A stretch of DNA of 64,000 nucleotides from positions 256,001-320,000 of the forward strand of contig CAXXET010000006.1 of NCBI GenBank assembly GCA_963666115.2, read 5' to 3'. The notes under the pieces were generated by a model that saw only the letters and a program-made list of their open reading frames with translations, made no database searches and was not told where the DNA came from. This DNA comes from Dehalococcoidia bacterium (GTDB taxonomy: Bacteria > Chloroflexota > Dehalococcoidia > UBA6926). Both the position numbers and the translations under genes were made by a program. This document shows positions 1 through 64,000 of this stretch, in pieces; position 1 is the stretch's first letter, and every line of letters begins with the position of its first letter.

Positions 1-346
1 GCGCGCCCAGCTTTTCCAGGTTCTCCACCATGCGCGCGGCGCGCCCAAAGCGGTCGTCGCGGAATGAGGCGAGCGTGGCCTGCAGATCCGCGTTCTCAAC
101 ATCGATGAAGTAGCCGAGGACGTGCGCCTCGCCCTCCGGCACGTCTGCTGAGATTTCGATTCCGGGGATGAGGGTCAGTTCGGGGTATTGTTTCGCCGCC
201 TCAATCGCCTCTGCCTGTCCGTCCGTTGAATCGTGGTCGGTTATCGAGAAGTACTTGATGCCTGCCGCCGCGGCCTCGTGGACGAGCTCCGTGGGCGTGA
301 GGATACCGTCCGAGACCGTGGAGTGTGTGTGAAGGTCTGAGCTCAT
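1..346 (-). CDS. PHP-domain phosphoesterase (runs off the window edge)
   Basis: Manual translation from ATG at 346: MSSDLHTHSTVSDG...ITDHDS, with the PHP HxH and TDHD motifs. The start overlaps the ymdB stop. Confidence 0.85.
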   Translation of the reverse strand, partial: MSSDLHTHSTVSDGILTPTELVHEAAAAGIKYFSITDHDSTDGQAEAIEAAKQYPELTLIPGIEISADVPEGEAHVLGYFIDVENADLQATLASFRDDRFGRAARMVENLEKLGA

Positions 347-1116
347 TACTCGTCCGCGCGATCCACGCGCTCTATGGAGACGGCAAGGCCGGTCGAATCG
401 TCGGTTTCGATGAGGACGGAGTTGAAGCGGCCGGGGCCGGCGCCGACGTCAAGGCGCACAGGGACGCCGGTCAGGAATCGCTCCAGCACGGGTGACGGAT
501 CACTCCCGATGATGGAGTTGATGGCCCCGCACATGCCAAGGTCACTGACGAATGCCGTTCCCCTGGGCAGGACACGGGCGTCCGCAGTGGGGACATGGGT
601 ATGCGTGCCGACGACGGCGCTCACCCGGCCGTCAACGTGCCAGGCGAGCGCGCCCTTTTCGGACGTGGCCTCAGCGTGGAAGTCAACGACGATGGCGCGC
701 GGCTGCTCGGTAAGGTTCGCAAGCAAGTCGTCCATTGCCGCGAAGGGGTCATCAATCTGGACGGGCATGAAGGTGCGGCCCTGGAGGCTGACGACGAGCG
801 CGCCCCTGGCCATGACCGCGCCGCGCCCGGGGGCGGCCTGCGGATAGTTGACGGGGCGGAGGATGGGCGTTTCGCCGTCCAGGTGGGGCATGATGTCCTT
901 GTTGTCCCAGATGTGGTTGCCGGACGTGATGACATCCACACCGGCGTCGAGCATCTCTTTTGCCACTTTGGGCGTGATGCCGAAACCAGCGGCGGAGTTC
1001 TCGCCGTTGGCGACGACAAGATCGATGGCGTGCTCATCGCGCAGGGCGGGCAGGTATTTCCTGACGGCCTGCCTGCCGGGCCGCCCAACGAGGTCGCCGA
1101 TCATCATGATGCGCAT
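346..1116 (-). CDS. ymdB: YmdB/TIGR00282 family metallophosphoesterase
   Basis: GDLVGRPG, NGEN, TSGNH, DFHAEATSEK and GTHTH motifs; typical position after rny. Confidence 0.93.
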   Translation of the reverse strand: MRIMMIGDLVGRPGRQAVRKYLPALRDEHAIDLVVANGENSAAGFGITPKVAKEMLDAGVDVITSGNHIWDNKDIMPHLDGETPILRPVNYPQAAPGRGAVMARGALVVSLQGRTFMPVQIDDPFAAMDDLLANLTEQPRAIVVDFHAEATSEKGALAWHVDGRVSAVVGTHTHVPTADARVLPRGTAFVSDLGMCGAINSIIGSDPSPVLERFLTGVPVRLDVGAGPGRFNSVLIETDDSTGLAVSIERVDRADE

Positions 1117-1137
1117 GGTGTGAGAATGGGCCTCCGG

Positions 1138-2673
1138 CTAGCGCGCGTATTCCACGGCGCGGGTTTCGCGGATGACCATGACCTTGATCTGGCCGGGGTA
1201 CTCCATGGAGTCCTGGATCTTCTTGGTCATGTCGCGCGCCATGCGCATGGCGGCGGTATCGTCCACGTTGTCCGGCTGAACCATGACGCGCACTTCGCGG
1301 CCCGCCTGGATGGCGTAGGCCCTATCGACGCCGTCGAAGCCAAGCGCGATCTGTTCCAGGGTTTCGAGGCGCTTGATGTATTGCTGGGCGCTCTCACGAC
1401 GCGCGCCGGGGCGCGCGCCGCTGATGGCATCGGCGGCGGCGACGAGAAAGGCCTCGACGCTCTTCCACCCCTCTTCGCCGTGATGGTCGCCGACGGCGCG
1501 GACGACGCGCTGGTTGATCTTGTAGCGTTCCAACAGGTCCGCGCCGACGATGGCGTGAGGGCCCTCGACCTCATGGGAGAGGGCTTTGCCGATGTCATGG
1601 AGGAAACCGGCGCGGCGACAGATATCGACGTTGGCGCGCAGTTCAGATGCGAGCGATGCGGCAAGGTGGGCGGTTTCGATGCTGTGCTGGAGAACGTTCT
1701 GGCCGTAGCTGTAGCGGAACTTGAGGCGTCCCAACGTCTTGACGATGTCGGGATGGAGACCCTGGACGCGGGCATCGTAACAGGCCTCTTCGCCGGCTTT
1801 CTTGATGATGTCGTCCATCTCCTCCTGCGCCTTGACGACGAGTTCTTCAATGCGGGCGGGCTGGATGCGGCCGTCCTGCACGAGGCGGGAGACTGCCATC
1901 CGCGCCACCTCTCGCCGCACGGGGTCGAACGCGGAGAGCGTCACCACTTCCGGCGTGTCATCCACTATCAGGTTCACGCCGGTCGCGTTTTCAAGGGCGC
2001 GGATGTTGCGACCCTCGCGACCAATCAGGCGGCCCTTCATCTCATCGTTTGGGAGCGAGACGACGCTCGTTGTGAGTTCGGAGACGACTTCGTTGGCGTA
2101 GCGCTGCATGGACTGTGCCATGATCTTGAAGGCGCGCTCCGTGGACTCTTCGCGCACGGACTCTTCCATGTCGCGCACGCGGCGTGACGCCTCGATCTCG
2201 ATTTCGCTTTCGAGCTGGGTGAGGAGCAGTTCGCGCCCCTCGTCCATGGTGAGTTGAGAGACGCGCTCAAGCTCGCGGAGGTGCTCGGCGTGCAACTCAT
2301 CCACTTGCGCGCGGACGGTGTTGATCTTCGCCTCCTTGTCGTTCATCTCGCGGTCGCGCTTGTCGAAGTTTTCAAGGCGGCGGTCGACTTGCTCCTCCTT
2401 GCGCTGGAGGCGGCGCTCGATGCGCTGGACTTCGGAGCGCTGCTCACGGACCTCGCGCTCGGATTCGTCACGGACGCGGATGGCCTCCTGCTGGGCACGG
2501 AGGATGATCTCCTTGCTCTCGGTCTCACCCTCTTCCAGGCGGCGCTGGACCTCAAGGGATGCGCCGCGGAGGTTACCCGCCGAGATGACCCGCTGCAGCA
2601 CGAGGCCGGCGGCTGTGCCGGCCCCGCCGAGCAGGAGTATGAGAAAGACGAACAGGATAGGGTTGATGGTCAT
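1138..2673 (-). CDS. rny: Ribonuclease Y
   Basis: N-terminal TM helix, coiled coil, KH domain (MKGRLIGREGRNIR) and HD domain (LHDIGK). Start at 2673 chosen for its upstream GGGGAG. Confidence 0.96.
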   Translation of the reverse strand: MTINPILFVFLILLLGGAGTAAGLVLQRVISAGNLRGASLEVQRRLEEGETESKEIILRAQQEAIRVRDESEREVREQRSEVQRIERRLQRKEEQVDRRLENFDKRDREMNDKEAKINTVRAQVDELHAEHLRELERVSQLTMDEGRELLLTQLESEIEIEASRRVRDMEESVREESTERAFKIMAQSMQRYANEVVSELTTSVVSLPNDEMKGRLIGREGRNIRALENATGVNLIVDDTPEVVTLSAFDPVRREVARMAVSRLVQDGRIQPARIEELVVKAQEEMDDIIKKAGEEACYDARVQGLHPDIVKTLGRLKFRYSYGQNVLQHSIETAHLAASLASELRANVDICRRAGFLHDIGKALSHEVEGPHAIVGADLLERYKINQRVVRAVGDHHGEEGWKSVEAFLVAAADAISGARPGARRESAQQYIKRLETLEQIALGFDGVDRAYAIQAGREVRVMVQPDNVDDTAAMRMARDMTKKIQDSMEYPGQIKVMVIRETRAVEYAR

Positions 2674-2736
2674 AGTGGTTCTCCCCGGGTTCATGGCGGC
2701 ATGATGTCCGCCCGTTGTGGCGTTGTGGAACGAGAC

Positions 2737-2771
2737 AAAGAAAAAGGGGCGCGGTTAGCCCGCAGCCCCTT
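2737..2771 (-). terminator. Intrinsic terminator after recA
   Basis: Minus strand AAGGGGCTGCGG-GCTAA-CCGCGCCCCTTTTTCTTT: a hairpin followed by a U tract. Confidence 0.7.
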
Positions 2772-2802
2772 GTTGAGTCCTGGTTTAGGTTCGGATAGAG
2801 AG

Positions 2803-3894
2803 TCAGGTGACCTCCTCCGTGTCGTCGTCGACGGGCGCGGGCACATAGCCGTTGGCCTTGCTGTTATCGGAGGCGCTGCCGCCGCGAATGTCCTGTTCGA
2901 GGGCGTTGGCGAGGTCCGCGTTGGAATGGAGGAAGGATTTGGCGTTTTCGCGGCCCTGTCCGAGGCGGACGTCTCCGTACGAGTAAAAGGCTCCCGTCTT
3001 CTTGAGGAAACCGGCTTGCGTGCCGAGATCGATGAGATCGGCCTCGCGGCTGATGCCATGTCCAAACATGATGTCAAACTCGGCGACGCGGAAAGGCGGG
3101 GCCATCTTGTTTTTGACCACGCGGGCGCGCAGGTGCAGTCCCACGCTCTCCGTCCCCTGCTTGATGGTTTCCATGCGTCTCAAATCAATCCGAATCGACG
3201 AATAGAATTTCAACGCGCGTCCGCCGGGGGTGACCTCGGGGCTGCCGAAGAGGACACCGACCTTCTCACGAACCTGGTTGATAAAGATTACCGCCGTCTT
3301 CGAACGATGGGTGGTTCCAGTCAGTTTTCTGAGGGCCTGGGACATGAGGCGGGCCTGCAATCCCACATGCATGTCTCCCATGTTCCCGTCAATCTCGGCC
3401 TTGGGCACCAGCGCGGCCACGCTGTCGATGACGATGGCATCCACTGCGGCGCTCCGCACCAACGCCTCGGTAATGTCCAGCGCCTGCTCCGCGTTGTCCG
3501 GCTGGGAGATCAGCAAGTCGTCCACGTTGATGCCGCAGGCGGCGGCGTACGTGGGGTCCATTGCATGCTCGGCGTCGATGTACGCCACCGTGCCGCCCTG
3601 TTTCTGGGCACTGGCGATGACGTGCTGGGCGAGCGTGGACTTGCCGGACGATTCCGCGCCGTAGATTTCCGTGATGCGCCCGCGCGGGATGCCGCCGATG
3701 CCAAGCGCGAGGTCAAGCGACAGGGAACCCGTGGGGATGACCTCCACGTCAAAGAGTCCGGCGGAATCGCCGAACCGCATGAGGGAGCCCTTGCCGAAGC
3801 TGCGCTCAATCAGCGTCAGCGCCTGCTCGAGCGCCTTTTCCTTCTCCGTCACCATCGTGTCCGCGCTTTCTTTGGCTTTGGTTGCCGTTGCCAT
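2803..3894 (-). CDS. recA: Recombinase RecA
   Basis: GAESSGKST Walker [20 protein letters not shown] and GGRALKFY motifs. Confidence 0.98.
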
Positions 3895-3939
3895 GATACC
3901 ATTCCTCCCCGTTGCTTCTCAATGCGGCCGAGACCAAGC

Positions 3940-3966
3940 GAACGCATGTACAACGAACGCTTGTTC
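3940..3966. promoter_or_regulatory. Two tandem LexA (SOS) boxes upstream of recA
   Basis: GAAC-gcat-GTAC (3940-3951) and GAAC-gctt-GTTC (3955-3966) match the Gram-positive/Chloroflexi GAAC-N4-GTTC box, next to a TACGAT -10-like hexamer. Confidence 0.8.
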
Positions 3967-4054
3967 AGTATCGTACCACATCTCCGGCGGAATGCTACCC
4001 TTGTTGTGAGGCAATTCGCCAACTTTAGTTCATAGGGCCAAGGAGGACTCTTTC

Positions 4055-4951
4055 ATGGCAGATTACGAGAACGTGTTGTATGAGCGGCAGGGCAAGGGCG
4101 TGGTCATCACGCTGAACCGCCCCGCGCAGATGAACGCATTCAACCAGGGGCTGCGCTCGGACGTGCACGCGGCGTTCGATGAGGCGGAACAGGATCCGGA
4201 CGTGCGCTACATCATCCTGACGGGCGCGGGGCGGGCGTTCAGCGCGGGCGCGGACCTTTCGCTCGGCGCGGGCGGCGGCAATTCCGAGACCGTGTGGCCG
4301 TACGGCCTGCAGGAGGGGCAGTCGGTCGCGTCGTTCCTCGATCAGTGGCGGACACAGGATCGGACGGGCATCCGCCGCCTGATACACATGTGGGAACTGA
4401 CGACGCCGATCATCGGCGCGATCAACGGCTGGGCGCTGGCGTGGGGGTCGTGGTACGCGCTGACGACGCACATCACGATTGCGTCGGAGAACGCGGTGTT
4501 CGGGCAGCCTGAGATTCGCCATATTTCCAACACGAACTTCATCTGGACGCTGCTGGCGGGCTACAAGCACGCGCTGCGCTATGGGTTGACGGGCGACCAC
4601 ATCGACGCGCAGGAGGCGCTGCGTATCGGCCTGGTCAACAAGGTGGTGCCGCACGAGGACCTGATGGAGGAGTGCTCGTATATCGGCGAGCGCATCGCGC
4701 TGGTCAGCCCGGAGACGGTGAAGATCAACCTGGCTGTCGCGACGCAGGGACTGAACATGATGGGGTTCCATAATGCGTGGAACCTGAACGCGGAACTGTC
4801 CGCGCTGGCGCACACGTCGCAGCGGGAGGATTTCAAGCGCCGCATGGAGGACGCGGGCAAGGAGGGCGGGCTGCGGGCGTACCTGCAAGAGCGGGACGGG
4901 CCGTTCCAGCCGGAGCCTTTTGGGCCGCGGTCTGCGGGGGCGCGGGACTAG
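4055..4951 (+). CDS. Enoyl-CoA hydratase/isomerase (crotonase) family protein, paralogue 1
   Basis: ITLNRP, LTGAGRAFSAGAD, FGQPE and LTGDHIDAQEALRIGLVN motifs. Confidence 0.9.
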   Translation: MADYENVLYERQGKGVVITLNRPAQMNAFNQGLRSDVHAAFDEAEQDPDVRYIILTGAGRAFSAGADLSLGAGGGNSETVWPYGLQEGQSVASFLDQWRTQDRTGIRRLIHMWELTTPIIGAINGWALAWGSWYALTTHITIASENAVFGQPEIRHISNTNFIWTLLAGYKHALRYGLTGDHIDAQEALRIGLVNKVVPHEDLMEECSYIGERIALVSPETVKINLAVATQGLNMMGFHNAWNLNAELSALAHTSQREDFKRRMEDAGKEGGLRAYLQERDGPFQPEPFGPRSAGARD

Positions 4952-4982
4952 ACGGGTAAACTTGGCGAGCAGGTTTGAAAGG

Positions 4983-5009
4983 TGGGGGCGGCTTGCGGGC
5001 CGCCCCTAC
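4983..5009 (-). repeat. GTAG-type REP-like hairpin between convergent genes
   Basis: Minus strand GTAGGGGCGGCCCGCAAGCCGCCCCCA: a GTAG tetranucleotide at the base of a GC stem. Confidence 0.55.
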
Positions 5010-5012
5010 GCG

Positions 5013-5288
5013 TTACTTGCCGTCGATGAGGCCCTGTTCGGCCTCCCAGACTACATCGATAGGCGACACAATATCGCCAAGAATCTTAATTCGATCCCGG
5101 TCACGTCCGAAAGGCGGCGGGAATCGTTTCTCGTGTGGCGTGAGCCTGGCGACGGGTTTGCCGTTTTTTGTGATGATGATTTCCTCGCCGGATTCCGCGA
5201 CCTCGTCCATGAGCTTGAGGCACGTTGCCTTGAACTCGGATGCCTTGATGGTGCGGGGCGTTCCGGGAGTTGGTTCAGAAGTCGTCAT
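5013..5288 (-). CDS. Phd/YefM family antitoxin (orphan)
   Basis: TIKASEFKATCLKLMDEVAESGEEIIITKNGKPVARL is a typical Phd N-terminus; ATG at 5288 has an upstream GGAG. Confidence 0.85.
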   Translation of the reverse strand: MTTSEPTPGTPRTIKASEFKATCLKLMDEVAESGEEIIITKNGKPVARLTPHEKRFPPPFGRDRDRIKILGDIVSPIDVVWEAEQGLIDGK

Positions 5289-5325
5289 GCCGCATTCTCC
5301 CTTGCAGCGATTTCCTGTCGTGTCG

Positions 5326-5349
5326 TGACCATAGTCATGACTATGGTCA
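5326..5349. promoter_or_regulatory. Perfect 24-bp palindrome, probable Phd autorepression operator
   Basis: TGACCATAGTCATGACTATGGTCA lies immediately downstream of a minus-strand TATACT -10 (5351-5356). Confidence 0.7.
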
Positions 5350-5496
5350 TAGTATACGCGGGTCCTCCTGACCGCGTGGCGCTCTTTTCTGATTACGATG
5401 GCCGCTCCGGAGGGGTGGCGGGCTAGTATAGTGAAAAGTAAGGAGATTTTGCAAAACGTAAGGAACTTGCCGCGGCACGGAGTCAAGGAGGCTGAC

Positions 5497-5748
5497 GTGG
5501 AGGAATCAAAGATAACGTCCAAGGGGCAGACGACCATCCCGAAGAAGGTGCGGGAGGCGATGTCCATCAAGCCCGGCGACCGGCTGCGGTACGTGGTTGA
5601 TGACAATGTGCTGCTCGTCTTTCCCGTCCGCCCGATCAGCGAGCTTCACCGCTCTATGCCCTACGATGGTCCCACGGTGACCCTGGAGGAGATGGAGCAA
5701 GCTATCGAGGATGGGGCATTGGGCAGGCCAGTGCGGCCGAGGTCTTAG
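5497..5748 (+). CDS. AbrB/MazE/SpoVT family antitoxin
   Basis: SKITSKGQTTIPKKVREAMSIKPGDRL; GTG start after AAGGAGG; GTAAGGA direct repeats upstream at 5438 and 5458. Confidence 0.88.
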   Translation: MEESKITSKGQTTIPKKVREAMSIKPGDRLRYVVDDNVLLVFPVRPISELHRSMPYDGPTVTLEEMEQAIEDGALGRPVRPRS

Positions 5749-5752
5749 GGGA

Positions 5753-6154
5753 ATGGTCGGTATCGACACCAACGTCCTGCTTCGCTATATCGTTGGGGAT
5801 GACGCTGGACAAGAGGCGGCGGCGACATTGCTGCTGGCGGGACTCACTCCGGAAAACCAGGGTTTCATTTGTCGGGAGGTGGTTCTCGAAACTGTGTGGG
5901 TGCTCGAACGCTCCTACCGGTTTTCACGCGCGCGCATAGCGACGGAACTGTCCACGTTCATCAATAGCGATCATCTCGTGCTGGAAACCGCTGAGGAGGT
6001 GGCGCGGGCAGCTATGCTTTACCGTGATGGCAACGACGATTTTTCGGACCTGTTGATCATGGAGGCGGCGCGGAGGATGGACGCGCTGCCGCTGTATACG
6101 TTTGACCGCAGGCTTGCTCGTATGGATGGGGCGGCGCTGGTGGGCGGAGGGTAG
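5753..6154 (+). CDS. vapC: VapC family PIN-domain toxin
   Basis: GIDTNVLLR, ETVWVL, DFSDLLI and LYTFD motifs; begins 4 nt after the antitoxin stop. Confidence 0.9.
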   Translation: MVGIDTNVLLRYIVGDDAGQEAAATLLLAGLTPENQGFICREVVLETVWVLERSYRFSRARIATELSTFINSDHLVLETAEEVARAAMLYRDGNDDFSDLLIMEAARRMDALPLYTFDRRLARMDGAALVGGG

Positions 6155-6163
6155 GGTGACGGT

Positions 6164-7033
6164 ATGGTTCGCGTTGTTAGCTGGAATATCGCCAGGCGAC
6201 ATGATCCGTGGCGGGAGCTTGTCGGAATGGATGCTGACATTGCGCTTGTGCAGGAGGGTGGTCAGCCGCCGGGGGATGTCCTGGACAGCGTCGATATAGG
6301 CCCAAAGGAATCGTACGATTCCCACCACTGGAACTCTGATTGGTGGAAGGGGCGCTGGCCGTATCTTGCTGAGCGTTGGCCCATGGTCGTCAAGCTGTCT
6401 GACAGTGTGGATGTGGAGTGGTTTAGACAGATTGCTCCAATAAGCGAGACTGCGGATGATGAGATTGCTGTCAGCGGTATTGGGACGATAACGGCCGTCA
6501 GAGTTACCCCAAAGGACGGTTCGACTGAGCCGTTTATCGCGATTTCCATGTACGCAAGGTGGCTTGGTCCGCATCCGAGCGTGGGGTCATCGTGGATATA
6601 CGCGGACGCTTCGGCGCACCGCATCATCTCTGATCTGTCTGCCTTTATCGGCTATGAGGATGCCAGCCGGCACAGAATCATCGCTGCTGGTGACCTGAAC
6701 ACGGGGTATGGCTATATCAGTAATCAGTATTGGGCAGGGAGAGACCAGACGATATTCGACAGGATGTCGGCTATTGGACTTGAACTCATCGGGCCGCAAG
6801 CGCCGAATGGGAGACAGGCCGTACCGATCCCTGAAGGCTTGCCGCCTGATACGAAGAATGTGCCCACCTACTACACCATCGCTCAGCGATACCCCGAGAA
6901 CGCGCAGATTCAACTCGACTATGCTTTCGCCTCGCGTGGGTTCCATGAGTCCATCAATGTCCGCGCACTCAATGAGGTTGATGAGTGGGGGCCGAGCGAC
7001 CACTGCCGGATACTGATTGATATTGATGGGTAG
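6164..7033 (+). CDS. Endonuclease/exonuclease/phosphatase (EEP) family protein
   Basis: VVSWNI, ALVQE, AAGDLN, QLDYAF and PSDH catalytic motifs. Confidence 0.85.
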   Translation: MVRVVSWNIARRHDPWRELVGMDADIALVQEGGQPPGDVLDSVDIGPKESYDSHHWNSDWWKGRWPYLAERWPMVVKLSDSVDVEWFRQIAPISETADDEIAVSGIGTITAVRVTPKDGSTEPFIAISMYARWLGPHPSVGSSWIYADASAHRIISDLSAFIGYEDASRHRIIAAGDLNTGYGYISNQYWAGRDQTIFDRMSAIGLELIGPQAPNGRQAVPIPEGLPPDTKNVPTYYTIAQRYPENAQIQLDYAFASRGFHESINVRALNEVDEWGPSDHCRILIDIDG

Positions 7034-7066
7034 AGGCGCGAGAGACAGCGCCGACACGGAGGGACA

Positions 7067-8116
7067 ATGACGATTTCCGATAACGATAGCCTGCTGAGTT
7101 TCGTCGTGCTGCGGCACACGATGGGGCCGGAGGACGCGGCGACGGATGCCCTGTCTTTCATCCTGAAACGCTCGCCCTCCGCCATGCGGGCGTTATCTGA
7201 GTGCCTGGGCGATGACGACGGCCCACTGCCTGTTGCACGAGTGGGCACCCAAGCGTTTCTTGAGTCGTCCAGAGCCTACCCGGACATGGCACTGCATGAC
7301 TCCGAGGACAACTTGTCGGCATACGTCGAATCGAAGTTTTGGGCGCCACTGACCCACAACCAACCTGTCACCTATTGGGAAGCGCTGCCAACGGACAGGA
7401 GGTCCGTGCTGATGTTTCTGGCTCCCAAATACCGCGTCGATGAGCCGTCTCTGTGGGAGGAGTTGGTGAGTCGACTGCGCGAGAAGGGGCACAAACTGGG
7501 CCCGACGGATAGGAACGCAATGGGAATCTCGGCGAAATCGGCAATCGATCAGCGCCGCTTGATGCTCGCCAGCTGGACGGTATTGCTTGGCAAATTGGAG
7601 GGGAGTGCCAAGAAAGATGGGGATGCCCAGGCAGAATTCGAGGTCGTGCAACTGCAGGCACTGGCTGCGAATGTCGTAGGGGGCACCAGTGATCCTGAGA
7701 AAGAAGAATTCAAGCAGATACTTGCGGACGCCGTGGCCCGTCTCAGGGAATCCGGTTGGGCCGATACCAAGGGACTAACGGTAGGTCAGGGATACGGGTA
7801 CTACGGCAGGTATCTGCGTCTCGCGGGTGCCTATGCTTGGCTCGGTATTGTCGATGAGGCTGCAAAACAGATGCCTGATAAGCCGTTGTGGTTGTCTTTT
7901 GGACCGTGGGATCCCGATTACGTCGGCTTGGATTTGGTGCGCGACAGGCTAGAGGATGAGCTTGAATCAAGAACGGAGTGGCATGGTCTGCTGAATGTCT
8001 GTGTGCCGCTCTCCTTGCCGACGGACGCCGGCGCAAACGCGATGCGCCACGCTATCGTGACCGAGTTGGAGCGTATCGCCAGGCTCATTGACCCCGATGG
8101 GCCGACGTATAGGTGA
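7067..8116 (+). CDS. PD-(D/E)XK nuclease-like protein
   Basis: EDAATDAL...YPDMAL...YVESKFWAPLTHNQ fits the E...PD...ExK pattern; the C-terminal half is unrecognised. Confidence 0.7.
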   Translation: MTISDNDSLLSFVVLRHTMGPEDAATDALSFILKRSPSAMRALSECLGDDDGPLPVARVGTQAFLESSRAYPDMALHDSEDNLSAYVESKFWAPLTHNQPVTYWEALPTDRRSVLMFLAPKYRVDEPSLWEELVSRLREKGHKLGPTDRNAMGISAKSAIDQRRLMLASWTVLLGKLEGSAKKDGDAQAEFEVVQLQALAANVVGGTSDPEKEEFKQILADAVARLRESGWADTKGLTVGQGYGYYGRYLRLAGAYAWLGIVDEAAKQMPDKPLWLSFGPWDPDYVGLDLVRDRLEDELESRTEWHGLLNVCVPLSLPTDAGANAMRHAIVTELERIARLIDPDGPTYR

Positions 8117-8448
8117 ATGCACTCAATGGCGTTGAGGGATCTATGACCATTCCTAGTCCGGAGGATTTTTGGGCGGTGTTTGAGGGGGCGCCTTCGTTGG
8201 CGGGGGATGCTTCGTTGCTGGAGCACGTGGGGCGGCGGTTTCATTCCAAGTACCTAGAGACGATCATGCGGGCGCGTGACGATGCGGCGGCGGACCGCGC
8301 GTGGGAGGGGTTCTACTTTTGGATGGTTTTTCCCGAAACGAACCGCAAGCCGTTTGAGATTCCGCCAGAGGAGGCGAGCGCGCTGCTGGAGGCGCTCAAG
8401 CCGTTGGTGGCGCGGCTGCGGGAGGGGCTGCGGGCTAGCCAAGCTTGA
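8113..8448 (+). CDS. Hypothetical protein
   Basis: 111-aa ORF (alternative start 8143), coupled to the upstream stop and overlapping the ffh 3' end. Confidence 0.55.
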   Translation: MNALNGVEGSMTIPSPEDFWAVFEGAPSLAGDASLLEHVGRRFHSKYLETIMRARDDAAADRAWEGFYFWMVFPETNRKPFEIPPEEASALLEALKPLVARLREGLRASQA

Positions 8449-9766
8449 ATGGCAGGCCCCTGATTTTCTTGCCTGACGATAGCTGCTTCATCAGCTTTCG
8501 CATCTCCATGAACTGGTTGAGCATCCGGTTCACGTCCGCGGGCTGTGTGCCGCTGCCCCGCGCGATGCGTTTGCGGCGGCTGCCGCCGATGATCTCCGGC
8601 CTCTCGCGCTCCTCCGGCGTCATGGACAGCACGATGGCCTCCACGCGCTTGATCTGCTTTTCGTCGAACGCGTCCGCCGAAACCTTGCCCTTGAGTTGAG
8701 AGAAGCCCGGCACCATATCGACCAGTTGCGCCATGCCGCCCATGTTGCGCAACTGGTTCATCTGGTCCAGGAAGTCGTTGAGGTCGAAACTGGCCGTTCG
8801 GAGCTTGCGCTCTATCTCCTGCGCCTTGGCCTCGTCGATGGTCTGCTGCGCCTTTTCGACGAGGGTGACGACGTCGCCCATGCCAAGGATGCGTCCGGCG
8901 AGTCGATCCGGGTAGAACGGCTCCAGCGCGTCCATCCGCTCGCCAACGCCGATGAACATGACGGGGAGGCCGGTGACGGCGGTGATCGAGAGTGCCGCGC
9001 CGCCGCGCGCGTCGCCATCCATCTTGGTCAGCACGAGGCCGGTCAGCGGCACTTGCCTGTGGAACTCCTCGGCGGCGTTGACGGCGTCCTGGCCGGTCAT
9101 GGCATCGACAACAAGCAGCACCTCGGCGGGGTTGAGCGCCTTACGCACGTCCGCCAGTTCCTTCATCAGCTCGTCATCGACCTGCAACCGCCCGCCGGTA
9201 TCGAAGATGTGCCAATGGGCGTTGGCATCGCGGGCTGCGGCGAGGGACGATTTGGCAACAGCGACGGCGTTCGAGTTGCCCGGCTCGGCGTGGACGGGCA
9301 CGTTGATCTGGCTGCCAAGCGCGGTGAGTTGCTCAATAGCGGCGGGGCGGCGCACGTCGCCCGCTCCGAGCGAGACGGCCTGTCCCTGCTGCACGAGGTT
9401 GGACGCCAGCTTGGCGGCGGTCGTGGTCTTGCCGGAGCCTTGCAGTCCGACGAGGAGGATGGTGGCGGGGCGGGTGTCGCCGGCATCCAGCGCGCGGTTC
9501 TCCTTGCCGAGAACGTCCGTCAGTTCCTCCTGTACGATCTTGATGATCTGCTGGACGGGCGTGATAGATTCCAACACGTCCTTGCCGACGGCGCGGTCAC
9601 GGATGCTCTGCTGGAGTTCGCGTACCACGCGTAGGTTGACGTCGGCCTCAAGCAGGGCGCGACGGACTTCCCGCAGCGCCTCTTCGACGTCCGCCTCGGT
9701 GATGCGGCCGCGGCCGGACAGCTTGTTGAATACGCCGGTGAGTCGTTCGGTGAGTGCTTCAAACAT
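8435..9766 (-). CDS. ffh: Signal recognition particle protein Ffh
   Basis: GLQGSGKTT, DTGGR, TKMDGDARGG motifs and M domain with SRRKRIARGSG. Confidence 0.97.
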   Translation of the reverse strand: MFEALTERLTGVFNKLSGRGRITEADVEEALREVRRALLEADVNLRVVRELQQSIRDRAVGKDVLESITPVQQIIKIVQEELTDVLGKENRALDAGDTRPATILLVGLQGSGKTTTAAKLASNLVQQGQAVSLGAGDVRRPAAIEQLTALGSQINVPVHAEPGNSNAVAVAKSSLAAARDANAHWHIFDTGGRLQVDDELMKELADVRKALNPAEVLLVVDAMTGQDAVNAAEEFHRQVPLTGLVLTKMDGDARGGAALSITAVTGLPVMFIGVGERMDALEPFYPDRLAGRILGMGDVVTLVEKAQQTIDEAKAQEIERKLRTASFDLNDFLDQMNQLRNMGGMAQLVDMVPGFSQLKGKVSADAFDEKQIKRVEAIVLSMTPEERERPEIIGGSRRKRIARGSGTQPADVNRMLNQFMEMRKLMKQLSSGKKIRGLPFKLG

Positions 9767-9829
9767 GGCTCTTTAAGTGTAGCGGGTGGGGGGAATGATT
9801 GCCGGCGTCGTGTCGCCCAATGGCTCCGT

Positions 9830-10216
9830 TCAGTTCCTGGTGGTGGCGGAAATCAAGGGGAGGAGACGCTCCAGCAATTCGGCAACGTCGCCCAAATCGT
9901 CTGCGATCTCATCCGCATCGAGAAACCTCTTTCGCTGGTAGTAGTTGCTGTGGAGCATCTCGGCGGAATGTCCCATTTGCACCAACCGGCGTCGATTTCC
10001 CGTTTGCGCGGCAGCCAGCCTGACGATGTGTCGAAATGCCTCGTGGCGGTTGTACTGCTGGCCCATTGCAGCGGCAACAGCCTTGACCATGTGCGATGCT
10101 GCCCCCCAGCCCTTCTCGGAGGCTTGATGGAGGTCTCCATCGGCAAGATAGGCTCGCGCTCTATCCAAGAACTCGATAGCCTGCTGGTGATAGTCCGTAA
10201 CGGCATCAGTTGTCAT
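9830..10216 (-). CDS. PaREP1-like (HEPN superfamily) protein
   Basis: ARAYLADGDLHQASEKGWGAA...LHSNYY motif; ATG at 10216 follows GGAGG. Confidence 0.75.
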   Translation of the reverse strand: MTTDAVTDYHQQAIEFLDRARAYLADGDLHQASEKGWGAASHMVKAVAAAMGQQYNRHEAFRHIVRLAAAQTGNRRRLVQMGHSAEMLHSNYYQRKRFLDADEIADDLGDVAELLERLLPLISATTRN

Positions 10217-10291
10217 TCGTTCCTCCCGAGCCCAGTTTACGAAGCAGAATGAATGTTGGGCAAGTTGTGGCGCACAGAGCGGGCGGAATCC

Positions 10292-10366
10292 TGGAGCGGG
10301 CGATGGGGATCGAACCCACGACATTCTGCTTGGGAAGCAGACACTCTACCACTGAGTTACGCCCGC
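10292..10366 (-). tRNA. tRNA-Gly(CCC)
   Basis: GCGGGCGTAACTCAGTGGTAGAGTGTCTGC-TTCCCAA-GCAGAATGTCGTGGGTTCGATCCCCATCGCCCGCTCCA folds as a cloverleaf with encoded CCA. Confidence 0.96.
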
Positions 10367-10424
10367 TCGGCTAAGTGCGCCGCGCCATCCCTCATGCCAT
10401 CCCTGGGGACGCGCAGCACAGAAC

Positions 10425-10455
10425 AATCTATGCGCCGCCCCACGCCAATTGTCAA
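10425..10455 (-). promoter_or_regulatory. Sigma70-type promoter of tRNA-Gly
   Basis: TTGACA and TAGATT hexamers on the minus strand, about 60 nt upstream of the tRNA; spacing is slightly long. Confidence 0.5.
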
Positions 10456-10518
10456 GGCATCGGCAGTATCCGACTAGGCGCTGAGCCGCAGGGCGACGGT
10501 GTGGAGTAAAGTGGCGCC

Positions 10519-11238
10519 CTATTGCAGCGGAGCCTGCTCTACGAACCGCTTGGCCGATTCGACCATGTACTGTTTCTTGCACCCGGGGCAGTACAGATAC
10601 CATTCGAAGTAATAGTGCTGATTCGGCTTAAGCTTCTTGCGCTTGGGAACACGTCTTTCGACAGGTGTTCCACAGTTAGCACAAGGTTGACCGGGCTCCG
10701 TCATCTTGGTCAAGGAGCCACCTGATGCGCGGAGCATCTGTTGTGGAGACGAGCCTGCCTCCGCGGATTCGTAACCCTCGTCGATGCGTAGGTTCCGCAA
10801 CTTGCCAGCCTCTGTCGCCAGTCTATCAGCGCGTTCGTTCCCCGGGTTTCCAGCGTGCCCACGCACCCAACGGAAGTCCACGTTGTGCCGCTCGCGCGCG
10901 ACAAGGAGACGTTCCCACAAGTCAGGGTTCACCGCCGGCTCTTTCTTTGTGCGCATCCAGCCGTTTGCTCTCCACTTTTCTGCCCAGCCTTTGGAGATGC
11001 TATCGACGACGTACCTGGAGTCGCTGTAGAGCGTTACGTCGGATGGATTTTTGAGGGCTTCGAGGCCGCAGATTGCCGCCATGATCTCCATGCGGTTGTT
11101 CGTGGTCGCCCGGAATCCTCCCGAAAGCTCCTTGCGACGTTCACCGGAAAGCAGCACGACGCCATAGCCGCCGGGCCCCGGATTTGGGTCGGCGGAGCCG
11201 TCGGTATAGATAGTGACCTGCGGACGCTTGGCGACCAT
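10519..11238 (-). CDS. rnhA: Ribonuclease HI with C-terminal Cys4 zinc-ribbon extension
   Basis: IYTDGS, TTNNRME, YSDSRY and WVRGHAGNPGNERAD motifs, then CANC...CPGC. True start is ATG 11238; the longer ORF call overlaps trmI. Confidence 0.92.
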   Translation of the reverse strand: MVAKRPQVTIYTDGSADPNPGPGGYGVVLLSGERRKELSGGFRATTNNRMEIMAAICGLEALKNPSDVTLYSDSRYVVDSISKGWAEKWRANGWMRTKKEPAVNPDLWERLLVARERHNVDFRWVRGHAGNPGNERADRLATEAGKLRNLRIDEGYESAEAGSSPQQMLRASGGSLTKMTEPGQPCANCGTPVERRVPKRKKLKPNQHYYFEWYLYCPGCKKQYMVESAKRFVEQAPLQ

Positions 11239-11270
11239 GGATTCTATCCTAGGGGCTGCGCTGCCTATGC

Positions 11271-12098
11271 TCAACCCGAATTGGCCAGGCGGCGGGCTGT
11301 TGTTATGAAGCCGGTGTGGGCGACCATGCGGTGGGCGGGGCGGAGGGTCTGGGGGCCGGCGTCCCAGGGGCGGAGGGCGATTTCGAATTGTTCGATGAGG
11401 TCGAATACGGGGTCTGCGTCCAGGTCTTGCCAGAGGCGGTGCAGTTGGAGCGTGGTGGGGACGTAGGCGAGGAAGATGCCGCCGGGGCGCATGGCGTCCC
11501 GCGCGTGGGGAATGACGCGCCATGGTTCGGGCAGGTCCAGCACGACGCGGTCTACGGCCTGCTCCTCGATGCCATCCGCGTAGATGTCCGCGACGTGGAC
11601 GGTGAGGCGGTCCGACAACTCAGGCGGCAGGAACGTCGTGATGTTGCGCTGGGCGAGTGCGGCGAAATCGTCGCGGGTTTCATAGGAATGGACGCGGCCG
11701 GATTCGCCGACGGCTTGCAGCAGCGCGATTGTCAGCGCGCCTGAGCCGATGCCCGCCTCGACCACTGTCGCGCCGGGGCGGATGTCGGCATAGGTGAGGA
11801 TCGCGCCGATGTCCTTGGGGTAGATTGGCGTCGCGCCGCGCTTCATGGTCAGGATGTAGTCGGCGAGCGTGGGCCGCAGCGCGAGGTAGACGCCGCCCTT
11901 CTGCTCCGTGCGAAACTCGCTGCCCTCCGGATGGCCGATCATGTCGTCGTGCCGGATGATGCCGGCGTGGGAGTGGAACTCGCCGCCCTCCTTAAGGGTG
12001 ACAAGGTACTTGCGGCGCTTGCGGTCGGTGAGCAGGACGAGGTCGCCGGGGCGGAAGGCGCCTGGCATGGCGGCGGGGTTGTGGGGTTGGTTGGTCAT
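11271..12098 (-). CDS. trmI: tRNA (adenine-58-N1)-methyltransferase
   Basis: IYPKD, VEAGIGSGALT, LDLPEPW and LRPAHRMVAHTGF motifs. Confidence 0.92.
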   Translation of the reverse strand: MTNQPHNPAAMPGAFRPGDLVLLTDRKRRKYLVTLKEGGEFHSHAGIIRHDDMIGHPEGSEFRTEQKGGVYLALRPTLADYILTMKRGATPIYPKDIGAILTYADIRPGATVVEAGIGSGALTIALLQAVGESGRVHSYETRDDFAALAQRNITTFLPPELSDRLTVHVADIYADGIEEQAVDRVVLDLPEPWRVIPHARDAMRPGGIFLAYVPTTLQLHRLWQDLDADPVFDLIEQFEIALRPWDAGPQTLRPAHRMVAHTGFITTARRLANSG

Positions 12099-12288
12099 GG
12101 TGATATGGGCAACGAAAGTTATGTCGCAGAGATAGCACGGTAGGCGTCAAGGGCCTCCTGGCAGTTGCCGTCAAGGTTGACGTGGATGGAGAGGGTGGGG
12201 GGGGCTTCGTACTGTTGGTGGTTTGTCATGATGGGGGGCTTTCTTGATCCATCTTTCGCCCTACACGGCACTTCAATCTCTCACGTGC

Positions 12289-14598
12289 TTACGAACTGAC
12301 TCGCTGGCTGACAGTCGCCACATGAGCAGACAGTCCGCCGAGCCAATCGAGTTCCTCCGGCGTTATGTATCTCCTTCCCGTGTGGGAAAGCCGATTCCTC
12401 AATGTATTGAGGCGATCGAACCAACCCAGCTGCGCCCTTTTGGACCGGTCGGTGGGCGACATTGCCCATATGTTGTCGAAGTCTTGCCAATTGCTGTCAG
12501 CGATAGTCTTGTAGTCAACCAAGTTCAAGAACTCATGGGCCTCTCCGCCCTCGTCGCTTTCCTCCATCCGGGCGGAAGCCGAGCGTCGGATATTCTGTGG
12601 GATTGCGGGCCTCCACCAATCGTCAACGCTGCCCTCATATCTCTCGTCCAATATCCGAAACGTTACATCGCGGATCACGTTTTCGATTGTCCCCACCAAG
12701 TTCCGGGCGGTCTCTATGTTGCCCTCGTTGCTCTGCGCCAAGAATTCACTCAGGCCCTCCGGATCAAATTTCTGGAATTTTTCGTGAACGAGAGCCATTA
12801 CGCGCATGGCCGAATTCCGGTAGCCGCTGGATCCGTAATCCCTTTGCCGAAATTCCTTCATTACGGCATCGGCGTCGGCACCAGCAAAATAGTCGACGAT
12901 GGGTTCCAGGAGATATTTGATCAGGTCCAAGAGTTCGTGTGGCGAAGACTTCCACGGTTCGGATATGTTGCGCCTAGACAATTCATACGAGAGTGCCTCA
13001 CGTACGAAACGCAGGAGCGCAGTAATTCCGTTGTTGGTGCAGAGGAAACCACCAGGGCCTGCCAGCCTGCCCCAATGTTCCGGGCAGCCCCGAGATACTT
13101 CCAACAGGAATGCTTCCACGAACTGGCTACAGCGGTCGACCGAAGAGCTGTCGTCATTAGAATACAAGGAGCCCGGAGCGAACACACCGGCAGCTATGCG
13201 ACCAACGATCTGACTGTCTCTCACGGCATCTCTCAGGGACGGTCTGGTTATCGGTCTTGAAGTCGAGTCCGAACCCCATTCCCCTGCAACCAAATCGTAG
13301 AGTGGTGACGATCTCTTGGTTGCCAAGTTAGCGGCGACTCGCGAATTCAATTGGCGCAACTTGTCCTGTGGGCCAGCCGTTGGATCAAGGATTTCCGGCT
13401 CAAGCTCCACCAGAAGCCCCTTGGGCACCCGAACCTGCTTACTGTTGATGTCAACGAACATGTTGACTTCTTCTGCAGCAGTCAATCCCTCGAATGCCAA
13501 AACCGGAACTTTCCCCTTGCTGGCAAACTCAGTACGAGCAAAGCCGTAGAGGCGGTGCTGCCCATCGATCAAGTAGGCACTACGGTACGTATTCGGCAAA
13601 TACAGAGTCCCGAAGACTGTTGAATCCTCCGCGGCAGGACCGCTAGCCTCGAATCGCAGCGGTCGAGTCGGACGAAAATTGACGACGACATTTGTAGGGA
13701 AAATGCCCCCGTTGTGCTTCTCAATGTGTTCGGCTATAGCCTTAAGTCGATTGCGCCCGAGTAGCCGCTGATACGTGCCAACAGGATCCTCCTCACTGGA
13801 GCCCCTATGACTAACGTAGGCTAGTTTAAGTAGCTTCTCCGGTTCGATAGTGAACTGGTAAAACCGATTCTTCCCGAACCTGCCTCGGACTGCCGACACC
13901 GTCTCATTAAGTCCCGATATCGTGCTTCCCTGTAGAAGGTCGCCCAAGAGTTGGTATCGCGCAGCAGACTGTAGGATTCGAACCAATTTGTCGTAGTAGT
14001 CCAGCTGTCTGTCTCGCAGCACCGCGATCTGGAATTCCCTAGCTCGCGCCCTGTCGGGTTCACTCCAGTCGATGTTCCGGGTGGCATAGACAAATATGAC
14101 TCGCCGCCGGTCGCCAGGCACGTGCCTATGCACCGCTTGACGAATCGGCTCCTGGAGGGCTCTAGTTTCACCGAGGTCCTTCTGTAGTGATCGGGAACGC
14201 AGCGTTTCTGCCGCCTTGCATTCAACTACGATGGCTGTTTCGTCATCAACAGCAAACACGTCGATCTGCTTGGTCGGCGCCCCCGAGCCATTGGAGGCTA
14301 TGGGGATTCTGAAGCGATTATCCTTATTGATTTGCTTGAATCCCATTCGTGCCAGCAACATCCATATTTCATCTTCAAGTTGTTCGCCAACAGGCTTAGG
14401 TTTCCTCATCCGCACCGTCGACTTATTTGTCCGGACAAGCTCCCAGCCGTTCTCAAGCCTCATCTCTTCTTCTGCGGATGGGAAGGTGGACTCATAGAAG
14501 CGGCTTTTCCGCTGTCGCATCGCAGCCACTATCGTCTGTCCAGATATAAGTCCGGGCAGCGCATTTGCGTCAGCGGTCTCGGGATCGCGGAGAGTCAT
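12289..14598 (-). CDS. DGQHR-domain protein with N-terminal PD-(D/E)XK nuclease and C-terminal Swt1-like HEPN domain
   Basis: QIDVFAVDDETAIVVECK; YQR...FPTNVVVN...LIDGQHRLYGF...MFVDINSKQ; DWW...LNTLRNRLSH (RxxxxH). Confidence 0.8.
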   Translation of the reverse strand: MTLRDPETADANALPGLISGQTIVAAMRQRKSRFYESTFPSAEEEMRLENGWELVRTNKSTVRMRKPKPVGEQLEDEIWMLLARMGFKQINKDNRFRIPIASNGSGAPTKQIDVFAVDDETAIVVECKAAETLRSRSLQKDLGETRALQEPIRQAVHRHVPGDRRRVIFVYATRNIDWSEPDRARAREFQIAVLRDRQLDYYDKLVRILQSAARYQLLGDLLQGSTISGLNETVSAVRGRFGKNRFYQFTIEPEKLLKLAYVSHRGSSEEDPVGTYQRLLGRNRLKAIAEHIEKHNGGIFPTNVVVNFRPTRPLRFEASGPAAEDSTVFGTLYLPNTYRSAYLIDGQHRLYGFARTEFASKGKVPVLAFEGLTAAEEVNMFVDINSKQVRVPKGLLVELEPEILDPTAGPQDKLRQLNSRVAANLATKRSSPLYDLVAGEWGSDSTSRPITRPSLRDAVRDSQIVGRIAAGVFAPGSLYSNDDSSSVDRCSQFVEAFLLEVSRGCPEHWGRLAGPGGFLCTNNGITALLRFVREALSYELSRRNISEPWKSSPHELLDLIKYLLEPIVDYFAGADADAVMKEFRQRDYGSSGYRNSAMRVMALVHEKFQKFDPEGLSEFLAQSNEGNIETARNLVGTIENVIRDVTFRILDERYEGSVDDWWRPAIPQNIRRSASARMEESDEGGEAHEFLNLVDYKTIADSNWQDFDNIWAMSPTDRSKRAQLGWFDRLNTLRNRLSHTGRRYITPEELDWLGGLSAHVATVSQRVSS

Positions 14599-14610
14599 AG
14601 CAGGCCTGCC

Positions 14611-15219
14611 CTATCCACAGCCATTCAAGTTTATCTGAGCCATTTCATTTCCCCATTGTACCCATCCTTCGCGTCGATGTCGGGCAAAGAGCTCCAGATG
14701 GGGACCAGGGCTGCATTGCTCAATGATGTCGTACAGTTCATCGGGTTTTCGGGAGTGCTCCCGTCGCTGCGTTGCTAACAGATTCACTTGGCGTCTCCCA
14801 GGGGAAAACGTCCTTAGGTGACCCTTGACCCCAAATAGAATCAGCTCTGTGACGTTGCGAAAGTAGAAGCCAACACCCCGTCCGTCTGCCCCGCCGTCCT
14901 TGCGTACCTTGAACCAGACGAGATTTGTCTTGTACTCAAAGCCCCAGTGCTTCAGCACCTCTAGGCCCGTCTCAACGAGGGCGTTCGGAACCCACAAATA
15001 GAGATGGCTCTGGCTGTCCGCCAGGTCAGGAACAGGAATGTCCTTGATCTCGTCATTGCTCATAGAAGGATAGCGGTGTAGACGGTGGTACTCGGGTGCT
15101 ATCCGGCCAGTCCGATTCTTGAACCTCCAGGGGGGATCGGCCAAGATCGTCCCATAGGAATCCTCGGCAAGTTCCCCGATTTCGCCAACATGTTGGGCAA
15201 TAGTTGCTATCGTAGCCAT
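14611..15219 (-). CDS. MT-A70 family N6-adenine methyltransferase
   Basis: ILADPPW, HLYLW, WGFEYKTNLVWFK, HSRKP and LELFAR...GWVQWGNE motifs. Confidence 0.9.
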   Translation of the reverse strand: MATIATIAQHVGEIGELAEDSYGTILADPPWRFKNRTGRIAPEYHRLHRYPSMSNDEIKDIPVPDLADSQSHLYLWVPNALVETGLEVLKHWGFEYKTNLVWFKVRKDGGADGRGVGFYFRNVTELILFGVKGHLRTFSPGRRQVNLLATQRREHSRKPDELYDIIEQCSPGPHLELFARHRREGWVQWGNEMAQINLNGCG

Positions 15220-15384
15220 AGGCCCCGCTCCCCGTAAGGCATAACAGCTCACCTCCCCGCTCACTGTGTTAAAGGGTATCACCCTACGCCTACCCCCTAC
15301 CACTCACACCCCCGCAGCTCCCGCTGCTGCGCAGTCTTCGTCTTGTTGGCTGGTGGCGCCGCCTCGCCTGTGGCGATGACTTTT

Positions 15385-15498
15385 GCCCTCCTTAAAGGGT
15401 GACGAGGTACTTGCGGCGTTTGCGGTTGGTGAGCAGGGCTCGGTTGGCGGGGCGGAGGGCGCCGGGGTGGCGGTGGGGTTGTGGGGTTGGTTCGTCAT
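15385..15498 (-). pseudogene. trmI: Decayed duplicate of the trmI 5' end
   Basis: Aligns to 11985-12098; both start MTNQPHNP and share GTGAC.AGGTACTTGCGGCG.TTGCGGT.GGTGAGCAGG. The copy carries substitutions and single-base indels. Confidence 0.85.
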
Positions 15499-15532
15499 CG
15501 TGTGCATCCGCTGATTTCGGGCAAAGAAAAAG

Positions 15533-15651
15533 CCCCGGCAACGACCTATTTTCCACAGAGGGCTGCCCCTCCAGTATCGTCGGCGCTGAAACGTTTCACT
15601 TCCGTGTTCGGGATGGGAACGGGTGGGTCCGCTTCGCCAGAGTCACCGGGA
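15533..15651 (-). rRNA. rrf: 5S rRNA, stand-alone
   Basis: TCCCGGTGAC...CCCGTTCCCATCCCGAACACGGAAGTGAAAC...AATAGGTCGTTGCCGGGG has the conserved 5S motifs and paired ends, followed by a U tract. Confidence 0.93.
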
Positions 15652-15659
15652 CGGAGACC

Positions 15660-15668
15660 AGTATAGCA
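15660..15668 (-). promoter_or_regulatory. Extended -10 promoter for the 5S gene
   Basis: TGcTATACT 8 nt upstream of the predicted 5S 5' end. Confidence 0.6.
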
Positions 15669-15752
15669 TTGTGGGCGGGCGTTTGCCGCTGTTAACGCAA
15701 GCCATGTATCATTGCCGAAAGCTTAGCGACGCGGAACAGGGGACGGCTCCGG

Positions 15753-18050
15753 ATGCCGATTTTTCGATACGGCCGGTGGGATAACACGCAGGAGCCTTTC
15801 GGCGCGGCGCCGGAAGACCTGATGGAGGCCATCTCCGACGACCTCGCGGCGCACGGGGACATCCGCCGCGCCCTCCGCCGCATGATGATGCGCGGCTACG
15901 ACATGCAGGACGGCCGGAACATCGACGGCATTCGCCAGATGACCGAACGCCTCCGCCAACAGCGGCAGGACTATCTCGACCGCTATGACCTGAACTCCGT
16001 CCTGGACGGCATCCGCGAGACGCTGCAGGAGATCCGCGACCTCGAACGAGACACCCTCGAACAGCGGATGCAGGACGCGCGCAACGCCATGCGGGACGCT
16101 TCCGATACCGACCAGGACGGCGGGAACGCTCCATCCGAATCGCAGCAAGGGCAGTCTCCGCAGCAGGACCCGGGCAACGAGCAGGCAGGTTCAGGACGGC
16201 AGGCGGCCGAGGAGGAACTCCAGCGATTCCTCGAACAGCTCGAGCGGGAGCTTGGGTCTCGCCAGGACCGAGAAAACTCCGATGGGGAGTCAGACTCCGG
16301 CGAGCAGTCCGGGCAGCAGGACGGCGGCCAGCAGGGCGATCAGCAGCAGGGCGCGGGTCAGCGCTCGCAGCGTGGGCAGGGCATGGACCGGATGACGGCG
16401 CAGGCTCTGGAGAACATGGCGCAGCGCAAGATGGACTTCATGGACTCGCTGCCCAACGATCCGGGCGGGGCCATCAAGGAACTGAGCGACTACGACTTCA
16501 TGGACGAAGAGGCGCGGGAGAAATTCCAGGAGCTGCTGGATTCGCTCCGCCAGCAGGCCGCGCAGTCCTACATGCAGAACATGATGCAGCAGATGCAGGG
16601 CATGACGCCTGAGCAGATGGACGCGAACAAGCAGATGATGCGCGACCTGAACGACATGCTGCGCGACTACGCGCAGGGCAACCAGCCGAACTTCGATGAG
16701 TTCATGGAGAAGTGGGGCAGCATGTTCGGCGACAACCCGCCCCGCGACATCGAGGAACTGCTGGAGCGGCTCATGGAGCAGATGTCACAGTTCCAATCCC
16801 TGATGGACAGCCTGCCGGAGGACATGCGTCAGCAACTGCAGGAGACGATGGAGGCGGCGCTCAACGATCCCGAACTCATCCAGGAGATGGCGGAGCTTTC
16901 ATCGCTGATGGAAACGCTGATGCCGATGCAGGAGATGCGGCAGGATTACCCGTTCGCAGGTGACGAGTCGCTATCCCTGCAAGAGGCGATGCGGCTGATG
17001 GACCAGCTCCAGCAAATCGACGACCTGGAGGCGCAGCTTCGTGCCGCCGAACGGCGCGGCGAACTTGACGACATCGACCGCGAGCAGGTGGAGAATCTCA
17101 TCGGCGAGGATGCCGCCCGCGATCTCGATTGGCTGCGCGAACTACAGGAGCAGCTCGAAAGGGCGGGCTATATCCGCAAGAACGGCGACAAGCTGGAACT
17201 GACGCCGCGCGGCATTCGCAAGATCGGCGAAAAGGCGCTCAAGGACATCTTCAACCGGCTCCGCAGCGCCGGCCTCGGCGCGCATGAGATGCAGAAGAAC
17301 GGCCTCTTTGGCGAGAAGGACGAGGAGTCCACGAAGATCTACGAATTCGGGGATCACTTTGACGTCCACATGACGCGGACGGTCAAGAACGCCGTCATGC
17401 GGGGCGGGCCTGGCACGCCGCTCAGGATCGCGCCGGACGACTTCGAGGTCTACCGCGACGAGACGTTGACGCAGGCGAGCACCGTCATCCTGCTCGACCA
17501 GAGCCGCTCCATGGCCATCAGCGGGAGCTTCGACGCCGCCAAGCGCATGGCGCTCGCCCTCCACACGCTGATCAAGATGCAGTTCCCGCGCGACAACCTG
17601 TACGTGGTCGGATTCGCTGACTACGCGTGGGAACTCAAGGGCGATGAACTGGTCAAGGCGACGTGGGGCGGGTATTCGCCCGGCACGAACATGCAGCACG
17701 CGCTGATGATCTCCCGCAACCTGCTGGCCAAGCACCGCTCCAGCACGCGGCAGGTGATCATGGTGACGGACGGCGAGCCGACGGCGCACCTGGAGGGCGG
17801 CGCGCCGTACTTCACGTATCCGCCCAGCCAGCGCACCATCGACATGACGCTGCGCGAGGTCAAGCGCTGCACGCAGGAGGGCATCACCATCAACGTGTTC
17901 ATGCTGGAGATGGCGTATTACCTGGTCAACTTCGTGCGGCAGATGACGCGCCTGAACCGCGGGCGGGCGTTCTTCACGCAGCCGGACAAGCTCGGCCAGT
18001 ACGTGCTCGTCGATTACCTCAACAACAAGCGCAGCGCGCTCGCGTCCTGA
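15753..18050 (+). CDS. von Willebrand factor A domain protein with long helical, Gln/Met-rich N-terminus
   Basis: MIDAS LLDQSRSM, GTNMQHAL and VTDGEPTAH motifs. Confidence 0.88.
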   Translation: MPIFRYGRWDNTQEPFGAAPEDLMEAISDDLAAHGDIRRALRRMMMRGYDMQDGRNIDGIRQMTERLRQQRQDYLDRYDLNSVLDGIRETLQEIRDLERDTLEQRMQDARNAMRDASDTDQDGGNAPSESQQGQSPQQDPGNEQAGSGRQAAEEELQRFLEQLERELGSRQDRENSDGESDSGEQSGQQDGGQQGDQQQGAGQRSQRGQGMDRMTAQALENMAQRKMDFMDSLPNDPGGAIKELSDYDFMDEEAREKFQELLDSLRQQAAQSYMQNMMQQMQGMTPEQMDANKQMMRDLNDMLRDYAQGNQPNFDEFMEKWGSMFGDNPPRDIEELLERLMEQMSQFQSLMDSLPEDMRQQLQETMEAALNDPELIQEMAELSSLMETLMPMQEMRQDYPFAGDESLSLQEAMRLMDQLQQIDDLEAQLRAAERRGELDDIDREQVENLIGEDAARDLDWLRELQEQLERAGYIRKNGDKLELTPRGIRKIGEKALKDIFNRLRSAGLGAHEMQKNGLFGEKDEESTKIYEFGDHFDVHMTRTVKNAVMRGGPGTPLRIAPDDFEVYRDETLTQASTVILLDQSRSMAISGSFDAAKRMALALHTLIKMQFPRDNLYVVGFADYAWELKGDELVKATWGGYSPGTNMQHALMISRNLLAKHRSSTRQVIMVTDGEPTAHLEGGAPYFTYPPSQRTIDMTLREVKRCTQEGITINVFMLEMAYYLVNFVRQMTRLNRGRAFFTQPDKLGQYVLVDYLNNKRSALAS

Positions 18051-18061
18051 CCGCCACGCGA

Positions 18062-18856
18062 ATGGGCAGCGACCTCACCCGCATCTCCGCCGCGCTGGAC
18101 GAGTCCGCCGAACTGGCGGGCACGTTCTCGCCGTCGTCCGTCTACGTCCAGCACAAGGGCTGGGACGGCCCGGTGACGGAGGCGGACCACGCGCTCGATG
18201 AGCTGCTGCACGGGGCGCTCGTGCGCCCGGGCGAGGGGTGGCTGTCCGAGGAGACGCATGACGACGGCCACCGCATCGGCATGGAGCGCGTGTGGGTGGT
18301 CGATCCGATAGACGGCACGCGCGGCTTCCTGGCCGGGCTGCCCGAATGGTGCGTGTCTGTCGCGATGTCCGTGAACGGGGAGATTGCCGCTGCGGGGATA
18401 CTCAATCCGTGGGCGAACGAGACGTACCTGGCCGAGCGCGGCGGCGGCATGATGCTGAACGGCGAAACGGCGCGGGTGAACGACCATGACGCGCTGTCGT
18501 CCGACGTGACGGTTCTCGGCTCCCGCAGCGAGATACGGTGGGGTTCGTGGAATCGCTTCCGGGGCGCGCCGTTCAAGGTCCAGGCGATCGGTTCCATCGC
18601 GTACAAGATGGCGCTGGTGGCGGCGGGCAAGGCGGACGCGGTGATCAGCCTCGACCCCAAGAATGAGTGGGATGTCGCGGCGGGCGCGCTCCTGGTTGAG
18701 GCGGCTGGCGGCGTGGTGACGGACTTGCGCGGACGTCCCATGCGGTTCAACCAGCGCGATACGCTGATTGGCGGTGTGATTGCGGCGGGGCCGGGCACCT
18801 ATGCCGCTATTTGGGACTTGATGACGCGACGCCCGCACGGGGCATCAGACGGTTAG
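18062..18856 (+). CDS. Inositol monophosphatase/CysQ family phosphatase
   Basis: PVTEAD, WLSEE, WVVDPIDGT and EWDVAAG motifs; ATG at 18062. Confidence 0.88.
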   Translation: MGSDLTRISAALDESAELAGTFSPSSVYVQHKGWDGPVTEADHALDELLHGALVRPGEGWLSEETHDDGHRIGMERVWVVDPIDGTRGFLAGLPEWCVSVAMSVNGEIAAAGILNPWANETYLAERGGGMMLNGETARVNDHDALSSDVTVLGSRSEIRWGSWNRFRGAPFKVQAIGSIAYKMALVAAGKADAVISLDPKNEWDVAAGALLVEAAGGVVTDLRGRPMRFNQRDTLIGGVIAAGPGTYAAIWDLMTRRPHGASDG

Positions 18857-18867
18857 TGTCAGGTGTT

Positions 18868-19095
18868 TCAACCGGGGCCGTGACCGGCGTGGCCGCCGCC
18901 CCCGGGCATTGGCATGTTGGAGAAGTCCATGCCGCCGGGCGCGGCGCTCCCAACGCCGAACGATGAAATGACCTTGTGAACGTCCGTGGAGCCGCAGCCG
19001 GGGCACTCAACCTCGCTTGGCTCCGCGTTAATGCTGCGGATCAGCTTCTCAAAATGGCCGTCGCAGGCACGGCATTCGTATTCAAAGAGGGGCAT
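18868..19095 (-). CDS. FmdB family zinc-ribbon protein
   Basis: MPLFEYECRAC...FE...CPGCGS...KVISSF. Confidence 0.85.
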   Translation of the reverse strand: MPLFEYECRACDGHFEKLIRSINAEPSEVECPGCGSTDVHKVISSFGVGSAAPGGMDFSNMPMPGGGGHAGHGPG

Positions 19096-19098
19096 TGC

Positions 19099-19329
19099 TC
19101 AGGCAATGCAGCGGAACGGGTCGTCGGGCCGCACCCGCTGGGGCTTCGGCATCGTGAAGTCGGGGACGCTGCTCTGCCAGACGCCGGTGACGCCGACGGC
19201 TGATATTTTGCGCTCCACCTCTTCGCTGTCGCAGGAGGGACAGGCGACGGCGGCGGGCGCGTTGTAGCCGCGCACGAACTTGTCAAAGCCGTTGCCGCAG
19301 GTTTTGCAACCGTATTCGAAGATGGGCAT
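19099..19329 (-). CDS. FmdB family zinc-ribbon protein
   Basis: MPIFEYGCKTC...CPSCDS...RKIS; ATG at 19329 with an upstream GGAGG. Confidence 0.85.
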   Translation of the reverse strand: MPIFEYGCKTCGNGFDKFVRGYNAPAAVACPSCDSEEVERKISAVGVTGVWQSSVPDFTMPKPQRVRPDDPFRCIA

Positions 19330-19384
19330 CTCTGTTGCGCCTCCCTGCTGCGGATTATAGACGGGGCGGTGTAGGGGGGGCAAG

Positions 19385-19533
19385 TTCACCCTTCGACAAG
19401 CTCAGGGTGAATGAGGGGGGCTCAGGGTGAACGGCGGGGGCTGTCATTCTGAGGGGTGTAGCCCCGAAGAATCCAGGGGCGTATTTGGTTGCACAATTGC
19501 GGCTTTGGATTCTTCGCTGCGCTCAGAATGACA
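19385..19533. repeat. Cluster of REP-like palindromic elements
   Basis: TTCACCCT-TCGACAAGCTC-AGGGTGAA (19385-19411), a partial copy, and a 92-bp element with arms TGTCATTCTGAG/CTCAGAATGACA and inner CGAAGAATCCA/TGGATTCTTCG. Confidence 0.75.
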
Positions 19534-19649
19534 GGGGATCCGGGAAATATCACCGTAATAACAGCGAAAATGGCAAAAGATCACGGATATATCGTTGACA
19601 GTCGTGGTATTGTTTGGGCATAGCCATTTAATCCTGGATTGGCGGGCGA

Positions 19650-22600
19650 ATGATTTCATCGGTTGGCGGGGTTGTGGGGTCTTGGCGAATCATCGTCCTG
19701 GGGTTGTTTGCCCTGGGGGCGGTGGTGTGGGCCGCGCAGCCCGTTGCGGCGTCGTCGCCGCCCGCCACGCCTGATTCCGTTACGGTGACCCGCGCCGACG
19801 GCACGCTCACCGCATCGTGGGTCGGCGTCTTCGGGGCGACCAGCTACCACATCACCTACAGTTCAGACGCCGGCGCAAGCTGGAGCCTCGCCGCCTTCAG
19901 CTACTCGCCTACCACCATCACCATCAGCAACATCTCCAACTCCAGCACGTACATCGTGGGTGTCCGCGCCTATAATCCCTCGGGCTGGAGCGGCTGGCGC
20001 AATTCCCCCTCCTCGCCGCCGTACTCCACTCTGCCCCCGCAGCCTCCGCCCACCTCGCCCCCCGCCAGCGTTGACGGTATCGCCACAACCCGCGCCGACG
20101 GAACGCTGACCGCAACGTGGACGTCCGTCCCAACCGCCACGCACTACCACATCACCTACTCGTCCAACGGCGGCGGAAGCTGGAGCCTTGCCGCCTACGC
20201 CCATCCCGCAGGCTCCCCCACAACCGGCATCACCTTCGGCGTCCACAACTCCAACACATATGTCGTGGGGGTGCGCGCGTGGAACGCGGCCGGCTGGAGC
20301 GGCTGGACGAACTCCGCGCCAAGCAATCCCTACTATGTGAACCCCCCGGCATTCCCGCCGCCCGCCATCTCCTCAATTACCACCTCCCGCAGCGCCGGCT
20401 CGCTCACCGCCACCTGGGACGCCGTGGGCACCGCGTCCAAGTACCACGTGAACTATTCGTCCAACGGCGGCGCGAGCTGGACCGCCGTCACCATGAACCA
20501 CCCCGCCGCGTCGCCCAAGACGAGCATCGTCATCAGCGTCGACCAGGCCAAGACCTATATCGTGGCCGCCCGCGCCGGCAACCACAGCGGATGGAGCGGC
20601 TGGACGAACTCATCGCCGGCCGAACCCGTCGGCCTCGATGCGCCCGCCACCGTCACGCTGGCGCACAACGGCACGACACTCGCGGCATCGTGGGATGCCG
20701 TGGACGATGCCTTCTGCTACGACGTCGAAATGCGGGACGGGCAGGGCGGCAGTTGGCTCCCCGTGCTTGTCGGCGCAACCGGAACCTCCGCGACCATCAC
20801 CGCGCCGAATCATCGCAGCAGCTACCAGATCCGCGTCCAGGCCCTCACTGAGGAAAACGCCGGCAGCCCCTGGACCGAGTCCTCCATGGCGCATCCGTCC
20901 ATGCAGCCCCCCGCCACTCCCTACTGGCTCAACCTCAGCCGCACCGGCCACGACACCGTGAAGGCCACGTGGAACGCCGTCTCCAACCAGACCGGCTACA
21001 CCGTCCAGTACAGCGGCGACAACTGGGCCACGCAGAGTTCCACGACTCTGGCCGCCGCCGATTCTTCCGCATTCTTCAACATGGACCTCACCAAGACATG
21101 GGTCGCCCGCGTCAAGGCCACCAACGTTTATGGCGACAGCCAGTGGAGATACTCCACCGCAATGGGACCGCCCCAGTTGACCGCCGAGGGCTTTTGGGAC
21201 TACGGCGAAATCAAGCTCACCAACTTCGGCGGCAACTGGTACTACAAGGCAAACGTCGGCCCACACGCCACCTGTCAGGGCCCCGTCTCCGGCGGCAGCC
21301 TGACCGTCAGCGGCCTCGCCAACGCCACGGAATACACATACAGCGTCCATGACAACGAAACCTGCGATGCCGTCACCGACGACGACGAAGAAACCTTCGA
21401 CACGACGCCGGTGAGCGTGAGCAACCTGGCCGAGACGACGGCTGGGACGGTCGGCATTGTCGGCAGGTACAGCAATACGGTCTACAGGCACGCCTCCGCC
21501 TTTAGCACGGGTTCCAACAGCGGCGGTTATGATCTGTCAAGCGTCACACTCGGTGTATGGCAGATTCAGGGTTCGCCTACGGCGCTCAACCTAACAATCC
21601 ACGCGGACAGCGGCGGCAACCCGGCCGGAAGCGCAACCCATACCCTGACGGGAACGTCGCCAACCGCAGGGGGCGACCACACCTACACGTGCCCCGGCAC
21701 CTGCAAGCTGGAACCCAACACGGTCTACCATCTGGTCATAGCCGCCAGCCTCCCCGCCTCAGGCAACCACTACTATGGCATCGACCGCACGACCTCCGAC
21801 AACCAGACGAACACGCCCTCTACAGCCGGCTGGTCCATCGGGAACGTGTATAAGTACAATTGGCCCGGCTTCAATTTCTGGAACACCAACACCGATTCAT
21901 ACATCCACCAGTTCACTGTGAATGCCACACCCATCGACCCCGATGCGCGCACCGTGGACAACCTCGGCGAGACGAAGGTCGGGACCAGCGCAGTCGGCAT
22001 GATTGATGGAACCGCCTACTCGCGAGCATCCGCCTTCACCACGGGTTCCGTCAGTGACGGGTACAAGCTGCAGGGTGTCACAATCAGCGTGGAGACCACC
22101 ACCGGCTCGCCCACGGGATTTACCGCGGCGATCCATCGGGCCAGCGGCAGCAGCCCGGCGTCCGCCGCGCTCTATACGCTGACCGGAACGACGCCGGCGG
22201 CGGGGGGAGGCGACTACACCTTCTCCTGCTCCGGAACCTGTTCCCTGTCGGCCAACACGACCTACTACCTGGTGATGAGTGGAACCGGCCCCAGCACGGG
22301 CCACCACTACTACGCCATCGACGAAACGACGTCGGACACCGAGACGAACACCCCGTCCTCCGCCGGTTGGTCCATTGCCAACGTCTCCAAGACCAGTTAC
22401 GGCGGCGGCGGCTGGAGTGACAATGGCCAATCGCGCATCCACCAATTCTCGGTGACGGCCAAGGAGGTCTCCATCCCCACGGCGGTCGCGGGCCCGGTTG
22501 GATTCAGCACCCTCACGCCCTTGAACCTGCTCACCGCCACCAATGTTGCGGACACAAGCCTCACGCTGAATATCTACAGTGGCTACACCAAGTTGGGTTG

Positions 22601-23777
22601 GTACTACTCGCGGATCGGCGGCGGCCCCACCGACCAGTGCGTCGCGGTTTCAGGCCACAGCGTGAATCTGACGGGGCTGACGGCAACGACGCGCTACGAA
22701 TACATCGCCTACTACGGCCCGTGGTGCCTGTCGTCCCAGATCATTGGCAGGACGTGGGTTACAACGGCGGACGCCGGTGTGGGCAACCTGACGCATAACC
22801 TGGACGGCGGCTGCGTCATCGGCAAGCCGAGCGGCTCGACCCATCGCCAGTGCGCCGCGGCGTTCACCACCGGCGCGAACCCCAACGGCGGATACTTCCT
22901 GCACTCCGCAGCCGTCCAGCTGGGCATCGACAGCGGCGGGACCGTTTCTACCAAGGTCGCACTCCACGCGGCTGACGGCAACGGGGCGCCGGAGACGCAG
23001 CCGATGGCCATGCTCGGCAGCACCGGCTCAAAGGCGCGCGGCGCCTACACCTTCACCTGCCTCAACAAGGGCACCTGCAACCTGGAGGAGAAGACCACGT
23101 ACTTCATCGTCGTCTCCGCGCCCTACTCCGCCTATAACTTCTGGCGCCACTGGGAGACCCGCAATTCCGGCCAGGAGTACCGCTGGCCCGCAGACCTCAA
23201 CTGGGCAATCACCGGCGGCGCGATGTACAAGCTCGGCAACGGCGACTGGACGGAAGACCCCTCCGGCAAGACGCCCGTGTTCCACGTGGCCGTCAGTGAG
23301 ACCGGCGGCGGCACGCTCACCGCGCAGACGATAGAGGCGACGGAGGCATCTCTTCGCATCAGCGGACACACCGGCGCCTGGTACTTCAACAGCAACAAGT
23401 CGCCGTACAACAGCACGTGCACCGCCATTAGCAGCGGCACCCGCGTCGACGTCACCGGGCTGTCGGGTGAAACGCACTACGTCTTCACGGCGTACAGCGA
23501 CAGTTCCTGCACGACACCGATCGCGTCCACGCAGTTCACCACGCTACGGGCGGCGAGCCTGACGGCCACGGTGAACAGCGACGACACGGTCTACCTGACG
23601 CTGTCCGACGGCCCGGATGACTGGTGGTTCAGGATCGGCCACGGTTGCCACGCGGTAAGCGGAAACAGGTATCCCACCACCGGCGGCATAGGCGGCTACA
23701 CGGGAACCCACACGGTGACGGCCTATTCAGACAACACCTGCACAACGCAGATAGCATCAACGACGTTCACGGTATGA
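19650..23777 (+). CDS. Large secreted fibronectin type III repeat protein (1375 aa)
   Basis: Signal peptide ending VAA-S; about five FN3 repeats (LTAxW...YxVxVRA.N..GWSGW); repeated SNL...AFxTG...GY.L..V domains and WYY...C...AY...C modules. Confidence 0.85.
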   Translation: MISSVGGVVGSWRIIVLGLFALGAVVWAAQPVAASSPPATPDSVTVTRADGTLTASWVGVFGATSYHITYSSDAGASWSLAAFSYSPTTITISNISNSSTYIVGVRAYNPSGWSGWRNSPSSPPYSTLPPQPPPTSPPASVDGIATTRADGTLTATWTSVPTATHYHITYSSNGGGSWSLAAYAHPAGSPTTGITFGVHNSNTYVVGVRAWNAAGWSGWTNSAPSNPYYVNPPAFPPPAISSITTSRSAGSLTATWDAVGTASKYHVNYSSNGGASWTAVTMNHPAASPKTSIVISVDQAKTYIVAARAGNHSGWSGWTNSSPAEPVGLDAPATVTLAHNGTTLAASWDAVDDAFCYDVEMRDGQGGSWLPVLVGATGTSATITAPNHRSSYQIRVQALTEENAGSPWTESSMAHPSMQPPATPYWLNLSRTGHDTVKATWNAVSNQTGYTVQYSGDNWATQSSTTLAAADSSAFFNMDLTKTWVARVKATNVYGDSQWRYSTAMGPPQLTAEGFWDYGEIKLTNFGGNWYYKANVGPHATCQGPVSGGSLTVSGLANATEYTYSVHDNETCDAVTDDDEETFDTTPVSVSNLAETTAGTVGIVGRYSNTVYRHASAFSTGSNSGGYDLSSVTLGVWQIQGSPTALNLTIHADSGGNPAGSATHTLTGTSPTAGGDHTYTCPGTCKLEPNTVYHLVIAASLPASGNHYYGIDRTTSDNQTNTPSTAGWSIGNVYKYNWPGFNFWNTNTDSYIHQFTVNATPIDPDARTVDNLGETKVGTSAVGMIDGTAYSRASAFTTGSVSDGYKLQGVTISVETTTGSPTGFTAAIHRASGSSPASAALYTLTGTTPAAGGGDYTFSCSGTCSLSANTTYYLVMSGTGPSTGHHYYAIDETTSDTETNTPSSAGWSIANVSKTSYGGGGWSDNGQSRIHQFSVTAKEVSIPTAVAGPVGFSTLTPLNLLTATNVADTSLTLNIYSGYTKLGWYYSRIGGGPTDQCVAVSGHSVNLTGLTATTRYEYIAYYGPWCLSSQIIGRTWVTTADAGVGNLTHNLDGGCVIGKPSGSTHRQCAAAFTTGANPNGGYFLHSAAVQLGIDSGGTVSTKVALHAADGNGAPETQPMAMLGSTGSKARGAYTFTCLNKGTCNLEEKTTYFIVVSAPYSAYNFWRHWETRNSGQEYRWPADLNWAITGGAMYKLGNGDWTEDPSGKTPVFHVAVSETGGGTLTAQTIEATEASLRISGHTGAWYFNSNKSPYNSTCTAISSGTRVDVTGLSGETHYVFTAYSDSSCTTPIASTQFTTLRAASLTATVNSDDTVYLTLSDGPDDWWFRIGHGCHAVSGNRYPTTGGIGGYTGTHTVTAYSDNTCTTQIASTTFTV

Positions 23778-23820
23778 CGCGCGGCTACTCCTTCCCGAAT
23801 GCACGTTCGGATGGCGCGCC

Positions 23821-26800
23821 ATGCGCCGGCTGACATTGGGCGTCATCGCCCTCCTTGCGGCGGGCATGACGTTGTCCGTCTCCCCCGTGGCGGCGCAGAC
23901 TTCCCCCGGCCAGGTGGCGAGCGTCACCGTCACCCGCTCCAACAACACCCTCACCGCATCCTGGGACGCCCCGTCAGGCGCGACCAAGTACCACGTCACC
24001 TATAGCTCCGATAACAAGAAGAGCTGGAGCCTCGCCGCCTACGACTTAACCGCCACCACCATCGACATCACCGGCATCGATACGTCGAAGGCATACATCG
24101 TCGGCGTGAGGGCGGGCAACGAACACGGCTGGGGCGGTTGGCGCAACTCCGCCCCCAACAGCCCCCCAGGCCCTCCCGCCCGTCCCGGCTACGTCACCAT
24201 CAACCGCGTCGACGGGTCGATCACCGCCTCCTGGAACTCAATCGTCGGCGCGGACAAGTACCACGTCACCTACAGCGCGGACGGCAAGAAGAGTTGGAGC
24301 CTTGCCGCCGCGTCCCACCCCTCCACCAGCATCACCATCAACGTCGATAACCAGTATCCCTACGTCGTTGGCGTCCGCGCAGGCAAGACCGAGGGCAACA
24401 ACACCCTGTGGGGCAAGTGGCGCAACTCCTGGTCGACCCCTCCCTGGGTTCCCGCCGATCCACCCCCGTCCGCCCCGGCAAGCGTCACACTCGATCGCGG
24501 CTGCGACACGTTCAGCATCAGTTGGACTGCCGTCCCCGGCGCGACCGGCTACGACGTCAACATCAGCAAGAACAACCGCAAGAGCTGGTCGCGCGGCCTC
24601 AGCAACGTCACCTACACGACGTGGAACTTCGTCAAGTGGAGCAAGAACAAGCCCTACACCATCGCCGTCCGCGCCCGCAACGGCGGCGGCGAAAGCGGCT
24701 GGACAAACTCCGCAACTGTCCAGCCCCCGCCCTGCGAAGTGGGCAATCTCCGCGCCGTCACCTCGACCACCCACGGCACGGCAGGCGGCAGCATCACCAC
24801 GAGTTGGAACGCCGCCACCCGCGCCACCGCCTACAACGTCAACTACCGCTCCGACGGCGGCCAATGGCAGCGCATCGCCACCGGCCAAACCGCCACCACC
24901 CACACCGGAACCGTTACCACGACGGGCGGCCACACTGTCGCCGTCCAGTCCACCAACGGCGGCGCAATGAGCAAGTGGCGCAACACTGGCGTCGGCTGGC
25001 TGACGGCGAGCAGCATCACCGGAACCGGCGCAACTATCACCCTCTCCGGCCACTCCGGCAGTTGGCACGTCAAGAAGACATCGCCCGCCCCCGCCGGAAC
25101 CTGCTCGTCCGCCATCAGCGGCACGACGCATGACCTCTCCAACCTGTTCGCCACCACAACCTACACCTACGCCGCCTTCAAAGACTCCGCCTGCGCCAAC
25201 GCCATCGGCAGCGCGACCTTCACCACCGGCGCATCCACCGCAGTCCCATCCGCCCCCGCCGCCCCCGCCCTCACCACCGCCAACGCCCAACTCAAGGTGG
25301 ACTGGACGGCCCCTGCCCACGGAGGGTCCGCTATCACCGACTACGACCTCCGCTACCGCGTGAATGGCACGACCAACTGGAGCGCCGCCTTCATCCAGGG
25401 CGCGACCTACAGCCCCGGACTCGTGGGGAACGGCATACAGAGCAACGGCAGCACGGGGCAGGCGCTCAACTTGGGGAACGTCAGCCTCTCCGGCCTCACG
25501 GTGACGAAGGTGACCGCAGGCGGCATATCCAACGTCTACAAGATCAGCGAGGCCGTGGGCGGGTTCCGGCTCACGCTGAATGCGCGAAACGCGAAGCACA
25601 ACACGACGCTGACGTACCGGGCGCGTTACGCCTCGACCGCGCCGGCGGCCAGCAACATGAACACCCATGGCACGCTCCTGTGGGAGCATACCGTCGGCTA
25701 TGGCTCCAGCTTCACCCGAGACGCCTGGACGCTGGCCCTGCCCGCCAACACCCATTTCTGGATTACGACAACCGCCAACGGCACGACCGACGGCGTCAGG
25801 CCGACCATCATGGCGGACGCAGTCAGAGTCCCCTCGCCGCTGAGGACGAATATCACGGGCCTGGCCAACGGCACGAGCTACGACGTGCAGGCGCGCGCCT
25901 CCAACGCCAACGGCATCGGCGCATGGTCGCCCTCGGCAACGCTCAAGGCCGGCCTGCCCGCCCGCGCGAGTGCCCCCACCATTGTGTATTCGGGCAACGG
26001 CCTGCTTGCGGTGACCTGGGCGGCGGTTTCCGGCAACGGCTCCGCCATCACCGACTACGATCTCCGCTACTCCTCCGATGGCGGCTCGACGTGGACGAAC
26101 GTCGAGATGAACGCGGCGGCCAACACGGCCCGCTCCTACACCAGGACGAGTCTCACCAACGACACCGCCTACGTGGTGCAGGCGCGCGCAAGCAACACAC
26201 ACGGCGACGGCCTCTGGTCGCCATCGTCATTGTCCGTCAAGGCGGGCGCCCCCGACGCCCCGGCCGCCCCCGCCCTCGCCTCCGGCAACGCAACGCTGAC
26301 CGCAACGTGGACGGCTCCCGCGAACAACGGCTCGGCCGTCACCCGCTACGACGTGCAATACTCCACCGACGGCTCCACGTGGTCGTCCGCCAACGTAACC
26401 ATCACCCTGTCAACCCGCACAGCCGTCATCACCGGCCTCACCAATGACACCGCCTACCAGGTGCGCGTCCGTGCCACGAACACCCGCGCCACCGGCGCGT
26501 GGTCAACCTCCGCCACCGACAAGCCTGGCCGCCCGCAGGCTCCCGCTGCCCCAACGTTGACGGCGGGCGCGCGGCAATTGACCGCAACCTGGACCGGCAC
26601 GACAAACGGCCTGGCCATCACGGACTACGATGTCCAATACCGCAAGTCGAGCGCGACGGACTGGTCGGACTGGGCGCACACCGGCACGGCGACGACGGCC
26701 ACCATCACGGGCCTTGAGGGCGTCGTTACTTACCGGGTGCGCGTGCGGGCGGAGAGCTCGGCGGGCGATGGGCCCTGGTCGCCAACGGCGTCCCTGGCCA

Positions 26801-28290
26801 CCAACGCGAGCATCCCTGATAGGCCCGCCGCGCCCACCCTCGACCTCGGCGTCGCCAATCAGATCACGGCTCGCTGGATCGCTCCCTACGACGGCGGCTC
26901 AGACCTCACGGGCTTCAAGGTGCGCTACAAGGAATCCTCGGCTTCCGGATGGACGACGCACACCTTCTCCTCAACCGGCGCCACCACTCAGACCACCATT
27001 TCCAGCCTGACCTCAGACACGAAGTACGACGTGCAGGTGCGCGCCACCAACGGCATCGGCGACAGCGTGTGGTCGGATACGACGCAAGGCACGGAGGGCG
27101 GTCTCTCACAGCCGACCGCCACCCTCTCGCCCGGCAACGGGCGGCTCCTCGTGTCCTGGACGGCCCCATCGAACCCCGGCACGGGCATCACCGACTACGA
27201 CGTGCGCTACCGCCAGGTGGGAGCAAGCGACTGGACGCGGGTCTCGGACGGGGGAACGGTTGGGCATGGCCACCAATTGAACTCCGACTCCGCCAGCAGC
27301 ACAGACCCGATTGACTTCGGCAACCTGGGCGCAGGGATCACCCGGGAGGCGCTGGGGAGCAACAACGGCCTCTACAAGGTTCCCAACGCCATCGACGAAA
27401 TGCGAATCTACATGCAGGCCAACAACGGCGCCGCTTTCACCCTGCGGACATCGTCTTCCAAGCCGACGGACCTCAGCGTGGGAACCGTTCTGGCATCGTC
27501 GTCGACAACGACGCCAAATAACCAGTTCACGGAGTGGGTCGGCCCCATCGCGGCCAACGGCTACTTCTGGGCGGCGCCCGCCACCGGCTCTTCGACGTAC
27601 CACTTCCGCTATCGCCGGATCTACCACATCGACCTGGCGACCACCGACACGAACTACACCATCGGCAACCTGACTAACGGCACGGAGTACGAGGTGCAGG
27701 TGCGCGCCGAGAACTCCGGCGGTGAAAGCGAGTGGTCGAGCCCGGTCAAGGGAACGCCGACGGTTCCCGCGCTGACCGCATCCAACATCCAGCCGAAGGA
27801 GGCGACGCTCAACATCACCGTCCACACCGCACAGTGGTGGTACAAGGCGGACACGGGGCCGCATACCTCCTGCCAGGGCCCCGTCGACGCCGGCACAGCC
27901 ACCAGGCGCGTCACTCACCTCTCCCCCGGCACGACCTACGTTTACACCGCCTACACCGACAGCGGCTGCTCTGACGTGATCGTCACCGGGAACGCCTTCA
28001 CGACGGAGCTCAGCCTCGATGTCTATGACGTCACGCCGACCGACCTCACACTAACCCTCCACGGCTGGACTCAAGCCTGGTGGTTCAAGCGCACGTCCGG
28101 ACCGACTGCGGACGACACGTGCCACTCCGTATCCGCCGGCCAGAGCGGCTACTTGACGAACCTGCAGCACTCCAGCCATTACACCTACAAGGCCTACAGC
28201 GCCTCCGGCTGCGCCGCCGCCAACGAACTCGCCGAACGAGGCTTCAACACCCCAATCCCCAACCAGAACCCCAACCCCCCAGACCACTAA
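23821..28290 (+). CDS. Large secreted fibronectin type III repeat protein (1489 aa)
   Basis: Signal peptide ending VAA-Q; about ten FN3 repeats (ITDYD.RYR, Y.VQ.RA.N..G...WS) and three Cys-pair modules. Confidence 0.87.
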   Translation: MRRLTLGVIALLAAGMTLSVSPVAAQTSPGQVASVTVTRSNNTLTASWDAPSGATKYHVTYSSDNKKSWSLAAYDLTATTIDITGIDTSKAYIVGVRAGNEHGWGGWRNSAPNSPPGPPARPGYVTINRVDGSITASWNSIVGADKYHVTYSADGKKSWSLAAASHPSTSITINVDNQYPYVVGVRAGKTEGNNTLWGKWRNSWSTPPWVPADPPPSAPASVTLDRGCDTFSISWTAVPGATGYDVNISKNNRKSWSRGLSNVTYTTWNFVKWSKNKPYTIAVRARNGGGESGWTNSATVQPPPCEVGNLRAVTSTTHGTAGGSITTSWNAATRATAYNVNYRSDGGQWQRIATGQTATTHTGTVTTTGGHTVAVQSTNGGAMSKWRNTGVGWLTASSITGTGATITLSGHSGSWHVKKTSPAPAGTCSSAISGTTHDLSNLFATTTYTYAAFKDSACANAIGSATFTTGASTAVPSAPAAPALTTANAQLKVDWTAPAHGGSAITDYDLRYRVNGTTNWSAAFIQGATYSPGLVGNGIQSNGSTGQALNLGNVSLSGLTVTKVTAGGISNVYKISEAVGGFRLTLNARNAKHNTTLTYRARYASTAPAASNMNTHGTLLWEHTVGYGSSFTRDAWTLALPANTHFWITTTANGTTDGVRPTIMADAVRVPSPLRTNITGLANGTSYDVQARASNANGIGAWSPSATLKAGLPARASAPTIVYSGNGLLAVTWAAVSGNGSAITDYDLRYSSDGGSTWTNVEMNAAANTARSYTRTSLTNDTAYVVQARASNTHGDGLWSPSSLSVKAGAPDAPAAPALASGNATLTATWTAPANNGSAVTRYDVQYSTDGSTWSSANVTITLSTRTAVITGLTNDTAYQVRVRATNTRATGAWSTSATDKPGRPQAPAAPTLTAGARQLTATWTGTTNGLAITDYDVQYRKSSATDWSDWAHTGTATTATITGLEGVVTYRVRVRAESSAGDGPWSPTASLATNASIPDRPAAPTLDLGVANQITARWIAPYDGGSDLTGFKVRYKESSASGWTTHTFSSTGATTQTTISSLTSDTKYDVQVRATNGIGDSVWSDTTQGTEGGLSQPTATLSPGNGRLLVSWTAPSNPGTGITDYDVRYRQVGASDWTRVSDGGTVGHGHQLNSDSASSTDPIDFGNLGAGITREALGSNNGLYKVPNAIDEMRIYMQANNGAAFTLRTSSSKPTDLSVGTVLASSSTTTPNNQFTEWVGPIAANGYFWAAPATGSSTYHFRYRRIYHIDLATTDTNYTIGNLTNGTEYEVQVRAENSGGESEWSSPVKGTPTVPALTASNIQPKEATLNITVHTAQWWYKADTGPHTSCQGPVDAGTATRRVTHLSPGTTYVYTAYTDSGCSDVIVTGNAFTTELSLDVYDVTPTDLTLTLHGWTQAWWFKRTSGPTADDTCHSVSAGQSGYLTNLQHSSHYTYKAYSASGCAAANELAERGFNTPIPNQNPNPPDH

Positions 28291-28319
28291 CCCCCACGAC
28301 TAACCGCCCCTACCCCCCA

Positions 28320-28338
28320 TGTCACCCTGAGCGCAGCG
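28320..28338. repeat. Half copy of the REP-like element
   Basis: TGTCACCCTGAGCGCAGCG is a 17/19 inverted match to 19515-19533. Confidence 0.6.
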
Positions 28339-28353
28339 TTGCCCGACACATTC

Positions 28354-28707
28354 CTAGTCTTGCGCCAGGAGCCAGGCGATGAGGGCGTCCAGGAAGGTGT
28401 CGTCGTAGCCGGGGGCGTGGCTGCTTCCTACGCCGCGCCATAGTTCGATGGTGATTCCCTCCGAGCAGCCCGATTGTTGGCGGAACGACTGCGTTTCCGG
28501 ACCTGACACGAAGCTGTCGTAATCGAAGGCGTCGTAAGGCTGCGCGTTTTGGGGCCACGGGCAACCGGCGCGTTGGCTCTACCGCGTCACCATCTCCTCA
28601 GCCCCAGCGTAGAATGCCAGCCCCTCATCATCACCTTTCGCGTCCGACTTGCTGCCTTGGCGGTCGCCCGCGTAGCGGACCACCTCGTCCGCGCCGCCCT
28701 TGTACAA
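28354..28707 (-). pseudogene. C-terminal remnant of an alpha/beta hydrolase (LpqC/PHB depolymerase-like)
   Basis: Manual translation LYKGGADEVVRYAG...AFYAGAEEMVTR*SQRAGC...ITIELWRGVGSSHAP...LIAWLLAQD*. In-frame TAG at 28579-28581 and no N-terminal half. Confidence 0.65.
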
Positions 28708-28721
28708 CGAGGGCTGGCTGC

Positions 28722-29789
28722 TTATTCGCGGGGGAAGACGGGGAGGGGGTGGTTGGCGGTGATGCGGGTGGTTACGCGGGTGCCTACCTCGATGTCGTTG
28801 GCGTGTGAGTCGAGGGCGCGGCAGATTGTGCCAGAGTCGAGTTCGATGCTGTATGCGTAGAACGCGCCGCTGAATATCCGCCCGATGACGCGGCCGTTTC
28901 CGATGTCGTCGGCGCGGATGGTGAGGTCTTCCGGCCTCACCATGAGATCGAGCGGCCCGGCGCTGCTGAGAGCGGCGGGGTTGCTGACGGCCACCTCACC
29001 AAGCTCCGTCAGCACGCGCGATTCGCTCGCCGTCGTCTCGGCGGGGATGAAGTCCGCCTCGCCCAGAAAGGCGGCGACGAACCGGTTGACCGGGCTATGG
29101 AACGCGGTATGCGGCGCGCCGATCTGCTGGATGCGTCCGCCCTCCATCACCGCGATCACGTCGCCCATGGACAGGGCTGCGTCCTGGTCATGCGTGACGA
29201 AGACGACAGTGATGCCTGCCTCATGAAGGATGTCACGAACTTCCAATTGGAGACGCGCGCTGAGATTGGGGTCCAGATTGGAGAACGGCTCGTCCATTAG
29301 GAGAATCTTGGGGGCGGGCGCAAGGGCGCGGGCGAGGGCGACGCGCTGCCTTTCGCCGCCCGAAAGCTCATGCGGGCGCCGGTCGCGCATCCCGCCCAGG
29401 CCGACAAGCGCAAGCAGTTCATCGACGCGCTCCTGCCGATCTGCGGCGTCACGCGGCAGACCGTACTGCACGTTGTTGGCGACGGTCATGTGGGGGAAGA
29501 GGGCGTAGTCCTGGAAGACGAAGCCGACGCCACGTTTTTCGGGCGGCGTAAAGACGCCTTTCCCCGTGACGGCCTGCCCGTCAAGCTCGATGACGCCGGT
29601 GTCCGGCGTTTCCAGCCCGGCGATGAGCCTCAGGAGCGTCGTCTTGCCGCAGCCGCTCGGCCCGACGAGGGCGAGGATTTCTCCCCGGCGCGCGTCCAGG
29701 CTGACGTCGTTGGCCGCGACCGCGCCGCCACCGTACCGTTTCGTCAGCCCGACGCAGCGCAGCATGACGGACGCGGAATCTATCGTCAT
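28722..29789 (-). CDS. fbpC: Fe3+ ABC transporter ATP-binding subunit
   Basis: GPSGCGKT, VFQDYALFPH, LSGGERQRVALARAL motifs and a TOBE-like tail. Confidence 0.85.
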   Translation of the reverse strand: MTIDSASVMLRCVGLTKRYGGGAVAANDVSLDARRGEILALVGPSGCGKTTLLRLIAGLETPDTGVIELDGQAVTGKGVFTPPEKRGVGFVFQDYALFPHMTVANNVQYGLPRDAADRQERVDELLALVGLGGMRDRRPHELSGGERQRVALARALAPAPKILLMDEPFSNLDPNLSARLQLEVRDILHEAGITVVFVTHDQDAALSMGDVIAVMEGGRIQQIGAPHTAFHSPVNRFVAAFLGEADFIPAETTASESRVLTELGEVAVSNPAALSSAGPLDLMVRPEDLTIRADDIGNGRVIGRIFSGAFYAYSIELDSGTICRALDSHANDIEVGTRVTTRITANHPLPVFPRE

Positions 29790-31420
29790 CGTGTCTGCCG
29801 ACTCCTTCCGCGACTGATCAGGATGAGCATGGGGATGGCTGAGATCAGTACCAGCAGCAGGGCGGGCAGGGCGGCCTGGGCGAAAAACGCCTCGGAGCTA
29901 GCGGCCCATACCCTGGTTGCCAGGTTGCTGAAATCCAGGGGGCTCAAGAGTAGTGTAGCGGGCAGTTCCTTCATGGCGGTGAGAAAGACGAGCGCGCCGC
30001 CCGCGAGGATGCCGGGGCGCAGCAGCGGCGCGGTTATCGTGCGGAATACCTCAAAGGGACGCCGCCCCAACGTCCTGCCCGCCTCTTCAATGCGCGGATT
30101 GACCTGGAGCAGAGATGATCGCAGCGGGCCTATCGCGACGGGCAGGAACAGCACGACATAGGCAAATACCAGTATGACGTGGGTCTGGTAGAGCGCCGGC
30201 ACAAGACGCAGGCCGAAGAAAACCAGCGCGAGCGCAATCACGAGGCCCGGCAGCGCGAATCCAAGATGGCTGATGCGGTCGACGGTTCTGCTGAACAGCC
30301 CCGGGTAGCGCACGGCAAGGACGACCACGGGCAGGGCGGCAATCACCGCTGCCAAGGCCGCCGCCGATGACACGACTGCGGAACTGACGGCAGGCCCCCA
30401 CACCGCCCCCAGCTCTTCGCCCGCGCCGATGCCGCGAATGAGCCAGAAGAGAAGCACCCCCATCGGGATGAACAGGGCCAGCAGCATCGTTACGAAGCAG
30501 AGCGCGAGGGCGGGGTATTTCCACTTGCCTAGCGGCACTGCGGGATAGTCGGTTCCGCCAAGCTCAGCCTGGTGCGTTTCCTCCATCGCCTGGTCGCCGT
30601 GAACCCTGGTCGCGGCCAGGAATATCAGGATCGCAAGTCCAACAAGAACCAGCGAGAGGGCGGCTGCGGCAGTTCGATCCACGTAGCTGGTGTATTGAAT
30701 ATAGATAGCCCACGTGAAGGTTTCGAACCGCAGGAGGGAGACTGCGCCGAAATCGCTGATGGTGTAGAGGGCGACGAGGAGGGTGCCGGAGGCGATGGCG
30801 GGTCGCAGTTGCGGCAGCGTGACGCGGAAGAATGTCTCCCACGGCCCCTTGCCCAGCGTGCGGGAGGCGTCCTCCAGCGCGCGCCCGGAGCCGCGCAGAG
30901 CCGCCCTGACGGTCAGCAGCGGGAACGGGTAGGAAACCAGGATCAACACGATCGCTGCGCCCGCAAGGCCGTACAGCGATGGTATCTCCTCGATTCCGAG
31001 AGGCTCTGCGACGAGTTGCTGGAGCATTCCCCGCGGCGCGAATACCGATATGAACAGGAACGCCACGATGTAGCTTGGTATCACGAGCGGAAGAGCGGTT
31101 ACCACGCTCCACATTCGGCGCATGGGCAGGTCGGTTCGCTCAATCAGCCAGCCAAGCGCGAGGGCGAGAACGGCGGACGCGGCGGAGACAATCGCGACGA
31201 GCACAAAGCTGCGAAAGATGATTGCCGCGACGCGCTGGCGGAGGAGGACGTCCGCCAACGACTCCGAGCCGGCCTCCAGAGTACGGATGACCAGGTAGAT
31301 GACGGGCAGCATCACCGCCGCGCCCACGAGCGAGGCAGAGGCAACGATTCCAAGCGGCGGCCGGCGCCGGCCATGCCCTGCGGCATTGGGGAAACCGACG
31401 CCGACCGCCGTTGAACTCAT
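29786..31420 (-). CDS. fbpB: Fe3+ ABC transporter permease
   Basis: Two EAA-loop halves (LEDASRTLG and IEEAGRTLG) and KELPATLLL. Confidence 0.85.
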   Translation of the reverse strand: MSSTAVGVGFPNAAGHGRRRPPLGIVASASLVGAAVMLPVIYLVIRTLEAGSESLADVLLRQRVAAIIFRSFVLVAIVSAASAVLALALGWLIERTDLPMRRMWSVVTALPLVIPSYIVAFLFISVFAPRGMLQQLVAEPLGIEEIPSLYGLAGAAIVLILVSYPFPLLTVRAALRGSGRALEDASRTLGKGPWETFFRVTLPQLRPAIASGTLLVALYTISDFGAVSLLRFETFTWAIYIQYTSYVDRTAAAALSLVLVGLAILIFLAATRVHGDQAMEETHQAELGGTDYPAVPLGKWKYPALALCFVTMLLALFIPMGVLLFWLIRGIGAGEELGAVWGPAVSSAVVSSAAALAAVIAALPVVVLAVRYPGLFSRTVDRISHLGFALPGLVIALALVFFGLRLVPALYQTHVILVFAYVVLFLPVAIGPLRSSLLQVNPRIEEAGRTLGRRPFEVFRTITAPLLRPGILAGGALVFLTAMKELPATLLLSPLDFSNLATRVWAASSEAFFAQAALPALLLVLISAIPMLILISRGRSRQTR

Positions 31421-32554
31421 TTACGGAAGCACTCCTGTGTCACGCAGGAGGTCGAGTGTGCCCTCAAGGTCTCCGAGGTCCGCCATGTCCACCTCGGGCG
31501 CGTTGATGTCCTCCAGGGGAGTCAGCAGGCGGTTGACGTTGACGCCCTCCACGAGCGGGTACTCGTAGGTCGATCCGGCGAAGTACTGTTGGGCGACGGG
31601 CGACAGCATGAACTCAATGAACTTGATCGCGTTCTCGCTGTTGGCCGAGTCGTCCAGCACGCCTGCTCCGGCCACGAGGACCATGGCGCCGGGGCCGCCG
31701 CCGGTCAGGTGGGCGTTGCGCGCCGCGAAACCCTCGCCATGTTCCGCCAGGAAGCGGTACAGGTAGTAGTGATTGACGAATCCAACGTCGATTTCCCCCG
31801 CGCCGGCTGCCGCAACCGTGGGCGTGTTCTTGGGGTAAATCTGCGGGTTATTCGCCAGGATCCCCTCAAGCCATGCCCGTGTCTCATCCTCGCCCCAGAT
31901 GACACGCATCGCGGTCACCATGGCCTGGAAGGAGCCGTTGGTGGGCGGCCAGCCGATGCGGCCCTCCCATTTCGGATCGGTAAACCCGCGCAGATCATTG
32001 GGCAGGTCATTTGGCGATACGCGCGACGTGTTGTAGACGATGACGCGCGCCCGCCCGGAGAGGCCGATCCACTTGCCGTCCGGCGAACGGAAGTTGGCGG
32101 GCACCAAGTTCAGCACGTTGTTCGGCAGCGTCGCAAACATCGACTCCACCGCCGCGAGCCCGCCCGGGTCCTGCGCGAAGAAGATGTCCGCGGGTGAATT
32201 GGCGCCCTCTTCGAGGATGGTGGCGGCGACTTCGGACGTGCTGCCGTACTTGACGCTAACGTCGATGCCGGTTGCCTCCGAGAACTGCGCGATGATGGGG
32301 CCGACGAGGCTTTCGCTGCGGCCCGAATAGACCACAAGCTCGCCCGGGTCGGCCTCTTCAACAATCACGACGGGTGTCGCGGTTGGACCGGCAGGCATTG
32401 ATGCCGGCGTGTTTGTTGGGGCAGGGCGCGGCGTTGACGTTGCCACCGGGGCGGTTGTGGGCCGGGGAGTGGCCGTGGGATCAGGTTCGCTTTCGCACCC
32501 CGCCGCCGCAATCAAAACCAGGACTCCAATGAGCCCAATCAGTAACCGAAACAT
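31421..32554 (-). CDS. fbpA: Fe3+ ABC transporter substrate-binding lipoprotein (FbpA/FutA type)
   Basis: Lipobox AAGC, Pro/Thr linker, VYSGR, EGANSPAD and the NHYY tyrosine pair. Confidence 0.87.
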   Translation of the reverse strand: MFRLLIGLIGVLVLIAAAGCESEPDPTATPRPTTAPVATSTPRPAPTNTPASMPAGPTATPVVIVEEADPGELVVYSGRSESLVGPIIAQFSEATGIDVSVKYGSTSEVAATILEEGANSPADIFFAQDPGGLAAVESMFATLPNNVLNLVPANFRSPDGKWIGLSGRARVIVYNTSRVSPNDLPNDLRGFTDPKWEGRIGWPPTNGSFQAMVTAMRVIWGEDETRAWLEGILANNPQIYPKNTPTVAAAGAGEIDVGFVNHYYLYRFLAEHGEGFAARNAHLTGGGPGAMVLVAGAGVLDDSANSENAIKFIEFMLSPVAQQYFAGSTYEYPLVEGVNVNRLLTPLEDINAPEVDMADLGDLEGTLDLLRDTGVLP

Positions 32555-32923
32555 GAGTTACCTCCAATTGAACGAAGAATGGATTTTCAACGTCAATTGG
32601 CGAGGTTCGGGAGCCGGGGCAGTCGATAGACCGACCGCCGTCTCAGGCGGCTGCGTCGATGGGCATGGCGCATGACGCTGGCGCCATGAATAGTGGTCTC
32701 GTGTGACGGCGCACGTTGTTCCGGCGCGGATGTGTCCGGGCGTGGGCCGCCGGATTGTTCCGTGGGGCGCGCTGCGTGCAACAGGGAAGCCCGCAGCCGC
32801 AACAGCGTGCGCGAGCAACTGGTACTCAGCGCGGCCGCCTGCGGGGCAGCGTGGGTGGAGATGCGCCTCGGCGTGGCCGAGAGTCGAAGCCTACTCACAG
32901 CCCGCCGCTCTCTCTAGCGCAGA

Positions 32924-33832
32924 TCATGAGCCCTTTTCTCTTTCGGCGCGCGCCTTGGCGGAACGCGGCCCGAACGGCTCCGGCTGGAACGGCTCATCGC
33001 GCTTGCGAATGAACGCGCGGAGGCCGCCCTCCTTGCGCGCCTCTTCAAGCGGGGCGGTGTAATCCTCTCGCTTGGAGACGATCACGGCGGCGGCGAGCTC
33101 GGAATTGTAGCGCATCACGTTGTGCAGGCCCTGCATTTCAAGGCCGCGCATAGCGACGGCAAGGTTGATCTTGACCGTCTCAGGGCTGACGAGCGCGAGC
33201 CGCTCCGTCAGTTGGAACGCTTCTTCAAGCGCGTCGTCCTTTGTCGGCACGACCTTGTTGACGATGCCGATGCGGAGCGCCTCCTGCGCGTCGATGTGGT
33301 CGCCGGTGAGGGCGTAGCGCAGACCGTTCTTGTAGCCCGCGTGGTGAATCCAGATGTAGTTGTCGTCCGAGATCATGCGGACTTCAACCTGCCCAAAGAC
33401 GGCGTCCTCCGCCGCGATGGTGATGTGGGAGGTGAGGGCGTACCAGGAGCCGCCGCCCATGCACCAGCCGCTGACGACGGCGATGATGGGCGTGTCGATC
33501 TCGTCGATAACGCGGGCGATGCGCCCATGCTCCTTCTTCCAGAAGCGCGTGCGCCAGCGGTCGATTTCCGCCGCGACGTTGGAGCCTTTGGGCAGGCCGT
33601 ACGGCCATTCATAGTCCGCGCCGCCGCCGGCGATGTCGAATCCTGCGGAGAATGCCTGCCCCGCGCCGGTGAGCACGATGGCGCGGACCTCGGGATCGGC
33701 GTCGGCGGCATCGAGTGCGTGGTGAAGTTCGATGTCCAACTCATCGGAGATGGCGTTCATGACCTCCGGACGGTTCAGCGTGATGAGCACGCCGTTGCGC
33801 TGCTTCTCATAGAGCAGATTCTGGTAGTCCAT
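32924..33832 (-). CDS. Enoyl-CoA hydratase/isomerase family protein, paralogue 2
   Basis: MDYQNLLYE, LTGAGQAFSAGFD and LTGDHIDAQEALRIG; closely similar to 4055-4951. Confidence 0.9.
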   Translation of the reverse strand: MDYQNLLYEKQRNGVLITLNRPEVMNAISDELDIELHHALDAADADPEVRAIVLTGAGQAFSAGFDIAGGGADYEWPYGLPKGSNVAAEIDRWRTRFWKKEHGRIARVIDEIDTPIIAVVSGWCMGGGSWYALTSHITIAAEDAVFGQVEVRMISDDNYIWIHHAGYKNGLRYALTGDHIDAQEALRIGIVNKVVPTKDDALEEAFQLTERLALVSPETVKINLAVAMRGLEMQGLHNVMRYNSELAAAVIVSKREDYTAPLEEARKEGGLRAFIRKRDEPFQPEPFGPRSAKARAEREKGS

Positions 33833-33940
33833 GACTAATCCCCCTGTCGCGGCCGGACGCACCTGACTCAACACATGTTAATGCAGCTTAATGCCAAAGG
33901 CAATATGGGGGGTGAGCGGGCGGTGGATAGGAGGGGTTGG

Positions 33941-34351
33941 CTAGGAGGAGAGTTCTGCGACTGCGTCGGCGGGACTGACGGCGGGGATGGGGGAGTTCCT
34001 GTAGTCAGGGAGGTCTCTCGTGACGATGAGGCGCGCCCCTGCCGCCATGGCGGCAGCCACTTGCAGCGCGTCTTCAAAGTCTGACATCGGTAGCGCCAGT
34101 GCCCGCCTCACGTCAGTGTTGGACGTGGGAACAACTGTGACCGTTTTGACGAGGTCCTCAATGAATGAGCGAATATCAGGCGCATCCGGTTTCGGTCTCG
34201 CTACGTAATGCAGGTTGGAAATCGTGTGCCAGGACACGCACGCGGGCTCGACCCTTGCTCCGATGAGATCAAGGAACCTCGTGGATGCTTCGCTGAACGG
34301 CTCACGGTCGGAGGCCACATCCACAAGGATGTCCGTATCGATGTAGATCAC
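33941..34351 (-). CDS. PIN-domain toxin
   Basis: IYIDTDILVD, DFEDALQ and IVTRD motifs. Confidence 0.88.
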   Translation of the reverse strand: MIYIDTDILVDVASDREPFSEASTRFLDLIGARVEPACVSWHTISNLHYVARPKPDAPDIRSFIEDLVKTVTVVPTSNTDVRRALALPMSDFEDALQVAAAMAAGARLIVTRDLPDYRNSPIPAVSPADAVAELSS

Positions 34352-34581
34352 TGCAAGTACTTCTTGGCCAGCGCTTCATAGAGTGGGTCGCCCGTTCGCT
34401 CGGCAGGTTGGAACTTCCCGCGCCACCTGGTTCCGAAGGGCAGCTTATCCTGATCCGTTGCCTCCCTCAGTGACTGCTCGATGAGAGCCGAGAGTGAGAC
34501 CCCCTTGGAGCGCGCGTACCGCTTGGCGACCGGAATCAGGTCACTCTCCACGGTTACCGTCAGCTTCTGCTTCATCGCCAT
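34348..34581 (-). CDS. Ribbon-helix-helix antitoxin (DUF6364-like)
   Basis: KQKLTVTV...AKRYARSKGVSLSALIE...LAKKY; 4-nt overlap with the PIN gene. Confidence 0.8.
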   Translation of the reverse strand: MAMKQKLTVTVESDLIPVAKRYARSKGVSLSALIEQSLREATDQDKLPFGTRWRGKFQPAERTGDPLYEALAKKYLQ

Positions 34582-34599
34582 TTATCCTCGTCGCACCAG

Positions 34600-34630
34600 T
34601 ACACGTATAGTCAGGAAAAGTATACGTGTA
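34600..34630. promoter_or_regulatory. Inverted-repeat operator of the TA pair
   Basis: TACACGTATA-N11-TATACGTGTA, overlapping minus-strand TATAC -10-like sequences. Confidence 0.7.
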
Positions 34631-34684
34631 ACGCTGGCAGATAGCAAAAGCCGCCGGGAAAGCCCAACAATACGCGCCGCCTGC

Positions 34685-35311
34685 CTAATGCTCCTCGCCG
34701 TTTCCGCTGCCCATGTTGCCCCATCTCGCAACTCCGAGGCGCCAGAGAACGACCAGGTTGGTTAGGATGCCGATGATGACGAGCGTGGCGACGCCCTGGC
34801 CGATGATCGCGCCGATCATGATGACGAGGAGGCGCAGGTCGCGGGAGGCCAGCGCGCCGGGCAGGCCCTCGAAGGGCTGGCCGAACGTCGCCTCCGCCCG
34901 CGCGCGGCTGTAGCTGATCATCAGGGAGCCAACAATCGCTGCAAGGGCAGCCGTCGAGACCACGGGGATGGACACACCCGGTTCGAATGCATGAGACCAG
35001 TAGCCCAGTCCGGCCAGGATCAGAACGTCCGCGTACCTGTCCAGCAGGGCATCGAAGAACCCGCCGAACCGGCTTGCCATGTTCTTGGCGCGGGCGAGGT
35101 CGCCGTCCACGCCATCGATGATCGACGACGCCTGAACGAGGACGCCTGCCCAGATGTTGAGGTCGTAGTAGAACAGCGCTGCCGCGCCCACCGCCATCAG
35201 GAACGCGATGAGCGAAACCTGGTTGGGCGTGACCGGGGTACGGACGAACGCCCGCGCGATGGGGCGCGAGAAGCGTCGGTTCAGGTACCGGGAGACGAAT
35301 CCTTCGTGCAT
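34685..35311 (-). CDS. CDP-alcohol phosphatidyltransferase (DIPP synthase-like)
   Basis: EGFVSRYLNRRFS, VTPNQVS and the DGVDGDLAR...G.FFD..LDRYAD signature. Start is uncertain (35311 or 35368). Confidence 0.85.
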   Translation of the reverse strand: MHEGFVSRYLNRRFSRPIARAFVRTPVTPNQVSLIAFLMAVGAAALFYYDLNIWAGVLVQASSIIDGVDGDLARAKNMASRFGGFFDALLDRYADVLILAGLGYWSHAFEPGVSIPVVSTAALAAIVGSLMISYSRARAEATFGQPFEGLPGALASRDLRLLVIMIGAIIGQGVATLVIIGILTNLVVLWRLGVARWGNMGSGNGEEH

Positions 35312-35319
35312 ACGGGGGG

Positions 35320-36048
35320 CTAGTCGGCCTGTCCGAGCGCATCCCGCGCCAGTTTCAGGTCTTCCCACGTGTCCACGTCGAACCAGAACGCGCCGTCAAC
35401 ATCATGGGCATGGAGAGCATTCCCGGAGAGGATGAGGCGCGTCACGGCCTGGCTCAACTCGTCGTGGGAACTGTCCTCATCGAGTTTGGATTCGATGGCA
35501 TCGAAGATCGTGGGCGTGAAGCGAAACACGCCGCAGTCGATGCCGTTCCATTCCGGCAGGTTCTTGCCGATGGCCACGATGTGGCCGTGCTCATCCACGC
35601 TGACGCGCGTCCCCTCCTCGACATCGCGGTCGTCGGGGTCGAAATCCACGGCGAGCGCGTTGAGATTCCACCCGTTTTCCCTTGCCCCGTTGACAAGCCC
35701 CATGATGATTTCCGTCGAGGGCATGTGGTCGGCCATGGACAGGATGAACGGGTCCGTCCCAACGGCATCCTTGGCGGCAAGAACGGAAACGGCGTTTCCG
35801 CGGTGGTGTTCCGTGTTCATGACGTACGTGATGTTGACGCCGCGCGCCGAGCCGTCCCCAAGCGCGTCCTGCAACGCCTGGCCCTCGTGGCCGATGACGA
35901 TGCAGATGTCCGTTATGCCGGCCTGCTGAATTCCGTCCAGGGTGTAGTCAATTACCGTCTGCCCGTTGACGGGCAGGAGCGCCTTATGGCGGATACCGTA
36001 TTGGCTAAAGCGAGAGCCATGCCCCGCTGCCAAAATGACAGCCTTCAT
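35320..36048 (-). CDS. Sugar/inositol-phosphate cytidylyltransferase (IPCT/LicC-like)
   Basis: MKAVILAAGHGSR, GNAVS, LSMADH, IDCGVF and WFDVDT motifs. Confidence 0.85.
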   Translation of the reverse strand: MKAVILAAGHGSRFSQYGIRHKALLPVNGQTVIDYTLDGIQQAGITDICIVIGHEGQALQDALGDGSARGVNITYVMNTEHHRGNAVSVLAAKDAVGTDPFILSMADHMPSTEIIMGLVNGARENGWNLNALAVDFDPDDRDVEEGTRVSVDEHGHIVAIGKNLPEWNGIDCGVFRFTPTIFDAIESKLDEDSSHDELSQAVTRLILSGNALHAHDVDGAFWFDVDTWEDLKLARDALGQAD

Positions 36049-36193
36049 CCCCATACTCCTTTGTGTGGCGGCGATGCCCGTTTCCCCCACCGAGCCCTTC
36101 GCCGCTGCGAATCGTCGGCTAACGCCGGATGGCGTAGTCTAGCACGTTATCGCAAAGAAATTGCGAATCCCTTAACACGAGGGGCGCCCTGAG

Positions 36194-39100
36194 CTAATGC
36201 GCCGTGACGAGCGCGGCTCCCTCAACCTTCTTGAGCACCTCGGCGAGTGAGAGATTCTTGTCGCGCAGTTGGGCGGGCAGGGCCTTCCAGAACATTGCGC
36301 GATATTTGGGCCAATCGGCAAGGATTTCAGCGGCGCGCTTGCTGCCGGTCGTTTCCGCGTGGCGCTCGATGAGCTCCAGCACGTGGCGCTCATCTTCCGG
36401 GTCTTCGAGCCTATCCAGCACCAGAAGCTCCTGGTTGTAGAGCGACGGGAATTCGCCGGTCTCGTCCAGCACGAACGCCGCGCCGCCGGACATGCCCGCG
36501 CCGAAGTTGCGTCCTACCGTACCCAGAACCACAACGATGCCGCTGGTCATGTACTCGCAGCCGTGATCACCGACGCCCTCAACGACGGCTTGCGTGCCGC
36601 TGTTTCGCACTGCGAATCTTTCTCCGGCCCGCCCGGCGACGAAGAAGAAACCTCCTGTGCCGCCGTAGATACAGGTGTTGCCGATTATGGAGTTCTTGTG
36701 CGTCTCGAAACTCGCATCCGCGGGCGGCCTGACGACGAGTTCGCCGCCTGCCATTCCCTTGCCAACGTAGTCGTTCGCCTCACCCGTCAGCGTCATCCGC
36801 ACGCCCTCATTCAGGAACGCGCCAAAGCTCTGACCGGCGGAGCCGGTGAATGACAGGTCGATTGTGCCGGCGGGCAGGCCCTTCACGCCGTACCGGTGCG
36901 CGATGGCTCCTGAGATGCGCGCGCCGACCGTGCGCTGGGCGTTCCTGATGTCATACGACAACGAAACGGGATTCCGGCTCTCGATCGCGCCCGTGATCTC
37001 CGACAGGATGCGGTCGTCCAGCTTTTCGTCGTTCGGCCTGTCATTTCGGTCTTGCTCATTGCTGACCGGGCGTTGGAACGCAGGGTCGGCGGGGGCAATC
37101 AGCTTGAGCGCGTCCACGAACCTTGCGCGTTCAAGCTCTTCAATGTCCGGACGCAGCGCCAGGAACTCCGGATGGCCGATGATGTCGTTGAGCGAGCGAA
37201 CGCCAAGGCTTGCCAGGATCTCCCGGACCTCCGTTGCGACGAACGTGAAGTAATTCACAACGTTGTCGACGGAAGCGTTGAATTTCTCGATTAAATCCGC
37301 GCGTTGGGTCGCCACACCGACCGGGCAGCTGTTCAGGTGGCACTGGCGCGCCATCTCACAGCCGAGCGCGAGCAGGGCGACCGTGCCAAAGCCGACTTCG
37401 TCCGCGCCGAGCATGGTGGCGATGACAACGTCGCGCCCTGTGCGGATGCCGCCGTCCGTGCGCAGCTTCACGCGCCCGCGCAGGTCATTCATCACCAGGA
37501 CTTGCTGCGTCTCCGTCAGGCCCAGTTCCCACGGCGTGCCGGCGTTCTTGATGGATGAGAGCGGGCTCGCGCCCGTGCCGCCCTCATGGCCGGAAATCTG
37601 GATCTTGTCCGCGTAGCCCTTGGCGACTCCGGCGGCAATGGTGCCGACGCCCGCCTCCGCCACCAGCTTGACGCTGACCCTGGCGCGGGGATTGACCGTC
37701 TTGAGGTCATAGATGAGCTGCGCAAGGTCCTCAATGGAGTAGATGTCATGGTGAGGCGGCGGCGAGATCAGCGTGATGCCGGGCTGCGTGTGCCGGATGT
37801 AGGCGATGTACTCGATGACCTTGTGGCCGGGGAGCTGTCCTCCCTCTCCCGGCTTGGAGCCCTGCGCCATCTTGATTTCAAGCTCTTCTGCCATTGCCAG
37901 ATACTCAGGCGTGACGCCGAATCGGCCGGAGGCGACCTGCTTGATCTTGGAGTTGGCGTTGTAGCCGCGCGTCAGGCCGCGGAACCGGCGCGGGTCTTCA
38001 CCGCCCTCGCCCGTGTCAGCCGCGCCGCCGATGTGGTTCATGGCCATTGCCAGCGTCTCATGCGCGGGGGGGCTGAGCGCGCCGAGCGACATCGCGCCCG
38101 TCGTAAAGTGCTTCCAGATCTCTTCGACCGGCTCCACCTCATTAATGGGAATCGGCTCGCGGGTCTTGTTAAAGGTCAGGACATCGCGCAATGAGGAGAC
38201 GGGGCGGTTGTTCAGGGCGTCACGGTAGGGGACGTAGTCCTCGTAGTCGCCGGACCGGACGGCCTTGTGCAGCGTGCGGACGACGATTGGGTTATTGGCG
38301 TGGAACTCGCCGCTCTTGCGGTAGCGGATGAAACCGTAGTCTTCCAGCTTGGATTTCGGCGTCAGTTCCGAGTTGAAGGCGCGCTCGTGCCGCGCGAGAA
38401 CATCTGCCGCCAACTCGCGGAATCCCAGCCCGCCCACCTGCGACGGCGTGCCCGCGAAGCACTTTTGGACGATGTCGTCGCTCAGGCCGATGGCCTCGAA
38501 AATCTGGGCGCCATGGTAGGACGTAACAGTGGAGATGCCGATCTTGGACATGATCTTGAGCACGCCCTTGTTGGCCGACGCCTGGTACTTGGCGAGGGTG
38601 TAATCCTCGTCCTCCTCCTCGCTGAACTCGCCGCGCTCGAAGAGTTCACGCAGGCTCTCCCAGATGAGGTAGGGGTTGACTGCGCTCGCGCCGTAGCCGA
38701 TGAGCGCCGCGAAGTGATGCACTTCTCTCGCCTCGCCCGTGTCGCAGACAAGGCTGGCCTTCATGCGCTTGCCGCGCCGGATGAGATCGTGGTGGACTGC
38801 CCCGAGCGCCAGCATCATTGGGATGGGGGCGTGCCGCTCGTCGACGGGCCTGTCGGACAGAACGATGATCGAGCGCCCCGCGTCGACGGCGGAGACTGCC
38901 TGCTCGCAGAGATCGTCGATTGCCTGCTCCAGGGCGTCCGGGCCGTCCGCAGCGGCGAAGACGGTTGGCAGCGTGACGGACGAAAGGCTTGGCGAATCGA
39001 CTGCGCGGATGACGTCCAACTCGTGGTCGCGGATGACGGGGCCGGGTATGGCAAGCAGATGCGCCGCCTCTTCCCGCTCCCGCAACATGCTGTCGCGGGG

Positions 39101-40777
39101 CCCAAGGTACGTCTCGGCGGACATGACGATGGCCTCACGGATTGGATCTATGGCCGGATTCGTCACCTGGGCGAATCGCTGCTTGAAATAGTTGAAGAGG
39201 GAGGGCTGCATCCGGGAGAAGACGGCGAGCGGGGTGTCGTCGCCCATCGAATAGGTGGCGTCCTTGCCCTCCTGCACCATGGGCTTGATGATGATGAGGA
39301 GCTCTTCCGCCGTCATGCCGAAGGCCTTTTGGCGGCGCATCAGCTCCATCTCATCTTCGATATGATGCCCCGCGCCGTTCTGCATGGCGTGGATGGGCAC
39401 GTTCAGCCGGATGTACTGCCGCTCCGCCCACTCGCGGTAGGGCTGCTGCGCGGCGATTTCGGTCTTGATCTCGCCGTTCGTCATGATGCGCCCAGCGCGC
39501 GTGTCAACGGCGATCATGTGGCCGGGGCCGAGCCGCCCCTTTTCGACGATGCGGCTTGTGGCGATGTCCGGCAGGACGCCGACTTCCGATCCCATGACGA
39601 CGAGACCGTCAGCCGTGACGATGTAGCGGGCGGGGCGCAAGCCGTTGCGGTCGAGAGAGGCGCCGACGGTCTCGCCGTCCGACCAGGCGAGCGCGGCGGG
39701 GCCGTCCCACGGCTCGGTCAGGGATGCGTGGTATCGGTAGAACCCGCGCAGGTCTTCGTCCATGTGGGGCATGTTTTCCCATGCCTCCGGGGTGAGCATC
39801 ATCATGGAGTGCAGGAGGCTCCGACCGGACACCTGCAGGAGTTCAAATGCGTGATCCAGCGAGGCTGAGTCCGAGACGGACTGCGACGTTACGGGCGTGA
39901 TGGTTTGCAGATCGTCCTTCGTCCATACCTCTGAACTGAGGTCGGCCTCGCGGGCGCGGAGCCAATTGCGGTTGCCCTGCAGCGTGTTGATCTCGCCGTT
40001 GTGGGCCAGGAACCGGAACGGCTGGGAGAGCTGCCAATTGGGGAAGGTGTTGGTGGAATAGCGTTGGTGGAAGACGGCCAGCGCCGACTCAAAGTCCGGG
40101 TCGTCCAGGTCCTTGTAGAAGCCGGACAACTGCGTCGCGACCAGGAGGCCCTTGTAGACGACAGTCCGAGACGAAAAGGACGGGATGTAGAACTCGCCGT
40201 CACCCCGTCCTGCCATCTCCGCCTCGACGGCTCGCCGCACCAGGTACAGCGCGCGCTCAAAGGCGTCTTTGTCCATGCCGGGCGGACACGCAATGATCGC
40301 CTGCCGGATGTCCGGCAGCGTCGCCAGCGCCTGTTCGCCGAGCACGGACGGATCGTTGGGCACATCGCGCCACATGAGGAAGCGCAAGCCTCGCCGTGCC
40401 GTTTCGTTCTCGATGGTTGCGACGGCGTGTTGCGTGCCCTCGGGGTCGGCCTGCGTGAAGAAGACCATGCCGAGGGCAAGGTCGTCAGCGGAGACGCCGG
40501 AGATGCCCTGCGCGGACAACTCGCGGAGGAGGAGCTTGCGGGGGAGCTGCGTCAGGATGCCCGCGCCGTCGCCCGTGCGGGCGTCCGCGGAGACCGCGCC
40601 GCGGTGTGTGAGATTGGTGACGGCGGTGATCGCCTGCCTGACGATGTCATGCGACGGGACGCCGGAAACCTGGGCGATGAAGCCGGTTCCGCAGGCGTCC
40701 TTTTCGTGAATAGGATCGTATAGCGGCGGCGCGTCGGGACGCCGCCACCCCCGTGCCTCTAATTTGACCATAGCCAA
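36194..40777 (-). CDS. gltB: Glutamate synthase large subunit
   Basis: EKDA-CG N-terminal cysteine, HQRYSTNT, KMAQGSKPGEGGQLPG, CxxxRxCHLNxC and the GXGXG domain. Confidence 0.97.
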   Translation of the reverse strand: MAMVKLEARGWRRPDAPPLYDPIHEKDACGTGFIAQVSGVPSHDIVRQAITAVTNLTHRGAVSADARTGDGAGILTQLPRKLLLRELSAQGISGVSADDLALGMVFFTQADPEGTQHAVATIENETARRGLRFLMWRDVPNDPSVLGEQALATLPDIRQAIIACPPGMDKDAFERALYLVRRAVEAEMAGRGDGEFYIPSFSSRTVVYKGLLVATQLSGFYKDLDDPDFESALAVFHQRYSTNTFPNWQLSQPFRFLAHNGEINTLQGNRNWLRAREADLSSEVWTKDDLQTITPVTSQSVSDSASLDHAFELLQVSGRSLLHSMMMLTPEAWENMPHMDEDLRGFYRYHASLTEPWDGPAALAWSDGETVGASLDRNGLRPARYIVTADGLVVMGSEVGVLPDIATSRIVEKGRLGPGHMIAVDTRAGRIMTNGEIKTEIAAQQPYREWAERQYIRLNVPIHAMQNGAGHHIEDEMELMRRQKAFGMTAEELLIIIKPMVQEGKDATYSMGDDTPLAVFSRMQPSLFNYFKQRFAQVTNPAIDPIREAIVMSAETYLGPRDSMLREREEAAHLLAIPGPVIRDHELDVIRAVDSPSLSSVTLPTVFAAADGPDALEQAIDDLCEQAVSAVDAGRSIIVLSDRPVDERHAPIPMMLALGAVHHDLIRRGKRMKASLVCDTGEAREVHHFAALIGYGASAVNPYLIWESLRELFERGEFSEEEDEDYTLAKYQASANKGVLKIMSKIGISTVTSYHGAQIFEAIGLSDDIVQKCFAGTPSQVGGLGFRELAADVLARHERAFNSELTPKSKLEDYGFIRYRKSGEFHANNPIVVRTLHKAVRSGDYEDYVPYRDALNNRPVSSLRDVLTFNKTREPIPINEVEPVEEIWKHFTTGAMSLGALSPPAHETLAMAMNHIGGAADTGEGGEDPRRFRGLTRGYNANSKIKQVASGRFGVTPEYLAMAEELEIKMAQGSKPGEGGQLPGHKVIEYIAYIRHTQPGITLISPPPHHDIYSIEDLAQLIYDLKTVNPRARVSVKLVAEAGVGTIAAGVAKGYADKIQISGHEGGTGASPLSSIKNAGTPWELGLTETQQVLVMNDLRGRVKLRTDGGIRTGRDVVIATMLGADEVGFGTVALLALGCEMARQCHLNSCPVGVATQRADLIEKFNASVDNVVNYFTFVATEVREILASLGVRSLNDIIGHPEFLALRPDIEELERARFVDALKLIAPADPAFQRPVSNEQDRNDRPNDEKLDDRILSEITGAIESRNPVSLSYDIRNAQRTVGARISGAIAHRYGVKGLPAGTIDLSFTGSAGQSFGAFLNEGVRMTLTGEANDYVGKGMAGGELVVRPPADASFETHKNSIIGNTCIYGGTGGFFFVAGRAGERFAVRNSGTQAVVEGVGDHGCEYMTSGIVVVLGTVGRNFGAGMSGGAAFVLDETGEFPSLYNQELLVLDRLEDPEDERHVLELIERHAETTGSKRAAEILADWPKYRAMFWKALPAQLRDKNLSLAEVLKKVEGAALVTAH

Positions 40778-40822
40778 TTGTACACAAAACCCCCTTCAAT
40801 CTCACGGGGTGTGCGACAGATT

Positions 40823-42163
40823 TCACAAAGTCTGCAAGTAGCGGTCAATCTCGAAATCCGTGACGTGGGCGCGGAAGGCATTCCACTCGATCCGCTTGTT
40901 GCGGATGAAGCTGTCGAAGATGTGGCCGCCCAGGGCGTCTCGCACAAGGCTGCTCTGCTCGGTCAGCAGGATGGCCTCATGGAGGCTGCGCGGCAGTTCG
41001 CCAATGCCCATGTCGGCTCTCTGCGCCTCGGACATGCCAAAAGCGTTGTCGTTCAACGGCTCCGGCGGCTGTAGATTGCGCTCGATGCCGTCAAGGCCGG
41101 CGGCGAGCATGACGGAAAAGGCAAGGTAGGGGTTGCAGGCAGGATCGGGGGCCCTGTATTCGAGGCGGGCGGCATCCGGGTTGCCGGGCGGCACGCGGGG
41201 GATGCGGATGAGGTCTGACCTGTTCCTGTGGGCCCACGTCAGGTAGACGGGGGCCTCATAGCCCGGCACGAGGCGCTTGTAGGAGTTGATCCACTGGTTT
41301 GTGATGGCCGTGAACGCGGGCGCGTGCTCAAGCAGCCCGGCGATGAAATTCAGGGCAACCGGCGACAGGTTGTCGGGGTCGTCCGCGGAATAGAAGGCGT
41401 TGGCCTCGCCCCTGAAGAGCGACTGGTGGGTGTGCATGCCGCTGCCGTTCTCGGTGGTGATGGGTTTCGGCATGAACGTGGCGTGGACGCCGTGCTGCCG
41501 CGCGATTTCCCGCACCACGAGGCGATAGGTCATGCAGTTGTCGGCCATCGTCAGCGCGTCCGTGTAGCGGAGGACGATTTCATCCTGTCCAGGCGCGACC
41601 TCGTGGTGGCTGTACTCGGCCTCGATGCCCATTTCCTCGAGCGTGAGGATGGTTTCCCGCCGCAGGTCTGACGCCACGTCCAACGGCATCTGGTCGAAGT
41701 AGCCGCCGTTGTCGAGCGGGGTCGGGTCGTCCGGCGCCTGGAAGTAGTAGTACTCAAGCTCCGGCCCGACGTAGAAGGTGTAGCCGAGCTCCTGGGCGCG
41801 TTTCAGGTTGCGGCGAAGGACGTAGCGGGGGTCGCCGTCGAACGGCTCGCCCTCCGGGGTATAGATGTCCGCGAAGATGCGGGCCACGCCGGGATGCTCA
41901 GGCCGCCATGGGAGGATGGCAAACGTGGACGGATCGGGCACGGCGACCATGTCCGATTCGTCCACGCGCGCAAATCCCTCGATGGAGGCGCCATCGAAAC
42001 CGATGCCGCGCTCGAGCGCGACCTCAAGCTGGGCGGGACTCAACGAGAATCCCTTGAGGTTCCCGAGGATGTCCGAGAACCACAGCCTGATGAACTTGAC
42101 GTTGCGCTCCCTGACGGTTCGGAGCACGAACTCTTTCGCTGATTCGTCAGCCTGTATTGCCAC
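40823..42163 (-). CDS. Glutamine synthetase family protein (GlnA2-like)
   Basis: FDGASIEG, HHEVAPGQ, TFMPKP and RLEYRAPDPACNPY motifs; GTG start at 42163. The tyrosine of the GlnA adenylylation loop is absent. Confidence 0.88.
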   Translation of the reverse strand: MAIQADESAKEFVLRTVRERNVKFIRLWFSDILGNLKGFSLSPAQLEVALERGIGFDGASIEGFARVDESDMVAVPDPSTFAILPWRPEHPGVARIFADIYTPEGEPFDGDPRYVLRRNLKRAQELGYTFYVGPELEYYYFQAPDDPTPLDNGGYFDQMPLDVASDLRRETILTLEEMGIEAEYSHHEVAPGQDEIVLRYTDALTMADNCMTYRLVVREIARQHGVHATFMPKPITTENGSGMHTHQSLFRGEANAFYSADDPDNLSPVALNFIAGLLEHAPAFTAITNQWINSYKRLVPGYEAPVYLTWAHRNRSDLIRIPRVPPGNPDAARLEYRAPDPACNPYLAFSVMLAAGLDGIERNLQPPEPLNDNAFGMSEAQRADMGIGELPRSLHEAILLTEQSSLVRDALGGHIFDSFIRNKRIEWNAFRAHVTDFEIDRYLQTL

Positions 42164-42180
42164 TGTCCGCAGTCTTGCTC

Positions 42181-43650
42181 CTAGCCGTCGTAGTAGAGGA
42201 AGTACTCGTAGGGGTGGGGGCGGAGGCGCATGGGGTCGACCTCGTTCTCGCGCTTGTAGGAGATCCACCCCTCGATGAGGTCCGGGGTGAAGACGCCGCC
42301 CTTGAGCAGGTACTCGTTGTCCGCCTCGAGGGCAGCCAGCGCGTCGGCCAGGCTTCCGGGAACGTTGGGGAGCGCGGCGGCCTCTTCGCCCTCCATCTCG
42401 TAGATGTCATGGTCGACGGACGGGCCGGGATCGATGCGGTTCTGGATGCCGTCCAGGCCGGCCATGAGCATGGCGGAGAACGCCAGGTAGGAGTTCGCCA
42501 TAGGGTCGGGGCAGCGGAACTCGATGCGCTTGGCGGCGGGGGTGTCCATCTCGTACATCGGAATCCGCACTGCGGCGCTCCGGTTGCGCTGGGAGTAGAC
42601 GAGGTTCACGGGCGCCTCATAGCCGGGCACCAGCCGCCGGTAGGAGTTGGTCGTGGGCGCGGCAAAGGCCAGGATGGACGCGGCGTGCTTGAGGAGGCCG
42701 CCAATGTAGAAGCGCATGGCCTCGCTGGTCTGGGCGTAGCCGTTCGCATCGTAGAAGATGGTGGCGCCGTCCTTCCAGAGGGACTGGTGGGTGTGCATTC
42801 CGGTGCCGTTGTCGCCGAAGATGGGCTTCGGCATGAACGTGGCGGTCTTGCCCATCTGCCGGGACTTTTCCTTGACGATGTACTTGTAGATCTGGACGGC
42901 ATCGCACTCCGCCACGAGCGGCCCGTAATGCAGTCCGATCTCGCCCTGTCCGGCGGTGGCCACTTCGTGGTGGTGCTTGTCGATGTTCAGGCCGGCGTCC
43001 ATCATCGCAAGGATGATCTCGGATCGCAGGTCTTGCTGGGTATCGACGGGCGGGAGGGGGAAGTAGCCGCCCTTGTTGCGCGGGCGATGGCCCAGGTTGG
43101 GCCCCTCGTACTTGTTAAAGGGGCGCCCCGCGTTCCAGACGCCCTCTTCAGAGTCGATGAAGAAGTAGCCCTCGTTCTGCTGGTAATCGTAGCGGGCGCT
43201 GTCGAAGATGAAGAACTCCGCCTCCGGGCCCCAGAAGCTGGCGTCCGCGATGCCGGTGCTCTTAAGGTACTCCTCCGCCTTGCGCGCGACATAGCGCGGA
43301 TCGCGGGAATAGGGCTGTCCCGTCACGGGGTCGCGGATGTCGCAGATGACGGCCAGCGTCGGCACCTCCAGCAAGGGATCGACGTATGCGCCGGCGGGGT
43401 CCGGCACCACGAGCATGTCGGACTCGTCGATTGTCTGGAAACCGCGAATGCTGGAGCCGTCGAAGCCCGTGCCGTTCCTGAAGAGGGCCTCATCCATCAG
43501 CGCGGCGGGAATGGTGAAGTGCTGGCTTGTGCCCAGCAGGTCTGTGAACCGCAGGTCGACCATCTTGATGCCGTTGTCGGCTGCGTACGCGATGACCTCG
43601 CCCGGCGTGGAAAACGCGCCCAGCACCCCGTTGCTCGTCGATTCTGCCAT
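42181..43650 (-). CDS. glnA: Glutamine synthetase type I
   Basis: FDGSSIRGF, KGGYFP, HHHEVATAGQ and RIEFRCPDP motifs; DHDIYE adenylylation site. Confidence 0.96.
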   Translation of the reverse strand: MAESTSNGVLGAFSTPGEVIAYAADNGIKMVDLRFTDLLGTSQHFTIPAALMDEALFRNGTGFDGSSIRGFQTIDESDMLVVPDPAGAYVDPLLEVPTLAVICDIRDPVTGQPYSRDPRYVARKAEEYLKSTGIADASFWGPEAEFFIFDSARYDYQQNEGYFFIDSEEGVWNAGRPFNKYEGPNLGHRPRNKGGYFPLPPVDTQQDLRSEIILAMMDAGLNIDKHHHEVATAGQGEIGLHYGPLVAECDAVQIYKYIVKEKSRQMGKTATFMPKPIFGDNGTGMHTHQSLWKDGATIFYDANGYAQTSEAMRFYIGGLLKHAASILAFAAPTTNSYRRLVPGYEAPVNLVYSQRNRSAAVRIPMYEMDTPAAKRIEFRCPDPMANSYLAFSAMLMAGLDGIQNRIDPGPSVDHDIYEMEGEEAAALPNVPGSLADALAALEADNEYLLKGGVFTPDLIEGWISYKRENEVDPMRLRPHPYEYFLYYDG

Positions 43651-43756
43651 CAGATACTCCTTCCGATGTTACCTTGCCACTTCAACGGAGGGAGCCAACC
43701 GCGCCCGGCCAGCCCCTGCCCCCATATCCAGAATGCGGACGCGGGCGGGGTGTTGG

Positions 43757-43772
43757 GTTACGAACGTGTTAC
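43757..43772 (-). promoter_or_regulatory. Candidate GlnR box upstream of glnA
   Basis: GTAAC-acgttc-GTAAC, an 11-bp-period direct repeat fitting the actinobacterial gTnAc-N6-GaAAc-type consensus. Confidence 0.6.
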
Positions 43773-43788
43773 AGTCTGCGGCGCGGCG

Positions 43789-44475
43789 CTAGCGCGAATC
43801 GGGGTCGGCGCGGAGGCGGTATCCCACGTTGCGGACGGTCTCCACAAAGGTGTGCGTGGGGTCTTCGATCTTGCTGCGCAACCGCCGCACGTGGACGTCC
43901 ACCGTGCGCGTGCCGCCGAAGTAGTCGTAGCCCCAGACGACGTCGAGCAGGGTGTTGCGCGTGAAGACGTGGCCGGGGCGGGAGGCGAGGATGCGGAGCA
44001 GCTCGTATTCCTTGAACGTGAGCGTGACCTGCCGGACGCCGACCCACACTTCGTAGCGCGCGAGATTGATTCGGAGATCGCCGACGGTTATCTCGTCCTC
44101 GTTGGCGGAGCGGGCGCGGTGGCGGGCGTAGAGGAGGGCAAGGCGGGCAATGACCTCCCCGGGATCGGCGGGAACGAGGACGAAATCATCGAGGCCGAGG
44201 GAGGCGTCTATCTCGCGGAGCTGGCCGGGGCGGACAAGGCCGAGAACGGGAACGTACACGTCCTTGTGGCAGGCGGCGGCAATCTCGCGGACGGATGCGG
44301 CGCGGGCAAGCGAACCCGCCATGTCAATGATCAGGATGTCATGGGGGCCCTGCGCCAGGTCGTCCACGTCGTCGCTCCCGGTGAGCGGCGTCCACGCAAT
44401 CACCTCACGGTCGAATGCGGCCGTCAGGTCGGCAAAGGGGGGCGCCTCGTGGGCGCTCAGCAGCGCGACGTGCAT
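43789..44475 (-). CDS. glnR: OmpR-family regulator with atypical receiver domain, GlnR-like
   Basis: LTFKEYELL...PGHVFTR..LL..VWGYDYFGGTRTVDVHVRRLRSK; degenerate receiver with GLDDFV; adjacent to glnA. Confidence 0.72.
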   Translation of the reverse strand: MHVALLSAHEAPPFADLTAAFDREVIAWTPLTGSDDVDDLAQGPHDILIIDMAGSLARAASVREIAAACHKDVYVPVLGLVRPGQLREIDASLGLDDFVLVPADPGEVIARLALLYARHRARSANEDEITVGDLRINLARYEVWVGVRQVTLTFKEYELLRILASRPGHVFTRNTLLDVVWGYDYFGGTRTVDVHVRRLRSKIEDPTHTFVETVRNVGYRLRADPDSR

Positions 44476-44532
44476 CTCAGAGTGCTCATAGGGGACAGAT
44501 AGAGTATAGCCTGTGCCGCCGGTGGTATTCTT

Positions 44533-45420
44533 GTGAGCACGATGACCCTGACAGTTGACCAACGCGTTCCGCGCCCGCGCCGCCTGCCGGAGTGGTTCAA
44601 GGTTCCCGCGCCGGGCAGCGAGCGCTACCGCAAGCTGAAGGCGCTGGTTGAGGGCAACGGCCTGCATACGGTGTGCGAGGAGGCGCGCTGCCCCAACATC
44701 GGCGACTGCTGGGACCGCGGCACGGCGACGTTCATGATCCTCGGCGACACCTGCACGCGCGCCTGCCGCTACTGCGCCGTCAAGACGGGGGATCCCGGCG
44801 GCGTTGTGGATGCGCTCGAACCGCTGCGCGTCGCCCAGGCCGTCCACCGCATGGGCATCAGGTACGCGGTGATTACGTCCGTCGACCGCGACGATCTGGC
44901 GGACGGCGGCTCGTCCATCTTTGCCCAGACCATCAACGCGGTGAGGCGTGTCGCGTCGGGTGTCGGCGTTGAGGTCCTCATCCCGGATTTTGGGGGGAAT
45001 TGGGACGCGCTCCGCACGGTGATGGATGCTGCCCCGGACGTTCTGAACCACAACATCGAAAGCGTGCCGTCCGTCTTTCGCGTGGTGAGGCCGCGCGGCA
45101 ACTACTGGCTGTCGCTGGAGCTGCTGGAGCGGGCCAAGCGGGCGGGGATGAGGACGAAGTCCGGCATCATGGTCGGCCTGGGGGAGACGCGGGAGGAGCT
45201 GCTGTCCACGATGGACGACCTTGTCAGCGTGGGGTGTGAGATTCTGACCATCGGGCAGTACCTGCGGCCAACACCATCGCACGCGCCGCTTGATCGGTTC
45301 TATACGCCGGGGGAGTTCATTGAGTTACGGGAGGAGGGAATGGCGCGGGGGTTCAGGCACGTGGAGTCGGGGCCGCTTGTGAGGAGCTCATATCATGCTG
45401 AGGAGCAGGCGGGGGGTTAA
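44533..45420 (+). CDS. lipA: Lipoyl synthase
   Basis: CEEARCPNIGDC, CTRACRYC and VRSSYHA motifs. Confidence 0.96.
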   Translation: MSTMTLTVDQRVPRPRRLPEWFKVPAPGSERYRKLKALVEGNGLHTVCEEARCPNIGDCWDRGTATFMILGDTCTRACRYCAVKTGDPGGVVDALEPLRVAQAVHRMGIRYAVITSVDRDDLADGGSSIFAQTINAVRRVASGVGVEVLIPDFGGNWDALRTVMDAAPDVLNHNIESVPSVFRVVRPRGNYWLSLELLERAKRAGMRTKSGIMVGLGETREELLSTMDDLVSVGCEILTIGQYLRPTPSHAPLDRFYTPGEFIELREEGMARGFRHVESGPLVRSSYHAEEQAGG

Positions 45421-46556
45421 CTGCCGTCCTCCTTAGCTAGGGGTGCCTTATCCATCTGGGCGGCCAGTCAGGGCCTAGCCAGCGGTCCAGTTTTTCCGCA
45501 ATCTCAAAACCGGCTGCCATTGCGGCAATCGGGAATCCAACCTCAACCAAGAAGTTGAGCGGAGCGGCGAGAAGAGTCTCCACGATGCCGAATTGGGGGT
45601 CGAATAGCAGAACGATGGCGAGCAAGCATAGCAGCGTGATGACGGAAACGAACACGGAGATTACGAGCGCTATCTCAATGACATCCTTCACCGAGACTAG
45701 ACTTCTCCCCCCCGGTTGAGCGAGTGACACCCATAATCCCAGAAGAACCACAAGCAACGTCCAGAATCGCCAATCCTGACTTCCGTCCAGGGCATGCACA
45801 GCCAGGGCGAACACGATAATCGTGTACATGAGCAAGAACGCGCCGACCACTGCGCACCGTGGGTTCTTGCTTATCCACGGAATTGTCCGGAGTGCTATAA
45901 CCAAGAGGACGAGCAGCAAGGCCCAGACGTAGATTGGCGCAGACGTGGATATGTCTGCATCAATGACGAAGAATCCCCACAACACGAGAGCGAACGCAGC
46001 CAAGAGCAGCCCGCCAGATGCCAGCTCAATAGCAATGCTTGACCGAGATACCCCCTCCGGTTTCTTCTTCGGAGTCTTCTGTGGTTGAGTCGAACCCACG
46101 TAATGCATGAAGAACGGTAAGCCCAACGTCAGGACCAACATCAGGATCACCACAGCGACCGCCCAGCGATAGATGCTGTCACCAGGCTCCGGCGCGAGCA
46201 AGAAGGTGACCCATAGCAGCCATCCGGCGGCGACCGCCACGAGCGCGCCAATGCCGAAGGCCAACACAGGGAGCAGTATGGATCCAATCCCCGATTCGGG
46301 CCGTTCTATCTCCTTGACGGCAAGTACCGGTAGTGCGGCGAGACCGGGCAACGCCCACCAGAAGAACCACCTGGTTGTTCCCTCACCGATTCCGGCACCC
46401 TGGATGTAGTACCCCCACAGGATGAAGCTGAAACCCAGGATTGAAGCTGAAACCCAGGATTAGGTAGAGAACCAAGAACCATGGGCCTGCCCGCTTCAGT
46501 TTGTCACGCATAAGTCGGGCGCCTCCTAACAACGCAGAGGAGCAGGCGGGGGGTTA
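45400..46556. repeat. 20-bp direct repeats (lipA 3' end) flanking a one-gene cassette
   Basis: GAGGAGCAGGCGGGGGGTTA at 45400-45419 and 46537-46556. Confidence 0.85.
45437..46511 (-). pseudogene. Polytopic membrane protein paralogue A, frameshifted by a 19-bp tandem duplication
   Basis: TGAAGCTGAAACCCAGGAT occurs twice (46423-46460). Removing one copy gives MRDKLKRAG...GEGTTRWFFWWALPG, colinear with 46837-47883. Confidence 0.8.
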
Positions 46557-46787
46557 GACGGGTTCGGTGAAGACCGGCTCTCCCGCCGGCTCTGGGTGCC
46601 GGTGATTCACAAGGGCTACAATGATGCGCCGTTCGCTGTCACGAACCTGCTGCTGAAGCAGGTCAAACCGCTGTCGCCCGCGTTCCTCGCCCTTGGCCAT
46701 ATCGGAGCGCAGCCAACTGAACAGACCGAATATCAGGACGGCCAACGCAACTCCAACTCCGATGATCGAAAGCATTTCGGGACTCAC
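46554..46787 (-). CDS. Small single-TM coiled-coil hypothetical protein
   Basis: MSPEMLSIIGVGVALAVLIFGLFSWLRSDM...; GTG start with an upstream purine-rich AAGGAAGG. Confidence 0.6.
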   Translation of the reverse strand: MSPEMLSIIGVGVALAVLIFGLFSWLRSDMAKGEERGRQRFDLLQQQVRDSERRIIVALVNHRHPEPAGEPVFTEPV

Positions 46788-46836
46788 TGGTTAGGCCTTC
46801 CTTGTCTTGGGGGTCATTATGACACATCAACCGTCG

Positions 46837-47883
46837 CTAGAGGCGGATTTTCCACCAGGGCATCCAGCCGACCCTCAAGCAGCGGTCAAGTCTTTGCGCG
46901 ATCTCAAACCCGCTAACCATGCCCGCAATCGGCAACCAAACCTCAACCATGAGAGCGAACGGGGCCGCAAGAATAGTCTCCACGAGACCGAGTTCCCTTT
47001 CCAATACTAAAACAGCGATCAGCAACCATAGCACCGCGACGCCGAGAAGGAACACGCAGACCACCAGCACTGCCTCGACCACAATCTTGACGAAGTCTAG
47101 ACGTGCCTTCTTCAGTCGACCGCGTGACACCCATAGTCCCAGAAAAGCCGCAATCAACGTCCGGGACCGCCAATCGTCACTGCCGTCCAGGGACTCGATA
47201 GCCAGAGCGAGCACGATGGCTGTGTACATGAACAGGAACGCGCCGACCAGCGCGCCTCTTGGATTCGACTTTATCCAGGGAATCGTCCAACGTGCTGCAC
47301 CGGCGACGACGAGCAGCATGGCCCAGACGTAAATTGGCTCAGATATGGATATGTCTGCATCAACGACGAGAAATCCCCACAATACGAGAGCGAGCGCAGC
47401 CAACATCAATGCGCGTGCTGCCAGATTGAGCGCAGTGCTCCTCCAGCATCCCTGACAATTCAGTTCTGATGTGCATTCTTTGGCTGAGCGGAACCGTACG
47501 CCAAATATGACGTACAGTGAGGCCAACATCAGGATCAAGACGGCGACCCACCAGCGGTACACGCTGTCGCCAGGCTCCGGCGAGAGCACGGAGTTGACCC
47601 ATAGTAGCCATCCGGCGGCGAGGGCGCCGAGCCCAGCAATGCTGAAGACCAACCCCGAGAGCAGTATGGATTTAATCTCCCGTTTGGGCCGTTGCACGTA
47701 GAACACAGCAAGCACCGGCAGCGCGGCGAGTACCGGCAGCGCCCACCAGAACATCCATTGGGTCACTCCTTCACCGGTATCGACATCCTGTAGGTAAAAT
47801 TCCCACAGGAAGAGCATCGGACCCGCCACTAGGTAGAGACCGAGGAGCACCAGGCCTGCAAGCTTCAGTTTGTTTCGCATCAC
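46837..47883 (-). CDS. Polytopic membrane protein paralogue B (hypothetical)
   Basis: About ten hydrophobic segments; shares PEPGDS.YRW, DADIS, LDGS.DWR and G.VET.LAAP with paralogue A. Confidence 0.75.
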   Translation of the reverse strand: MMRNKLKLAGLVLLGLYLVAGPMLFLWEFYLQDVDTGEGVTQWMFWWALPVLAALPVLAVFYVQRPKREIKSILLSGLVFSIAGLGALAAGWLLWVNSVLSPEPGDSVYRWWVAVLILMLASLYVIFGVRFRSAKECTSELNCQGCWRSTALNLAARALMLAALALVLWGFLVVDADISISEPIYVWAMLLVVAGAARWTIPWIKSNPRGALVGAFLFMYTAIVLALAIESLDGSDDWRSRTLIAAFLGLWVSRGRLKKARLDFVKIVVEAVLVVCVFLLGVAVLWLLIAVLVLERELGLVETILAAPFALMVEVWLPIAGMVSGFEIAQRLDRCLRVGWMPWWKIRL

Positions 47884-47889
47884 TCTTGC

Positions 47890-48594
47890 CTAGAATGGCG
47901 CTATCGGCCTGATTTCGATTCTCCAGTCGCCGATTTCCTCACCGTCGTCGAGATTGCTGTTTTGCCTGAGCCTGGCCGCAGCCTGTTCTCGCGGCGTTTC
48001 ACTGTCAGGTGAGAAGAACACGAGGCCATCTTGGTCAACTGTTAGGATAGCAGTGGACTGGCATCTTTCCTCTGCTTGAGCCCGTTCAATGTCGCGTGGC
48101 GCGACGCATAGTGTCCCTGAAAAGGCATCGGTGTCATATGTGACCAAGGTGAACGCTGGATAACGTGTGTCACCCCACGGAGTCGTCTTGAGTTCGCCGC
48201 GCCCCACGCCAACATCCAAGAGCAGTTTTTCTACGACCTTGCTGATCTTCAACTCATATTCATATGTTCCGGGATTCAGGCGTATGAAACGCGGCTCGTT
48301 CCCATTTCCGTGCAGCGCCTTCCATCCTACGAACATTCCTTTGACTCTTGGCAGGCCGTGCGGAGTCGGTATTGGCGTCACGTCCGAATAGGCCGGAGTC
48401 GGACTTGGGAATGGCGTCGGATTCTGGATGACGTTGGGGGCGGGCGTCCACGTGGGCATCGCCGTGGGCGTCGGGGTCGGCGTAACCGTCGGTATGATCG
48501 TATGTGTCGGGGTGGGCGACGGCTCCGCGCTGGCACACCCTGCGACCGCCAGCGCAATGAGTAAAACCGCTAGTATCGTCTTCACTTTAGTCAC
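47890..48594 (-). CDS. Hypothetical lipoprotein with Pro/Thr linker
   Basis: Lipobox VAGC followed by PTPT repeats. Confidence 0.7.
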   Translation of the reverse strand: MTKVKTILAVLLIALAVAGCASAEPSPTPTHTIIPTVTPTPTPTAMPTWTPAPNVIQNPTPFPSPTPAYSDVTPIPTPHGLPRVKGMFVGWKALHGNGNEPRFIRLNPGTYEYELKISKVVEKLLLDVGVGRGELKTTPWGDTRYPAFTLVTYDTDAFSGTLCVAPRDIERAQAEERCQSTAILTVDQDGLVFFSPDSETPREQAAARLRQNSNLDDGEEIGDWRIEIRPIAPF

Positions 48595-48597
48595 CTC

Positions 48598-49311
48598 TCA
48601 TTTCACTGCGTCCGGTGAGGAATCAAGGGCGCGGAGGGAGATTGTTGCGCCTGCCCATGCTATGGCCATTTGGATTATGGTGGCGAGGCCGATTAGGAGG
48701 GTGGCCTGGAGGAAGAAGGCTTGTGGGAAGAGTTGGATCATCCTGTCGTTGGCTGTTCCCTGCCAGAGGTCGTTGGAGAAGCTGAGCAGGTGGAATTGCA
48801 GGAAGAGGAAGTTGAATCCGCCCAGGGCCGCGACCAGGCCGATGCCGATGATTGCCGCCACCGACCAGAACGCGCTCCGGCGGATGCTGCGGAAGACGAT
48901 TGCGGCCAGGTCCGGGCGTCCGCGCGCGGCGGCGATGATTGCGGCGATCAGGGCGGCGAGCGTGACGACGGTCGCTATTGCCTGCACAGCGTAGACGCGG
49001 TGGAGGAGGTCTCGCACGTCCCGGAAGTGTATGGCCTCCCGCTGGGTGAACAGGGGCTCCTCGATGCCGTTGACGACGATCTGCGTGGTGATCAGGTCTT
49101 CGTCGGACTCAAAGTAGTCGATGAGGCCGGCCGTGCCCTTGATCAGTTCTTCGCGTTCGACGCCGGTTCGCCCCGGCGCGTCGAATGCGTCGATGGCGTA
49201 GGTGTAGACGGCCTGGCCCTGGAACGCGACGCGGACGTTGGTGGTGATGAAGAGGGCGGGCAGGGCAAGCGCAACCGCTACGCCGAGCGCGTAGAAGAGT
49301 CGAGTGGACAA
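48598..49311 (-). CDS. TIGR01906/DUF1461 membrane protein (Lit-like)
   Basis: FTQREAIHFRDVR, F..FH...F.ND.W and MIQLFPQAFF motifs. Confidence 0.75.
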   Translation of the reverse strand: MSTRLFYALGVAVALALPALFITTNVRVAFQGQAVYTYAIDAFDAPGRTGVEREELIKGTAGLIDYFESDEDLITTQIVVNGIEEPLFTQREAIHFRDVRDLLHRVYAVQAIATVVTLAALIAAIIAAARGRPDLAAIVFRSIRRSAFWSVAAIIGIGLVAALGGFNFLFLQFHLLSFSNDLWQGTANDRMIQLFPQAFFLQATLLIGLATIIQMAIAWAGATISLRALDSSPDAVK

Positions 49312-49323
49312 CGGCGCGGGACG

Positions 49324-53710
<4,387 letters not shown>

Positions 53711-53724
<14 letters not shown>

Positions 53725-56700
53725 TCTCTCTCTCCTCTATGTCTCCGTCCGCGAAGTCATCCACGCGCAAGGCCCCGCTGAGGGCCAGTTCCAGCGCCGG
53801 AACGTCGGGGTCTTGCAGCAGCTCGATTGCGAGGCCCAGGCTCTGCAGTTCCATCTGCAGAACGTGGAAGGACTCCGGGATGCCGTGTTCAATCACGTCC
53901 TCGCCCTTCACGATGGCCTCATAGGTCTGCTGCCGGCCCTGCACGTCATCCGACTTGATCGTGAGCATTTCCTGGAGGTTGTGGGCGGCGCTGTACGCCT
54001 CAAGCGCCCAGACCTCCATCTCTCCGAACCGCTGCCCGCCGAACTGCGCCTTGCCGCCCAACGGCTGCTGCGTGATCAGCGAGTACGGCCCCGTCGAGCG
54101 GGCGTGAATCTTGTCCTCCACCAGGTGGATCAGCTTGAGCATGTAGATGTAGCCGACCGTCACCGGCTGGCCGAAGGGCTCGCCGGTGCGTCCATCCCGC
54201 AGCGTGACCTTGCCGAAGATGGGCGGGTGGTTGCCGCTCTGGCGGAAGCGCTCCTCCGTCTTCGCCACAACGCCGTCGGCGTCCAGCTTCTTGTGGGACA
54301 CTCCCTGCTGGTCAAGCCACAGCCGCAGGCAGACATCCTTGGCGACGCCGCGGACACGGTCGCTGAACACGGGCGCCGGGTCGATGCCCTTGTTCTTCAG
54401 CCACGCCTCCGCGATTTCCAACTCGAACGCCGGCTCGCCATGCTCTCCGGTGCGGACCGCTCCGGACTCATGGGCGATGTAGGCGCGGCCAAGCGCGTCC
54501 TCAATGGACTCCGGGTCTGCGCCGTCAAAGACGGGCGTCACGACCTGGAAACCGAGTTCGCGCGCCGCGGAGCCGATGTGGGTTTCCAAGATCTGGCCGA
54601 GGTTCATGCGGGAGGGCACGCCGATGGGGTTGAGGATGATTTCAACCGGCGTTCCGTCCGGCAGGTAGGGCATGTCCTCGATGGGCATGATGCGGGAGAT
54701 GACGCCCTTGTTGCCGTGCCGCCCGGCCATCTTGTCGCCGACGGAAATCTTGCGGGTTTGGGCAACCCAGACGCGCACCAGCTCATTGACGCCGGCCTGC
54801 AGGTCATCCTTTTGCTCGCCCGTCAGGATGCGGACGTCGATGACCTTGCCGTGCTCGCCGTGCGGCACGCGCAGGGAAGAGTCCTTCACCTCGCGGGCCT
54901 TTTCGCTAAAGATGGCGCGCAGCAGCTTCTCTTCGGGGGAAAGCTCCGTCTCGCCCTTTGGCGTGATCTTGCCGACGAGGATGTCGCCGGCGTTCACTTC
55001 CGCCCCGATGCGGATGATTCCCTTTTCATCGAGGTCGGCGAGGGCCTCTTCGCCCACGTTGGGGATGTCGCGGGTGATCTCCTCGCGTCCCAGCTTGGTG
55101 TCGCGGGCCTCAATCTCGTGCTTCTCGATGTGGATGGACGTGAACTTGTCCTCGCGCACGACGGACTCGGAGAGGATGATCGCGTCCTCGAAGTTGTAGC
55201 CCTCCCAGGACATGAACGCGCAGAGCACATTCTGTCCCAGGGCCAGTTCGCCCTGCACCGTGGAGGCGCAATCTGCGATGGGATCGCCCACCGTGACCTT
55301 TTCGCCGGGGGCCACCGAGGGTTTCTGGTTGATGACGGTTCCCTGGTTGGACCGCTCGAACTTGCGGACGCGGTGGGGATAGGTCTTGCCGTCGTCGCCC
55401 TTGATGATGATTTGCTCGGCCGTCGCCGTGACGACGGTTCCGTTAACGCGGGAGAGGAGAATCTGGCCGCTGTCCTTTGCGACGCGGGATTCCATGCCGG
55501 TGCCGACGATGGGCACGTCCGGGCGGACGAGAGGCACGGCCTGCCGCTGCATGTTGGAGCCCATCAGGGCGCGGTTGGCGTCGTCGTGTTCAAGGAACGG
55601 AATGAGGGCGGTGGAGACGCTGAAGATCTGCTTGGGTGAGACATCCATGAATTCAACGTCCACGGCGCGGGCGGTATGCGGCTCTCCCTGCCGCCTGACC
55701 TCGATCATGTCGGTGACCATCTCGCCAACGTCGTTGAGTTCCGTGTTGGCCTGCGCGATGTCGTGCCGCTCCTCTTCGTCCGCGTCAAGGTACTCGGACT
55801 CATCGAGCACAAAGGGGCGCACGGGGATGTCCAGCGGGGCAAGCCGCGCGATGGACTTGGCGAGTTCCGCAGAGACGACCGTTCCGGCCTCCGCGACCAG
55901 CTTCTTGCGCCGGTCCCTGACTTCCTCACGGAGCGTGTGGCCCTGAAGCCGCTTCGGCTCCTTGTTGGGGATGTCCTTGAGCACGCGGCGGTACGGGGTC
56001 TCGATGAAACCGAAGGGGTTGATCTTGGCGTAGGTGGCGAGCGAGCCAAGCAGGCCGATGTTCGGCCCCTCGGGCGTCTCAATGGGGCAGATGCGCCCGT
56101 AGTGGGAGTTGTGAACGTCACGCACGTCGAAACCGGCGCGCTCCCGGGAGAGGCCGCCGGGCCCCAGCGCGGAAAGCCGCCGCTTGTGCGTCAACTCGGC
56201 AAGCGGGTTCGTCTGATCCATGAACTGCGAGAGCTGCGAGCCGCCAAAGAACTCACGCAGGGACGCAACGATGGGGCGCACGTTGACGAGGTGGCCGGGG
56301 GTCGCGCCCTCCGGCTGCACCAGCGTCATGCGCTCCCGCGCCACGCGCTCCATGCGGAGGAGGCCGACGCGGAACTGGTTCTGGATCAGCTCGCCGACTG
56401 ACCGGACGCGGCGGTTCCCCAGGTGGTCGATGTCATTGGGCCGCGCCGCGCCGTTGTGCACGCGGATCATCTGCTTGATGAGCGCGATGATGTCTTCCGG
56501 CAGGAGGATGCGCGTTTCCGCGTCTACCTGCGAGCCAAGGCCGCGGTTGAGCTTGTAGCGCCCCACCCGGGCCAGGTCATAGCGGCGGGGGTCAAAGAAC
56601 AGGTGGTGGATGAGCGTCTTGGCGTTGTCCAGCACGGACGGCTCGCCGGGGCGCAGGCGCCGGTAGAACTCCAGCAGGGCTTCATCCGTCGTCCGCGCGT

Positions 56701-57475
56701 GAGGCTCACGCTCCAGGGTGGTGCGTATGAGGCTCGCATCGCCGGGCTGGTCCACGTCCGAGAACATGGAGAGAATCTCGTCCTCGTCGTAACCGAGGGC
56801 GCGGAGCAGCAGGGTGACGGGCATCTTGCGGCGGCGGTCCACCTTGACGCTGATGATGCTCTTGTTGGAGATATCGAACTCAAGCCACGCGCCGCGATTG
56901 GGGATGAGCTTGGTCATGCACAGTTCACGCCCCGTGGACGGGTCGCGCTCCAGCGTGAAATAGGCACCGGGGGAACGGACAAGCTGGCTGACGACGACAC
57001 GCTCCGCGCCGTTGATGATGAACGTGCCCCGGTCAGTCATGAGGGGAACGTCACCCAGGAAGAGGTCCTGTTCCTTGACCTCGCCCGTTTCCTTGACGGT
57101 CAACTCAGCCTTGACGTGGAGGGGGGCGGAGTAGTTGAGGTCCTTGTCACGGCACTCATCTTCGGAATGCTTGGGCTCGTCAAAGCGGTGTTCGACGAAC
57201 CGGAGCTGGAAGCGGCCGCCGACAGCATCGGCGCGGGCCTTGCCCTCCCGCACAAGCTCCAGTATCTCGCGCGGCGAGCGTCCGGCGCTGAGATCGGCGG
57301 GCAGGGTCTCCCGCGCGGCGTCCTGGATGGGGCTGATTTCAGAGAGGAGTTCGGCGATGCCGTCGGTCTTGAACCAGTTGAAGGAGTCGACCTGTATTTG
57401 GATGAGATTGGGCGGCGCGAGTATTTCATCGACCCGCGAGTAATTCTTGATTGACTCCCTCATGGCTGCGACCAT
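53711..57475 (-). CDS. rpoB: DNA-directed RNA polymerase beta subunit
   Basis: [25 protein letters not shown] and GGQRFGEME motifs. Confidence 0.99.
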
Positions 57476-57593
57476 TCGGCGCTCCTTCCCTTACAGACAC
57501 AAAGCGCCCGCTCGCGGGGCGCGCTTAATTTGCCCAGCGAACAGGCATCAACGGTGCGAACTAACGGGCCGACGTCCACCCAAGCACAAACGA

Positions 57594-57622
57594 ATACTAT
57601 ATCACACGCGCGCAAACGTCAA
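57594..57622 (-). promoter_or_regulatory. Sigma70-type promoter for rpoBC
   Basis: TTGACG-N17-TAGTAT, also readable as TGaTATAGT extended -10. Confidence 0.65.
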
Positions 57623-57658
57623 CACGCGCCCTTGACAGGCCGCGCGGAGGCGGGCCGT

Positions 57659-58882
57659 CTACACGACTCTCCACCACGGCGCGGCCAGGATGCCAGGGGT
57701 GATCCAGTCCAGCAGATCGCCATCGTGGAGGAGGAGGCCGGCGCGGGCCTGCTCTCCGTACTCGGAGCGGAAGGCGCGGAGGTTGGCGGTGTCACGGAGG
57801 CGGGGGCGGGTGGTTGACTTCACCTCTATGGGCAGCAAGCGGCCCCCGGCCTCTATCACGAAATCGACCTCTTCTCCTGCCGCAGTGCGCCAGTAGAAGA
57901 CCTCGGCCCGGTCGATTCGGGAGTCGCGCCAGGCAAGCAGATCGTGGAGCGCCAGGTTTTCCAGGTGCGCTCCACGCGGATCATCCTCCTGCGCCAGGTG
58001 CATGGCCAAGCCGGTATCGCCCCAATACAGCTTGGGGGTCTTGATCAAGCGCTTGGTGCGATTCACGGCGAACGCAGGCAGGCGCAGTAGGAGGTGGGAC
58101 GTCTCCAACAGGTTCAGGTAGCGGCGCACGGTTGGCTGCGGCAGCGCGACGTCCCGCCCGAGGTCTGTCTGGTTGACCAATTGGCCGAGCCGCAGGCAGA
58201 CGGCGCGCATGAGGCGGCGAAAGTCGGGCAGGGCGGCTATCGAGGAGAGGTCCTGGAGGTCTCGCTCCAGGTACGTCCGCACGTACCCGTCGAACCAGAT
58301 TGCCCTATCGCTGGCAGACTCCAACTGGAGGGACGGCGCGGGAAAGCCGCCTCGTTTGGCGAGCAGCCTCCAATCCTCAGCGGCGGATTCGTGGGACGCC
58401 AGAACCTGCGGCCACTCTTCATCAGGGGAGGCGATCAACTCCTCCCAGAGGCCGGCGCGGCCCTTCGTCAACTGTTCACGGCGAGTCATCGGCCATAGCG
58501 TCAGGTAGCTGGCGCGTCCTGCCAGGGACTCCGACACCTGCCGCATGAGCAACAGGTTGGCTGAGCCGGTCAACAGGAACCGGCCCGGCTGGCGGCGCTG
58601 ATCGATGGCCCGTTTGATTGCGTGCAGGAAATCGGGTTCCCGCTGAACCTCGTCGATTGTGAGGGGGGCGTTCTCCTCCAGTATCGCCTGCGGCTCACGC
58701 CGCACGAGGTCGATCACGTCCAGGTCGTCCAGGCTGAAGAATCTCCGCCCGCCCGCCGCGAGGTCTTGGGCAAGGGTGCTCTTTCCCGTCTGCCTGGCGC
58801 CGGTGACGACAACGGCGGGCATCACGCGAAGCCGGTCTTCAAGGCTTGAGGCGACGAGGCGGGGCAGGGGGCTAGTAGTCAT
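57659..58882 (-). CDS. AAA ATPase with DUF4143 and C-terminal PD-(D/E)XK-like domain
   Basis: GARQTGKST, IDEVQ, LLTGS, KLYWGDTGL and EVDFVIE...PIEVK motifs. Confidence 0.88.
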   Translation of the reverse strand: MTTSPLPRLVASSLEDRLRVMPAVVVTGARQTGKSTLAQDLAAGGRRFFSLDDLDVIDLVRREPQAILEENAPLTIDEVQREPDFLHAIKRAIDQRRQPGRFLLTGSANLLLMRQVSESLAGRASYLTLWPMTRREQLTKGRAGLWEELIASPDEEWPQVLASHESAAEDWRLLAKRGGFPAPSLQLESASDRAIWFDGYVRTYLERDLQDLSSIAALPDFRRLMRAVCLRLGQLVNQTDLGRDVALPQPTVRRYLNLLETSHLLLRLPAFAVNRTKRLIKTPKLYWGDTGLAMHLAQEDDPRGAHLENLALHDLLAWRDSRIDRAEVFYWRTAAGEEVDFVIEAGGRLLPIEVKSTTRPRLRDTANLRAFRSEYGEQARAGLLLHDGDLLDWITPGILAAPWWRVV

Positions 58883-58883
58883 G

Positions 58884-58957
58884 GCATGAATGATAATCAT
58901 TCACGGTGTGAATGACAACCATACAGAGCATGAATGATAATCATTCACGGTGTGAAT
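58884..58957. repeat. Array of palindromic boxes: perfect 30-bp direct repeat with underlying 22-bp period
   Basis: GCATGAATGATAATCATTCACGGTGTGAAT at 58884 and 58928; core TGAATGAT-A-ATCATTCA. Confidence 0.85.
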
Positions 58958-58986
58958 AGATTAGCACAACCGCGTGCCCTCCACGC

Positions 58987-59469
58987 TCACAGCCGGTCTA
59001 TCTCCTCCAGGTTGGCCAGGAAGTCACGGAAGGCGGTGGGAGGTTGGCCTGGGATTACGGTTACTGCGGAGTGGAGGGCCGTCACGAGGTCGTCTTCTAT
59101 TTGGAAGGGCATGTTGAGGGCGACCGACCATGCTGCCGCGTGCGCTAATGAGGCGGGGACGGCCTGTTCTACGGGGGAGTCCGCCTTTCGCATGATGAGC
59201 ACCGGGGTTAGGGCAGCGCCGTCGCGGGAGTCGATCATCAGTAGCTTGATGGCCAGGACGACGCCGGCGCCGCGCGAGGCCGTGTCCTTGAGGTGGTCGA
59301 GGACGTTCCTGCCCGGCATTCCGTCCTCGGACAAGAGGCTGCCGAGAACCACCGCCTCCTTCTCCTGCACGTTGAGGGCGAGCCTGTCTTCGCCCTCCGC
59401 GCTACGGAGGATGAGCACGTTCTGTTTCGTTTCGGCGTCTTCCGACACTCTCTCAACCAAATAGTTCAT
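58987..59469 (-). CDS. Divergent bifunctional nuclease (DUF151) family protein
   Basis: VLILR...L.L.V...EA, A.A..VAL..P and a terminal FRDFLANL pattern. The typical PSDAIA motif is degenerate. Confidence 0.5.
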   Translation of the reverse strand: MNYLVERVSEDAETKQNVLILRSAEGEDRLALNVQEKEAVVLGSLLSEDGMPGRNVLDHLKDTASRGAGVVLAIKLLMIDSRDGAALTPVLIMRKADSPVEQAVPASLAHAAAWSVALNMPFQIEDDLVTALHSAVTVIPGQPPTAFRDFLANLEEIDRL

Positions 59470-59482
59470 CGCCGCTCCAAAT

Positions 59483-59515
59483 CCCCTCTCCACGGGGAGA
59501 GGGTTAGGGTGAGGG
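59483..59515. repeat. Short intergenic repeat of the CCCTCACCCTAACCCTCTCCC type
   Basis: CCCCTCTCCACGGGGAGAGGGTTAGGGTGAGGG hairpin; recognised as a common bacterial repeat, single copy here. Confidence 0.55.
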
Positions 59516-59582
59516 TATCTCCCCTTGTATACTGAACGGGCATTACCGACACTACAAGCAGCAGGCAAGGGACGGCATTTTG

Positions 59583-62078
59583 ATGGCAGCGGAGCGGCGC
59601 GCGGGGAACCCGTACAACCTCAAGTACGATCCCGTTGCGCTTGACCGGAAGTGGCAGGAGCGCTGGGAGGCGGACGGCCTCCACGAGGCGAACCCCGACG
59701 ATTCCCGCCCCGCGTGGTACGCGCTCACCATGTTCCCGTACACGTCAGGGGATCTCCATGTCGGCCATTGGTACGCCGAGGCCCCTGCCGACGCCCACGC
59801 GCGCTATATGCGGATGTGCGGCTACAACGTGCTCCATCCCATGGGCTTCGACGCATTCGGCCTGCCGGCAGAGAACGCCGCAATCCAGCGCGGCATTCAC
59901 CCCCAAACGTGGACGCTGGACAACGTGGATCGAATGCGCGGCCAGCTCAAGACCATCGGCGCGGGCTACGACTGGCGGCGTGAGGTCATCACCTGCCTGC
60001 CTGAGTACTACATGTGGAACCAGTACTTTTTCCTCAAGATGTATGAGAAGGGCATCGCCTATCGCGCCATGGCCCCGGTGAACTGGTGCGAGAAAGACCA
60101 GACGACGCTCGCCAGGGAGCAGGTCATGTCCGACGGCACGTGCGAACGCTGCGGCACGGTCGTCTACCAACGCGACCTCGAGCAGTGGTTCTTCCGCATC
60201 ACCGACTATGCGGAGGAGTTGCTGGACAACTCGAAGATAGATTGGCCGGAGCGCATCAACCTGATGCAGACCAATTGGATTGGCCGCTCCGAGGGCGCGG
60301 AGATTTCCTTTGGGCTGGACGTTCCCGGCGTGGACGCGGACGAACTGCGCGTGTTCACGACGCGGCCCGATACAACCTACGGCGTCACGTTCATGGCGCT
60401 CGCGCCTGAACATCCGCTGGTTCCCGCGCTGACGAGCGATGAGCAGCGCGCCGAGGTGGAGGCGTATGCGGCGCAGGCGCGGCGGTTGACGGAAATCGAG
60501 CGGCTGGCCGTCGATAAGGAAAAGACGGGCGTGCCGTTGGGCACGTACTGCATCAACCGGCTCAACGGTCAGAAGGTCGCTCTGTGGATTGCCGATTATG
60601 CGCTCGCCACGTACGGCACGGGCGCGGTCATGGGGGTGCCGGCGCATGACGAACGCGACTTTGAATTCGCGACGAAGTACGGGATTCCAATCGAGACGGT
60701 CATCGCGCCGGAGGGGTATGACGGCTCGCCGCTGAGCGAGGCGTATATCGATCCCGGCGTGATGGTCAATTCCGGGCCGTTCACGGGGATGCCGAATGAG
60801 GACGGCAAGGCGGCGGTCGCCCAGCGCCTGGAGGAGAACGGCTGGGGCGGCCCGACGGTGTCCTATCGCATGAGGGACTGGCTCGTTTCTCGCCAGCGGT
60901 ACTGGGGCACACCTATTCCGATCATCTATTGCGCCGAGTGCGGCGCGGTTCCCGTTCCGGAGGACCAGCTGCCGGTTGTGCTGCCGGACGATGCCGAGTT
61001 CCTGCCCACGGGTGAATCACCGCTGAAGCATCACGCGGGATTTCGTTACACGGCCTGCCCGCAATGCGGCAGCGAGGACGCGGAACGGGAAACGGACACA
61101 ATGGACACGTTCGTCGACTCCGCCTGGTACCAATTCCGCTACACCAGCCCGGACGCCGGCACGGACGCGGCGTTTGATCCCGCCGAGATGGCGCGGTGGG
61201 CGCCTGTTGACCTGTACACGGGCGGGGCGGAGCACGCCGTCATGCACCTGCTGTATGCGCGCTTTTTCACAAAGGCGCTGCGCGACCTCGGCCTGTTGTC
61301 GTTCGATGAGCCGTTCAAGCGGCTGTTCAACCAGGGCGTCATCCTTGGTGAAGACCACGAAAAGATGTCCAAGAGCCGCGGCAACGTGGTGAACCCCGAT
61401 GAGCAGACAGCGCTGCTTGGCGCGGATGCCGTGCGCGCCTACCTGATGTTCGTTGGGCCGTGGGACCAGGGCGGGGCGTGGAGCACGCAGGGCATCCGCG
61501 GCATCCCGCGCTGGTTCAATCGCGTGTGGGAATTGTGCGAGACGCGATGCCAAGCCGAGGGCGCCGCCGCGCCGTCCGGCATTGCCGCCGAGCTAACCCG
61601 TGAGACGCACCGCACGATTCAGAAGACCACCCAGGACGTTGACTCGTTCCAGTTCAACACGATGATCGCGGCGCTAATGACGTTTACGAACACGCTGTCA
61701 CGCATTGAGTCCGACAACCCGGACGCAGCGACAAGCCCGGAATGGCGTGAGGCGTACGACACGCTGCTCTTGCTGCTCGCGCCCATCGCGCCGCATCTGA
61801 CGGAGGAGTTGTGGGAGATGACGGGCAGGCCGTACTCCATCCATCAGCAATCTTGGCCGGAGTACGATGAGTCACTGACAAAATCGGAAGAGATCACGCT
61901 CATCGTGCAGGTGGACGGCAAGCTGCGCGACCGGCTGACGGTCGCGGCGGACATTGGGGAGGACGACGCCCGAACCGCCGCGCTTGCCAGCGAGAAGATA
62001 CAGATCGCGCTCAACGGCGCAGACCCCGCCCGCGTCATCTACGTGCCGGGCAGGCTGCTCAACCTCGTCACGCGCTAA
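59583..62078 (+). CDS. leuS: Leucyl-tRNA synthetase
   Basis: MFPYTSG.LHVGH, FTTRPDT, GTGAVMGVPAHDERD and KMSKS motifs. Confidence 0.98.
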   Translation: MAAERRAGNPYNLKYDPVALDRKWQERWEADGLHEANPDDSRPAWYALTMFPYTSGDLHVGHWYAEAPADAHARYMRMCGYNVLHPMGFDAFGLPAENAAIQRGIHPQTWTLDNVDRMRGQLKTIGAGYDWRREVITCLPEYYMWNQYFFLKMYEKGIAYRAMAPVNWCEKDQTTLAREQVMSDGTCERCGTVVYQRDLEQWFFRITDYAEELLDNSKIDWPERINLMQTNWIGRSEGAEISFGLDVPGVDADELRVFTTRPDTTYGVTFMALAPEHPLVPALTSDEQRAEVEAYAAQARRLTEIERLAVDKEKTGVPLGTYCINRLNGQKVALWIADYALATYGTGAVMGVPAHDERDFEFATKYGIPIETVIAPEGYDGSPLSEAYIDPGVMVNSGPFTGMPNEDGKAAVAQRLEENGWGGPTVSYRMRDWLVSRQRYWGTPIPIIYCAECGAVPVPEDQLPVVLPDDAEFLPTGESPLKHHAGFRYTACPQCGSEDAERETDTMDTFVDSAWYQFRYTSPDAGTDAAFDPAEMARWAPVDLYTGGAEHAVMHLLYARFFTKALRDLGLLSFDEPFKRLFNQGVILGEDHEKMSKSRGNVVNPDEQTALLGADAVRAYLMFVGPWDQGGAWSTQGIRGIPRWFNRVWELCETRCQAEGAAAPSGIAAELTRETHRTIQKTTQDVDSFQFNTMIAALMTFTNTLSRIESDNPDAATSPEWREAYDTLLLLLAPIAPHLTEELWEMTGRPYSIHQQSWPEYDESLTKSEEITLIVQVDGKLRDRLTVAADIGEDDARTAALASEKIQIALNGADPARVIYVPGRLLNLVTR

Positions 62079-62108
62079 TCGCGTTGCCAAGTCGCGCGAT
62101 CGGTCGCG

Positions 62109-62537
62109 CTAGTCCTCCTGCCGCCACATCATGGTGGCGACGGCAAGGAAGGCGAGCGGCAGGCCGGCGTCGATGGTGATCCAGACGAGGCCCCTGTTCG
62201 CGCTGAGGTCCGCGCTGAGGATTGTATCCAGCACGAAGTTGCCCAGCAGGAGAATGAACAGGAACGCGATGACGAAGAAGGCCGCAGTGTGCGCCAGCCA
62301 ATCCCGCGTGACGATCATCTCCGCGCCGGACTCGTCGTCCATCTTGCGCCGCCACGTGTAGATGAGGGCGATGACCGCGCCGATGATGGCAAGCGGGTCA
62401 ATGACCGCCCAGCCCGCGCCGATGTCGAGCGAATCACCAAACCATTCGCCCAACAGCGGGCTGAAAACGAACCAGAATGCGATGGCCGCCGCCACGATGC
62501 AGAGATAGACTGCCGCCGGTTTTCGCCACTGCGCCAT
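62109..62537 (-). CDS. Hypothetical 4-TM membrane protein
   Basis: Four hydrophobic helices; ATG follows GGAGGTGGAG. Confidence 0.65.
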   Translation of the reverse strand: MAQWRKPAAVYLCIVAAAIAFWFVFSPLLGEWFGDSLDIGAGWAVIDPLAIIGAVIALIYTWRRKMDDESGAEMIVTRDWLAHTAAFFVIAFLFILLLGNFVLDTILSADLSANRGLVWITIDAGLPLAFLAVATMMWRQED

Positions 62538-62636
62538 TACTCCACCTCCCGCGCTTTCGACCACGCTTGCCTGCTTCGCTTGCCGTCACGCCAATCCTAG
62601 CACGGAGACCACACGCTACGCGGTACACTTGTTGAC

Positions 62637-63371
62637 GTGAACGCCCTGGCAAACACCCCCGACCGAACCGTGACCGCGATCATCGTCGCCGCCGGCTCCG
62701 GCGAGCGCATGGGCGGCGTGCAGAAGGCGTTTCAGCCGCTGCTCGGACGCGCGATGGTCGCGTATTCCCTCCGTGTCATGGAGGACTCGCCCGAAATAGA
62801 CCGCATCGTTCTGGTGGTGGCCGCCGACTCTGTTGCGAAAGCCAAATCTCTGGTCGCGGCTATGGACCTGTGCAAGGTTGCTGCCATCTGCGCGGGGGGT
62901 GATACGCGCCGCGCATCCGTCCACGCCGGGCTGGAGGCCGCGCCGGAGAGCGCGTTCACGCTAATCCATGACGGGGCGCGTCCGTGCCTCACGCCGGAAC
63001 TCGTCGCGCGGGGCGCGGCGGCGCAAGGACATGGCGGCGCGGCGATTCCCGCCGTCCCCGCACAGGACACCATTAAGGAGGTAGGGCAGGGCGGGCGTGT
63101 GATTCGCACGCCGGACAGGTCAACGCTCTATGCCGCCCAGACGCCGCAGGTTTTTCCGACCGCTCTGCTTAGGCGCGCCCACGCGGAGGCCGCGCCCGAC
63201 CTGGCGCTGGATGACGCGAGCCTGTTTGAGGCGCTTGGCTGGCCGGTGCATATCTTCGAGGGCGATCCGGCCAATATAAAGGTCACGACGCCCATCGACC
63301 TGGTATTCGCCGAGGCCGTGCTGCGCCGGCGGGGTGTCGTGGAGCCGGACGGCTCGGGAGGGGGCGCGTAG
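62637..63371 (+). CDS. ispD: 2-C-methyl-D-erythritol 4-phosphate cytidylyltransferase
   Basis: AAGSGERMG, IHDGARP, AQTPQVF and NIKVTTPID motifs. Confidence 0.94.
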   Translation: MNALANTPDRTVTAIIVAAGSGERMGGVQKAFQPLLGRAMVAYSLRVMEDSPEIDRIVLVVAADSVAKAKSLVAAMDLCKVAAICAGGDTRRASVHAGLEAAPESAFTLIHDGARPCLTPELVARGAAAQGHGGAAIPAVPAQDTIKEVGQGGRVIRTPDRSTLYAAQTPQVFPTALLRRAHAEAAPDLALDDASLFEALGWPVHIFEGDPANIKVTTPIDLVFAEAVLRRRGVVEPDGSGGGA

Positions 63372-63862
63372 TGGCCTCCGCCCGTGTTGGACTCGGTTTC
63401 GACAGCCACCCGCTGGTGGAGGGCAGGGCGCTGATAGTGGCAGGCGTCAGGATCGAGCATGACCGGGGGCCGCTCGGCCATTCGGACGGCGACGTGCTGG
63501 CGCACGCGCTAACGGACGCGCTGCTTGGCGCGGCTGGGCTTGGGGACATCGGCCAGCATTTCCCAAGCACGGACGCCGCCTACAAGGACGCGGACAGCAT
63601 GGAGCTGCTGCGCCGGGCGATGGACCTGGTGGAGGGCCGTCAATTGCGGCTGGGAAACGCCGATGCTACGCTTTATGCGGACGCGCCCCGCCTTGGTCCG
63701 TACCGGGACGCAATGATTCACTCTCTTGCGATGAAACTTAGAGTCGAGCCTGACAGACTAAACCTCAAATTCAAGACCCTCGAAGGTCTGCCGCTGGGCA
63801 GCGCGGAGGGGGCCGCCGTCATCGCCGCCCACGTCATCGCCGCGCTTGAGGCCGGGGACTGA
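63371..63862 (+). CDS. ispF: 2-C-methyl-D-erythritol 2,4-cyclodiphosphate synthase
   Basis: GLGFDSH, GHSDGDV and LGDIGQHFP motifs. Confidence 0.94.
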   Translation: MASARVGLGFDSHPLVEGRALIVAGVRIEHDRGPLGHSDGDVLAHALTDALLGAAGLGDIGQHFPSTDAAYKDADSMELLRRAMDLVEGRQLRLGNADATLYADAPRLGPYRDAMIHSLAMKLRVEPDRLNLKFKTLEGLPLGSAEGAAVIAAHVIAALEAGD

Positions 63863-64000
63863 TGCTGCGCCTGTCAAGCACGCTCACCGGCGAGAAGACG
63901 GAGTTCACGCCGCACAGCCCGCCGGACGCGCTGATGTACGTCTGCGGCATCACGCCGTATTCGGATTCGCACGTCGGGCACGGCATGAGCTACGTCATCT
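63862..64000 (+). CDS. cysS: Cysteinyl-tRNA synthetase (5' part only)
   Basis: MLRLSSTLTGEK...MYVCGITPYSDSHVGHG; typical ispDF-cysS gene order. Confidence 0.9.
   Translation, partial: MLRLSSTLTGEKTEFTPHSPPDALMYVCGITPYSDSHVGHGMSYVI

Follow-up and report, generated by a model that had tools for sequence, protein, structure and literature searches.

The window, a 64,000-nucleotide stretch of a Dehalococcoidia bacterium genome, harbours a cassette of two minus-strand genes, an MT-A70 methyltransferase gene and, 12 nt further on, the gene of a large multidomain protein, hereafter the effector (Table 1). The GC contents of the two genes are 54.2% and 54.5% against 63.4% for the genome, and their GC3 is 0.60-0.61, whereas three flanking genes reach 0.85-0.88, in agreement with an earlier reading made from the letters of the DNA (the sequence-only reading), which had described two co-oriented, closely spaced genes of low GC. 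The neighbours are trmI, the 5S rRNA gene and a VWA gene, and no dnd, dpd or BglII gene was found within the cassette, as that reading had stated. The first gene product carries ADPPW and matched Pfam MT-A70 (E 8.5e-33) as well as PADLOC MTase_II (E 6.6e-84, a generic methylase score), confirming an intact DPPW-type MT-A70 enzyme; its start, the ATG at 15219, is backed by close homologues of 200-206 aa spanning 96-100% of the query. This enzyme is predicted to be the self-marking module, from a family that otherwise usually pairs with BglII/BstYI-like endonucleases; the link of its clade to such endonucleases, named in the sequence-only reading, was borne out at 14 of 27 loci in the phylum and in two annotated plasmids.

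Table 1. Features of the cassette and its borders, in window positions.
Feature	Position	Strand	Description
MT-A70 gene	15219-14611	minus	beta-class adenine methyltransferase, 202 aa, ADPPW motif
Effector gene	14598-12289	minus	769 aa: PD-(D/E)XK nuclease, DGQHR/DndB ParB-Srx, helical domain, Swt1-like HEPN
PD-(D/E)XK nuclease domain	13981..14391	minus	aa 70-206; E75, D113, E126, K128
DGQHR domain	12994..13893	minus	aa 236-535; ParB/Srx core and helical region after the core
Swt1/AbiF-like HEPN domain	12292..12732	minus	aa 623-769; R734-x4-H739
Intact trmI	11271..12098	minus	tRNA m1A58 methyltransferase; insertion target; host gene, outside the system
5S rRNA gene	15533..15650	minus	host gene at insertion border; Rfam RF00001, 89 bits
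Decayed, frameshifted copy of trmI start (~118 bp)	15385..15502	minus	86.6% identical to 11985-12102
Heme-binding gene (which we take to be GlcG-like), 3'-end remnant	15306..15363	minus	brought from the cassette's former site
VOC/YjdN gene, 5'-end remnant	12139..12244	minus	brought from the former site

The effector is built of three folds with conserved catalytic motifs, and the three-domain stack proposed beforehand is supported by profile, conservation and fold. Its motifs lie at residues 111-115 (QIDVF), 125-128 (VECK), 345-349 (DGQHR) and 734-739 (RNRLSH). The TIGR03187 DGQHR model matched aa 236-535 over its cut-off (E 4e-43), and the AlphaFold model (pLDDT 89.2, pTM 0.75) has a restriction-endonuclease fold at aa 70-206 (1y88, Z 12.0, rmsd 2.2, 118 aligned) and, with middling Z scores, a ParB/Srx fold at aa 239-389 (PadC 6ryk, Z 7.9, rmsd 2.6, 99 aligned) and a HEPN fold at aa 625-762 (AbiF 8vz6, Z 9.2, rmsd 3.2, 133 aligned; second match Swt1 C-domain 4pqz, Z 7.5). 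Fold matches in a viral library take in GmrSD N-domains. Foldseek with the whole chain returned no match at E<=0.001, and a PDB sequence search with the effector no significant one. Pfam HEPN_Swt1 matches 22 of 65 family members, the window effector not among them, and the HEPN domain modelled alone without alignment reached pLDDT 55 and was set aside. The ParB/Srx core motifs YQR (276-278), DGQHR and FxxIN (381-385) are invariant in 140 relatives, DGQHR being intact in 140/140 near-full-length ones, and R734 and H739 are both kept in 133 of the 136 relatives covering those positions. The D113-E126-K128 triad is intact in 92/140 relatives overall, in 11/11 MT-A70-linked and in 63/71 Dam-linked ones; K128 is replaced by T in 33 of 43 radical-SAM-linked effectors, so that the DNase of these effectors may be altered.

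The cassette is a foreign insert and was inserted recently, into the start of trmI, at a site that is empty in 20 of 21 congeners. The decayed copy of the trmI start marks the ancestral position, next below the 5S rRNA gene, and forms one direct-repeat arm around the cassette. The remnant at 15306..15363 shares 79-84% identity with the end of the gene that precedes the pair upstream, both at the congener loci L164/L165 and at L004/L006, and the VOC/YjdN remnant is 77% identical to a stretch of the same genome (C6:334314-334422; tblastn 45% over 33 codons). In congeners the pair is found at a site that a different low-GC cassette occupies in this genome. The distribution is patchy, with a full-length effector in 2/21 congeners and 8/400 genomes of the phylum, and relatives occur on plasmids and viral contigs as well. 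A promoter/terminator scan gave 4 sites against 1.8 +/- 1.2 and 6 against 3.3 +/- 1.7 in shuffles, and was given no weight.

Across bacteria and archaea, the effector nearly always adjoins a methyltransferase-type gene, a single one each time, and these genes fall into three unrelated kinds. Relatives of the effector were listed at 162 loci (the best 80 of more than 500 matches per scan, near-duplicates included, 134 of 140 rows being distinct). Dam/D12 methylases occur at 81 of them, B12-type radical-SAM enzymes at 47 and MT-A70 genes at 11, besides one MT-A70 fragment, and two kinds never occur together (0/162). Where at least 1.5 kb was available on both sides, 90 of 92 listed loci hold a partner (Dam/D12 46, radical-SAM 35, MT-A70 9). 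Among the matches listed, 79/79 Dam genes and 11/12 MT-A70 genes lie within 150 bp of the effector, and 76 and 11 of them, respectively, are co-oriented with it. At one locus (L103) an intact effector is followed by an Mrr gene, and neither flank holds a methylase over 7 kb; a second (L159) has no methylase and a truncated effector, and at a third (L155) the MT-A70 gene is part of a BglII pair. In the controls, Dam was adjacent to 3/3 full-length effectors on viral contigs, and 0/25 DGQHR-domain-only loci (short flanks) matched Dam, MT-A70 or radical-SAM queries, two of them weakly matching divergent D12. Contig-length matching of the effector and MT-A70 match lists (26/63 for the closest, 2/56 for the more distant) is indirect and agrees with pairing.

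The NGxxRxN..NVP segment of DpnM and E. coli Dam is retained in 78/79 Dam partners, whose best PDB matches are these two enzymes, and ADPPW is kept in 12/12 MT-A70 partners; the radical-SAM partner gave only weak matches to RimO and B12 radical-SAM models. Beyond the three partner kinds and an ATPase, the largest neighbour cluster covers 7 loci among the matches listed, and no recurrent nuclease family was found in the neighbour clusters of the listed loci. Relatives of the effector form 1,057 clusters at 50% identity (E<=1e-30, partial matches counted), and the Dam version spans 15 phyla. No effector-methylase fusion was seen among proteins of 1347-3845 aa, which is weak evidence, nor any methylase fusion in the four scanned longer matches (of 150 listed); one longer match (P0350) is fused to DUF4357, presumably a RAMA-like methyl-adenine reader, and one has an unassigned 225-aa N-extension. 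Among 99 loci, 4 short effectors with a full partner stand against 3 short radical-SAM partners, a weak asymmetry that could be assembly error; in one genome (G411) the effector has an in-frame stop and the adjoining MT-A70 gene is intact.

The sequence-only reading had proposed a restriction-modification (R-M)-like module in which MT-A70 marks self. The R-M-like part of that proposal is strengthened and the MT-A70-specific part is not upheld: most effector homologues sit beside Dam/D12 or radical-SAM genes instead, an outcome that the sequence-only reading had itself named as speaking against it, and MT-A70, intact in only 11/162 listed loci, is ruled out as the defining partner. Within the window's own clade the recurrent MT-A70 and DGQHR pairing does hold, at 8/8 genome loci of effector relatives with at least 47% identity and at 5/5 in a 400-genome sample of the phylum at 46% identity or more, some genomes being shared with the 8/8 set. 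In an effector tree of 140 rows (FastTree, without clade test) the partner changed at least 6 times, and the MT-A70 partners fall in two separate clades. Partner and effector identities are correlated within each class (rho 0.47, n=61; 0.41, n=36; 0.82, n=11), with 0/500 permutations reaching the observed rho; co-evolution and shared travel fit these correlations alike. Since relatives almost always stand beside one of three methylase types, the family is predicted to be a self-marking immune system and not a fixed pair, and since three unrelated enzymes fit the partner slot, the coupling most likely runs via a DNA mark and not protein contact.

The genome of the window contains one DGQHR gene and no D12 methylase. 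Its single BglII-like gene (PF09195) lies on the same contig about 200 kb from the cassette, beside its own SPPY-type methylase ORF (called by motif only), and no PF09195 endonuclease is adjacent to the cassette. The genomic GATC O/E of 0.71 is not diagnostic, and GATC avoidance was dropped as a target-site clue for that reason; the cassette contains 17 GATC sites.

Assignment of the cassette to Dnd, Dpd, Ssp, GmrSD, PrrC or any PADLOC system was rejected. No already named system in PADLOC 2.0, PDC-M34 included, was matched: there was no full-length component match with the required partner genes, the effector matching at domain level (DpdB at 236-531, PDC-M34B at 629-742, CARF_PDDEXK with E 0.001). 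It scored 83 bits for the DpdB equivalog (cut-off 300) and 66 bits for TIGR04172 (cut-off 450). Neither dndCDE nor dpdA-K is adjacent or recurs as a neighbour in the family's large clusters, and no ssp or dnd gene adjoins the cassette. DUF262 with C-terminal HNH (DUF1524) gave no Pfam match in 65 members, the C-terminus is HEPN, and an N-terminal ABC ATPase or type I R-M context is absent. Full-text literature searches gave no description of this system among the matches listed and the passages covered, and supplementary tables may still list the neighbourhood.

SspE, as outlined in PMC9646914, joins a mark-sensing ParB/Srx-fold NTPase switch to a nuclease, and DndI, as outlined in PMC11662687, holds a ParB/Srx-fold NTPase and a nuclease in a single chain coupled to a DNA mark; SspABCD-SspE and IscS-DndBCDE-DndI share with the cassette a single-chain effector of this kind, for which coupling to a host DNA mark is predicted in the cassette. 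They differ in using a backbone-sulfur mark and a DUF262 (DGQQR) and HNH effector, whereas the cassette joins a base methylase to an effector that has a switch from the DGQHR/DndB branch together with PD-(D/E)XK and HEPN nucleases. By analogy, the system would work like SspE/DndI without belonging to them. Type II R-M (DpnM/DpnII; MT-A70 with BglII/BstYI) is likewise a two-gene methylase and nuclease cassette with the same methylase families, but in place of a BglII/DpnII enzyme the cassette has a 770-aa protein, a predicted NTPase-DNase-RNase fusion, and the methylase slot is exchangeable and may hold a radical-SAM enzyme. PrrC-EcoprrI and RloC, as treated in PMC3710099, combine a nucleotide-binding domain, a C-terminal HEPN RNase (R-x4-H) and a DNA-methylation link; the effector has a ParB fold in place of their ABC ATPase, its own DNase domain, a Swt1-like HEPN and no type I R-M. 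DndB/DpdB, GmrSD and Menshen NsnA also carry a ParB/Srx-fold DGQ(H/Q)R domain with a helical DNA-binding domain behind it (PMC12065111, PMC4619093). However, DndB and DpdB consist of one module each and belong to dnd/dpd operons, GmrSD combines ParB with HNH and has no cognate methylase, and Menshen requires an ABC ATPase and a separate effector. One entry of Table 1 in Anantharaman 2013 lists a ParB protein (Saro_3948) fused to the Swt1-like HEPN family, and that entry names no N-terminal nuclease, methylase pairing or test; the same table places a separate HEPN family (MAE_28990) in operons with ParB and methylase genes. ParB and Swt1-like HEPN within one chain is the architecture of the effector, and its pNL1 homologue SARO_RS17535 maps no more than two genes away from the Saro_3948 position, extrapolated from Saro_3873 = UbiX = SARO_RS17170, thus by locus-tag offset the Saro_3948 fusion probably is a member of the effector family.

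We consider it probable, on balance, that the cassette is a mobile two-gene R-M-like defence system in which the predicted ParB/DGQHR switch reads host methylation and gates the DNase, with the HEPN RNase as backup. The partner would methylate host DNA, with m6A in the MT-A70 version, and we infer self-marking by m6A together with restriction or killing by the effector; a GATC core in the target site is our guess, suggested by the Dam-type partners and by the tie to BglII/BstYI enzymes. The DGQHR ParB-fold domain and its helical DNA-binding part would bind nucleotide and DNA and read the methyl mark, by analogy with the related DUF262 domains of SspE and DndI, which read phosphorothioate. On marked self DNA the nucleases would be held off or the protein released, and the PD-(D/E)XK domain would cleave phage or plasmid DNA that lacks the mark. 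A second, abortive arm may be provided by the HEPN RNase, firing like PrrC if marking fails or the nucleotide state changes. One point against the R-M-like reading is that DndB, after which the DGQHR proteins are named, is reported to repress modification genes (PMC10853773). The two loci without a methylase (L103 and L159) and the K128 change in most radical-SAM-linked effectors also count against it.

It might instead be that the effector does not itself restrict unmarked DNA but, as a PrrC-like or Menshen-like guard of abortive infection, keeps watch on the methylase, on the state of methylation or on nucleotide pools and, upon phage interference, kills mainly via its HEPN RNase. The HEPN motif is indeed better conserved than the DNase triad, HEPN domains next to R-M genes have been proposed as backup suicide RNases (PMC3710099, in its pertinent section), and ParB/DndB domains have been suggested to sense or degrade nucleotides (PMC10853773, likewise). 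We regard this as unlikely, in view of the intact triad in all MT-A70-linked effectors, the lack of a separate restriction enzyme in the cassette to be guarded or of a nuclease family recurring among the neighbours at listed loci, and the improbability that three unrelated proteins are guarded directly.

Two further explanations seem to us very improbable, and to a similar degree. A selfish addiction cassette, whose methylase shields the host from a constitutively toxic nuclease and which is maintained through post-segregational killing, moves from site to site and does little against phages, would fit the minimal two-gene unit, its movement within the genus with remnants of old flanks, its presence on plasmids and viral contigs and the G411 effector with one in-frame stop beside an intact MT-A70 gene. 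Addiction is compatible with defence and not exclusive of it, however, three conserved active-site sets and repeated partner swaps fit an arms race, and the cassette is often missing from close kin. Modification-dependent (type IV, GmrSD-like) or reverse restriction, in which foreign DNA that bears modifications is the target of the effector and the methylase acts as a regulator, marks progeny phage or is an island gene that hitch-hikes, could account for the Mrr-linked locus without methylase (L103) and for the P0350 relative with its fusion to DUF4357, presumably a RAMA-like methyl-adenine reader. To our knowledge type IV enzymes have no cognate methylase, which counts against this explanation, and the near-universal adjacency at listed loci, the operon-tight spacing and the strict mutual exclusion cannot be accounted for by hitch-hiking. 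In its favour are also the viral-library fold matches to GmrSD N-domains and the ParB fold with QR, DGQ(Q/H)R and FxxxN motifs that GmrS shares, as described in part in PMC4619093.

If the R-M-like defence reading is correct, the 1,057 clusters would represent a widespread, predicted immune system (partial matches counted), the mark-sensing NTPase mechanism of SspE/DndI would be extended from phosphorothioate to base methylation, and restriction and abortive infection would be joined in one chain. More tentatively, and with rather more doubt than confidence, the effector may be a ParB-fold switch that senses base methylation, has both a DNase and an RNase output and accepts self-marks from three unrelated writers, namely alpha-class Dam, beta-class MT-A70 and a cobalamin radical-SAM enzyme accompanied by a GHKL/MORC ATPase. 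Were this true, the radical-SAM partner would modify DNA by writing a carbon-linked mark of a new kind, and through the MT-A70 version a bacterial relative of METTL3 could be assayed directly with phage. The natural partner swaps offer a ready experiment, as cross-complementation would show which mark the effector reads, give the target site of the bacterial MT-A70 and test DNA modification by the uncharacterised B12 radical-SAM family; the two-gene, 2.9-kb version in the window is the smallest form for cloning.

We regard the MT-A70 methyltransferase gene and the adjoining effector gene as a real, undescribed candidate for an R-M-like system. The sequence-only reading had seen two co-oriented low-GC genes 12 nt apart, the first encoding an MT-A70 methyltransferase, and both points were confirmed: the gap between the ORFs is 12 nt, GC lies ~9 points below the genome (54% vs 63.4%), GC3 is 0.60-0.61 vs 0.85-0.88, and the methylase matches Pfam MT-A70 at E 8.5e-33 and PADLOC MTase_II at E 6.6e-84, with METTL3 and the ciliate MT-A70 among its PDB matches. 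The proposed effector architecture, a restriction-type nuclease, a ParB/Srx DGQHR domain and a C-terminal HEPN, also held in model folds, profiles and conserved motifs. A confident structure model (pLDDT 89.2, from a 65-sequence alignment) showed a restriction-endonuclease fold at residues 70-206 (Z 12.0 to 1y88, with Card1/Can2 and NucS-like chains likewise matching), a ParB/Srx fold at 239-389 (PadC, Z 7.9) and a HEPN fold at 625-762 (AbiF, Z 9.2; Swt1 C-domain, Z 7.5); the latter two Z-scores are middling alone, yet consistent with profiles and motifs. The effector matches TIGR03187 DGQHR above cut-off and falls far under the DpdB and dnd-associated equivalog cut-offs, and HEPN_Swt1 was found in 22/65 family members. 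Catalytic motifs are conserved: the 140 relatives measuring 680 aa or more all keep DGQHR unchanged, 133/136 retain R734/H739, and D113-E126-K128 is intact in 11/11 MT-A70-linked, 63/71 Dam-linked, 8/43 radical-SAM-linked and 10/15 unassigned effectors. Two longer variants were also seen, P0350 (910 aa), which carries DUF4357 at its C-terminus and lacks an evident HEPN R-x4-H, and P0289 (981 aa), with a 225-aa N-terminal extension of no assigned family.

Coordinates of the features discussed (window positions unless a compared locus, L001 or L020, is named)
Feature	Position	Strand	Basis
MT-A70 methylase, 202 aa	15219-14611	minus	ORF
Effector, 769 aa	14598-12289	minus	ORF
Repeat arms of trmI start	11985-12102 and 15385-15502		sequence identity
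Radical-SAM family examples filling the methylase slot	L001 11897-13510; L020 9406-12601
Exo_endo_phos protein	6164-7033
349-aa ORF, no Pfam/PADLOC/NCBIfam match	7067-8116

PADLOC 2.0, NCBIfam, Pfam, PHROGs and ESM Atlas gave only domain-level names for effector or pair, and a full-text search found no paper combining DGQHR with MT-A70. The pair is not described in the accessible parts of PMC10853773, PMC12065111, PMC4738411, PMC3710099, PMC7544214, PMC2292703 and bioRxiv 2024.10.26.620412, to which subscription papers and supplements may add. Table 1 of PMC3710099 has an entry, Saro_3948, in which ParB is joined to a HEPN of the Swt1-like family; it is probably the pNL1 member of the effector family, judging by a locus-tag offset from the available part of PMC10807440.

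Effector relatives numbered 1,525 among 8,000 scored candidates, the top 120 mostly full-length, and a 50%-identity library held 1,057 clusters at E<=1e-30, partial matches counted in. We compared 162 loci, some of them near-duplicates: 2 on plasmids, 80 in genomes (the best of 532 matches) and 80 in metagenomes (the best of 549), with partner kinds defined by clustering neighbour ORFs and then scanning representatives with profiles. MT-A70 did not prove to be the defining partner that the sequence-only reading had made it, being one of three exchangeable kinds: 79 loci carry a Dam-type D12 methylase (plus 2 with divergent D12), 47 a B12-type radical-SAM enzyme and 11 MT-A70 (plus one fragment). 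The partner is near-obligate and exclusive. No locus of the 162 holds two kinds together, the 22 partner-less ones are mostly on short contigs, and a partner is present at 90 of the 92 loci that have 1.5 kb or more of sequence on each side, the exceptions being L103 (effector intact, Mrr downstream) and L159 (effector truncated). All 79 Dam genes and 11/12 MT-A70 genes (window counted) lie within 150 bp of the effector, the twelfth, at L155, being part of a BglII pair, and Dam accompanies 3/3 full-length effectors on viral contigs. At 25 control loci with a DGQHR-domain match only, Dam, MT-A70 and radical-SAM queries were unmatched, and divergent D12 matched weakly at 2. At six loci (L056, L081, L138, L144, L145, L161) a small gene of no known family and a stand-alone DGQHR gene lie downstream of the methylase, the latter TIGR04172-like, under cut-off, at L056, where this was tested.

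On an unrooted FastTree tree of 140 effectors (134 distinct rows; the 680-aa filter dropped 22 loci and shorter proteins), the three partner labels require at least 6 changes. MT-A70 appears twice, in separate places, once in a well-supported clade of nine (the window and eight labelled Chloroflexota/Dehalococcoidia) sister to two Dam-linked effectors, and once in an unrelated pair (L036/L131). Effector-linked enzymes likewise form two groups amid BglII-linked ones (SH-aLRT 91, 86) on a 41-row MT-A70 tree. The BglII/BstYI neighbourhood that the sequence-only reading named for this clade was corroborated, since 14 of 27 MT-A70 loci in a 400-genome phylum sample adjoin a BglII-like gene (5 adjoin an effector, 8 neither) and the pairing also occurs on annotated plasmids. 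The simplest history, with its direction inferred, would be capture of the methylase of a BglII-type R-M pair by a Dam-linked effector. Partner and effector identities correlate within each class, thus pairs travel together for long periods. Dam partners have DpnM and E. coli Dam as best PDB matches, and 78/79 retain the NGxxRxN..NVP segment common to both, which, given the specificity of Dam, may point to GATC as their site. In Nitratiruptor phage NrS-3 (L204 1880-2467), a gene beside MT-A70 annotated 'methyltransferase' shares 59% identity with an endonuclease of the BglII family, and its label is probably a misannotation. The eukaryotic MT-A70 clade is nested within the BglII-paired radiation according to the available part of PMC4738411, and that of PMC7544214 gives no target site for the window-type clade.

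Of all these features, partner exchange surprises most and lends itself best to testing, especially in the radical-SAM class. CxxxCxxC is present in 47/47 radical-SAM partners, whose matches are confined to weak RimO-like ones and for which PADLOC has no model; the family is possibly a new DNA-modifying enzyme. A GHKL/MORC-like ATPase occurs in 33/47 of these loci and in none of the Dam and MT-A70 loci of the 162-locus set, and a second DGQHR gene is sometimes present. An SNF2 helicase and two genes of no known family lie upstream of the radical-SAM/ATPase/effector operon at L021, L022, L108, L119 and L141.

The cassette is also mobile. It is bracketed by a 118-bp repeat (86.6% identical) of the 5' end of trmI, the tRNA m1A58 methyltransferase gene; the copy on the upstream side carries a frameshift, and the gene downstream is intact. 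The empty site, with the 5S rRNA gene directly above trmI, is found in 20/21 same-genus genomes, and L225 gave no match at the 5S rRNA-trmI site. Inside the repeat lie a 58-bp remnant of the gene preceding the pair in congeners G009 (L165) and G020 (L164) and a remnant, 106 bp long, of the VOC gene found after it in L004/L006, and in the window's own genome the same two genes (C6:329053, 334329) flank another block; therefore the pair was relocated to trmI out of an exchangeable slot. Both trmI and the VOC gene start with ATGACnAACCAAC. No integrase or transposase was found in the insert. Among 12 loci checked, L009 is, window aside, the sole clear case of a duplicated gene start around the cassette (6045-6155, 9363-9473), both cassettes having inserted ~110 bp into a gene start, duplicating it, with no integrase. 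The heme-binding-gene/VOC slot (G000:C6:329053-334769, ~9 kb past the window end), whose cassette content differs between congeners, is a defence hotspot. Full-length effectors occur in 2/21 congeners and 8/400 phylum genomes.

By analogy, we think it reasonably probable that the partner would mark self DNA and that the DGQHR module would sense this mark and gate the nucleases. In SspE (PMC9646914) and DndI (PMC11662687), a DUF262 domain of the ParB family hydrolyses NTP faster on phosphorothioated self DNA, which is thereby spared, and unmarked phage DNA is attacked; the effector is a member of neither family, the likeness lying in the proposed way of working. The helical region past the ParB core would correspond to the ParBDB DNA-binding domain (PMC12065111, available part), and HEPN would serve as a backup like PrrC (PMC3710099, likewise), with which the effector has some features in common without being a member. 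Against mark sensing stand the intact effector without a methylase partner at L103, a radical-SAM partner whose substrate is unproven, a weak decay asymmetry between partner and effector genes, and DndB, reported as a repressor in the accessible part of PMC10853773. A guard that kills mostly via HEPN would fit the better conservation of the HEPN motif than of the DNase triad and K128T (ECT for ECK) in 33/43 radical-SAM-linked effectors, and we hold it to be rather unlikely; a pure addiction cassette and type IV-like restriction each seem improbable beside mark sensing by the DGQHR module.

Elsewhere in the window, a second lower-GC stretch (57-59%) at 5013-8448, flanked by ffh and a gene resembling enoyl-CoA hydratase, holds antitoxin-like and PIN-like ORFs by eye, together with the Exo_endo_phos protein and the 349-aa ORF listed above. 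A small HEPN/PaREP1-like ORF, again by eye, lies directly downstream of tRNA-Gly(CCC) (9830-10324 and 10292-10366) and has no match in most congener loci. Two large secreted-looking proteins at 19650-28290 appear by eye to carry fibronectin-III-like repeats, and the genome is rich in genes with such repeats.
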